Assembly: GCA_047638435.1 (NCBI GenBank)
Contig: JBLILW010000002.1
Coordinates: 1-34,359 of the forward strand
DNA: 34,359 bases
From: Urechidicola sp.
GTDB lineage: Bacteria; Pseudomonadota; Gammaproteobacteria; GCA-001735895
Direction of reading: 5' to 3'
In this document: positions 1 through 34,359 of the stretch, in pieces
Layout: each line of letters opens with the position of its first letter
How positions within the stretch are numbered: position 1 is the first letter of the stretch
Notes under the pieces: generated by a model
What the model was told of the DNA's origin: nothing
Database searches by the model: none
What the model saw: only the letters and a program-made list of their open reading frames with translations
Translations under genes and position numbers: made by a program

Positions 1-206
1 TAATATATATTAATATATAATGTATATTATTTAAAATCAAACCCACATCTGCGCCACAACAGTTCATTGTTTAATTCATTAGACATTATTAATTTTGTGC
101 CAAGTTTAATTCAATAAATATGGTGGCATTATTAAATACCAGTGGTAAAAGAATCAAATTCTGAAATTGATAAAGTGACTAGTCGCAGAAATGGTTAGAT
201 TCATAT

Positions 207-1772
207 CTACTCACTAATCGAATGAAAATCCCCAGAATGAATTCGGTCAGCATTTCTGACTGACCACAGAGGGATTAACCCTTGCGCAATCATCTTGCCC
301 GCCCCCGAATCAGTTAGTGGTATTTCGGCGCAGGGTTTAACCTGGGTTTGACCTGCTTGCTCAAAATAATGAACGGGTAAATCTTCCGCAGTCATCGCAT
401 TGGCATAATTCATGTCCCACCCACTGGTTAGAAATGTCCTCGCGATTTGTTCTGCTTTGAGGAAAGCGGGGTTTCCCCATAGATAGTCATTATGGTTGGG
501 ATGATCTGGCATTTCTTCGAATGCAAATGCGGTGACAGGTATTGTTTTGTTGCCATATGGCATGCGCAGTAAAAATCGGGGTAACGCGAGGCTGATGGAT
601 TTAGCGACGGATGATTGACGCAGTAATGTCCAGGCTTGCTTGCTCGATTGATAAGCTTCATTTTGCCAATCCCCCACTTTGGGTGTTGTTGCAAAAGATG
701 GGCAGCCGATTAAACTTTCATTGGCTGCAGCTATAAAATGAGCGCCAGCTTTCTGGGCAATTAGGCCGATCTGCGATAGTCGTAACATGTCTTCGATGTC
801 GGCACCAAAACGGTAGTCACCGATAATTAAGTTCCAATTGATATCGTTAGCTGGGCCATCGCAAAACTGTTGATACAACTTTGATTGAGTGACATCATCG
901 GCGGCGAGATCGGCAGCCAATTCATCATTATTAATATCAAATAAGTAGAGCTTAACGGCCTTCCCACCTCGAATTCTCTTGACCACAAAATAGACACTTC
1001 GCCATAACGATTCAAGCGCCTGAAATTTTGGGTGATGCAATATATTGCGCATTTGCTGGGCTATGATAGCGTCGACAGAGGCGACAAGTTCATCTTGGCG
1101 TGAATCACGTGAGAGGGTTTTGCGGGTGCCAATTGTCTGCCGAATAAAGACATCAACCAGTGATTTTGTTTTTGAGTTGGTGGTCGATAGCGTTTCATCT
1201 ACGTTCTGTTCTAATTGTCCTGTGGTTTCATCCATGATTGAATCGATCAAACTAACGCCTGGCTCTATTGGCGATGGGGCTACTGATTTTGGTTGCTTTG
1301 AATCTTTTGGCACTTCGCTTGGTGCCACTTTATCTGTGGCAGCTTTCTCAGGCAAGTCCATTTCGAGCATGGCTTGTTTAAAAGTCGCAGGATTATTTAA
1401 ACGCTTGCGTAAATCTCGAAGGTGACTGAAAACGGGCATATTTTTGTAAAGGCTGCCAGGTTGAAAGTCCTTCAATGACTCCAGTGATAGGTTGATATTG
1501 TTCTCATCGGAGGAGGAGGCTTGGCCAGAATCATCCATTGACAGTGATAAGCGCGGTGCCAAAGATTGCAGTATTTCGTCGAAATTGAAACGGTCGATGG
1601 CTATAAAATTGCGATCGCTGATATTAGAATTGTCGATGCTGTTACTAAAGTCCCCCATCATAGCGATAGAGAAACACGCATCTTGCTGCGTCTGTAAATC
1701 GACATCGCCATCTTCACTCTGAGCGTTTATATTCATTGAAAAACTGAATGGTAGATTTTTAGAATTAGACAT
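207..1772 (-). CDS. TssB(VipA)-like + TssC(VipB)-like fused contractile-sheath-domain protein with a short C-terminus
   Basis: Uninterrupted 521-aa ORF. Residues ~33-125 follow the TssB landmark order: MMGDFSN; FIAIDRFNFDEIL; LSLESLKDFQPGSL; HLRDLRKRL. These compare with my memory of V. cholerae VipA: VVGDFKG; VSVDKNNFEAVM; LNFKSLADFAPDAV; LIELREAL. A Pro/Lys/Ser-rich linker follows. Residues ~175-521 then follow the TssC landmark order: SLIDSIMDET; ILHHPKFQALESLWRSVYFVV; LALPRFLLRMPYG; DYLWGNPAF; EDLPVHYFE; GLIPLWSVRN. The ORF ends where VipB reads ..SIQKP and then continues. Confidence 0.6.
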   Translation of the reverse strand: MSNSKNLPFSFSMNINAQSEDGDVDLQTQQDACFSIAMMGDFSNSIDNSNISDRNFIAIDRFNFDEILQSLAPRLSLSMDDSGQASSSDENNINLSLESLKDFQPGSLYKNMPVFSHLRDLRKRLNNPATFKQAMLEMDLPEKAATDKVAPSEVPKDSKQPKSVAPSPIEPGVSLIDSIMDETTGQLEQNVDETLSTTNSKTKSLVDVFIRQTIGTRKTLSRDSRQDELVASVDAIIAQQMRNILHHPKFQALESLWRSVYFVVKRIRGGKAVKLYLFDINNDELAADLAADDVTQSKLYQQFCDGPANDINWNLIIGDYRFGADIEDMLRLSQIGLIAQKAGAHFIAAANESLIGCPSFATTPKVGDWQNEAYQSSKQAWTLLRQSSVAKSISLALPRFLLRMPYGNKTIPVTAFAFEEMPDHPNHNDYLWGNPAFLKAEQIARTFLTSGWDMNYANAMTAEDLPVHYFEQAGQTQVKPCAEIPLTDSGAGKMIAQGLIPLWSVRNADRIHSGDFHSISE

Positions 1773-1795
1773 TAAGTGCCTCGATGTAAAAAATA

Positions 1796-2437
1796 TTAAA
1801 CAAAAATAATCGTAGATAATAGGGACTGGCCGATATTCCAGACATGACTAAAAATTGGGACGCCCATTAAGTTAAGCAAAACGAGTCCTAATAGTGCATA
1901 GGAACCGTATCGCTCGTTGTAATGGTAATAACGTTGCGCCAACTTTCGAGGTAGAAAATAGGGCAAAATGTAATGTCCATCGAGTGGCCCAATCGGGATT
2001 AAGTTGAATAGCATGAGTAGTAAATTAATGAGCGCTAGATAGGTGAAAAAAAACTGTGCCCCTTGTCCAGCAAATAGTCCCCAGTCGGCTTGAAGGCCAA
2101 TCAGGTAAACATTGATCGTGACGATAGCCAGTATTAGGTTCATCCCGGGTCCCGCTGCGGCGACGAATAAAACGCCCCAGAAAGACTTGTAGTTTGCCGG
2201 GTTGGTAGGCACGGGTTTGGCGTAACCAAATCCAATGAGGACAACCATCAGTAGCCCCATTGGGTCTATATGTGCGATAGGATTTAACGTTAGACGGCCC
2301 GCTTTCTCTGCAGTATTGTCACCGTACAACTTGGCGACAATGCCATGCCCGTATTCATGGAAGGTGAGTGATATAATCAAAGCAGCGATGATTGAAATGA
2401 AAAGCAAATATTGCTGTTCAGCTAAAAGTTGAAGCAT
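1796..2437 (-). CDS. site-2 protease family (peptidase M50) membrane metalloprotease
   Basis: 213-aa polytopic ORF. It has HExxH in the first hydrophobic segment (FHEYGHGIVAKLYGD) and a later NLIPIGPLDGHYIL motif typical of M50. Its stop lies 23 nt upstream of the start of the next same-strand gene. Confidence 0.85.
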   Translation of the reverse strand: MLQLLAEQQYLLFISIIAALIISLTFHEYGHGIVAKLYGDNTAEKAGRLTLNPIAHIDPMGLLMVVLIGFGYAKPVPTNPANYKSFWGVLFVAAAGPGMNLILAIVTINVYLIGLQADWGLFAGQGAQFFFTYLALINLLLMLFNLIPIGPLDGHYILPYFLPRKLAQRYYHYNERYGSYALLGLVLLNLMGVPIFSHVWNIGQSLLSTIIFV

Positions 2438-3342
2438 TTAAAAACCTGCGGTTTAAAGTGAACGGCCTTAATGTGGGTGACCCAAAAGGTTTAAGGCGTA
2501 TGGGTTGCAAGCATACTGTTAAATTTAAGGCCTGCCTATCAAAACCACATGACTCAAGATTGAGCGTTACAGTCGATAAATGATTCTGTACCTGAATGAT
2601 CAATTAAATTGAAGTGATTACAGCTGAACGCAAGTGTTAACGAGAACTATTATTTTATGAAGAAAGGGATATAAGTCGTTGAAATTAAAAATAAATAGCT
2701 ATCTTTTAGAGGGCGCACGGAATCATCTACCTATCGGTCTAACTTTTGAGTATTGAAATGACTTTGGTCAGATTCGTTAGATCGGTTCAATGTTTAGTGC
2801 TAGTTGGAAAAAACATACTAGGGTGTAATTCTAGTGTCACAAGACCTGATAAAACGATGCAAACGATCTATTCGCCTCCAATTTCAAAATAGAATACTGG
2901 ATAGCCAATATACAGAGAATCAAACTCTAGCCAGAGGGCATTTGGTCATGCTGGCTTTTGAAGTATGACAATAGAACGGCTTTTATCTTATTGGTTCGAT
3001 GTTCTAATTGTTAATGATTCGACGTTGGTGGTTGTGATTAGTTTACGAAAAGTCGTCAGCGCACTTGATGAGCTGGACATGGATTCGAGTGTCAGTATAG
3101 CCAGTTAGACCATGTTAATTTTTAAACGGATAACAGTGAAGCCGAAGGTCATAGTCAAAAGTCTAATTTTGGTGCCAGTAACTCCCCAACGGATAATACA
3201 CAATTCAGTTAGCGTTAATCCAGTCAGACCTTACCAAGCAATGCCTGGCCCAGTAATGTCAAAGCTGGCGCCAGAAATAATCGATGCTACAAAGTTTTCT
3301 AGTAGTCAAACTTCGGACATGGAGCTTCCATATTAAACTCAA

Positions 3343-3888
3343 GTGAATTCAGATGAGTCAATGGCTCCTGAGAGCTTTATCAAAAAAACCAAAGATCAAG
3401 CGAAGAAAATCATTACTCTCTTGAGTAGAGATAACACCGATAAAATTGCGGTTGGTCTATATAGGTCAACTGCAATAGAAAGTGAGTCTTTATCTATGCT
3501 GGTTATCGAGATTGATGGGCTTTCCAGATTGAGGGAGTTCGATGGTGATCCTGACGCTTATAAGGTGTTTACTTCAATCGTGAGGTATATTTTCTCCAAA
3601 ATCGATAAAGAGACAGATATTCTGGGATGCTATGGTCGAAATTAATTAAGTGTGTTGATGCCAAAAGTTGGCATGAATGCAGCAAAGAAATTTGCTGTAA
3701 TAATTCGTCAACGAGTTCAATTGGTTAAATATAAAACAGCCAATGGTGAAAAGAGCGCAATTCTAAGCATTGGTATCGCAGCCATTAAAGACGATATAGG
3801 CGATTATAACGCTATGTTAAAACGAGCAGATATGGCGCTATTTGTGGCCAGGAAAAACGGGCGGAATTGTGTCAAAGTTCGATTATAA
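3343..3888 (+). pseudogene. degenerate GGDEF-domain gene interrupted by an in-frame TAA
   Basis: ORFs 3343..3645 and 3652..3888 are in the same frame and are separated only by the TAA at 3643..3645. Joined, they read ..ILGCYGRN*LSVLMPKVG..ILSIGIAAI..MLKRADMALFVARKNGRNCV, which is a GGDEF-domain layout. The signature is G-R-N-stop-L instead of G-G-D/E-E-F. Confidence 0.65.
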
Positions 3889-4146
3889 CTTCGGTTGATT
3901 TGCCGGGTGGCATACTGGTTAATATGAAACGCATGTAGCCTTAAAAATTATTGCTAGTTTGGTTTACTTACTATAGGTTAGGAAATTGAGTCCGGTGTAT
4001 ATCTATCACTGCCCTTACAATCATATCGATTAAATGAAGTAATTATTTTTACGCACTAGATCATGCTTGCCAGCATTAATCGGTAAGTCTATGGACTAGG
4101 ATTCTGTCAGACTCCCAATGTCTCCAATATAGCGAAAAGGTTTAAT

Positions 4147-4803
4147 ATGCAGGACAAAGATTGGCTAATTCGTTGGCAACAAAACCAAATCGGTTTTCAT
4201 GATACTGAGGTGAACAGCCACTTAAAACGGTATATATCGGATAGTGATTTAAAGCCTGGAGACATTATATTTTTACCACTTTGTGGCAAATCTGCTGATA
4301 TTACTTGGCTAGCAGAGCAGGGCTTTCAGGTAATTGGGATCGAATTGTCGGCGATTGCTATCGAGTCTTATTTTTCTGAGCAAGGGTTACATTATGAGCA
4401 GCTAGAGTCAGGCTCATTCATTGCTCGAGTGAGTGGCAATATCCGTCTATTAGAGGGCAACTTCTTTGATTTACAGCGGGAAGACTTAGCCAATTGTAGT
4501 CTGGTTTATGATCGAGCGGCGTTAATTGCACTCGACGAACCAACTCGAACCCGATATGCCAAATGGATGCAGTCGATCATGGGTGACAAGGCAGATATGT
4601 TGCTTGTCACGTTATATTATAATCAATTAGAAATGAATGGACCACCGTTTGCGGTTGGGACAAATGAGGTGACGCAACATTATGGGCCGACATTCCAGGT
4701 TGATATTATGCTGCAAACAGAAATAGTGGATGATTCTCCGCGCTGGCGTGCAAAAGGGTTATCTTCGTTAGTCGAGAGTGTTTACCAATTGGGCAAAAAG
4801 TAA
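4147..4803 (+). CDS. tpm: thiopurine S-methyltransferase family (bacterial Tpm, Se/Te methyltransferase)
   Basis: 218 aa. The N-terminus W..RWQQNQIGFH, then PLCGKSADITWLAEQGFQVIGIELSAIAIESYF (the SAM-binding loop) and YDRAALIAL are all typical of TPMT-family proteins. Confidence 0.85.
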   Translation: MQDKDWLIRWQQNQIGFHDTEVNSHLKRYISDSDLKPGDIIFLPLCGKSADITWLAEQGFQVIGIELSAIAIESYFSEQGLHYEQLESGSFIARVSGNIRLLEGNFFDLQREDLANCSLVYDRAALIALDEPTRTRYAKWMQSIMGDKADMLLVTLYYNQLEMNGPPFAVGTNEVTQHYGPTFQVDIMLQTEIVDDSPRWRAKGLSSLVESVYQLGKK

Positions 4804-5624
4804 TGAGTATGAAGTTTCAAGGGTGTCTACATAAAATGCATTCACAGCCCGGATCTCCAGTCAGCTATCAGTTAGAGCTATCAGATCAAACCCTTGTGCT
4901 GAATGATTTGCTTGGGAAGACAATTCGAATCGAGTATTTACAAAATATCGAATGCATACATTGTGGCCGTGCAATGAAAAAGAGTTTTAATCAGGGGTTC
5001 TGTTATCCCTGTTTCAGGAGTTTAGCGCAGTGTGATCTCTGCATTATGTCACCTGAAAAATGTCACTATCATCTAGGAACTTGCCGCGAACCTGAGTGGG
5101 GTGTCCAATTTTGTATGAAACCACATATTGTTTACCTCTCCAATACATCTGGGGTCAAAGTTGGCGTCACTCGAGAAACCCAAATTCCAACCCGTTGGAT
5201 CGACCAGGGTGCGAGGCAGGCGATGCCAGTTTTGAAAGTATCAAAACGTTATTATGCGGGTTTGATTGAAACTGCATTCAAACAATTCCTGAACGATAAA
5301 ACCAATTGGCGCACCATGCTCAAGAATGAGTTTGAGCCAGTTGATTTGCTTGAAGTATTTGATCGGTATTGGCCAGAAGTTCAGGCTGGACTTGATGATG
5401 ACATTAAGTCCGACCTGGAAGTAGTGGCCAAGGCGGATGCGATTCAGCAATTTGAGTTTCCAGCGAATTGTTACCCTACTAAGATTAGCAGCTTTAATCT
5501 GGATAAAAATCCAGTCGTAGAGGGTCGACTGGATGCAATAAAAGGCCAGTATTTGATCATGGATACCGGCGTGATTAATATTCGAAAGTATTCAGGTTAT
5601 CTGGTCAGTTTAGAGGCTCAATAG
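4803..5624 (+). CDS. DUF2797-type Cys-rich protein of unknown function
   Basis: 273 aa. Motifs seen: CIHCGRAMKKSFNQGFCYPCF, CDLCIMSPEKCHYHLGTCREPEWG, VYLSNTSGVKVGVTRETQIPTRWIDQGA, DKTNWRTMLK. These match my recollection of DUF2797. The ATG overlaps the tpm stop (TAATG at 4801..4805). Confidence 0.65.
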   Translation: MSMKFQGCLHKMHSQPGSPVSYQLELSDQTLVLNDLLGKTIRIEYLQNIECIHCGRAMKKSFNQGFCYPCFRSLAQCDLCIMSPEKCHYHLGTCREPEWGVQFCMKPHIVYLSNTSGVKVGVTRETQIPTRWIDQGARQAMPVLKVSKRYYAGLIETAFKQFLNDKTNWRTMLKNEFEPVDLLEVFDRYWPEVQAGLDDDIKSDLEVVAKADAIQQFEFPANCYPTKISSFNLDKNPVVEGRLDAIKGQYLIMDTGVINIRKYSGYLVSLEAQ

Positions 5625-5628
5625 ATCG

Positions 5629-6348
5629 CTAGTGCCAGCTCACTATGGGTTGAGACTGATAAAATTCTATTAGCTGACGTACTTGTGCAGGATATTCATG
5701 CTCGTCAATGTCTTTCATGCTTTGATTAAAGAACCCAGCGGCCTCGTTGGGTAAATAAACTAGCATTTCATCAAAGGCCTGTTTCATGATCTCTGGGTTA
5801 TGTGTGCGTGTCGCCACTATCGCTCGATTGAAATGTAGCAATCGCCATGGCCTATTAGGGTCGGATGAGTTTTTGTCTTGCCTTATCTCAAGCGAGCAAG
5901 CTTCAACTACTTTACTCATTAAGTCAGATAAATTAATCAGGGAAGCCTTGTCTTGCAATAAATTAGCGAGCTGGGCAAGGGCATTTACGACCGGTTCTGG
6001 GTGATTAATCTTGCCATTGTATCGCACTATCCAGTGTGCAAATATGAGCGAGACTTGCTCGACCTCCTTTCGCTTGTGTGGCAAGTCAAGACGTTCCATT
6101 AAATCGATTAGCTTGAGTAATAGAATAAAACCATGCTCGCCAATGTCTGTTGCTTCTTGCTTGGCGATCACTTGTTCTTCTTTGGATTTGATATTGATGG
6201 TGGCGACGACATCAAAAAATTGATCGAAATCAGTCATTAATCGGGTGAGCGCCTTTTGATAAGCATCGTCCAGGTACTCTTCTAGATCAGCCGGTAGTGT
6301 CGCAAGATGGTTTTTCGCATCCTTCATTGAGCCGATTGAACTAGTCAT
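5629..6348 (-). CDS. hypothetical protein (no family recognised)
   Basis: 239-aa ORF with helical-looking composition. It lies 50 nt downstream of pyrD on the same strand and is convergent with the DUF2797 gene, 4 nt between the stops. Both opposite-strand ORFs inside it are shorter. Confidence 0.5.
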   Translation of the reverse strand: MTSSIGSMKDAKNHLATLPADLEEYLDDAYQKALTRLMTDFDQFFDVVATINIKSKEEQVIAKQEATDIGEHGFILLLKLIDLMERLDLPHKRKEVEQVSLIFAHWIVRYNGKINHPEPVVNALAQLANLLQDKASLINLSDLMSKVVEACSLEIRQDKNSSDPNRPWRLLHFNRAIVATRTHNPEIMKQAFDEMLVYLPNEAAGFFNQSMKDIDEHEYPAQVRQLIEFYQSQPIVSWH

Positions 6349-6398
6349 TGAATTGCTCCCGTTCGGATTCCTTAAGTGGATTACAGGTACTATATAGT

Positions 6399-7394
6399 CT
6401 AAATCGCGTGTAATACCTCTTTTACTAACCCTGGGCCACGATAAATGAGACCAGAATAGAGTTGTATTAGTTTTGCCCCGCGATCGAAACGCTCTTTTGC
6501 CTCGGCTGCTGAACTAATGCCGCCAACCGAAATGATGGGGATTTCATCTTGAAGTGCGCGATGAAATTCACTGAGCATATGGCGTGACTTTTGTGTCAGC
6601 GCATCACCACTTAAACCACCGGCTTCTTTGGCTATTGGATGTCCCGATACCTGAATACGATCGATCGTTGTGTTGTTAGCGATGAGACAATCGATGTTAT
6701 GTTTACGAAGCAAGTCTGCAATGCCAGGAATCGCTTTGTCGTCGAGATCGGGCGCTACTTTGAGTGCTATTGGGCGATTAACCTGATGTAAGTCCTCTAA
6801 TTCCATGCGGGTTTGGCTAATGCCATAAAGCAATGAATCGAGGGCTTCTTCACTTTGCAAACCTCGCAATCCAGGCGTGTTGGGTGATGATATATTGACG
6901 GTAATGTAATCGGCCTGTAGATACACTTTTTGCATCGCGAGGCGATAGTCATCGAGAGCGTTGTCGACGGCAGTACTTAGGTTTTTACCGATGTTGATAC
7001 CTAAAACGTAAGGTTTCGGTTGCGCTGGCACCTGCTTAACCAGGTAGTCTACGCCTTTGTTGTTAAAGCCCATGCGGTTGATGATACTGCGATGGCGAGG
7101 CAGTCTGAATAGGCGAGGCCTTGGATTTCCTTCCTGCGGTTTGGGTGTTACCGTCCCGGCTTCTATAAAGCCGAATCCCAGCTTGCTTAAGCCGGACAAG
7201 TAGTCGGCATTTTTGTCTAGTCCAGCTGCCAGTCCGACCGGATTAGGAAAATCGAGTCCCATCACAGTGACTGGTTTTTCGACCCGAGTTTGCGGTATTA
7301 AAGCATGAAATTGATTCAGCATCTCGAGGCTGATTTCATGGGCTAGCTCTGCGTCGACAGAAAATAAAATGGGTTTAAGTAACGAGTAAATCAT
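6399..7394 (-). CDS. pyrD: dihydroorotate dehydrogenase (quinone), class 2
   Basis: 331 aa. Motifs seen: LLKPILFSVDAELAHE, GLAAGLDKNADY, GFIEAGTVTPKPQEGNPRPRLFRL, NRMGFNN, NISSPNTPGLR, GGLSG. This is the classic PyrD pattern. Confidence 0.95.
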   Translation of the reverse strand: MIYSLLKPILFSVDAELAHEISLEMLNQFHALIPQTRVEKPVTVMGLDFPNPVGLAAGLDKNADYLSGLSKLGFGFIEAGTVTPKPQEGNPRPRLFRLPRHRSIINRMGFNNKGVDYLVKQVPAQPKPYVLGINIGKNLSTAVDNALDDYRLAMQKVYLQADYITVNISSPNTPGLRGLQSEEALDSLLYGISQTRMELEDLHQVNRPIALKVAPDLDDKAIPGIADLLRKHNIDCLIANNTTIDRIQVSGHPIAKEAGGLSGDALTQKSRHMLSEFHRALQDEIPIISVGGISSAAEAKERFDRGAKLIQLYSGLIYRGPGLVKEVLHAI

Positions 7395-8716
7395 TAATTT
7401 TGGTGGATCATAGATAATAGCTCAGGATAGTGACCTAGATCGGATAAGGTATCAATATCCCTTACCATTTCAAGCAGTCGAACTTTATAATTGAGCAACT
7501 TGGCGTTGTAGATGGTTTGTTGCAATACACGACTACTGCCCCACTCAACCTGATTGAAAAGTAGAGGATCGATGACCCGGCAGCCGATCAATGCAAAACC
7601 GCCATCGAAGGTGGGTAGAAGCACAATGTCATTGCTATCCAGAGCAGCGAGGGTTTGATCAAAATGAGCTAGCTCTAAATCAAGGCAATCTGAACCAATT
7701 AAAATGACCTTGTGGCTGGTCTGGTCTGATAGCTCACTGTCAAGTGCAAACAGCATCCGATCCCCCAAACCAATGCCTTGCTGTAAAAGATAAGTCTCTT
7801 GTTGAAAAACGTCGTCCTGTGTCTCTTCGCTTAACCAAATTTGATAATTGCAATGAGATGTTCTTAATAAATCAAGCGTGTAGCTCAGGCAGTGTCGAAA
7901 AACACGGGTTGCTTTATCTGTTCCAATATCGGGGATGAGGCGAGTTTTGACTTTACCCTCAACCGGCGGTTTGGCAAAAATCTGAATAACAGGCATTGTC
8001 TTTGCTATCGGTTCCATATTTGATGGCAAGTTAGGGTAATAAATTTCACGCAATCGAACGGGATCGACTCCGAGCCAGTAAGAGAGTCTTAACCGCCACA
8101 TCAGGATGATTGTTTTTGTAATACCATTTTTCTCCCAACGACGACTAGAGGTAACAACAGGATCAAGGGCTATGCTAGGCTTGTGTACCCGTCGAGCCTT
8201 TTTACAGATTGCGATATCTTCCATGATTGGAATGGGAGGAAAGCCTTGCAGCGAGGCGAAGAAAGTTCGTTCAAAAAATAAGGTCTGGTCTCCAGTGCCG
8301 ATTGAACTCCATCGGGAACGCAGGTTGATTGCCTTTTCGATGACGCGGAAAAACCAATGTTGACCGCTGAGTTGCACCGAGAAAAACCCCCATTGACGAT
8401 CATTAGTTAACTGGCTAGTCCAATCTGCTGGCAAAACAGTATCTGCATGCAAAAACAGCAGCCAGTTACCCATCGCGAGTTTGCTTGCTGCATTCATTTG
8501 ATGCGCTCGTCCAGGCGGGCTGGTAGTGACCTGGCAAGGGAATAGATGGGCTATCTGAACCGAGTGATCGGTGCTGCCACCATCGCAAATAATGACCTCA
8601 ACCGAAGTCAGTCCATCAAGACGGGCAAATAGCCGTTGCAGGTTTTGTTTTAAGTGACTGGCTTCATTCAACACTGGTATGATGATGCTAATCGATATTC
8701 GGACATGCTTAACCAT
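7394..8716 (-). CDS. fusion of a GT2-type 'rSAM/selenodomain-associated transferase 2' (N-terminal) and a DUF2064-type 'transferase 1' (C-terminal)
   Basis: The N-terminal half has ISIIIPVLNEASHL, ICDGGSTDHS, LLFLHADTVLP, TGDQTLFFER, IMEDIAICKK and SSRRWEKNG, a GT2 family I recall as TIGR04283. The C-terminal half has VIQIFAKPPVEGKVKTRL, GLGDRM, VILIGSDCLDL, LLPTFDGGFALIG and VEWGSSRV, which fits DUF2064, recalled as TIGR04282. I chose the start at 8716 (MVKHVRISI..) rather than the ORF maximum of 8788, which would run into the upstream gene. Confidence 0.75.
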   Translation of the reverse strand: MVKHVRISISIIIPVLNEASHLKQNLQRLFARLDGLTSVEVIICDGGSTDHSVQIAHLFPCQVTTSPPGRAHQMNAASKLAMGNWLLFLHADTVLPADWTSQLTNDRQWGFFSVQLSGQHWFFRVIEKAINLRSRWSSIGTGDQTLFFERTFFASLQGFPPIPIMEDIAICKKARRVHKPSIALDPVVTSSRRWEKNGITKTIILMWRLRLSYWLGVDPVRLREIYYPNLPSNMEPIAKTMPVIQIFAKPPVEGKVKTRLIPDIGTDKATRVFRHCLSYTLDLLRTSHCNYQIWLSEETQDDVFQQETYLLQQGIGLGDRMLFALDSELSDQTSHKVILIGSDCLDLELAHFDQTLAALDSNDIVLLPTFDGGFALIGCRVIDPLLFNQVEWGSSRVLQQTIYNAKLLNYKVRLLEMVRDIDTLSDLGHYPELLSMIHQN

Positions 8717-8723
8717 TAGCCCA

Positions 8724-9689
8724 TTAACCGAGCGCACCACCACAACTGCTGCCTTGACCCGCTGTGCAGCCATAACAATGGTCAGCAACGCTAACTGGAA
8801 TGCTTAATAGATCATCGATCAAAACATCACGAATATGCAAAGGGTCTTGGTTGTAAGGATTGGTAATATTCATATTCAACATTTGGTTGAAATCGCAGTC
8901 ATAAACAAAGCCCTGCCAATCAACACTGAGTTGATTCTTACACATAAGCCCATCGAGATTTTCGGGACTGTAAGCATCCTTCAAAAGTGTCATATAATTA
9001 TTAAATTCGCCCTTCGAAATTAAGGTGCTGCCAAAGCGTGCGATGGGCATGTTGGTAATGGTAAATAACTGATCGAACTGGATATCGAATTCTGCTTGAA
9101 GAAACTGCTTATAGTCAGCGCGCAATTCTTCCTGTGAGGGGGGTAAAAACGGGCCGGTCGGGTTGTACACTAAAGTAATTGTGAGCGGACTATCTGGCTG
9201 ACTATAACCCAGATCATTTAATATTTGTAATGCGTCGATGCTCTTTTGATAAACACCTTTTCCGCGCTGCCCATCGACATTTTCCTCAATATAACAAGGC
9301 AAAGAGGCAACGATTTGAACTTCGTTGTCTGCCAGGAATTGAGCCATATCTTCATAGCCTGGTTCGAGTAAAATAGTTAGATTGCAGCGGTCGATGACTT
9401 TAATCCCCAGTTCTCGAGCCTTGAGCACCAAGTGTTTGAATAAAGGGTTCATTTCAGGCGCACCACCGGTTAAATCAAGGGTATGAACTGAAGGTTGTTT
9501 GAGTACCCGAAGCAAATCATCAATACTGTCTTCAGTCATTAACTCTTTACGGTTGGGGCCCGCTGCCACGTGGCAATGTAAGCAAGATTGATTGCAGAGA
9601 TAACCCAAATTCACTTGTAACACTTCAATAGTACGACGCGAAACAGAGGGGAAGTCAGTGTTTTTCAATAAAGGCCAGGTATCTTTCAT
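8724..9689 (-). CDS. arsS: radical SAM / Cys-rich domain protein, ArsS-type (arsenosugar biosynthesis radical SAM family)
   Basis: The CxxxCxxC radical-SAM motif is CNQSCLHC (about 9573..9596), embedded in LQVNLGYLCNQSCLHCHVAAGPNRKELM. The Cys-rich tail is DHCYGCTAGQGSSCGGALG. The start at 9689 (MKDTWPLLKNTDFPSV) fits the family N-terminus as I recall it, but the ORF could extend to 9833. Confidence 0.8.
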   Translation of the reverse strand: MKDTWPLLKNTDFPSVSRRTIEVLQVNLGYLCNQSCLHCHVAAGPNRKELMTEDSIDDLLRVLKQPSVHTLDLTGGAPEMNPLFKHLVLKARELGIKVIDRCNLTILLEPGYEDMAQFLADNEVQIVASLPCYIEENVDGQRGKGVYQKSIDALQILNDLGYSQPDSPLTITLVYNPTGPFLPPSQEELRADYKQFLQAEFDIQFDQLFTITNMPIARFGSTLISKGEFNNYMTLLKDAYSPENLDGLMCKNQLSVDWQGFVYDCDFNQMLNMNITNPYNQDPLHIRDVLIDDLLSIPVSVADHCYGCTAGQGSSCGGALG

Positions 9690-10085
9690 ATGCTTTGTCG
9701 GGTTGAGGCTTGGAAACGATAGACCGATAATATCACACTGAGTTCCAGTCGTGCTTTGAGATGCGTAATATTGCAGGTCTAAGCACGCCAGTATGACCTT
9801 AATATCGCTAACAGTGAAAATGCGGCCTAACACTGAGGGAAAATCTAATCGACATCTCTCAAAAATTCAAAGCGACTTAATTCGGTTAGCTCGGTTAATG
9901 TGACTATAGTTTTATTTTAGAAGCAGAGTTGTTCCGATAAGCGGAATGTTTTGAGGAATGAATACAAGACTCAGCTCTCATTTTAAATAACAAATGGTAT
10001 TTTCTTGGTTTATTATTAATAAACTAGAATATGCTTAAACCTACTTTTAGAGACATAACGAAACGTTTGGGAATCAAACGACATA

Positions 10086-11896
10086 ATGAGTGTTGAATTC
10101 GAAATCGCCAGCGATCAAATTGATGGTGCTAGAGACTATCAAGAAGACCCTATATGGTTAATCAGCTTTGGGACGCTGATAACGTTAAAACATGCGTGTT
10201 GGCTATTATGGTCGATGGTATGTGTGGGCACGCTGCCGTAACCTAGCCAGTAATTGAGCGGTCTCAATATTTAACAAATCCTTCCAGTCCCGCTTTCCTA
10301 GCAAAGAAGTCAGCGCACACTCACAGATGCTTTAAATCGGTCAAATGAACAAATACGGGCCTCTGTCATGGCAATACCGGTTTTGAAAGGTATGGACTGT
10401 ACGATGATGGCCGCGTACCTGGAAGGTGATGATTTATTTTGGGTTAGTGTCGGCGATAGCCATCTCTATTTGATTCGTGAGTGTGGGTTGGTCAAGCCAA
10501 ATGCAGATCATAGCTAAGGTGACTATCTGGATATGATGAAAGGGCAGGGCATGAAGGTCGATGAGCAGGTGGGTATGTCCAGAAATATGCTGATGAGCGC
10601 GATGACTGGTGATGAAATTAGTCGCATCTATGTCTCTGATGCGCCGATTAAGGTTCGCCAATCGATCGCCTTATTGTCGCCAGTGACGGTCTCGATACCC
10701 GGGCGCAGGTGCAATCATACAATATTCGTCTTGGTCGGCAAGGGCAAGAGAATGTGTCTATGCCTTGCTTAAGGCGGTTGAAGATGCAAACAAGATAAAT
10801 CAGGACAACACCACTTTAATCGTTATCGATATAAAGGAACAAGTGGTGCATGAAACTCTAGTAATAAGTGAACAAAAATCAGTTGAGCCAGCTCTAGTGG
10901 TTGATATAAAAGTTAAAGCAGAATATAAAGAACCCCGCTCCTATAAAGGCTTGGTTTGGTTAGTCATCATCATATTGCAAGCGCCAGTTGGTTACTTTGC
11001 AAGGCAAAAGTTCTGGTGACGCAGATGACGGATAAAACGGGTGAAATCATTCAAGCGCAGATATCGACTGACCCAGTTAAAGTTGCTGAGTTAGTCGTTA
11101 CAGAAAACGACTCAGATTCGTTCAGTGATGGGCTAGACGATGAGCCCCCAGCAGTTGAGCTAATCGTGACGCTAGAGCCGCCTCCTAAAGTTGTCGATAA
11201 AGCAGACCTGTCTACTAATAAGCTAACATCAGGCGGCAGTAGAACTTTAATGATCCAGATGCCCAGTGGCAGCTTCCGCATGGGTAGTTCTACGGGTATT
11301 CTTTCAGTGGATGAATCTCCTATACATGAAGTCAAAATCAGCTTGGTTATGGTCTTGGTGGATGAAATTACTTTTGCTGAATACGATCGTTTCGCAAAAG
11401 TAACCGGACGTCAGTTAGCCACTACGCACTGGGATCGTAAAACTTACCCAGCGGATAATGTGTCGTGGGACGATGCTATCGCCTATTTGGGCTGGCTAAG
11501 CAAGAAAACTGGAAAGTACTATCGATTATTGTCAGAAGCCGAGTGGGAGTATGACGCCCATGCCGGTACAAAATCCTCTTATTGGTGGGGTCTTACGCCT
11601 AGTGTCGACAATGCAAACTGTTTTGATTGCATGAGTGACATTAGCTCTAACAATCCTGCAAAAGTAGGGATCTACCAACCGAATCGTTTTGGACTGTATG
11701 ACACAGCTGGTAATATGTTCGAATGGGTTCACGATTGTTATCACCGCTGTTATAAAGATGCGTCAACCGATGGCTCGGTATGGGAAGGGGCGCCTATCCT
11801 AGTCCAGCTAGCTCAATGCGCGTAGAAAATCGCGATAAGTTCCCAAGTGGCCGAGGTCAGTATAATGTTGGCATTCGGATTGCTCGTGACTTGTAA
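10086..11896 (+). pseudogene. decayed PP2C phosphatase - TM - FGE-sulfatase (SUMF1-like) domain gene
   Basis: PP2C landmarks are scattered over all three + frames: IDGARDYQED (frame of the ATG at 10086, stop at 10239..10241); MVDGMCGHAAV; GNLASN*AVSIF; MDCTMMAAYLEGDDLFWVSVGDSHLYLIRE..NADHS followed by an in-frame TAA at 10515..10517; DRLIVASDGLDT; KINQDNTTLIVIDI. A hydrophobic segment follows, then an FGE-sulfatase domain (GSFRMGS, ESPIHEV, DNVSWDDAIAYLGWLS, YRLLSEAEWEY, NRFGLYDTAGNMFEWV). The expected end of that domain (..NVGIRIARDL*, stop at 11894..11896) lies in a different frame from 10956..11825. Confidence 0.7.
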
Positions 11897-11982
11897 TTTT
11901 CAGGCTTATTAAAACATGGCCACTGAATCTTGCAATGATCCTAATCGCGGCCTGCCCGCCTTTAATTCATAGGAAACTGTAA

Positions 11983-12639
11983 ATGCTTAACTGGAGTCAG
12001 ATTGAAACTGTGCTGTTAGATATGGATGGCACTTTACTCGATTTACATTTTGACAATTATTTTTGGCAAGAGCATCTACCCACTCGTTTTGCTGAAATAA
12101 AATCGATCGACCCACACCTGGCCAGGGGTCAAATACAAGCGCAGACTCGTTCAATACAAGGCACCTTAAATTGGTATTCAACCGATTATTGGAGCCATCT
12201 ATTAGGCGTAGATATTGTCCAGCTCAAGCATGAAGTTAGTCATAAAGTTGCGCTGAGGCCTTATTGTGTTGATTTCCTTGAGGCGTTGCGTAAAGCAGGA
12301 AAAGATGTCGTGATGGTCACCAATGCGCATCATGATAGCCTGAATTTGAAAATGGCAAAAACTGGTATTTCGGAGAAGTTTGATCGTTTAATTACAGTGC
12401 ATGAATTTTCTCTGCCAAAAGAAGATCCTGATTGCTGGCATGAAGTATATAAGCGACACCCATTTGATAACGATAAGACGCTGCTCATTGATGATAATTT
12501 GAAGGCCTTGAAATCAGCGTTAGATTTTGGCATAGCAAACATATTGGCTGTTCATAAGCCAGACTCAATGGCACCCGCTATGGACGTGCAAGGGTATCCG
12601 GCGATCCATTCATTTCAAGATATTATGCCGATTGCGTAA
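11983..12639 (+). CDS. yrfG: HAD-superfamily GMP/IMP nucleotidase, YrfG-like
   Basis: 218 aa. VLLDMDGTLLDLHFDNYFWQEHLP closely resembles the E. coli YrfG N-terminus. VMVTNAH and LIDDN supply the remaining HAD motifs. Confidence 0.8.
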   Translation: MLNWSQIETVLLDMDGTLLDLHFDNYFWQEHLPTRFAEIKSIDPHLARGQIQAQTRSIQGTLNWYSTDYWSHLLGVDIVQLKHEVSHKVALRPYCVDFLEALRKAGKDVVMVTNAHHDSLNLKMAKTGISEKFDRLITVHEFSLPKEDPDCWHEVYKRHPFDNDKTLLIDDNLKALKSALDFGIANILAVHKPDSMAPAMDVQGYPAIHSFQDIMPIA

Positions 12640-12665
12640 TGGTTGATAATTACAGGTGAAATATT

Positions 12666-13160
12666 ATGGTGCTCACCGAAATGGTTTCTGATAAGAAACT
12701 GACCGGAGGCTGTTTGTGCGGACAGGTCCGGTACCGAATCAATGGCCATTGCCGTAATATAATTAATTGCCACTGCGACAATTGTAGACGAACTCATGGA
12801 CATGTGGCGGCCTATACTTCGGTAGATAAAGGTGATCTGGAGTTGCTCTCCAAACAAAGCCTCAAGTGGTATCACGATAAAGATCCTAATGCTTACCGAG
12901 GGTTTTGTGGTAACTGTGGCGCCAGCCTATTTTGGCAGGCAGCCGATTTAAACCACTTCATTTCAAATAATACAATGTCTGTCGCGGCAGGCACCCTGGA
13001 TTGTGGGCATAGTTTAAAAACAATCGGGCATGTTTATGTTTCAGAGGCTGGTGAATACTATAAAATTGAAGATGAGTTGCCGCAATTTGAAGCATCAAGT
13101 AATGGTAAGCTCGATGCTAAATCTAAAAAGCCGACCATAATGTCACTTGAGGATAGTTGA
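12666..13160 (+). CDS. GFA / CENP-V family Cys-rich (zinc) protein
   Basis: 164 aa. GGCLCGQVRYRI, CHCDNCRRTHG and FCGNCGASLFW match the glutathione-dependent formaldehyde-activating enzyme (GFA) fold family. Confidence 0.8.
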   Translation: MVLTEMVSDKKLTGGCLCGQVRYRINGHCRNIINCHCDNCRRTHGHVAAYTSVDKGDLELLSKQSLKWYHDKDPNAYRGFCGNCGASLFWQAADLNHFISNNTMSVAAGTLDCGHSLKTIGHVYVSEAGEYYKIEDELPQFEASSNGKLDAKSKKPTIMSLEDS

Positions 13161-13331
13161 GACTTGACCATTTCAGCTGAATGAGATAAAAGTTTTAAAA
13201 TGAGACTTATGTTCAATGCTCGCTGTCATGTTTGATACTGAGTTGCAGTTGATGCGTCAATCGATGCCTCTTGGGTATTATGAATTGCATCAGCCAATTT
13301 AACTTAAAAGAGCAGCCTGATATAAAACTTA

Positions 13332-13844
13332 ATGCTATCGACAGACAAAAAATATGATCCGCTCAATCGCTCTATTGCCCATGTATTGGAGCTGATTGGA
13401 GAAGGTTGGTCGATGCTCATTATTCGAGAAGCCTATCTGGGTACTCGACGGTTCGAAGCGTTTCAGAACCAATTAGGAATTGCACGCAATATCCTAACCA
13501 TTCGTTTGAAAAAACTCTGTCAAAACGAAATTCTTGAGCGTGTTCCAATAAAACCTGGTGCCAAGCGTCATGAATATCTGCTCACTAGTAAAGGTAAAGA
13601 GTTAATGCCTTTATTAGTAGCATTAACACAGTGGGGCGACAAATGGATTTTTGGTGAAAATTCTGAGCCAGTGATTTTTTTGGATAAAGAAAACCGTGAA
13701 CCAATCGATCAGATAAAAGTTTTCTCAGCACGTGGATTGCCTCTCAGGCCTCGGGATATTGTGATTGTTGCAGGGCCTGGTGCTAGCCAAGAGGCAAAAC
13801 AACGTATCGATGAATTAAACTTGGTAACAGAAACGTATGAGTAA
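13332..13844 (+). CDS. HxlR-family winged-helix transcriptional regulator with an extended C-terminus
   Basis: SIAHVLELIGEGWSMLIIREAYLGTRRFEAFQNQLGIARNILTIRLKKL..RHEYLLTSKG is the HxlR/DUF24 signature. At 170 aa it is longer than the usual ~110-130 aa. Confidence 0.8.
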   Translation: MLSTDKKYDPLNRSIAHVLELIGEGWSMLIIREAYLGTRRFEAFQNQLGIARNILTIRLKKLCQNEILERVPIKPGAKRHEYLLTSKGKELMPLLVALTQWGDKWIFGENSEPVIFLDKENREPIDQIKVFSARGLPLRPRDIVIVAGPGASQEAKQRIDELNLVTETYE

Positions 13845-14499
13845 TAAGCCGCTGGTTTGTCCAGACGATGCACCAGACTGTGGATGTCGAGACGAAATAG
13901 TCCGTTTGCGACAGGAAATTTCAGGTCTGTCTGAACTGGTTGCCAAGGATGCCCTGACTGGTCTTTACAATTCCAGACATTTTAAAAACGTACTCCAGTC
14001 CGAAATGGACCGGTCCAAACGAAGTGGTAGCCCGACTACTTTAGTGATGGTGGATATCGATTATTTTAAGGCTATCAACGATACTCATGGGTATGAAGTT
14101 GGTAATGTCGTGCTACAGCACATCGCCACTATTCTTGAAGATGAAGTAAGGACGACCGATATTGTTTGTCGTTATGGCGGAGAAGAATTCGCCATAATTT
14201 TCGCCGAAACGCATCTCAGGCTTGCGGCCAAAGTGGCCGATCGTATTCGTGAAGCCATTGCAGTGACGCCAATCCATTACAATGGAGAAGAAATTTTGGT
14301 AACAGTCAGCATGGGTGCCAGCGTTTATATAAAAACCAGCATTCTGGATGTGGTGGCTTTTGTTGATTCAGTCGACAAATATTTACATGAAGCCAAGCAG
14401 TCTGGTCGTAACTGCATTTGTCATATTGACTATGCTGACTTAAGAATGGTTGCCGAAGAGAGTGTTGATGAACTTGCCATGTTATTCAATGATGAATAA
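13837..14499 (+). CDS. diguanylate cyclase (GGDEF domain, GGEEF active site) with a short Cys-containing coiled N-terminus
   Basis: DALTGLYNSRHF, LVMVDIDYFKAINDTHGYEVGNVVL, RYGGEEFAIIF, SMGAS, VDKYLHEAKQSGRNC. The start overlaps the HxlR stop by 8 nt. Confidence 0.85.
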   Translation: MSNKPLVCPDDAPDCGCRDEIVRLRQEISGLSELVAKDALTGLYNSRHFKNVLQSEMDRSKRSGSPTTLVMVDIDYFKAINDTHGYEVGNVVLQHIATILEDEVRTTDIVCRYGGEEFAIIFAETHLRLAAKVADRIREAIAVTPIHYNGEEILVTVSMGASVYIKTSILDVVAFVDSVDKYLHEAKQSGRNCICHIDYADLRMVAEESVDELAMLFNDE

Positions 14500-14550
14500 G
14501 CCGGCCATATTGTTATAGCTACCGGCTCATTCATTCAACTTGCTTATTTA

Positions 14551-15084
14551 TTAAGATTGATTGTTGTAACGCTCAATACTCTTCATAATTTCCTTCTTGG
14601 CTTCTTCTTTATCAACCCAACCTTCGATCTTCACCCATTTACCCGTTTCTAGATCTTTATAATGTTCAAAAAAGTGAGCAATCGCATCCAGTAATGGCTT
14701 TGGTACATCACGAATGTTGTTATAACTTTCGTACATGTTGCTGAGTTTGTCGATCGGCACGGCCAAAATCTTGGCATCTTCACCAGCTTCATCTGACATC
14801 TGGAGCATGCCAAGTGGCCTTACTCTGACAACAGAACCCGTTATAACCGGTACAGGTGTTAAAACCAATACATCGGCAGGATCGCCGTCATCCGAAAGGG
14901 TTTGTGGAATATAGCCGTAGTTGCAAGGGTAATGCATGGCGGTACCCATAAAGCGATCAACGAACATTGCACCTGTGTCCTTATCTACCTCGTACTTGAC
15001 GGGGTCAGAATGAGAGGGTATCTCAATAATCACATTGACATCATTGGGTGCGTTCTTGCCGTAGCCGACTCGATCTAGAATCAT
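14551..15084 (-). CDS. ppa: inorganic pyrophosphatase (family I)
   Basis: 177 aa. [47 protein letters not shown] and AKILAVP form the canonical Ppa pattern. Confidence 0.95.
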
Positions 15085-15350
15085 AATTGTCTCAGAACAG
15101 GTAAAAAGGGTTGCGGATTATAACGGATTATTTGGAGTTGAGAACGTTTTGACCTGCAATTTTTCACTTGAAACTAAGAATAACTAACATTAGTAATTGC
15201 TGAGAAGCGCTATAGACCCGTTGCCAATCAAAAATTTCAGAGGACGGTTTATATTATATAATATTATATAGCATGTGATTATTTAATAATGAGAATAGTG
15301 TTACGACTTAACATTATCAGGTAGTCTCAAATAAAATAAGGGGTGATAAC

Positions 15351-16931
15351 TTGAAAATCAGTGTTCTTAAAGAAATTCATGTCGGTGAAAAGCGCGTTGC
15401 AACGACACCAGACGTAGCCGAAAAATTGATCAAGCTTGGTTTTGGTGTGATTGTCGAAGCGGGTGCCGGAGTAGGGTCAAATTTTTCTGATGAGGCTTAC
15501 AAGCAAGCAGGTGCTGAGATTGGCCCCACCGCCGAGTCTGCCTGGCAATCGGCTGACTTAGTCATCAAAGTCCGTCCGCCAGGGCAGAATCTCGCGTTAG
15601 GACGACATGAAATTGACCTAATGCCCGAAGGGTGTCATCTCATTAGTTTTTTGTGGCCAGCACAAAATGAAAAGCTCTTGAAACAACTTGCACAACGCAA
15701 TATCACCGCTTTGTCGATGGACAGTATTCCGCGTATCTCACGAGCACAAAAGCTAGATGCCTTAAGCTCGATGGCAAATATCGCGGGTTACCGAGCAGTA
15801 ATCGAAGCATCGGCTCTGTTTGGACGGTTCTTTGCCGGACAGATCACCGCGGCAGGTAAAGTTGCGCCAGCAAAGGTGATGGTAATCGGCGCTGGCGTTG
15901 CGGGTTTGTCAGCGATCGCTACAGCTAAGTCATTAGGGGCCATCGTTCGCGCATTTGATACTCGCCCCGAAGTGAAGGAACAAATTCAGAGTATGGATGC
16001 AGAATTCCTTGAACTTAAATTTGAAGAAGATGGCAGCGGCGAAGGTGGTTATGCCAAGGTCATGAGCAAAGAATTCATCGATGCCGAAATGGCCTTGTTT
16101 GCTGAGCAGGCGAAAGAGGTCGATATTATCATTACTACAGCGCTCATTCCTGGCAAACCAGCACCCAAATTAATTACCAGTGCAATGATCGAGAGTATGC
16201 GTGATGGCAGTGTGGTAGTTGATCTGGCGGCTGAGCAGGGCGGTAACTGTGAGTTGACCGTACCTGGCAAGGTCGTTAATCGAGCGGGTGTGAACATAGT
16301 TGGCTATACAGACTTGCCCAGCCGTCTGGCGGCACAGTCGAGTCAGTTATACGCCACTAATATTTACAATTTACTAGCTGAGATGAGTCCGCAAAAGGAT
16401 GGGTCTATAGTGGTTGATATGGAGGACGTTGTTGTCCGTGGAGCAACCGTGGTTAATAACGGTGAAATCACCTGGCCCCCGCCGCCGGTTGCAGTGTCTG
16501 CTGGCAGGAAACCTTCATTCGGTGGCCAGACTATTGTGGCTGAAGCAGAGCCGTCCACCCCTGTAGAACCACCTTCAAAGCTTGCTAGTGTCGCTAAAAG
16601 TAGCTTATTGCCCATGCTCATAGGTGGGCTCGCCTTATTTGGCCTCGGTCTTGTTGCGCCACCATCATTTATGGCGCATTTCACTGTTTTCGTCCTCTCT
16701 TGTTTCATCGGCTACATGGTAATCTGGAACGTGGCGCCCTCGTTGCACACGCCATTGATGAGTGTCACCAATGCGATTAGTAGCATTATTGTGCTCGGCG
16801 CGTTGACCCAAATTTCGTCTGATAACCTGACGATTATGGTGTTATCGGTGATTGCGTTATTGATTACCAGTATCAATATTGTCGGTGGATTTTCAGTCTC
16901 GCAGCGCATGCTGCAAATGTTCAAAGGGTAG
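15351..16931 (+). CDS. pntA: Re/Si-specific NAD(P)+ transhydrogenase subunit alpha
   Basis: 526 aa. It has an alanine-dehydrogenase-like N-terminal region ([22 protein letters not shown]) plus C-terminal TM helices. The start is TTG, with AGGGG about 8 nt upstream. It is followed immediately by pntB. Confidence 0.95.
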
Positions 16932-16939
16932 GGCGTGTC

Positions 16940-18334
16940 ATGACTTCAAGTTTAATAACCGTATCTTATCTGGCGGCAGCTATCTTGTTCATTTTGGCTT
17001 TGGGTGGGTTAAAAGATAACCAGTCTGCCAGACGAGGAAACCTATATGGCATGATCGGTATGACCATAGCCATACTGGTAACAATCAGTGCCTTTGTCAC
17101 TCAAAACCACAATATATTAATTGTGGTAATGTTGATTGGCGGAGTCTTTGGATTCGTATTGTCTCGCCGTGTCAAGATGACCCAAATGCCCGAACTGGTG
17201 GCGATATTACATAGTCTGGTCGGTTTAGCGGCTGTATTGATAGGCTTTGCTAATTTCCTCGATCCCAGTGCTAATTTGACTGGCGTCGAAAAGACAATCC
17301 ATGAAATCGAAATTTTTATCGGCATTTTTATCGGTGCGCTGACATTCACTGGTTCCATCATTGCCTATGGCAAACTCAGTGGCATGCTTGGTGGACGTCC
17401 ACTCATATTGCCTGCTCGACACTGGCTCAACCTGGCCATGCTGATTGCCGTCGTGGTGGTTGGCGTTTTGTTTGTTGGAGCACAAAATCATGCCGACGCC
17501 TTCACCTTGTTGATGGTTATGACAATCATTGCGTTGTTGCTTGGCATGCACATGGTAGCGGCCATTGGTGGTGCTGATATGCCGGTCGTTATTTCGATGT
17601 TGAATAGCTATTCGGGTTGGGCAGCAGCAGCGACTGGTTTCATGTTGTCGAATGACCTATTAATAGTTACAGGTGCATTAGTAGGTAGCAGTGGCGCGAT
17701 TTTGAGCTACATTATGTGCCGTGCCATGAACCGTAATTTTGTGAGCGTTATCGCAGGTGGATTTGGTTCTACGAGCGGCTCTAAAAGTACAGCGTCAACC
17801 GATGTTCAGGGTGACGTCACTGAGATCGATATTGCGGAAAGTGCACAACTTTTGAATGATGCAAAGCAGGTTATGTTTATCCCTGGTTATGGAATGGCGA
17901 TGTCGCAGGCACAACATGCGGTTTCCGAAATATCGAAAGTTCTGTTGGCTAAAGGTGTGAATGTGCGGTTTGGTATTCATCCGGTTGCGGGGCGTATGCC
18001 AGGCCATATGAATGTCTTACTGGCTGAAGCTAAAGTACCCTATGACGTCGTATTCGAAATGGACGAAGTTAATAGTGACTTCCCTAATGTTGATGTGTCA
18101 GTGGTAATTGGTGCCAACGACACGGTTAACCCATCAGCACAGGAAGATGATGACAGCCCTATTGCAGGTATGCCAGTGCTTGAAGTATGGAAAAGCGAAA
18201 TCACAATAGTTTTGAAACGTGGCATGGCTGCCGGTTATGCTGGTGTCGATAATCCATTGTTCGTTAAGGACAACACCAGGATGCTATTTGGTGACGCCAA
18301 AGATAGCCTGGATTTGCTAATCAAGGCACTATGA
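16940..18334 (+). CDS. pntB: NAD(P)+ transhydrogenase subunit beta
   Basis: 464 aa. A polytopic N-terminal half is followed by the dIII domain ([47 protein letters not shown]). Confidence 0.95.
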
Positions 18335-18339
18335 TCCTA

Positions 18340-18547
18340 GGGCACCTCTAAAAATGCACTTTTTTTGCGATTGACGTCGTGGCCCCGATTCTTGGCAGCT
18401 CCGTACCGGTTCGCCAGCCTGGTCGATCCTCATGCACAACGTACACTCTGGTTCTGCGTGCGGTGCATCTTTAGCATTTATTGCAATGGATGGCATGTAT
18501 GCTGTTTTTGCAGGAACAAAAAACAATCATTATTTTTAGAGGCACCC
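18340..18547. repeat. copy A of an intergenic element bounded by inverted repeats (MITE/REP-like)
   Basis: The ends are GGGCACCTCTAAAAAT (18340..18355) and ATTTTTAGAGGCACCC (18532..18547). TCTAAAAAT/ATTTTTAGA form a perfect 9-bp inverted pair. The core at 18392..18470 aligns with 23898..23976 at roughly 80% identity (my hand count: 63 of 79 positions, one indel). Confidence 0.6.
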
Positions 18548-18606
18548 TTTAACAAGGATAATTAAGCTATTATATATTAGGGTATCACTTATAGGACAAT
18601 ACCTAG

Positions 18607-19236
18607 ATGTACGACGGAGAAAAACTTAATAGCGTTTCCCATTTAATCGGCACCGCATTGTCACTGGTTGGCATGGGGGCATTACTGACGGTAGGTGTTC
18701 AGTCGAATAATCCCTGGGTTCTCGGTAGTTTTGTGGTATTTGGTTTTAGTATGGTGTTGCTCTATTCAATGTCAACCTTGTATCACAGCTTCGAGCCAAA
18801 GCCGCTTAAGCGGCTATTTAAACTATTCGACCATGTGTCCATCTACTTGTTGATCGCAGGCACTTACACACCCTATATGTTAGTCAGCCTTAGAGACGGA
18901 AATGGCCCAATGATATTGGGCGTGATCTGGCTGCTCGCGATTATCGGTATTTTGAGTGAAATATTTTTGTCTGGCCGTTTAGTCAAGGTTGGGCAAATGG
19001 TCATTTATTTTGCGATGGGATGGGCCTGTGTTTACGACTACGCCAGCTTGGAAGCGGCAATACCCGCTGCTGGCGTACAGTGGCTTAAATATGGTGGTAT
19101 TGCCTATAGCCTAGGCGTGGTCTTTTACATTCTCGATAAAGCCAAAAAGTTACCGCATGCCCACGGTATCTGGCATTTTTTTGTGATCGCAGGTAGCGCT
19201 TGCCATTTTGTTTCTGTCATCGGTTACGTGCGATAA
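18607..19236 (+). CDS. trhA: hemolysin III / PAQR family membrane protein
   Basis: 209 aa with 7 predicted hydrophobic segments. Motifs seen: NSVSHLIG, STLYHS, DHVSIYLLIAGTYTPY, HGIWHFFV. Confidence 0.85.
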   Translation: MYDGEKLNSVSHLIGTALSLVGMGALLTVGVQSNNPWVLGSFVVFGFSMVLLYSMSTLYHSFEPKPLKRLFKLFDHVSIYLLIAGTYTPYMLVSLRDGNGPMILGVIWLLAIIGILSEIFLSGRLVKVGQMVIYFAMGWACVYDYASLEAAIPAAGVQWLKYGGIAYSLGVVFYILDKAKKLPHAHGIWHFFVIAGSACHFVSVIGYVR

Positions 19237-19355
19237 GCTTTCCATTACAATGATTAAATTAGTCATCAAAGGGATATTGCTGATGATAGGGAACATATTT
19301 TATGAAGCCCTGTCTCACCTTACTCATAACACCGTGTATTCATTAGGAGATGTCA

Positions 19356-19820
19356 ATGAGACTCAGTCGAATTAAGCGTTGGAGCTTGGTTTTTGGAATA
19401 TTGTTGTCTACTTTATGGCCTTCTTTTGCGATGGCGTCAGAACCTGAAATTTATACTCGGTTCTTCAGCAATCTTGCGCTTGAGGGTTACGACACTGTCG
19501 CTTACTTCGACCAAAATAAACCGGTGGAAGGCCAATCGAAGTATAGTTATGAGTATAAAGGTGCAGTATGGCAGTTCAGCACACAGGAAAATCTTGACAA
19601 GTTTATAGCAATGCCTCAAGAATACGCCCCCCAGTATGGTGGTTATTGTGCTTGGCTGGTGGCTGGTGGTGATACTGCTAAAGGCGATCCTCGGTATTGG
19701 AGTATCGAAAATGGCAAACTGTACCTAAATTATGACGCCGATATACAGAAAAAATGGCTGTTAGATAAATCTGGTTTTATTAAAAAAGGTGATGCTATGT
19801 GGCCTAGTGTTTTGGATTGA
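19356..19820 (+). CDS. secreted YHS-domain protein (Cys form of the 'YHS domain-containing (seleno)protein' type)
   Basis: A signal-peptide-like N-terminus (..LLSTLWPSFAMA), then LEGYDTVAYF, YKGAVWQFSTQENLDKF, PQYGGYCAW and GKLYLNY. I prefer the ATG at 19356, which is 6 nt after AGGAG, over the ATG at 19350. Confidence 0.7.
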   Translation: MRLSRIKRWSLVFGILLSTLWPSFAMASEPEIYTRFFSNLALEGYDTVAYFDQNKPVEGQSKYSYEYKGAVWQFSTQENLDKFIAMPQEYAPQYGGYCAWLVAGGDTAKGDPRYWSIENGKLYLNYDADIQKKWLLDKSGFIKKGDAMWPSVLD

Positions 19821-19884
19821 GCTGCCTTAAAAGAAAATTTCCGTTCATACCGCAACTTTCAATGATTGATGATGATCGACCAAC

Positions 19885-20715
19885 ATGCATATTAGGCTAC
19901 TGTTAATTTTTTCGTATATTTATTACTGCGTCAGAATAAAGACCAATCCTGCCCGCTATTTCCAGCTCAATGCCCCATTCTTTAATCCAAGTAAGGGCAT
20001 ATTTTCTAAACTCGATATCGACCGCCTCATACCTCAGCGTTGGCGCCTGCGTCAAAGTGCTGATAATGGCCTGGTTAAAGATTTCCAGTTCCCTGTATTC
20101 GTAAAACCAGAATGGGGGCAAAACGCTTACGGGATTCGTCGCGCGGATTCAGAGCAAGAGCTGAACGATATTCGTCATCAAACAGCGGACAGTATAATGC
20201 CGCGCATCATTCAGGAAGCTGCGACAGAGGCTCGGGAGTTTGAAGTGTTCTACATATTGTCGGCTGCAGATGAAACAAAGTCTGCAGTGCTAACCGTGAA
20301 CGAAGCCTTAAATATCACAAAGACAGATTTCCCAATCAATAGCATTAATAATTCAAATACGTTTTATCGCGAATTGACTGCCTCGCTTAATGAAGAACAG
20401 CTGAGTGCAATTTGGGCACATATGCGCGCATTCGGTCGTTTCGGAATCTCACGAGTGGGACTACGATCGGATAGTATTGATGCATTGGTGAATGGCGATT
20501 TTCATGTCATCGAAATTAATCTTTTTGTTCCTATGCCAATCAACCTGTTAGATCCCGATAAAACTTTGAAGCAACGAGTGTCGGCAATACTCAATACGAC
20601 TTGGCACTTGGCGCAAATCACCAGGCACATTCCCAAAGACCAGGTAGCGCAATCAGTATTCTTCAAGAAATGGTGGGTCGCTCGAAAAGTTAAAATGTTG
20701 CCACAAACCCCATAA
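19885..20715 (+). CDS. ATP-grasp-like protein (divergent)
   Basis: 276 aa. FPVFVKPEWGQNAYGIRRADSEQEL, RIIQEAATEAREFEVFYI and DFHVIEINLFVP have the order and spacing of the ATP-grasp phosphate-binding, linker and C-terminal metal-site strands. I could not place it in a named subfamily. Confidence 0.45.
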   Translation: MHIRLLLIFSYIYYCVRIKTNPARYFQLNAPFFNPSKGIFSKLDIDRLIPQRWRLRQSADNGLVKDFQFPVFVKPEWGQNAYGIRRADSEQELNDIRHQTADSIMPRIIQEAATEAREFEVFYILSAADETKSAVLTVNEALNITKTDFPINSINNSNTFYRELTASLNEEQLSAIWAHMRAFGRFGISRVGLRSDSIDALVNGDFHVIEINLFVPMPINLLDPDKTLKQRVSAILNTTWHLAQITRHIPKDQVAQSVFFKKWWVARKVKMLPQTP

Positions 20716-20799
20716 GCTATTTCCTCATAACCGACTTCCTCGCCAGCCACTAACATTAAGCTGGCGCAAAACCTACCCTCTGACTGGCACGATAACCCC

Positions 20800-21708
20800 A
20801 TGAAATGGCTGAAAGTTAAAATCTACCAATGGATTAGTCAACGCTATATGCATGGCTGTAGTAGTTATAATGATATTGATGTTCGACGCAGTTGCCGATC
20901 TAAAGAGCAGGGTCGTGCAAAATTTGCAGAGGGTGGCTTACCGCATGCTCAAGGCCTCATATTTTTCAGCCCATTTAAAGCCATTAACTTCGCAAAGGAA
21001 CATGGTTTTCCACTGGTGATCAAACCGAACGTGAGTGGGTATTCTCGTGGCAGTTATTTCCCGATCAATAATTATAAGCAGTTATGGAAGGCTGTTTTTC
21101 TGGCTAAAATTTGGTGGCCGACAACGGTAGTCGAGCAATATTTGAAGGGCGAAAATTATCGAGTGGTAGTGATAGATGGCAAGATCATGTCGGTCATTCA
21201 ACGCTACCCCCCATTTGTGATCGGCAATGGTAAAGATTCAATCTTAACCCTGATAGAGTCAGAAAACGCAGTGCGTGAAGAAATGCAACTATATGCTGGT
21301 ATGTTCCCGATTCAAAAAAATCAACGGACCGCCGATCACCTGAAAAAGCAGAGGCTTAGCTTCAAATCAATACCCGCTAAGGATGAGCATATCGAACTAT
21401 ATTTTCGAGTCGCTTTAGCACCTGGTGGGATCGTACGAACCATTGATAAAACCACCATTCACGCCGATAACTTGGAGCTGTTTCTGGACACCCTAAAACT
21501 ATTTAAGGCGAATATACTGGGCGTCGATATCATCTTTGAAAATAGCATCAAGCAAAGCTATAAAGACCAAAAATGCATACTGTTAGAAGTCAATTCCAGG
21601 CCATATCTTAAAATGCACGATTATCCACGCTACGGTAAAAAAGAAGATTTATCAGTCTACTACAGCGAACTTGACCAGCTCAATATTAGTCAGTCAGATA
21701 CCTTCTAA
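20800..21708 (+). CDS. ATP-grasp ligase, cyanophycin-synthetase-N-terminal-like / RimK-like
   Basis: 302 aa. GFPLVIKPNVSGYSRGS, VVEQYLKGENYRVVVIDGKIMSVIQRYPPFVIGNGKDSILTLIESEN, GGIVRTIDKTTIHADN, NILGVDIIFE and ILLEVNSRPYLKMHDYPRYGK parallel the cyanophycin synthetase ATP-grasp module. No Mur-ligase or GNAT domain is attached. Confidence 0.7.
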   Translation: MKWLKVKIYQWISQRYMHGCSSYNDIDVRRSCRSKEQGRAKFAEGGLPHAQGLIFFSPFKAINFAKEHGFPLVIKPNVSGYSRGSYFPINNYKQLWKAVFLAKIWWPTTVVEQYLKGENYRVVVIDGKIMSVIQRYPPFVIGNGKDSILTLIESENAVREEMQLYAGMFPIQKNQRTADHLKKQRLSFKSIPAKDEHIELYFRVALAPGGIVRTIDKTTIHADNLELFLDTLKLFKANILGVDIIFENSIKQSYKDQKCILLEVNSRPYLKMHDYPRYGKKEDLSVYYSELDQLNISQSDTF

Positions 21709-21731
21709 CGTGTTTTATAAGCGTACCTTAA

Positions 21732-23018
21732 GTGAGTCTTAGCCCCACGCGCTTGTTCTATCAATTTGCGGGCGCTCACTCCCTTCTTATCGGATTACTA
21801 CCGTTTTATTTGCCAGCGTTAATGTGGCAGAACGGATTAACGCTGGTTGATATATGCTGGTTTATTGCGCTTAATGGCGCTGGGTATTTACTCACGCTTT
21901 ATGCTTGGGATCGTATCAGGCAGCGCCTGGGCTGGCGTAGGGTCATTGCAGTTTCATTTATCCTCGAATTGGCTGTCGTGGCATCAATTGTGGCTGATAA
22001 TTCACTCTCAGCTATTCACCTCATCGCCCTCTTAAACGGTGCCTACGGCTGTTTTTTCTGGATGTCCCAACGGTTACTGTTTGTGCAGTGTACCGGCAGT
22101 CATAACACAGGCAATAAATTTGGTAACTTTCAAATAGTGGTGATGGTACTGCTTAAAGTTGGCATTTTGACAGGAGGTTACCTTTGGGAAATGTGGGGTG
22201 CTGTGAGTGTATTTTGGGTCACCTTAGGCCTAGTGGTTCCTGCGGTTGTATATCATCTTTGTAGCCACCTGCCGGCTAACTTGAGCGCGTCCATCGAGCT
22301 CCCGTTAGGGCTAAAAAAGATGATCACCTATCGCGACAAGAATGGATCGCGGCTGGTTTTCTTTGGCGATGGATTGTTCCTGTTTGCGGAAAGCTATTTA
22401 TGGGTAATAACGCTTTATTTTATTTCAGGGCAAGACTTGTCAATGCTTGGCGTGCTGGTGGTTTCCTTGTCGATCTTGTTAGCCATTTTATTCTATGTCA
22501 TTAAAAACACGCTCGATCACCTTAACCCGCAGCGAGTGTATTTTCTGGCAGTACTTGGCTATTGTCTATCATGGTGGTTACGTGGACTAGTGGATGCTGA
22601 AGGCAGTGATTTCTGGATATACCCGATGGTTGTTGTGATCGGCTTTTTCACTGCGTTTTTTCGTCTGGCTTTTAATAAACGCTTCTTTGATTTGTCAAAA
22701 CAAAAACAGACGCATGATTATATCGTCATCAAAAGTTATTACTCTCAGCTCGGCGTCTGCGTCTTCTATGGTTTGATGGGCATGGCAGTGTTGATCCTTT
22801 CAGGGTCAGTATTAACCCCATTGCTCAGCAGCTTGAAAGATCCAGTAGCTATCTTGCAATGGTGCTACTGGATACTCACGCCCGCCGCGTTAATCTATTT
22901 GTTATATCGTACGACAGGCGCTGAGATAGGCGATGAGCCAGAGAATGAGCCAAGGCAAAAGGATGCGCAGGAAACGTCTATACTGGTTGGGACTGAGCTC
23001 GAAAAGACAACCAGTTAA
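21732..23018 (+). CDS. MFS-like 12-TM membrane transporter
   Basis: 428 aa with about 12 hydrophobic segments. An MFS motif-A-like loop (YAWDRIRQRLGWRRVI) follows TM2. The start is GTG, 23 nt after the preceding ATP-grasp gene. Confidence 0.55.
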   Translation: MSLSPTRLFYQFAGAHSLLIGLLPFYLPALMWQNGLTLVDICWFIALNGAGYLLTLYAWDRIRQRLGWRRVIAVSFILELAVVASIVADNSLSAIHLIALLNGAYGCFFWMSQRLLFVQCTGSHNTGNKFGNFQIVVMVLLKVGILTGGYLWEMWGAVSVFWVTLGLVVPAVVYHLCSHLPANLSASIELPLGLKKMITYRDKNGSRLVFFGDGLFLFAESYLWVITLYFISGQDLSMLGVLVVSLSILLAILFYVIKNTLDHLNPQRVYFLAVLGYCLSWWLRGLVDAEGSDFWIYPMVVVIGFFTAFFRLAFNKRFFDLSKQKQTHDYIVIKSYYSQLGVCVFYGLMGMAVLILSGSVLTPLLSSLKDPVAILQWCYWILTPAALIYLLYRTTGAEIGDEPENEPRQKDAQETSILVGTELEKTTS

Positions 23019-23487
23019 TAATAAACAGTATTAGGCCAAGAACTAAAATCGAAAGGGCGGCATAAAATAACGACCCACCATCACTCTTACCTTCATGTAA
23101 TACTTCGACACCAAGCGGGCTAACCAGATGAAAGAATACCGCGCCAGCCATAATGCCGGCAGCCATTAACCCACCCAACCCATGAGCCATCACACGATAA
23201 GGTCTGTCTGCTGCGAAATTCATTTTGTTCAATATCCAAAACACAACCGGTGACAGTAAAATAACCGAGGTGAACAATTCGGCACTGCCAATAACAACAG
23301 CACCATGTTCAGAAAAGAGCCCGCCAGCAGTATCACCAATGAAACCTTTTAACCACTCTCCGATGGTACCGAAAATATGCTGTGTATCAGGATGACCCGA
23401 AAACTTATAAGGTATGGATGAAAGGAAAACCTTTGCCGCCCATAATGCGATAACCCAGCTGACAATGGCGATTATTATTTTCTTCAT
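22978..23487 (-). CDS. small 4-TM membrane protein, DoxX-like
   Basis: 169 aa. SSIPYKFSGHPDTQHIFGTIGEWL followed by hydrophobic helices resembles DoxX-family proteins. Its 3-prime end overlaps the convergent MFS gene by 41 nt. Confidence 0.45.
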   Translation of the reverse strand: MKKIIIAIVSWVIALWAAKVFLSSIPYKFSGHPDTQHIFGTIGEWLKGFIGDTAGGLFSEHGAVVIGSAELFTSVILLSPVVFWILNKMNFAADRPYRVMAHGLGGLMAAGIMAGAVFFHLVSPLGVEVLHEGKSDGGSLFYAALSILVLGLILFIINWLSFRAQSQPV

Positions 23488-23551
23488 TTTGTTTGCCTTT
23501 ATTATTTTGAATGAGAATTAGTGATAAAATTGTACATGAATTATTAGAAGT

Positions 23552-23818
23552 TCACTCGGCCGGACTTAAGACACTGCCTTGAATTAATAATTCCTTCCGA
23601 CGACGGCTAAGCTGTTTAATCTCATATTCTCGTTTGCTGGCACTACTACGTGAATGCCCCGGTTCTTGGTAAATTACTTTGACAGGTCTTCGGCCGTTAA
23701 AATACTTCGCGCCCAGAGTGCTTGAACAATGCTCATTAAAACGCCGTTCAACATCGGTAGTGATGCCAGTGTAGTAAGAGTTGTCGCTCGCTTCAATCAT
23801 GTAAACAAACCAATTCAT
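23552..23818 (-). CDS. GIY-YIG nuclease-superfamily small protein (YhbQ/UPF0213-like)
   Basis: 88 aa. WFVYMIEASDNSYYTGITTDVERRFNEH, then KVIYQE and ASKREYEIKQLSRRRKELL. Confidence 0.85.
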   Translation of the reverse strand: MNWFVYMIEASDNSYYTGITTDVERRFNEHCSSTLGAKYFNGRRPVKVIYQEPGHSRSSASKREYEIKQLSRRRKELLIQGSVLSPAE

Positions 23819-23883
23819 TTAGAGGGCATATTGTGTGGATTAAAGTCTATGATACCTGACATGATATGGTACAACGAATAACT

Positions 23884-24013
23884 GGGCACCTCTTAATTGG
23901 TAGCTCCGTGCTGGTGTGCCAGCCGGGTCGATCCTCATGTACTATCGTACATTCCGGTTCTCCGCGCGATACGTCCTTGCACTAACGAAAAATCGCTATT
24001 CTTAGAGAAGCCC
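23884..24013. repeat. copy B (shorter) of the intergenic element bounded by inverted repeats
   Basis: The ends are GGGCACCTCTTAAT.. and ..ATTCTTAGAGAAGCCC. The core is homologous to copy A. It lies between the divergent GIY-YIG gene and the frameshifted PEP-mutase-family gene. Confidence 0.6.
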
Positions 24014-24037
24014 AGAAACCAGTAGCGGAGAAGATCA

Positions 24038-24821
24038 ATGCCGTCAGAACAGTACCGTAAAGGACAGATATTCAAGCAGCTACACCAAACAGATGGGCTA
24101 TTTGTCATGCCTAATGCTTGGAATGCAGGAAGTGCACGACTGCTCGCCGCTGAAGGCTTCAAGGCAATCGGTACCACCAGCGCCGGCATCGCATACGAAT
24201 TAGGCGTTCCTGATTATAAAGGCCTGCTGAGTAGAAGCGCAGCACTGGAAGAAGCTCAGCGTATCGCGGCCAGAATCAATATACCAGTCAGTGTCGATGC
24301 AGAAAATGGCTATGGAGATGAGCCAGAAACGGTGTCACAAAAAATTCGACTTGTTGCTCAAGCTGGTGCTGTCGGCGCTAATATCGAAGACTATGCAATC
24401 ACTAACCAATATAAGCTGTATGACTTCGAGTTAGCGGTTGAACGCATCAAAGCGACCAGCGAGGCAGCCGACTCGCTCGATATTCCATTCACATTGACCG
24501 GCCCGAGCCGAATGCTACCTAATCGGTCATCCAGATCCATTTGCCGAATCGGTTAAGCGAGCCAATGCCTATCAGGAAGCAGGTGCTGATTGCATGTTTG
24601 TGCCAGGAGTCAAGGATGTCCAGACCATCGCCGCACTGGTGAAAGAAATCAATAGCCCGATCAATGTTGTTATGGGGTTAGTGGGCGAACCGATATCGGT
24701 CAAACAACTGGCTGATCTGGGCGTCAGGCGAGTCAGTTTCCGTGGCTGCCTGGCGTGCGCAACTTTCGGACTGATTCGAAAAGCCGCACAGGAAATTAAA
24801 CAACAAGGCAGTTTCGAATAG
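24038..24821 (+). pseudogene. isocitrate lyase / PEP mutase family gene (2-methylisocitrate-lyase/carboxyPEP-mutase-like) with a +1 frameshift
   Basis: Frame 1 reads ..FVMPNAWNAGSARLLAAEGFKAIGTTSAG..VSVDAENGYG..GANIEDY..DIPFTLTG, then nonsense up to the stop at 24554..24556. The family sequence continues in the +1 frame from 24504: RAECYLIGHPDPFAESVKRANAYQEAGADCMFVPGVKD..PINVVMG... Deleting one C from the CCC run at 24502..24504 restores a single ORF of about 260 aa. Confidence 0.75.
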
Positions 24822-24918
24822 GCCAATCAACAAATTACAGATAGTGATTTATTTGAATTATTTAAATAAATAGTTCGTTTGGACTGTAAAATTAATGTTT
24901 AATTGAGGGTAATAAAAT

Positions 24919-25635
24919 ATGCGATTAGCAATCATCAGTGGTGGTTCGAGGGGCTTAGGTGAAAAATTGTGCGATCAGTATCAAGCTCAAAATTTCGAAG
25001 TAATTGAATTCTCTCGAACAGCACCACATGCCTATTCGGTTGCTTTAGACCTGGCTTTGGTAAACGATGTGAGTCAAATCGTTAGTGATGCTTTAACGCC
25101 ATTAGCAATGTGCGAATGGCAAGAAATAGTGGTAATCAGTAATGCGGGAATGTTAACACCCGTTGGGGCCGCTTCGAAAAAAGACATCGTGTCAGTCATC
25201 GCTAATTTAAACACTAATTTCGTTTCGGGCATTGTTTTCATGACTGAGGTGTTGCGGCATTTTCAATACCATACCGGCAAGAAAACATTGGCTAGTATTT
25301 CGTCTGGTGCGGCCCTGGGTGAACGTGCTGGCTGGTCACTTTATTGTGCTGCCAAAGCAGGTTTGGAGCATTTTATTCGCTCTGTTGCCAAGGAACAGGA
25401 CGCTGAGTCTCAACCTTTCAAAATGATCAATGTGGATCCAGGACTAATCGATACCGGTATGCAATCAGTAATTCGACATTCTAGTATTGAGGACTTCCCG
25501 TCACTTGAGCAATTTAAGAACCGTAAAGACATGGGTTTGTTAGCCACGCCTGTCAAAGTGGCTGAGGCAATAGTATGCATTATCGAGGCTTCAAATGTGG
25601 GTAATGGTGAGCGCATTAAAGTCAGCTTCGAATAA
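24919..25635 (+). CDS. short-chain dehydrogenase/reductase (SDR) family oxidoreductase
   Basis: 238 aa. ISGGSRGLGEKL is the Gly-rich NAD(P) loop. NAG, a catalytic YCAAKAG (YxxxK) and INVDPGLIDT follow. Confidence 0.8.
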   Translation: MRLAIISGGSRGLGEKLCDQYQAQNFEVIEFSRTAPHAYSVALDLALVNDVSQIVSDALTPLAMCEWQEIVVISNAGMLTPVGAASKKDIVSVIANLNTNFVSGIVFMTEVLRHFQYHTGKKTLASISSGAALGERAGWSLYCAAKAGLEHFIRSVAKEQDAESQPFKMINVDPGLIDTGMQSVIRHSSIEDFPSLEQFKNRKDMGLLATPVKVAEAIVCIIEASNVGNGERIKVSFE

Positions 25636-25772
25636 CCCTGAGGTCTTTGTAAAATAGGAACGTTAGGATTGAAACTTTATGGCTATTTGGAAATCAATAT
25701 CGAGTCTTTCCATCAGCTGTTAAAACCAAAAATAATGAAATCAATAAAAGTGAAGCTATCACATAGGTACTT

Positions 25773-26429
25773 TTGATGTTGAATATGGATTTAAATAAAA
25801 CGGTTGTAATCAAAACAGCCGAGCAAGCATGGCAAGGCAGTCCGAGTGAAGGCGTTTGGCGCAAACCATTGGCACGAGAAGCGGTGGAGCAGGGTCATAC
25901 TACGAGCATTGTTCGTTTCGATCCTGGTTGTTCATTTGCGGAACATAGCCATCCCTTGGGCGAAGAGATTTTCGTGCTCGATGGTGTTTTTTCAGACCAA
26001 TACGGTGACTATACTGCTGGTACTTACTTGCGAAACCCGCCGGGTTCGAAGCACGTGCCATTTAGTCAGCAGGGCTGTACATTATTCGTAAAACTGGATC
26101 AGTTCAACCCGGATGATAGCGACGAAGTCCGAATCGATACAAAAGCAGCACAGTGGCTGCCTGGTCAGGGCAAACTACAGGTCATGCCCCTGCACGAATT
26201 TGGAAATGAAAGTGTCGCTTTAGTGCGTTGGCCTTCCAATACAAAATTCCAGCCCCATATGCACTTTGGCGGAGAGGAAATCTACGTTCTCTCGGGTACA
26301 TTTATCGACGAATATGATAGTTATCCGCAAGGTAGCTGGATACGAAGTCCACATAAAAGCGAGCATTTCCCCTTCGTTGAAGATGAGACCGTGATCTGGG
26401 TAAAGACGGGTCATTTACCAGCTCTATAG
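25773..26429 (+). CDS. bicupin protein, ChrR-like cupin domain family
   Basis: 218 aa. TSIVRFDPGCSFAEHSHPLGEEIFVLDGVFSDQYGDYTAGTYLRNPPGSKHVPFS, plus a second cupin repeat HMHFGGEEIYVLSGTFIDEYDSYPQGSWIRSPHKSEH. The true start may be the ATG at 25776 or 25785. Confidence 0.7.
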   Translation: MMLNMDLNKTVVIKTAEQAWQGSPSEGVWRKPLAREAVEQGHTTSIVRFDPGCSFAEHSHPLGEEIFVLDGVFSDQYGDYTAGTYLRNPPGSKHVPFSQQGCTLFVKLDQFNPDDSDEVRIDTKAAQWLPGQGKLQVMPLHEFGNESVALVRWPSNTKFQPHMHFGGEEIYVLSGTFIDEYDSYPQGSWIRSPHKSEHFPFVEDETVIWVKTGHLPAL

Positions 26430-26495
26430 CTTTAGAGTTGTCCCAGATTTAAGCATCGAACCCTAAAAACGTTTTAAAGATTAAGAGAGGCTATT

Positions 26496-27476
26496 TTGTC
26501 ACAGCAGGCAATATTGAAATTAAAACAATCGATTAGCGAAAAGATAATCGGTCAAACTGAGCTGATTGATAGGCTTTTGATTGCCATTCTAGCGGATGGT
26601 CATTTATTGGTCGAAGGAGCGCCGGGCTTAGCCAAGACACGCGCCATTAAAGTTCTTGGCGATTGCATCGAAGGTGACTTTCATCGCATTCAGTTTACCC
26701 CTGATTTACTACCCGCCGACTTGACGGGTACAGAAATATATCGCCCCCAGGACGGCAGCTTTAAATTTCAAAAAGGGCCACTATTCCATAATCTGGTTCT
26801 GGCTGATGAAATTAATCGCGCTCCAGCTAAAGTACAGTCTGCACTGCTCGAAGCGATGGCAGAGCGGCAAATAACCGTTGGCTCTGAAACCTATTTGTTG
26901 CCCGAAGTATTTCTGGTGATGGCGACTCAAAACCCAATCGAGCAGGAAGGAACCTACCCACTCCCCGAGGCACAGCTGGATCGTTTTTTAATGCATGTCA
27001 CTGTTGATTTTCCAAATGCAGATGAAGAGAAGCAGATTCTGAAATTAACCCGTGACGAAGCGAAAACCAATCGCGAGCTTGGTCAGTCAGTGAAGTCTGG
27101 ATCAAAGCCGTTATCAATAAGCCAGAAAGAGTTGCTCGAAGCCCGCCAAGAAGTGCTCAATATTTATCTGGATGAAAGTCTCGAAAGTTATTTAATAGAG
27201 CTAGTGCTAGCGACCCGTAGCGCCGAAAGATATGGGGATGATTTAGCCGGATGGATTGAGTATGGCGCTAGCCCGCGTGCGACAATGGCGCTTGATAGGT
27301 GCGCCCGAGCCTACGCCTGGCTCAATGGTCGTGACTTTGTATCGCCGGAAGATATTCAAACCATTGCTCCCGATGTATTGCGCCACCGCATCATTCTCAG
27401 TTTTGAAGCCGAGGCAGAAGGTATAACACCAGATCGCTTTATTGCCGAATTAATAGGTCGTGTTGCGGTTCCATAG
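26496..27476 (+). CDS. MoxR-family AAA+ ATPase
   Basis: 326 aa. GHLLVEGAPGLAKT is Walker A and LADEINRAPAKVQSALLEAM contains Walker B. ATQNPIEQEGTYPLPEAQLDRF and ASPRA are also present. The start is TTG, 5 nt after AGAGAGG. Confidence 0.9.
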   Translation: MSQQAILKLKQSISEKIIGQTELIDRLLIAILADGHLLVEGAPGLAKTRAIKVLGDCIEGDFHRIQFTPDLLPADLTGTEIYRPQDGSFKFQKGPLFHNLVLADEINRAPAKVQSALLEAMAERQITVGSETYLLPEVFLVMATQNPIEQEGTYPLPEAQLDRFLMHVTVDFPNADEEKQILKLTRDEAKTNRELGQSVKSGSKPLSISQKELLEARQEVLNIYLDESLESYLIELVLATRSAERYGDDLAGWIEYGASPRATMALDRCARAYAWLNGRDFVSPEDIQTIAPDVLRHRIILSFEAEAEGITPDRFIAELIGRVAVP

Positions 27477-27513
27477 TGCCGCATAGGATTTCATAGTCTG
27501 TGATGAAAAAATA

Positions 27514-28476
27514 ATGACGCAAGTATCAGAAGCTGGTGATGATGTTGTACGAATCAAGCAATCGACCCTAATCGGTCTGAGCCGCGACGCCAAAAATATT
27601 CCCCTCGATTTAAACTCAGTTAAAGCAAAGATGTCTGGTGGATACCTGTCTTCATTTCGTGGACGTGGCATGGAATTTCACGAATCCAGGCCTTACCAGC
27701 CGGGCGACGATATTAGAGCGATCGACTGGCGAGTGACTGCAAGAAGTGGGGTTACCCATACTAAGGTCTATCATGAGGAACGCGAGCGACCCGTTTTACT
27801 TTGGGTCGACCTTAGTCCCACCATGTTTTTTGGAACGCGCCAATGTTTCAAATCAGTCTTAGCTGCCAAGCTTGCCGCATTGCTGGCCTGGAGCAGCGTG
27901 CAGCATGGCGACCGACTCGGTGGGCTGGTGTTTTCAGACCAACATCACGACGAGTTTCGTCCAAAACAGGGTAATGGCTCAGTCTTACATTTTATTAAAA
28001 AGCTGGCTTCTCACCCGGCCTGGGGTCAGCAAAGGAAAACAACAGCAACAAATCAAATCAATCATGATGCCGGTATTCAGGCGTTGAATCGATTACGTCA
28101 GGTAGCGAAGCCAGGTAGTCTTATTGTATTGATCAGTGATTTTCGTTTTTTAACTGATAGCTGCCGAACCCATCTAGCACACCTTGCCAGACATAATGAC
28201 GTCGTCATGCTATTCACCCACGATCCACTGGAACAAGCATTGCCACCCTCGGGCTATTATCAATTGACAGACGGTGAATCGAGACTGGCTGTTGATAGCG
28301 CTAACACCGCCAGCAGGGAGCAATACCAGCAGCGCTTTACTTCCCATCATCAAATGCTAGAGCAGCTTTGCAAGCAATTACATTTACTACTGATCGACGT
28401 CTCAACCACATCAAATTTGCTCGATGTTTTGAAGCGTGGTCTCGGGCTTCGGCCAAAGCGACAGTCTCCTAAATGA
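27514..28476 (+). CDS. DUF58 domain protein (MoxR-associated, VWA-like)
   Basis: SRPYQPGDDIRAIDWRVTARSG..HTKVYHEERERPVLLWVDLSPTMFFG is the DUF58 signature. Confidence 0.85.
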   Translation: MTQVSEAGDDVVRIKQSTLIGLSRDAKNIPLDLNSVKAKMSGGYLSSFRGRGMEFHESRPYQPGDDIRAIDWRVTARSGVTHTKVYHEERERPVLLWVDLSPTMFFGTRQCFKSVLAAKLAALLAWSSVQHGDRLGGLVFSDQHHDEFRPKQGNGSVLHFIKKLASHPAWGQQRKTTATNQINHDAGIQALNRLRQVAKPGSLIVLISDFRFLTDSCRTHLAHLARHNDVVMLFTHDPLEQALPPSGYYQLTDGESRLAVDSANTASREQYQQRFTSHHQMLEQLCKQLHLLLIDVSTTSNLLDVLKRGLGLRPKRQSPK

Positions 28477-28973
28477 ATGATCTCCCCTTAAAAGATATTC
28501 ACTTGCCAGATGGCATCTTATGGTGGCCGCCTGCGCCGGGTTGGTGGGTGCTGGCCGTTGTGCTTATTGTGTTGCTATTATTAATGCCAAAGTTGTGGCG
28601 ATGGTTGCTCTATAAACCAGTCGGGTCATTGTCGCTAAAGGCGCTTTATTTGATTCGACAAAAGCATCAACATCAAGCAGACAGTAAGCAAACATTGCAA
28701 GCGATCACAACCTTGTTACGACGCACAGTCATGAGCCAAAGTGGGCGTATCGGTCATGCAGGATTGGTCGGCGACGACTGGCTAAAACAATTGAACCAAA
28801 TGTCTAATAGAGACTGCTTCACGCAGGCGCAAGGCGAGCTGTTAAAGCACGGTCGATATCAGCCAATTACTGAAGACCAAATTGTAAGCGAGATTGATAG
28901 TTTGCTACAGAGTTGTGAAAACTGGATAAAGTCGTTACACAAAGATTCGGGAGGAAACCATGCTGCACCTTGA
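28473..28973 (+). CDS. DUF4381-type single-pass membrane protein
   Basis: LKDIHLPDGILWWPPAPGWWVLAVVLIVLLLL at the N-terminus. The start overlaps the DUF58 stop (ATGA). Confidence 0.6.
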   Translation: MNDLPLKDIHLPDGILWWPPAPGWWVLAVVLIVLLLLMPKLWRWLLYKPVGSLSLKALYLIRQKHQHQADSKQTLQAITTLLRRTVMSQSGRIGHAGLVGDDWLKQLNQMSNRDCFTQAQGELLKHGRYQPITEDQIVSEIDSLLQSCENWIKSLHKDSGGNHAAP

Positions 28974-29934
28974 TTGGCCCTGGGTTCTTCTATTATTACC
29001 GCTACCACTAGTCGTCTACTTTGCCATGCAAGCGAAGCCTATAGCGCAAGATGCTGCATTGCAGGTACCATTTTTGGATGATTTCAAATTGACCCAACAA
29101 GCGGGTCATCAGCAAAAAAAAACGCATTGGCTAAGATATCTCAGCTTGCTGGGTTGGTGCCTGATGGTTCTAGCTGCTAGCCGCCCACAATGGCTAGGCG
29201 AACCGATTAGCATCAACATCAGTGGCCGTGATTTGATGATGGCGGTCGATTTATCTAATAGTATGAGCATTGAAGATTTTAAAATTTATGATGGGGCTGT
29301 CGATCGGCTCACGGCGACCAAACTTGTCATGGAAGAATTCATCGATAGTCGAAAAGGCGACAGACTAGGGTTGATATTGTTTGGCACCCAGGCCTATCTA
29401 CAAACACCGATGACCTTTGATACCAAAACTGTCAATCGACTATTGCGAGAGTCGGCGATTGGACTGGCCGGAACAGATACCGCGATTGGCGATGCTATTG
29501 GCTTAGCGCTCAAGAGTTTTTCCAATAGCAAGCAAGAGTCGAAGGTATTAATTTTGATTACCGATGGCGCTAATACGGCGGGAGAAGTGTCGCCAATGAA
29601 AGCCGCCCAGCTAGCTGCAGAGAGAGGTTTGAAAATATATACCATCGGTATTGGGGCCGATGAAATGACGCGCAATACTTGGTTCGGCGCGCAGATAGTA
29701 AACCCATCCAATCAGCTCGACGAGAAAACTTTACGCGGCATAGCCGATGTTACTGGTGGGCGATATTTCAGGGCGCATGATACAGAAGAAATGGTCGAAA
29801 TTTATGATTTGTTAGACGAACTAGAACCGGTTAAGCAAGATGAAGAGAAATTTCGCCCCAATAGTGCCTTGTTTTATTGGCCGCTCGGACTGGCATTGTG
29901 CCTGGGCTTTGCCATTTGCGTGCGGCGCGCATGA
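28960..29934 (+). CDS. batA: VWA-domain membrane protein, BatA-type
   Basis: An N-terminal TM segment is followed by a VWA domain with the MIDAS motif (VDLSNSMS, ILITDGANTAG) and a C-terminal TM segment. It overlaps the previous gene by 14 nt. Confidence 0.85.
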   Translation: MLHLDWPWVLLLLPLPLVVYFAMQAKPIAQDAALQVPFLDDFKLTQQAGHQQKKTHWLRYLSLLGWCLMVLAASRPQWLGEPISINISGRDLMMAVDLSNSMSIEDFKIYDGAVDRLTATKLVMEEFIDSRKGDRLGLILFGTQAYLQTPMTFDTKTVNRLLRESAIGLAGTDTAIGDAIGLALKSFSNSKQESKVLILITDGANTAGEVSPMKAAQLAAERGLKIYTIGIGADEMTRNTWFGAQIVNPSNQLDEKTLRGIADVTGGRYFRAHDTEEMVEIYDLLDELEPVKQDEEKFRPNSALFYWPLGLALCLGFAICVRRA

Positions 29935-31754
29935 TCGAAAATATTCACCTTTTACGACCCGCTTGGTTATTGGCATTATTGCCGCTCGCCTTTCTGGTGT
30001 GGCGCTTGCTTAACGTAAAGCGAAATAGTCGAAGTTGGCAAGCGGTGGTCGATCCTGTCCTCTTATCCCATTTGCTCAGCGGCACGAATAGTGTTCGCAG
30101 CAATACCCACCTCTATTTGATATCGGTAATCGGGCTAGTCTCTATTGTCGCTTTGGCTGGGCCAGTGTGGAACAAATTAGAGCAACCGATATTCAAACAA
30201 CAATCGGCGTTAGTCATCCTACTCGATCTGTCGCGCTCGATGGACGCAGCCGATATCAAACCCAGTCGTCTAACTCGAGCTCGACATAAAATAGCAGATA
30301 TCCTGACCCAACGTGAAGAGGGGCAGACTGCGCTGGTGGTTTATGCGGCGGATGCTTTTACTGTCGTGCCACTCACCGATGATAGCAAAACCATCAATGC
30401 ATTATTATCAGGGCTAACCACCGATATTATGCCTACCCAGGGTTCTCGAGCCGATCAAGCACTAATGCAAGCCTACCAACTTTTTGAAAATACAGATCTT
30501 CTGCGGGGTGATATCCTGTTAGTGACCGATGGCTTGAGACCAAGCGAATCGCAAGTGTCTGAGGCTCTACTGACAGAAAACTCCGGTTTTCGTTTGTCTG
30601 TATTGGGTATCGGCACTGAAACAGGTGGTCCAATACCCTTGCCTACGGGCGGTTTTTTGAAAGATTCCCAGGGTTCAATTGTAATCGCAAGTTTGGCGAT
30701 TGATCCACTACAGACTTTGGCTGCCAAAGGCGGTGGAGTTTTTGAAATGATTAGCGCTAACGACAATGATGTCACTAATCTACTCAAGGGAATCGAACGA
30801 AATCCGTTTGAGCAAGCGGTTATTGCCAGTGATCGAAGTGCAGATGTTTGGCAGGAGCAAGGACCCTGGCTAGTGTTATTTTTACTACCCCTGGCTGCAC
30901 TGGCTTTTCGTCGTGGTATTTTGTTTTTGTCCTTATTCCACTTGCCGGTACTTTTGTCATCCATTCTGTTGATGGCTTCGCCAGATGCATTGGCGCTTGA
31001 CTGGAATGAACTATGGGAGAACAACGACCAAAGAGCGCGCGACCAGCTTGATCAAGGCCAATCTGAAAAAGCGTCAGAATTATTTGATAATACGGACTGG
31101 AGGGGGGCATCATTTTATCGCTCAGGCGACTATGAAAATGCTCTGCAGCAATGGCAGGGTATGGATTCAGAAGATGCGAACTATAACCGAGGCAATGCAT
31201 TGGCGAAGCTTGGGAAACTGGAAGAAGCGCTCGAGACTTATGATCAAATCTTGCAGAGAAACCCTCAGCACAGTGATGCGAATTATAATCGTCAACTGGT
31301 TAAAGAGGCATTGAAACAGCAACAAGATCAGCAATCTGAAAAAGATAAATCAGACGGTGAAGACGGTGAGCAGTCCGAGGAAGATCAGCAATCCTCAGAG
31401 CCAGAGCAAGGCGAGCAATCGAATGAATCGGGTGGTCAGCAACCTTCCGACCAGTCTGAGAAAAAACAGGGGCAGGGAGAGCAGCCGGATGATGCTGATT
31501 CTGAGGAGCAGCAGACCGAACAAGCCCAAACTAATAACGATGCCAATGAAGGAGCCAGTGAGAAACAGGGTGAATCAAAACAACCCGAGGCAATTCAGGC
31601 AGAGAAAGCAAGCCTGGAGCAACAATTGTCTGAACAGGCTGCTGATCAATGGCTGCGAAAAATACCCGATGATCCTGGTGGATTATTAAGACGCAAGTTT
31701 TTATACCAGTACAATAAACGCGGTGAGTCTGCGAGCGAGCTAAATCCGTGGTAG
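29931..31754 (+). CDS. batB: VWA + TPR membrane protein, BatB-type (with BatC-like TPR and an acidic tail)
   Basis: VWA domain (LDLSRSMDAAD, LLVTDG), a TM region, then TPR-like repeats (YNRGNALAKLGKLEEALETYDQILQRNPQHSDANYN) and a Q/E/S/D-rich stretch. The tail ends ..LLRRKFLYQY. The ATG at 29931 overlaps the batA stop (ATGA). Confidence 0.8.
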   Translation: MIENIHLLRPAWLLALLPLAFLVWRLLNVKRNSRSWQAVVDPVLLSHLLSGTNSVRSNTHLYLISVIGLVSIVALAGPVWNKLEQPIFKQQSALVILLDLSRSMDAADIKPSRLTRARHKIADILTQREEGQTALVVYAADAFTVVPLTDDSKTINALLSGLTTDIMPTQGSRADQALMQAYQLFENTDLLRGDILLVTDGLRPSESQVSEALLTENSGFRLSVLGIGTETGGPIPLPTGGFLKDSQGSIVIASLAIDPLQTLAAKGGGVFEMISANDNDVTNLLKGIERNPFEQAVIASDRSADVWQEQGPWLVLFLLPLAALAFRRGILFLSLFHLPVLLSSILLMASPDALALDWNELWENNDQRARDQLDQGQSEKASELFDNTDWRGASFYRSGDYENALQQWQGMDSEDANYNRGNALAKLGKLEEALETYDQILQRNPQHSDANYNRQLVKEALKQQQDQQSEKDKSDGEDGEQSEEDQQSSEPEQGEQSNESGGQQPSDQSEKKQGQGEQPDDADSEEQQTEQAQTNNDANEGASEKQGESKQPEAIQAEKASLEQQLSEQAADQWLRKIPDDPGGLLRRKFLYQYNKRGESASELNPW

Positions 31755-31795
31755 GCATACTTATTAATAAACATATCAAGAAAAAAACCAATAAC

Positions 31796-33547
31796 ATGCG
31801 AATAACTAGATCAATGAGTTTGTTGATATTAATAGGTCTGCTATGTAGTTTTTTGAGTAACCAAGCCTTTGCTGCGGTTAATGTCACGATAGATCGTAAT
31901 CTGGTGCGTCTGAATGAATCGTTTCAGCTCGTGTTTGAGGCAGATAGCAGCCCTGATCAAGCCCCTGACTTTTCAGGATTAGAGCAATATTTTGTAGTGC
32001 TTAATCAAAGTCAGAGTAATAACATTTCTATCATCAATGGTAATTATCAGCGCAATATAAAATGGGTTTTGCAGGTGATGCCTAAGCAAGAAGGTGACTT
32101 TGTCATTCCGGCTATCTCATTTGGCAGTGACAAAACCAGACCATTTCAAATTACCGTTAAACCAGCCAATCAGGCCGGAACTGGTGGTCAAGACGAATTG
32201 ATTTTTGATCTTGAGGTCGATAAATCGACGGTGTATGTGCAAGGCCAAGTGTTGGTGACACTCCGTTTGATGGTTGATCGCAATATATCGGGATACCAGA
32301 TGAGTGACCTTAGCATCAAAAACATGGATGTCGTGATCGAGTCACTTGGCGAGGTAAGGCAGTATCAAACTCGGCTGGGTGATAAGGATTATATCGTGCT
32401 CGAAAAGCAAATGGCAATATTCCCACAGCAAAGTGGCCGGCTCGAAATTGAGCCGGCAATCGCCGAGGTGCAAACAGCGACACGCTCATTTTCATTGTTT
32501 GGCACCCTCCCAGATGGTGGTAATATACGACGAATTGGCTCACAAGGCGCCTCGATTGAAGTGTTAACAATCGCAAGCGAATCAAATGCTAAACAGTGGT
32601 TACCTGCCACCAAGTTATCCCTGACTGAGGTTTGGCAGGGTGATATAACAAAGTTGGTAGCGGGTGAGCCAGTGACTCGGACTATAACCCTCGTAGCAGC
32701 AGGTTTGACTGCTGCCCAGTTGCCAGAACCAAATCTACAGCTAGCAAAAACGCAGGTGGACGGGATAAAACTTTATCCCGATAAGCCACTATTACAAGAC
32801 CAAAAAACGGATGCTGGAATCGTCGGAACACGCCAGCAAAAAATTGCCATGATCCCAACTGAAGCGGGTATTTATACCCTACCCGAAGTCACGATAGACT
32901 GGTGGAACGTGAATACGGGCAAGCAGGAACAGGCGAAAATTCCTTCGCGAACAATCGAAGTAAAAGCCGGAGCAGATACAAACTCGAGTAATGACTCAAC
33001 GCAGGGTCAGCAAGCGGCATCACCAAAATCTAATGAGACATTAGCACCGTTGGCTTCACAGACTGAAGACAGCAGGAACTTCTGGGTCTGGTTGAGTTTC
33101 ATTTTAGCGGTCGGTTGGGTCGGTACTATTTTTATCTGGTGGTATCGTAAGTATCAAAAATCTGGAGACGATAAGTTAAAAGCTGGTCAATTAGATGTCG
33201 CCCATTTAAAAACCCTAGGGCAGCGTAAGGCAATGACCCTATTGTCAAAAAGCTGCGTCAGCAATCATGCGCGAGATACTCGAGACAACTTGCTTGTGTG
33301 GGCGAATAGCCTCGACACAAAACAGTCATTCGATAACTTAAATCATCTAGGGTTTTACTTTGGTGATGAATTTCAGGTTCAAATAAATCAACTCAATCAG
33401 AGCTTATATGGCGGTCATGACGGAACCTTGCAGGAAGGAACTTGGCATGGTGCGGATATTTTACGCTGTTGTGAGTCTATAAGTGCTCAATTGAAGGCGA
33501 ATAAACCCACAGATTACGCGAGCAATCTACGTCCACTGAATCCTTAA
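31796..33547 (+). CDS. batD: BatD-type (oxygen-tolerance family) exported/membrane protein
   Basis: A signal peptide begins at the ATG at 31796 (MRITRSMSLLILIGLLCSFLSNQAFA). Next come VTIDRNLVRLNESFQLVF, PDFSGLEQYF and QVMPKQEGDFVIPAISF, then a late TM segment (FWVWLSFILAVGWVGTIFIWWY). Confidence 0.75.
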   Translation: MRITRSMSLLILIGLLCSFLSNQAFAAVNVTIDRNLVRLNESFQLVFEADSSPDQAPDFSGLEQYFVVLNQSQSNNISIINGNYQRNIKWVLQVMPKQEGDFVIPAISFGSDKTRPFQITVKPANQAGTGGQDELIFDLEVDKSTVYVQGQVLVTLRLMVDRNISGYQMSDLSIKNMDVVIESLGEVRQYQTRLGDKDYIVLEKQMAIFPQQSGRLEIEPAIAEVQTATRSFSLFGTLPDGGNIRRIGSQGASIEVLTIASESNAKQWLPATKLSLTEVWQGDITKLVAGEPVTRTITLVAAGLTAAQLPEPNLQLAKTQVDGIKLYPDKPLLQDQKTDAGIVGTRQQKIAMIPTEAGIYTLPEVTIDWWNVNTGKQEQAKIPSRTIEVKAGADTNSSNDSTQGQQAASPKSNETLAPLASQTEDSRNFWVWLSFILAVGWVGTIFIWWYRKYQKSGDDKLKAGQLDVAHLKTLGQRKAMTLLSKSCVSNHARDTRDNLLVWANSLDTKQSFDNLNHLGFYFGDEFQVQINQLNQSLYGGHDGTLQEGTWHGADILRCCESISAQLKANKPTDYASNLRPLNP

Positions 33548-33578
33548 ACGCCTTACTGTCAGATTACTTGCTAAGCTA

Positions 33579-33953
33579 CTAAGTAGTCGATTCGCCAGCC
33601 ACATACTTCCCCGCGGGTATATCAAGCCGCGCGGCGATAGCTGATGATGCAATAACGGTGACTGTATCGTTCTCGGTATCAACGATATTGAGTCCGCCCT
33701 TGACCGCGTTAACAGTAACGGTACCGAAAGGGATTTGTTTGCGTATGACTGTCTTATCGATTTCATCGGGTTTTTGTACGCCAATGGTGACCTCAACTTG
33801 CATCGAATCTCGGTCAATGCCAAGTGTTCGAAACAACGTTATTGAACTATGGTGCAGCGCATCTTGCACGGCACGAACAGCCGCTTTGGTATAGTCTTCA
33901 CCATATAAGTCATTGCCAGTACCCATTTCTAAAATAATTCTTTGCATTGTCAT
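33579..33953 (-). CDS. Lin0512-family small protein (second of a tandem pair)
   Basis: 124 aa. The N-terminus ILEMGTGNDLYGEDYTKAAVRAVQDALHHSS fits the GxGxDxxG motif I recall for the Lin0512 family (TIGR02058). It is clearly a paralog of the adjacent ORF. Confidence 0.55.
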   Translation of the reverse strand: MTMQRIILEMGTGNDLYGEDYTKAAVRAVQDALHHSSITLFRTLGIDRDSMQVEVTIGVQKPDEIDKTVIRKQIPFGTVTVNAVKGGLNIVDTENDTVTVIASSAIAARLDIPAGKYVAGESTT

Positions 33954-33956
33954 GGC

Positions 33957-34328
33957 TTAATGCTCTGCCTGAGCTGTTTCAAAAATCTCATCAATATCAA
34001 GATAAACCACTGCCGCCGCATTGGCGACAACAGTAACTTTAGTGCCGCAGTCACTAATGATATCCAACCCCCCTTCGACCACATCAACAGTCGCCTGACC
34101 ATAAGGAAGAACCGCTTTAACTTCATCCCTATTTACTAACTCAGGTTTAGCGACCCCTATAGATACCTCGATTTTCATCGCTTCTTTAGGCACGCCAAAT
34201 GCTGGTGCGACAGTAAGAGAGTTGTGCCACAAAGCATCGCGCAAGGCGCGTACCGCTGCTTTGGTATAGTTACCGCCCTGCAAATCAGTTCCCATTCCCA
34301 TCTCTACTACCATTCTTTTATATGTCAT
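33957..34328 (-). CDS. Lin0512-family small protein (first of a tandem pair)
   Basis: 123 aa. VVEMGMGTDLQGGNYTKAAVRALRDALWHNS, IEVSIGVAKPE and VDVVEGGLDI. A 3-nt spacer separates it from the downstream paralog. Confidence 0.55.
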   Translation of the reverse strand: MTYKRMVVEMGMGTDLQGGNYTKAAVRALRDALWHNSLTVAPAFGVPKEAMKIEVSIGVAKPELVNRDEVKAVLPYGQATVDVVEGGLDIISDCGTKVTVVANAAAVVYLDIDEIFETAQAEH

Positions 34329-34359
34329 TTTAACCGCCTATCTTTGATTTGATTTGATT

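What the first reader, a model, noticed from the sequence alone, without database searches (positions are those of the whole stretch)
207..1772. One polypeptide combining TssB-like and TssC-like sheath segments, short at the C-terminus and outside any T6SS cluster
Seen in sequence: a single intact 521-aa ORF. Its first ~135 aa reproduce the TssB/VipA landmarks in canonical order (MMGDFSN; FIAIDRFNFDEIL; LSLESLKDFQPGSL; HLRDLRKRL). A ~40-aa Pro/Lys/Ser-rich linker follows (PEKAATDKVAPSEVPKDSKQPKSVAPSPIEPG). After that come the TssC/VipB landmarks in canonical order (SLIDSIMDET; ILHHPKFQALESLWRSVYFVV; LPRFLLRMPYG; YLWGNPAF; EDLPVHYFE; GLIPLWSVRN). The ORF stops at ..GDFHSISE. From my memory of V. 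cholerae VipB, that protein reads ..ANSIQKP at this point and continues for 100+ residues that help build the inter-subunit handshake. Established knowledge: characterised T6SS sheaths use two separate proteins, encoded next to hcp, tssE and the baseplate genes. None of those genes is present in the 34 kb to the right. Inference: a covalently fused, C-terminally short sheath module kept as an open frame in a housekeeping context may be a repurposed sheath-fold protein, or part of an undescribed assembly, rather than a normal T6SS part.
Basis: partly seen in the sequence, partly recalled or inferred. Interest (0 to 1): 0.78.

Follow-up and report, generated by a model that had tools for sequence, protein, structure and literature searches.

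The report
Fused, shortened T6SS sheath paralog
This gene encodes one protein that joins the small and large type VI secretion sheath subunits but lacks the part that builds the tube; it belongs to a large, unstudied family that usually sits beside normal secretion-system genes and keeps the docking motif for the sheath-recycling ATPase ClpV.

Summary
Window 207-1772, on the minus strand, is an intact 521-aa ORF. It has a TssB/VipA domain (aa 26-127), a disordered linker of about 80 aa, and the TssC/VipB N-terminal domain (aa 227-510). The TssC C-terminal handshake domain is absent. No T6SS gene lies within the 34 kb window or 10 kb to its left.

The protein is not a one-off. It belongs to a monophyletic family spanning several phyla: at least 150 clusters at 50% identity, all about 490-530 aa and all short at the same point. 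In 36 of 78 related loci the fused gene lies inside or beside a complete T6SS cluster that also has separate full-length tssB and tssC. It is therefore an extra paralog, not the sheath itself.

The linker is variable except for one conserved island, S-L-[LI]-D-S-I-[LM]. This matches the LLDEIM motif by which VipB docks to ClpV. The motif class matches that of the neighbouring TssC in 13 of 13 loci.

The window gene belongs to a derived marine gammaproteobacterial clade. There the gene stands alone under purifying selection (dN/dS about 0.14).

Best reading: a non-polymerising sheath-protomer mimic that acts with ClpV and the sheath, encoded away from the T6SS. No curated model or paper for it was found.

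The parts
207..1772 (-). Complete ORF of 521 aa plus stop codon: fused TssB-like and TssC(N-domain)-like protein
   Evidence: ORF list. Pfam PF05591 plus PF05943. TIGR03358 and TIGR03355 partial matches. PDB sequence hits to VipA/VipB, TssB/TssC and IglB. AF2 model with pLDDT 82. Foldseek top hits are TssC/VipB chains. dN/dS 0.14 against the P0007 ortholog.
1683..1772 (-). aa 1-30: disordered N-terminal arm with the conserved pattern P-F-x-F-x-x-N-x-N-T. It is positionally equivalent to the TssB N-terminal arm, which is the handshake donor strand and the TagJ-binding region in canonical TssB.
   Evidence: pLDDT below 50 for aa 1-30. In the marine clade P8 is 88%, F9 94%, N16 88% and T17 83% conserved. 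phmmer aligns query aa 14-125 to VipA residues 13-124. The role of the TssB arm comes from PMC5807055 and PMC4239648. The equivalence is an inference.
1392..1697 (-). aa 26-127: TssB/VipA-like domain
   Evidence: PF05591 E 5.5e-19, model positions 20-122 of 155. TIGR03358 positions 24-125 of 160. PDB TssB/VipA chains.
1107..1355 (-). aa 140-222: low-complexity, Pro/Lys/Ser/Glu-rich disordered linker joining the TssB-like and TssC-like parts
   Evidence: pLDDT mostly below 50. Column identity is mostly 20-45% outside the motif.
1224..1253 (-). aa 174-183, S-L-I-D-S-I-M-D-E-T: a conserved short motif inside the variable linker. It matches the ClpV N-domain docking motif of TssC (VipB 19-LLDEIM-24, HsiC2 ILDSII).
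   Evidence: In the marine clade L176 is 96%, D177 100%, S178 92%, I179 98%, E182 92% and T183 92% conserved, against 20-45% in the flanks. Canonical TssC N-termini in related loci carry the same motif. The motif class is concordant with the cognate TssC in 13 of 13 loci. A variant of the motif occurs across the family. Motif identity and function come from PMC4239648.
243..1094 (-). aa 227-510: TssC/VipB N-terminal domain, which forms sheath domain 2 (middle layer) and part of domain 3 (outer layer)
   Evidence: PF05943 E 2.3e-59, model positions 1-291 of 301. phmmer to 9n4v_A, 5mxn_A, 5urw_1B, 3j9g_B and 5n8n_B at E 1e-36 to 1e-41. Foldseek gives about 300 aligned columns and TM about 0.6 on the target. 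Domain definitions come from PMC5807055.
207..242 (-). aa 511-521 (I-H-S-G-D-F-H-S-I-S-E) plus stop: the family-specific short C-terminal tail that replaces the roughly 130-aa TssC C-terminal handshake domain
   Evidence: H512, F516 and S518 are conserved in the family. No PF18945 match. No TssC C-terminal similarity anywhere in the window.
1779..1782 (-). GAGG ribosome-binding site 6 nt upstream of the ATG. The upstream peptidase M50 gene (1796-2437, minus strand) ends only 23 nt before the start, so the two are probably co-transcribed.
   Evidence: Sequence read directly. ORF list. Co-transcription is inferred from the spacing only.

Best explanation
The gene encodes a member of a large, ancient and so far uncharacterised family of T6SS sheath paralogs. 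In this family TssB and the N-terminal two thirds of TssC are joined in one chain, and the TssC C-terminal domain has been lost. That domain forms sheath domain 1, the inner layer and handshake.

Shown here:
- The protein folds like sheath domains 2 and 3 of a TssB/TssC protomer.
- It lacks domain 1.
- Its linker carries a conserved copy of the TssC N-terminal LLDEIM-type motif.
- The family is monophyletic.
- In about half of the related loci the gene sits in a T6SS cluster that also has ordinary tssB and tssC.
- The window gene belongs to a derived marine gammaproteobacterial clade. There the gene stands alone, has different neighbours in different genera, and is under purifying selection.

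Inferred:
- Without domain 1 the protein cannot build a tube by itself.
- It behaves as a soluble mimic of the outer surface of a sheath protomer and displays the ClpV-docking helix on a flexible tether at all times.
- It therefore most likely acts as an accessory factor of sheath turnover. It could be a ClpV adaptor, regulator or decoy. It could also be a non-extendable subunit that binds sheath or baseplate surfaces.
- In this organism it would work in trans with a T6SS and ClpV encoded elsewhere in the genome.
For: Domain content and the missing C-terminal domain. Confident fold matching TssC and TssB chains.

Family size and uniform architecture:
- All of the top 120 hits in two searches carry PF05591 plus PF05943 without PF18945 and are about 485-555 aa.
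- At least 150 clusters at 50% identity align over about aa 30-520 of the query.

The family is monophyletic against 17 canonical TssC sequences, and T6SS-linked members occur across the whole tree.

T6SS linkage:
- 36 of 78 loci, and 22 of 46 loci with full flanks, are T6SS-linked.
- Canonical TssB plus full-length TssC lie next to the fused gene in loci such as L006, L015, L018, L019, L028, L031, L033, L034, L052, L056 and L088.
- Pfam-annotated example: L006 carries VipA, VipB+VipB_2, HCP, ImpE, ImpA_N/VasJ, GPW_gp25 and TssF directly downstream.

The ClpV-type motif is a conserved island in a variable linker. The same motif is found in canonical TssC N-termini. The class is concordant with the cognate TssC in 13 of 13 loci: 11 LLD-type and 2 EFASLL/ERLLG-type. 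The motif is present across the family, orphans included.

Published basis:
- ClpV binds the VipB N-terminal helix through LLDEIM, and the motif co-evolves with ClpV (PMC4239648).
- The TssC C-terminus is required for tubule formation, while the N-terminus is enough for TssB binding (PMC3597794).
- Domain 1 carries the handshake (PMC5807055).
- An extra, non-redundant TssC paralog already exists in Agrobacterium, ImpD/TssC40 (PMC3702570).

Purifying selection: dN 0.16, dS 1.12.
Against: No T6SS or clpV gene was seen in the 44 kb around the gene. I could not inspect the rest of the genome, so the partner in trans is assumed.

The whole marine clade, and 24 of 46 fully flanked loci, are unlinked to T6SS genes.

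Binding to ClpV is inferred from a motif, not tested. In P. aeruginosa H1-type systems the equivalent TssC helix is not needed for ClpV binding (PMC4239648).

The motif sits inside the chain rather than at a free N-terminus.

The 13 of 13 concordance is inflated by shared ancestry; there is effectively one switch between motif classes.

The tree is neighbour-joining without support values.
Confidence: 0.55

Rival explanations
1. T6SS-independent repurposing in the marine clade. The fused protein was exported from a T6SS cluster and now works without any T6SS. It could use its docking motif on another AAA+ N-domain or another partner, or it could build a different assembly.
For: Every marine-clade locus examined is a single-gene locus with unrelated neighbours and no T6SS gene within 6-10 kb. 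The identity range is 43-100%. The clade is monophyletic and under purifying selection, so the gene is useful in that setting.
Against: The ClpV-type motif is most strongly conserved in this very clade. The clade's nearest branches in the neighbour-joining tree include T6SS-linked genes from marine gammaproteobacteria: L062 from Oleiphilaceae, taken from one of the samples that also hold the window's contig, and L086 from Paraglaciecola. T6SS genes such as vgrG, hcp and effectors are commonly scattered around genomes, so lack of linkage is weak evidence. This last point rests on established knowledge.
Confidence: 0.2
2. A structural sheath subunit. The fused protein is built into the canonical TssB/TssC sheath as a specialised ring, a chain terminator or a baseplate- or cap-proximal subunit. 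It would use its TssB-like N-terminal arm as a donor strand.
For: The N-terminal arm is conserved and positionally equivalent to the TssB donor strand. The gene often lies directly upstream of tssB-tssC or next to tssK, vgrG or clpV. Domains 2 and 3 are intact.
Against: It lacks domain 1, so it has no acceptor sheet and no C-terminal donor strand. It cannot pass on the handshake mesh (PMC5807055). A TssC fragment limited to the N-terminal 212 residues gave no tubules with its TssB partner (PMC3597794). The in-ring TssB-strand acceptor sites are all filled in a complete ring (inference from PMC5807055).
Confidence: 0.15
3. A decaying remnant: a truncated pseudogene left over from a lost T6SS cluster.
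For: The protein is short at the C-terminus and lies outside any T6SS cluster.
Against: Hundreds of clusters from several phyla share the same end point and the conserved tail motif. dN/dS is 0.14. The protein is identical in four metagenome samples, with 0-1 silent differences. It has a good RBS and a confident fold. T6SS-linked members coexist with intact tssB and tssC.
Confidence: 0.02

Closest known systems
TssB/VipA plus TssC/VipB contractile sheath heterodimer of the T6SS (V. cholerae VipA/VipB, P. aeruginosa HsiB1/HsiC1, M. xanthus TssB/TssC)
   Same: Clear homology of both halves. Same fold for sheath domains 2 and 3. Same N-terminal TssC motif class, LLDEIM-type. Frequent location in T6SS clusters.
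   Different: One polypeptide instead of two. A disordered linker of about 80 aa. No C-terminal VipB_2 domain (sheath domain 1), and so no handshake acceptor or C-terminal donor strand. Scores below both TIGRFAM equivalog cut-offs. Forms a separate clade from canonical TssC. Occurs in addition to canonical TssB and TssC rather than replacing them.
ImpD/TssC40 (Atu4340) of Agrobacterium tumefaciens, a second TssC paralog inside the T6SS operon
   Same: An extra sheath-related paralog encoded beside the real TssB and TssC. It is not functionally redundant with TssC41 (PMC3702570). An ImpD-like second TssC was also seen in L084.
   Different: ImpD is not fused to TssB. It is a different lineage: in L084 the second TssC-like ORF matches only profile positions 208-436 at 131 bits. 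It has not been reported as an orphan.
TagJ/HsiE1, a T6SS accessory protein that bridges the TssB N-terminus and ClpV
   Same: The proposed role is similar: an accessory factor acting at the sheath-ClpV interface. TagJ co-evolves with the TssC motif class and the ClpV class (PMC4239648). TagJ genes are present in many of the linked clusters.
   Different: The fold is unrelated (ImpE/TPR-like). TagJ binds the sheath rather than mimicking it. The functional analogy is an inference, not a tested result.
Truncated gp18 or HsiC1(1-212) laboratory constructs
   Same: Sheath proteins without the C-terminal region stay soluble and still bind their partner, but they do not polymerise (PMC3597794).
   Different: Those are artificial truncations. 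This is a natural, conserved and selected form.

Membership tests
TssB/VipA (PF05591; TIGR03358 equivalog) | Pfam T6SS_VipA domain above the gathering score | tested here: met
   68.9 bits against a cut-off of 24, aa 26-127
TssB/VipA (PF05591; TIGR03358 equivalog) | Scores above the TIGR03358 equivalog cut-off, meaning the same function as the sheath small subunit | tested here: not met
   62.8 bits against a cut-off of 97.25
TssB/VipA (PF05591; TIGR03358 equivalog) | Separate protein of about 160-180 aa encoded directly upstream of tssC | tested here: not met
   Fused in a 521-aa chain. No tssC gene nearby.
TssC/VipB (PF05943 + PF18945; TIGR03355 equivalog) | VipB N-terminal domain | tested here: met
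   201.4 bits, model positions 1-291 of 301
TssC/VipB (PF05943 + PF18945; TIGR03355 equivalog) | gp18-like C-terminal domain (VipB_2, sheath domain 1) with the handshake strands | tested here: not met
   No PF18945 match at E<=1. TIGR03355 is matched only to position 342 of 473. VipB residues 340-473 are unmatched. tblastn finds no remnant.
TssC/VipB (PF05943 + PF18945; TIGR03355 equivalog) | Scores above the TIGR03355 equivalog cut-off | tested here: not met
   207.1 bits against a cut-off of 271.5
TssC/VipB (PF05943 + PF18945; TIGR03355 equivalog) | N-terminal ClpV-docking helix motif (LLDEIM / ILDSII class) | tested here: met
   L175-I-D-S-I-M180 is conserved. Only the sequence was tested, not binding.
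TssC/VipB (PF05943 + PF18945; TIGR03355 equivalog) | Polymerises with TssB into contractile tubules around Hcp | not testable with these tools
   Needs purification and EM, or multimer modelling. Predicted negative because domain 1 is absent (PMC3597794, PMC5807055).
Fused TssB-TssC(deltaC) paralog family (uncurated; defined here) | Single chain of about 490-530 aa with PF05591 then PF05943, no PF18945, a variable linker with an LLD/ERLLG-type motif, and a short conserved tail (D-x-[IV]-[HR]-S..F-x-S-I) | tested here: met
Fused TssB-TssC(deltaC) paralog family (uncurated; defined here) | Falls inside the monophyletic fused clade, separate from canonical TssC | tested here: met
   Neighbour-joining tree on 353 columns; the 17 canonical TssC sequences form the outgroup clade. 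No bootstrap values.
T6SS accessory (Tag) gene | Encoded within or next to a T6SS core gene cluster | tested here: not met
   No T6SS gene within the 34 kb window plus 10 kb to the left. The feature is met in 36 of 78 relatives.
T6SS accessory (Tag) gene | The host genome carries a T6SS, and the protein affects its function | not testable with these tools
   The rest of the MAG (GCA_047623325.1) could not be read. No genetics are available.
Anti-phage defence system component | Match to a PADLOC model | tested here: not met
   0 families at E<=0.01

The most novel reading that the evidence does not exclude
In a whole clade of marine Gammaproteobacteria, a sheath-derived protein has left the T6SS. 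It keeps only the T6SS-specific outer domains and an AAA+-docking helix on a flexible tether. It would work as a stand-alone cytoplasmic factor, for example as an adaptor or substrate for a Clp/Hsp100-type ATPase or as the building block of an undescribed assembly, in genomes that have no T6SS at all.
Probability: 0.18. Interest if true: 0.75.

Novelty: new variant of a known kind. Interest (0 to 1): 0.55.

Why it matters
Annotation pipelines call this protein 'TssC/ImpC, contractile sheath large subunit'. That name is misleading, because the protein lacks the one domain shared by all contractile sheaths, so it should not be able to form a sheath. Surveys that count T6SSs from TssC hits will therefore over-count, especially in marine metagenomes.

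Biologically, the family is a widespread and unstudied candidate T6SS accessory component. It occurs in Acidobacteriota, Gemmatimonadota, Planctomycetota and several classes of Pseudomonadota. It gives a clear, testable handle on how sheath assembly and ClpV-driven recycling are controlled: a natural soluble protomer mimic that displays the ClpV-docking helix at all times.

If the orphan clade proves to act without a T6SS, it would be a rare case of a contractile-injection-system part taken over for another cellular job.

Tried and rejected
- Split gene or frameshift. I looked for the TssC C-terminal domain after the stop codon and elsewhere. The 206 nt downstream are AT-rich and non-coding. 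tblastn with 17 C-terminal domains gave only chance hits. No VipB_2-only gene is annotated in L001.
- T6SS cluster just outside the window. Rejected: the 10 kb to the left carry Lactamase_B, DUF302, ArsR, cytochrome c, sulfite-oxidase-type, sulfur-transport and thioredoxin genes.
- Conserved operon partner in the orphan clade. Rejected: neighbours differ between genera. The peptidase M50 adjacency is kept only in close relatives, such as P0007 at 72% identity. All-against-all clustering of neighbour ORFs found only T6SS genes, Ser/Thr kinases and lineage-specific synteny such as gidA/parA.
- Defence-system component. No PADLOC hit.
- Known named family. Literature searches for fused TssB/TssC, TssBC fusion, TssC-like, and COG3516/COG3517 fusion found no description. 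A 2026 review of T6SS accessory factors does not mention it.
- Cluster-member look-up for organism names gave nothing useful.
- Whether the host genome has a T6SS elsewhere. I could not test this.
- dS against more distant orthologs is saturated, so only the P0007 comparison is usable.
Full report
**1. The observation**

Window 207..1772 holds an intact 521-aa ORF on the minus strand. It has a GAGG ribosome-binding site 6 nt before the ATG. It starts 23 nt after the stop codon of a co-oriented peptidase M50 gene.

Pfam finds T6SS_VipA at aa 26-127 (E 5.5e-19). It finds the VipB N-terminal domain at aa 227-510 (E 2.3e-59, model positions 1-291 of 301). It finds no VipB_2 C-terminal domain, even at E<=1. 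NCBIfam aligns the protein to TIGR03358 (small subunit) and to TIGR03355 (large subunit). For TIGR03355 the alignment covers only model positions 6-342 of 473. Both scores are below the equivalog cut-offs.

Against solved structures, the C-terminal half aligns to TssC/VipB chains at E 1e-36 to 1e-41. The alignment stops at residue 339 of the 473 residues of V. cholerae VipB (5mxn_A). The N-terminal part aligns to TssB/VipA chains.

An AlphaFold2 model built on 115 homologs is confident (pLDDT 82, pTM 0.80). The exceptions are aa 1-30 and roughly aa 147-217. Its best PDB fold matches are VipB/TssC chains (E about 1e-18, about 300 aligned columns), with weaker matches to VipA/TssB chains.

Nothing resembling the missing C-terminal domain lies after the stop codon or elsewhere in the window.

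**2. Surroundings**

Pfam-annotated gene calls on contigs that carry the same protein show no T6SS gene on either side.

- Upstream of the gene, to the right in window coordinates: peptidase M50, a split GGDEF gene, TPMT, DUF2797, DHO_dh, a glycosyltransferase/DUF2064, a radical-SAM/DUF3641 gene, FGE-sulfatase, PntAB, and a MoxR/DUF58/VWA/BatD operon.
- Downstream, to the left of position 1: Lactamase_B, DUF302, ArsR, cytochrome c, a molybdopterin oxidoreductase, and sulfur-transport and thioredoxin genes.

A complete T6SS locus next to the gene is excluded for 10 kb to the left and 34 kb to the right.

**3. It is a family, not an accident**

- A search of 5.8 billion proteins returned 1179 hits. 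All of the best 120 have the same architecture (PF05591 plus PF05943, no PF18945), and nearly all are 485-537 aa.
- A second search, started from a T6SS-linked member, gave the same picture. Named sources included MAGs of Methylococcaceae, Sedimenticola, Competibacteraceae, Rhodospirillales, Phycisphaerales and Planctomycetales.
- An exhaustive phmmer search against 1.84 billion 50%-identity representatives listed 150 representatives, which is the table limit. Most are about 490-530 aa and align in one stretch over about aa 30-520. The score at rank 150 is still 245 bits. PDB TssC chains score about 140 bits in the separate PDB search.
- Alignments show many invariant positions and a shared short tail, D509-x-[IV]-[HR]-S...F516-x-S518-I.
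- The window gene is identical at the protein level in four metagenome samples, with 0-1 silent nucleotide differences. Against its 72%-identical ortholog it gives dN 0.16 and dS 1.12, a ratio of about 0.14.

This is a selected gene, not a remnant.

**4. Genomic context of relatives**

A scan of one genome per GTDB species returned 80 loci. I called ORFs, detected fused and canonical sheath genes with a profile built from the family, clustered all neighbour ORFs, and mapped T6SS core families.

Of 78 non-redundant loci with a fused gene, 36 have T6SS core genes in the flanks. Of the 46 loci with at least 8 kb on both sides, 22 do. This is far above what a roughly 25-kb cluster in a genome of several megabases would give by chance.

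In these loci the fused gene coexists with separate tssB and full-length tssC. Typical gene orders are:

- fused-tssB-tssC-hcp-tagJ-tssA-tssE-tssF-tssG-clpV (Acidobacteriota; L006 is confirmed by Pfam)
- vgrG-fused-clpV-tssG-tssF-tssE-tagJ-hcp-tssC (Beta- and Gammaproteobacteria, L021, L048, L049, L060)

The fused protein is therefore an additional paralog, not the sheath.

In a neighbour-joining tree on 353 shared columns, the 17 canonical TssC sequences form one clade and all fused proteins form another. T6SS-linked members are spread over the whole fused clade.

The window protein sits in a clade of marine Gammaproteobacteria. The nearest named sources are Paraglaciecola at 55% and an Alteromonadaceae bacterium at 51%. 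Every locus examined in that clade is unlinked to T6SS genes and has different neighbours.

The nearest branches to that clade include L062 (Oleiphilaceae) and L086 (Paraglaciecola psychrophila MAG). In L062 the fused gene lies next to a Ser/Thr kinase, clpV, tssG, tssF and tssE. L062 comes from one of the samples that also hold the window's contig. L086 lies next to clpV. The orphan state therefore looks derived.

**5. What the anatomy says about mechanism**

Published sheath structures divide the TssB/TssC protomer into three domains (PMC5807055).

- Domain 1, the inner layer, is made of TssC beta11-12. It accepts the C-terminal strand of a neighbouring TssC and the N-terminal strand of a neighbouring TssB. 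This is the handshake.
- Domain 2, the middle layer, is made of TssB beta2-3 plus TssC beta1-4 and beta8.
- Domain 3, the outer layer, is made of helices from the TssB C-terminus and the TssC N-terminus.

The C-terminal region of HsiC1 (aa 332-489) is the gp18-like part. A construct limited to the N-terminal 212 residues of HsiC1 still binds HsiB1 but forms no tubules (PMC3597794).

The fused family keeps domains 2 and 3 and lacks domain 1. It can neither accept handshake strands nor donate a C-terminal one. The inference is that it cannot build or extend a tube by itself.

**6. The linker motif**

The linker of about 80 aa is poorly conserved (20-45% column identity) except for one island at aa 174-183, S-L-[LI]-D-S-I-[LM]-[DE]-E-T. 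In the marine clade L176 is 96%, D177 100%, I179 98%, E182 92% and T183 92% conserved.

This is the position and sequence of the TssC N-terminal motif that docks into the hydrophobic groove of the ClpV N-domain. Examples are VipB 19-LLDEIM-24, HsiC2 ILDSII and HsiC3 LLDEII (PMC4239648). TIGR03355 model position 6 aligns here. Canonical TssC proteins in the related loci carry S-[LI]-L-D-Q-I-[VI].

That paper shows that the motif class co-evolves with ClpV. A second class (HsiC1, EFASLL) goes with TagJ and a charged ClpV groove.

In the 13 loci where both proteins could be read, the fused protein's motif class equals that of the neighbouring canonical TssC. Eleven are LLD-type. Two are EFASLL-type TssC paired with [IV]-E-R-L-L-G in the fused protein. 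Seven further fused proteins from similar clusters also carry [FI]ERLLG or FASLLG. Shared ancestry inflates this count, but the direction is clear.

A variant of the amphipathic motif is present across the family, including in unlinked acidobacterial members.

The N-terminal arm (P8, F9, F11, N16, T17) is also conserved. It is disordered in the monomer model, as expected for the TssB arm that serves as handshake donor and TagJ-binding site (PMC4239648, PMC5807055).

**7. Best explanation**

The protein is a non-polymerising, single-chain mimic of the outer two layers of a sheath protomer. It displays the ClpV-docking helix on a flexible tether. It most likely works as a T6SS accessory factor at the sheath-ClpV interface, as an adaptor, regulator, decoy or substrate. 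It might also act as a non-extendable subunit on sheath or baseplate surfaces.

In this organism it would act in trans on a T6SS encoded elsewhere.

- Shown: architecture, fold, missing domain, family size, T6SS linkage, motif conservation and concordance, and purifying selection.
- Inferred: inability to polymerise, ClpV binding, and the presence of a T6SS elsewhere in this genome.

I put this at about 0.55.

Rivals:

- A T6SS-independent role in the marine clade, about 0.2.
- True incorporation into the sheath as a specialised subunit, about 0.15.
- A decaying remnant, about 0.02. This is effectively refuted.

**8. Comparison with what is known**

The closest known entities are the following.

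- The canonical TssB/TssC pair. The protein is homologous to it but fails the membership tests for a sheath subunit. It has no C-terminal domain, scores below both equivalog cut-offs, and falls in a separate clade.
- The ImpD/TssC40 paralog of Agrobacterium. This is a precedent for an extra, non-redundant TssC-like protein (PMC3702570).
- TagJ/HsiE1. This is a functional analogy only.

I found no dedicated Pfam or NCBIfam model and no PADLOC match. I found no paper describing a natural TssB-TssC fusion or a C-terminally short form. Databases label members 'ImpC' or 'contractile sheath large subunit', which overstates what the protein can be.

**9. Verdict**

The finding is a new variant of a known kind. 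It is a widespread, uncharacterised, fused and domain-1-less sheath paralog, seen here in its orphan marine form.

Interest is moderate to good (0.55). It offers a concrete, testable candidate regulator of sheath turnover and a correction to annotation. The key unknowns are whether a T6SS exists in the same genome and whether ClpV binds the protein. Neither could be resolved with the tools at hand.

Noticed in passing
window 3343-3645 and 3652-3888 (+): A GGDEF-type gene appears as two adjacent short ORFs of 100 aa and 78 aa. Only the second piece hits PF00990. It may be a truncated or frameshifted diguanylate cyclase gene.
   Followed up: no
window 11025-11825 (+), with two small ORFs just upstream (about 10533-11019): A 266-aa FGE-sulfatase-family protein (PF03781) lies about 9 kb from the fused sheath gene. 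A preprint (10.1101/2021.05.21.445229) reports FGE-like proteins as T6SS immunity proteins. This could be an orphan immunity gene or simply a coincidence.
   Followed up: no
L006, L015, L016, L019, L033, L040, L052, L054, L062, L063, L069, L071, L078 and others: Large Ser/Thr protein kinases lie near the fused gene in 16 loci. The representative I read has a C-terminal segment that looks FGE-sulfatase-like, though I ran no domain search on it. The loci include three (L054, L063, L078) where no T6SS core gene was seen. This may reflect a PpkA-type regulatory link.
   Followed up: partly
window 24038-24556 and 24594-24821 (+): A PEP_mutase-family gene is split into two consecutive ORFs of 172 aa and 75 aa. 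This suggests a frameshift or a pseudogene.
   Followed up: no
window 6399-9833 (-): A co-oriented trio: radical-SAM/DUF3641, glycosyltransferase-2/DUF2064 and a DHO_dh-family gene. Next to it lie TPMT and DUF2797 genes. The arrangement is conserved in the P0007 relative.
   Followed up: no
window 26496-33547 (+): A MoxR AAA, DUF58, DUF4381, VWA, VWA/TPR and BatD operon, resembling a Bat/aerotolerance operon.
   Followed up: no
window 33579-34328 (-): Two tandem paralogous genes of the Lin0512 family (PF09585), 124 aa and 123 aa.
   Followed up: no
L084 3693-5237: A Cellvibrionaceae T6SS cluster has a second, divergent TssC-like gene of 514 aa directly after the canonical tssC. It matches only profile positions 208-436. 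This resembles the ImpD/TssC40 situation in Agrobacterium.
   Followed up: no
L047 1659-4091 and L055 1518-3623: Two fused-family ORFs appear much longer, at 810 aa and 701 aa, with N-terminal extensions. These may be real extra domains. They may also be an artefact of my rule of taking the first start codon after a stop in high-GC DNA.
   Followed up: no

Follow-up and report, generated by a model that had tools for sequence, protein, structure and literature searches.

A conserved gene module of scattered marine bacteria, with two ATP-grasp ligases and a transporter, for the probable synthesis and export of a small acidic peptide-like compound

Genes at the locus

The window analyzed here, a 34,359-nucleotide stretch of an Urechidicola contig, carries three consecutive plus-strand ORFs of 276 aa (ORF1), 302 aa (ORF2) and 428 aa (ORF3, with a GTG start), separated by gaps of 84 and 23 nt. 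The ORF listing agreed with the original prediction in coordinates and gaps, and all peptide motifs quoted there were found in the translations. The N-termini of the three ORFs agree with those of homologues, indicating that their start codons are correct. These three genes had been taken as the unit; the trio is indeed co-conserved, but it is not the whole unit, which includes two conserved partners, X and Y, and so comprises four to five genes (Table 1). The Y gene ends 64 nt upstream of ORF1, and X is convergent with ORF3, overlapping its 3' end by 41 nt.

Table 1. Coordinates and assignments of the module genes in the window
Gene	Position	Strand	Description	Basis
Y	19350..19820	+	Secreted protein with a YHS domain and a single invariant cysteine	NF041384, Pfam YHS
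L1 (ORF1)	19885..20715	+	Divergent ATP-grasp ligase without the usual N-terminal domain	AF2, Foldseek
L2 (ORF2)	20800..21708	+	Stand-alone ATP-grasp protein homologous to the G domain of cyanophycin synthetase	TIGR02068, PDB matches
M (ORF3)	21732..23018	+	MFS transporter, presumed product exporter	Pfam MFS_1
X	22978..23487	-	169-aa four-helix membrane protein, putatively DoxX-like	AF2, invariant His/Asp/Glu cluster

Regulatory features were sought around these genes. An Rfam search of positions 18000–24500 gave no riboswitch or RNA leader match at E≤1. Promoter and terminator scans returned no more sites than were found in shuffled sequence, with no terminator between the module genes. No regulatory motif upstream of the operon was conserved across lineages, conservation there being lineage-specific only; a TTTCAG-N5-TTTCAG direct repeat is present upstream of the operon in Amphritea and Neptunomonas. 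A search with the PADLOC defence-system library gave no match.

The ligases, the transporter and the two partner proteins

ORF1 had been described as a divergent ATP-grasp protein, and its predicted fold bears this out. The AlphaFold (AF2) model (pLDDT 88.4, pTM 0.87) gave 420 Foldseek matches in the PDB at E≤0.001, headed by D-Ala-D-Ala ligases (Ddl) at a probability of 1.0 and a TM-score of about 0.5, with alignments that span about 225 of the about 320 Ddl residues. At the sequence level ORF1 matches Pfam Dala_Dala_lig_C with 28.3 bits (cut-off 24); the match begins at residue 51, indicating that the N-terminal pre-ATP-grasp (substrate) domain is absent. Residues K74, Q110, E118, E120, R190, E210 and N212 are invariant in 30 homologues, and ORF1 has the nucleotide-binding Lys, hinge Gln/Glu, acyl-phosphate Arg and Mg-binding Glu-x-Asn that characterize an ATP-grasp enzyme. 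L1 adjoins L2 in all complete loci. A recent paralogous origin of the two was ruled out (hhalign probability 1.3%).

ORF2 is a stand-alone ATP-grasp module, as predicted. It matches the cyanophycin synthetase model TIGR02068 with 150 bits (cut-off 850) over model positions 213–462 of 862 only, without the Mur-ligase part and without a GNAT part, and it matches CphA1/CphA2 (PDB 7ta5, 7wac) by phmmer with E 1e-28. The TIGR02068 match begins at residue 34, indicating that ORF2 too has no N-terminal pre-ATP-grasp domain; neither the N domain nor the Mur-ligase-like M domain of CphA is present. Lower scores were obtained against NF002688 (the ATP-grasp module of GshF; 99 bits, cut-off 425) and the ATP-grasp part of TIGR03103 (Ngg; 74 bits, cut-off 569). 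The L2 family is 56–90% identical across orders.

To map the L2 active site, we used the residue roles of TeCphA1 (PMC9427784). The TeCphA1 residues K220, K261, R309, D431, E450 and N452 are all retained in the alignment, and the catalytic residues of L2 (K35, K75, R121, D243, E263 and N265) are invariant in a 25-sequence set. Also invariant in that set is the substrate-site residue R135, the equivalent of R323, which recognizes the acidic side chain of the Asp being added. The alpha-carboxylate reader R458 corresponds to K271 in L2, a residue that is invariant in the same set and replaced in 7 of the 86 copies of a wider set. Three contacts differ: N394 is replaced by Ala or Ser in the L2 family (A205 in ORF2), E215, which in TeCphA1 reads the Arg of the primer, by Arg (R29), and H267 by Tyr or Phe, as in GshF (Y81). 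Because these three cyanophycin-specific contact residues are replaced, the parallel with cyanophycin synthetase drawn earlier holds for G-domain homology but not for a cyanophycin-like substrate.

The assignment of ORF3 to the MFS was also upheld, as it scores above the gathering threshold of Pfam MFS_1 (48.5 bits, cut-off 33.4) over residues 18–323, covering most of the model. A search of MFS subfamilies yielded TIGR00880 (E 0.005) as the sole match, and the ORF3 sequence had no match in the PDB. For the 12 transmembrane segments of the original prediction, a crude hydropathy scan with a stringent threshold picked out 8 strong peaks. Residues R114, D213, E220, D262, R284, R311, K316, D320 and K334 are invariant, including in a homologue that uses genetic code 25.

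X has 887 homologues, every one annotated as hypothetical, with about 60% identity across orders and invariant residues Y27, K28, H32, D34, T35, H37, E70, H120, H131, D136 and S139. The best non-artificial Foldseek match of its AF2 model (pLDDT 92) was NACHO/TMEM35A, at a probability of 0.94, TM-scores of 0.49/0.59 and a weak E of 0.41. The other matches were mostly designed or ferritin-like helical bundles, NACHO alone being plausible. We take NACHO to be a member of the DoxX-like group. The window's X gave no match to Pfam DoxX or DoxX_2; one of 25 homologues matched, with E 1.7–1.9. Y scored 154 bits against NF041384 and 38.6 bits against Pfam YHS; its cysteine, in a YGGxC motif, is invariant in all 64 copies, and other members of the family carry selenocysteine.

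Conservation, accessory genes and a possible sulfur link

The L1-L2-M order is kept in 76 complete loci, 35 from genomes and 41 from metagenomes, that represent several gammaproteobacterial orders, an arrangement far beyond chance. The trio is thus conserved as a unit, as had been predicted. Stop and start codons of module genes often overlap by 4 nt or 1 nt, and M directly follows L2 in the 76 loci, frequently with such an overlap. In the window's clade X is inverted yet still adjacent, and elsewhere the operon begins with it. Among 58 informative metagenome loci collected with X as the seed, ligases or MFS adjoin X in 52, and X stands without module genes beside it in the other 6. Y is present in 52 of the 76 complete loci, where its placement with respect to the ligases takes three forms. 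The module is presumably co-transcribed in Urechidicola. A sea-ice metatranscriptome contains short contigs that match Y, L1, L2 and X exactly, none of them over M or across junctions; they point to expression in polar sea ice, although they may represent DNA carry-over.

In contigs that have TGA at conserved Gly codons (code 25), L1 and L2 are fused into one 581-aa protein, with X before the fused gene and M overlapping it. The existence of natural fusions suggests that L1 and L2 probably act as one complex. Of the earlier proposal of two ligases working stepwise, the ATP-grasp nature of both is therefore retained, and the idea of independent enzymes is not. L2 and X, both about 60% identical across orders, are about 50% identical to the versions in these recoded candidate-phyla bacteria.

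Carriers come from sea ice, seawater, sponges and corals, and include the coral and sponge associates Endozoicomonas and Poriferihabitaceae and the psychrophiles Colwellia and Psychromonas. Within the window's genus the module is found in only 3 of 19 species. A plasmid search for the module matched solely the true cphA genes of Rhizobium plasmids. The module components are annotated as hypothetical or misannotated as cyanophycin synthetase.

Accessory genes connect the module to sulfur metabolism in some lineages. Five loci have a PLP decarboxylase between X and L1, with overlapping or nearly abutting codons, and in four of the five (L062, L074, L078 and L134) it is accompanied by a cupin of the cysteine dioxygenase (CDO) type (Pfam CDO_I 29.5 bits, cut-off 23). 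The cupin retains Y58/R60, HxH and S153-H155-Y157, the motifs in L134 and L062 reading SYVRS/YSRT, IHGH/VHGH and SLHFYS/SLHIYS; the decarboxylase beside it belongs to group II. Of 401 genomes sampled, 3 have an orthologue of the decarboxylase, and each of the 3 is one of the 10 module carriers (p about 1e-5 by arithmetic on the 401 genomes); one copy lies 1.27 Mb from the module. Unlinked decarboxylase/CDO pairs have housekeeping genes only as neighbors.

The presence of these genes coincides with a change in L2. Position 271 is Ala or Gln in all five copies from lineages with both CDO and decarboxylase, which fall into two separate clades, and Lys or Arg in 79 of the 81 other copies. From these alignments, we predict that position 271 is a one-residue switch of amine specificity. 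Lys is found at this position in L137, where a decarboxylase is nonetheless present, and in G080, which has a distant decarboxylase and a CDO elsewhere. Loss of Lys271 does not in itself prove a decarboxylated substrate, because glycine, with its alpha-carboxylate, is bound by GshF although that enzyme has no counterpart of R458. Residue 60 of L1 was considered as a marker of decarboxylase presence and set aside, the correlation being only partial.

Other accessory genes recur. A DinB subfamily is exclusive to module carriers (31 of 76 loci), an NRDE/TANGO2 protein occurs in 17 loci, a VTT-fused disulfide reductase lies within the operon in 6 loci, and a GST is nearby in 6. Sequence searches of the PDB with the DinB, NRDE and Y proteins were uninformative. 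No CDO, decarboxylase, DinB or NRDE is present in the window's MAG, which is 74% complete, or in a congener of 92% completeness, so the sulfur link rests on other lineages. A Glu_synthase-like FMN protein was rejected as a universal partner: it adjoins only the code-25 locus and one related simpler locus, and the window's genome has no orthologue.

Proposed function, alternatives and known systems

These data suggest that the module, which occurs in scattered marine bacteria, probably serves to make and export a small, acidic compound of peptide-like nature that bears sulfur in some lineages. From the gene content and active sites we infer substrates, an order of steps, a direction of transport and a physiological role. 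Y, X, L1, L2 and M would constitute a self-contained, horizontally mobile module. L1 and L2 would work jointly in the cytoplasm, probably as a physical complex, each converting a carboxylate to an acyl phosphate that is then joined to an amine, and the product would be a small di- or tri-partite amide made from primary metabolites. L1 most likely supplies the acyl donor. L2 would act like the cyanophycin-synthetase G domain, extending a carboxylate with an amino compound that has an acidic side group; in lineages like that of the window the most likely amine is aspartate or something closely similar, such as cysteine sulfinate, and in lineages with CDO and decarboxylase it would be hypotaurine. 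M would carry the product out of the cell, where the product and X, along with Y in diderms, would take part in envelope sulfur/redox or soft-metal chemistry. We put the probability of this reading as a whole, from the two-ligase complex and its acidic or sulfinate amide to MFS export and the envelope role, at roughly 0.45.

The invariant R135 of L2 and the in-operon CDO bear directly on whether the product might instead be an exported cysteine-containing thiol, a glutathione-like di- or tripeptide that keeps the periplasmic Cys/Sec protein Y and envelope targets reduced, with DinB or GST as S-transferases and the VTT-fused flavoprotein as disulfide reductase. R135 suits an acidic side chain rather than a thiol, and CDO destroys the thiol of cysteine, thus indicating sulfinates rather than thiols. 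The GshF score of L2 and the GshF-type Tyr/Phe in its P-loop, the recurrence of three thiol-toolkit enzyme classes across different lineages, the single invariant Cys of Y and the occurrence of the module in code-25 bacteria all fit a thiol; against this, the VTT-reductase also occurs unlinked in the window's genome, and carriers of the window's genus have ordinary glutathione genes. Specifically, gshA is present in the window's MAG, in which gshB was not found, and gshB is present in module-carrying congeners. The module is therefore not a glutathione replacement, and substitution for gshB was likewise rejected given the gshB of these congeners and the few species of the genus that carry the module. 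Overall we consider a thiol unlikely. A small acidic metal chelator, with X and Y handling the metal or its complex at the envelope, would accord with the putative metal-binding role of YHS domains (Pfam), the His/Asp/Glu cluster of X, weak matches of 9 of 25 X homologues to a ZIP metal-transporter model, the similarity of the in-operon flavoprotein to MerA and RclA types, and a patchy distribution as for an accessory trait. MFS exporters are also usual in siderophore clusters. We nevertheless judge a metallophore quite unlikely, since about 120 loci showed no linked genes for a receptor or for TonB-dependent or ABC uptake, the region upstream of the operon has no evident Fur, Zur or CueR-type box, metal-resistance genes are absent nearby, and the ZIP matches are marginal (best E 7e-4).

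The direction of transport had been left between export of the product and uptake of a precursor, and we favor export over uptake. M resembles drug/H+ antiporter-type exporters only weakly, so transport could run either way. If M took up an external compound such as taurine, hypotaurine or a peptide from algae or an animal host, the ligases would conjugate it as a compatible solute, storage form or detoxified form. Most carriers have neither CDO nor decarboxylase, and their amine would therefore come from outside or from general metabolism; taurine-type solutes are abundant in the sea ice, seawater, sponges and corals that carriers inhabit, and L2 resembles the ATP-grasp part of N-acetylglutaminylglutamine synthetase. 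Import leaves the secreted Y and the membrane protein X unexplained, however, and the L134 genome makes its own precursor and has a VTT/DedA-type protein in place of the MFS, so that we regard it as decidedly unlikely. ATP-grasp enzymes elsewhere modify proteins and ribosomal peptides, and L2 is related to RimK and CphA; modification of a protein or ribosomal peptide (RimK-, TTL- or graspetide-like) or synthesis of a cyanophycin-like polymer is nonetheless highly improbable. Genes overlap or lie less than 100 nt apart in most loci, leaving no space for a conserved adjacent precursor-peptide ORF, and the loci contain no conserved small ORF. A polymer is opposed by the missing Mur-ligase and N domains, the reversal of the primer-reading E215 to Arg, the inability of MFS proteins to export polymers and a separate 946-aa CphA-like ORF in the window's genome, and the presence of a dedicated decarboxylase and of CDO suggests that the building block is a small molecule.

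A more specific form of the export reading, and a rather doubtful one, is that the product is a short acidic peptide of a previously unknown class, with an Asp-like or sulfinate end (cysteine sulfinate or hypotaurine), that is made by a heteromeric or fused pair of ATP-grasp ligases without N domains and serves with Y and X, outside the cytoplasm, as a diffusible sulfur-based redox or soft-metal buffer. Such a buffer would give recoded candidate-phyla bacteria and marine Gammaproteobacteria a common, portable redox system of the envelope in addition to glutathione. Bioactive dipeptides, osmolytes, storage polymers and cofactors are all proven products of ATP-grasp ligase pathways. A new sulfinate or otherwise sulfur-bearing peptide would be a new player in marine organosulfur cycling and envelope redox biology, and would give the widespread YHS "(seleno)protein" and the putatively DoxX-like family of X their first functional context.

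The original prediction could match the genes to no described pathway, and our searches likewise found no characterized cluster; the module is a tightly conserved, uncharacterized gene set for which we found no description in the literature. One of the closest known systems is the G domain of CphA1/CphA2 (PDB 7wac, 7lg5, 7ta5), to which L2 aligns over core, lid and omega insert (E 1e-28), with every catalytic residue, the side-chain-carboxylate Arg and a basic alpha-carboxylate reader. L2 differs in having neither N nor M domain, in the changes at N394, E215 and H267, and in being paired with a second, unrelated ATP-grasp protein, an MFS protein and a putatively DoxX-like protein. GshF (PDB 3ln6, 3ln7), which adds one residue to a dipeptide at its C-terminal carboxylate, belongs to the same ATP-grasp sub-clade and shares the Tyr/Phe in the phosphate loop, but L2 has no GshA-like domain and has a basic residue that GshF does not. 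Ngg (TIGR03103) also has an ATP-grasp part of this sub-clade, and joins two amino-acid units to form an osmolyte dipeptide; the module differs in having no GNAT domain and no AsnO partner, and L2 scores far under the Ngg cut-off. The in-operon CDO-type cupin and group-II PLP decarboxylase recall the hypotaurine/taurine route of bacteria and animals, except that here the two genes lie inside a ligase/exporter operon and are absent from the window's own lineage. The selectivity triad of the module decarboxylase reads W/S/C, that of cysteine-sulfinate decarboxylase (CSAD) being reportedly F/S/Y. In the bacilysin (BacD/BacE), tabtoxin (TabS/TblF) and rhizocticin (RizA/RizB) pathways, one or two ATP-grasp ligases make a di- or tripeptide that is exported by a dedicated MFS protein, and the Foldseek matches of L1 include the structure of an L-amino acid ligase (3vot). 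L-amino-acid ligases have a full three-domain architecture of about 400–470 aa, and their clusters encode warhead biosynthesis, whereas the module has no warhead genes, both of its ligases are without the N domain, and it includes X and Y in addition.

Organization and conservation of the module

The ORF listing bore out the three consecutive plus-strand ORFs of the original prediction, separated by gaps of 84 nt (ORF1/ORF2) and 23 nt (ORF2/ORF3); the GC content was 42–48% and the base composition ordinary. Profile searches agreed with the domain assignments made earlier from the sequence alone. ORF1 matched Pfam Dala_Dala_lig_C at 28.3 bits, barely over threshold, and ORF3 was an MFS_1 protein. 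ORF2 matched the cyanophycin synthetase model TIGR02068 at 150 bits, with the match confined to model positions 213–462; weaker matches were to N-acetylglutaminylglutamine synthetase and to the ATP-grasp module of GshF. ORF2 has neither a Mur-ligase nor a GNAT part.

Genes of the module in the window
Gene	Position	Strand	Description
Y	19350-19820		Secreted YHS protein upstream of ORF1; NF041384 'YHS domain-containing (seleno)protein'
ORF1 (L1)	19885-20715	+	276 aa
ORF2 (L2)	20800-21708	+	302 aa
ORF3 (M)	21732-23018	+	428 aa, GTG start
X	22978-23487	-	Membrane ORF, 169 aa, convergent, overlaps the end of ORF3

Of the proposed three-gene set, the gene order stood and the boundaries did not, as X and Y also belong to the unit. 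A scan of one genome per species located 39 module loci, spanning Amphritea, Neptunomonas, Endozoicomonas, Cocleimonas, Arenicellales, Acidiferrobacterales, Poriferihabitaceae, and Nitrincolaceae-like MAGs. The order ORF1-ORF2-ORF3 was the same in all sufficiently long loci, and overlaps between module genes (ATGA-type 4-nt and also 1-nt) were frequent. X is the first gene of the operon in most lineages outside the window's clade, and its position adjoining the module despite the inversion argues for a functional tie. When metagenomes were scanned with X as the only seed, 80 loci were recovered, 58 of them informative; ligases or MFS genes lay beside X in 52 of these, and X stood alone in the other six, next to flagellar regulators or ibpA. 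Solitary X homologues approximately 60% identical to that of the window, with no ligase or MFS gene (L092–L094, L101, L102, L107, L110, L123, L125), were flanked by a gene for a FleQ-like sigma-54 activator or an FlgM-like gene together with an IbpA-type small heat-shock gene.

X is as conserved as ORF2, and all 887 members of its family are annotated as hypothetical. X is modeled (pLDDT 92) as a bundle of four membrane helices, whose sole plausible structural neighbor was NACHO/TMEM35A, which we take to be a DoxX-like protein. The invariant polar residues of X are Y27, K28, H32, D34, T35, H37, E70, H120, H131, D136, and S139, and marginal matches to a ZIP metal-transporter model were obtained from 9 of 25 homologues. 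Y, which carries a single invariant Cys, accompanied 52 of 76 complete cores, in three different arrangements.

Several additional features of the YHS genes were observed. Another YHS paralogue, more distant at about 35% identity, is found in the window's own genome (C158:3671-4090) and at L013:10258-10728 and L036:11209-11670; in Neptunomonas this second copy follows the gene for a small secreted protein that bears a haem-binding CxxCH motif. In a close relative whose L2 is 90% identical, the YHS gene (L001:4591-5016) matches only as four fragments across frames, probably reflecting either pseudogenization or an error in the assembly. A direct repeat TTTCAG-N5-TTTCAG, followed by ATTCAAAATATA, is conserved in Amphritea and Neptunomonas about 100–150 nt upstream of the YHS start (L005, L007, L009–L013, L034, L036); it resembles a response-regulator site, and is absent in the window's clade.

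Active sites of the two ligases and their natural fusion

The original reading of ORF1 as a divergent ATP-grasp protein would have failed had the protein not folded as one. An AlphaFold model built with an alignment of 30 homologues (pTM 0.87, mean pLDDT 88.4) gave 420 PDB matches at E<=0.001, the top ones being D-Ala-D-Ala ligases (probability 1.0, TM about 0.5). Model and matches agree on an ATP-grasp fold, and on this predicted structure ORF1 is a genuine ATP-grasp enzyme. Its invariant residues comprise K74 (nucleotide binding), Q110 (hinge), E118/E120, R190 (acyl phosphate), and E210-x-N212 (Mg binding). Neither ligase has the usual N-terminal substrate domain; in ORF1 short helices take its place. 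Profile-profile comparison ruled out the two ligases as close paralogues. There is also a simpler relative, consisting of a single ORF1-like ligase with a CphA-type omega insert plus an MFS gene.

ORF2 was aligned by phmmer to CphA2 (7ta5) and TeCphA1 (7wac), both at E of about 1e-28. In TeCphA1, K220 and K261 contact the phosphates, R309 the acyl phosphate, and D431/E450/N452 the Mg; R323 reads the beta-carboxylate of the incoming Asp and R458 its alpha-carboxylate, N394 is a second reader of the Asp side chain, and E215 reads the Arg side chain of the primer (PMC9427784). ORF2 retains the phosphate lysines as K35/K75, the acyl-phosphate arginine as R121, the Mg ligands as D243/E263/N265, and R323 as R135; in its family none of the catalytic positions varies, nor does R135. 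At the position of R458 it has K271, invariant among 25 aligned ORF2 sequences and replaced in 7 of 86 wider copies. By contrast, N394 is replaced by Ala or Ser, E215 by Arg, and H267 by Tyr or Phe, the last as in GshF. With the catalytic residues kept and the CphA readers partly lost, ORF2 is not a cyanophycin synthetase; it is predicted to be a carboxylate-amine ligase, catalytically competent and within the CphA-G/GshF sub-clade, that probably still adds a unit bearing an acidic side group. A separate 946-aa CphA-like ORF on another contig of the same genome (C90:4349-5107), 30% identical to ORF2, is probably a full-length true cyanophycin synthetase; if so, the genome has both CphA and a stand-alone homologue of its G domain.

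Searching exhaustively with a profile of the ORF1 family uncovered ORF1-ORF2 fusions of 576–581 aa, the C-terminal half being 51% identical to ORF2. TGA codons occur at conserved Gly positions in these contigs (14 of them in the fusion, 6 in the homologue of X), indicating that the organisms use code 25, which is the code of Gracilibacteria and Absconditabacteria. The locus order is X, fusion, M, with M overlapping the fusion. The core of four genes is therefore portable between very distant bacteria, and the natural fusion makes it most likely that L1 and L2 form a complex. The neighbors of the code-25 module (L042:5467-8921; also L043 and L044) are T4SS-pilin-like genes and a ParE toxin pair. 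A 560-aa stand-alone Glu_synthase-like FMN protein adjoins the MFS/ligase genes of both a code-25 locus (L042:8922-10607) and a simpler-relative locus (L045:72-1748), in differing orientations; the two copies are 69% identical, and no orthologue was found in the window's genome.

Accessory genes and a proposed residue-271 switch

Among the 76 complete cores, a DinB-family protein adjoins M in 31, in either orientation, and an NRDE/TANGO2 (Ntn-hydrolase-like) protein is present in 17. Six cores have, between X and L1, a VTT-domain-fused pyridine-nucleotide disulfide oxidoreductase nearest to the MerA, RclA, and glutathione-reductase types, and a GST is found in the vicinity of six. The DinB orthologue subgroup (E about 1e-35) was confined to module-carrying genomes in a 401-genome sample. 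One module-linked DinB gene (G237:C53:15679-16182) contains an in-frame TAA.

Five loci (L062, L074, L078, L134, L137) have the gene for a group-II PLP decarboxylase inserted between X and L1; in four of them a type-I cysteine dioxygenase (CDO) comes next, with its substrate Arg and S-H-Y triad retained. The genes inserted at L062 directly adjoin or overlap X, one another, and L1. At L134 the MFS gene is replaced by one for a stand-alone VTT/DedA protein; directly upstream of its YHS gene lie genes for a sigma factor of the ECF type and for a possible anti-sigma factor of 209 aa (L134:5260-6430). Of the 401 sampled genomes, exactly 3 have the decarboxylase orthologue (at least 54% identity), and each of these is a module carrier, a confinement with a calculated chance of about 1e-5; one of the three has the gene, together with an adjacent CDO, at a distance of 1.27 Mb from the module. 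CDO and cysteine-sulfinate decarboxylase together produce hypotaurine, which has a sulfinate and no alpha-carboxylate. Neither CDO, decarboxylase, DinB, nor NRDE was found in the window's MAG (74% complete) or in one 92%-complete congener. Taken together, the accessory genes point to sulfur chemistry.

Position 271 of L2 co-varies with these insertions. Of 86 family members, 79 have Lys or Arg there, and all five copies from lineages with both CDO and decarboxylase, which split over two separate clades of the L2 tree, have Ala or Gln; R135, the reader of the acidic side group, is unchanged throughout. Two unrelated copies have Asn or Glu, and Lys271 is retained at L137, where the decarboxylase is present, and in G080, a genome with a distant decarboxylase and a CDO elsewhere. 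GshF has no equivalent of the basic residue yet binds glycine (PMC9427784). The simplest reading of these substitutions would be that L2 of hypotaurine-making cells no longer needs the alpha-carboxylate contact, and that the K-type enzymes, including that of the window, would accept an alpha-amino acid, either aspartate or cysteine sulfinate.

Distribution, proposed role, and relation to known systems

The module is an accessory trait. Within the window's genus 3 of 19 species carry it, and an even sampling of 401 genomes across the class turned up 10 carriers, from 9 of 320 genera; no copy was found on PLSDB plasmids. Cultured strains with the module include Neptunomonas japonica DSM 18939, Amphritea balenae JAMM 1525, and Colwellia psychrerythraea 34H. 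The organism is an uncultured gammaproteobacterium of sea ice and seawater, and the window's sequence is shared by 24 ice or seawater metagenomes (word share 0.3–0.99). One sea-ice metatranscriptome contained short contigs exactly matching Y, ORF1, ORF2, and X; the four genes are likely expressed, the contigs covering separate genes and having no bearing on co-transcription. Contigs filed under 'Acidimicrobiia' (L001) and 'Polaribacter' (L004) are fully syntenic with the window from pntAB through MoxR, encode proteins 80–93% identical, and are probably mis-binned. A role for the module as a replacement for gshB was tested and rejected. The window's genome has gshA (577 bits), and no gshB scored above cut-off in its 74%-complete MAG; this is probably an assembly gap, since all congeners but one have a clear gshB match (one or two of these merely contig-end fragments).

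We propose that L1 and L2 act jointly in the cytoplasm to assemble primary metabolites into a small amide; L1 would probably form the acyl donor, and L2 would attach an Asp-like or hypotaurine unit. M would export the product, whose partners outside the cytoplasm would be X and, in diderm bacteria, also Y. The recurrence of DinB, GST, disulfide-reductase, CDO, and Cys/Sec partners favors a role in sulfur/redox or soft-metal chemistry at the envelope, as judged from gene content. Rival explanations would give the module another product, either a glutathione-like thiol or a metallophore, or another activity, with the module importing and conjugating a compound or the ligases modifying a protein or polymer. 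Joint synthesis and export of a small amide is the reading that we prefer.

The original prediction could not match the genes to a described pathway, and our literature search likewise found no description of the set. New here are the L1-L2 fusion in recoded bacteria, the definition of the unit as five genes, the active-site mapping of L2, the dedicated decarboxylase, CDO, and DinB accessories, and the proposed residue-271 switch. The module is now directly testable, and for this reason is of solid interest. It lacks defining features of the cyanophycin synthetase, GshB/GshF, NAGGN synthetase, and graspetide systems and belongs to none of them. Among known enzymes, the G domain of CphA and the ATP-grasp module of GshF come nearest to the ligases; in pathway logic, the nearest known counterparts are L-amino-acid-ligase clusters that include an MFS exporter.
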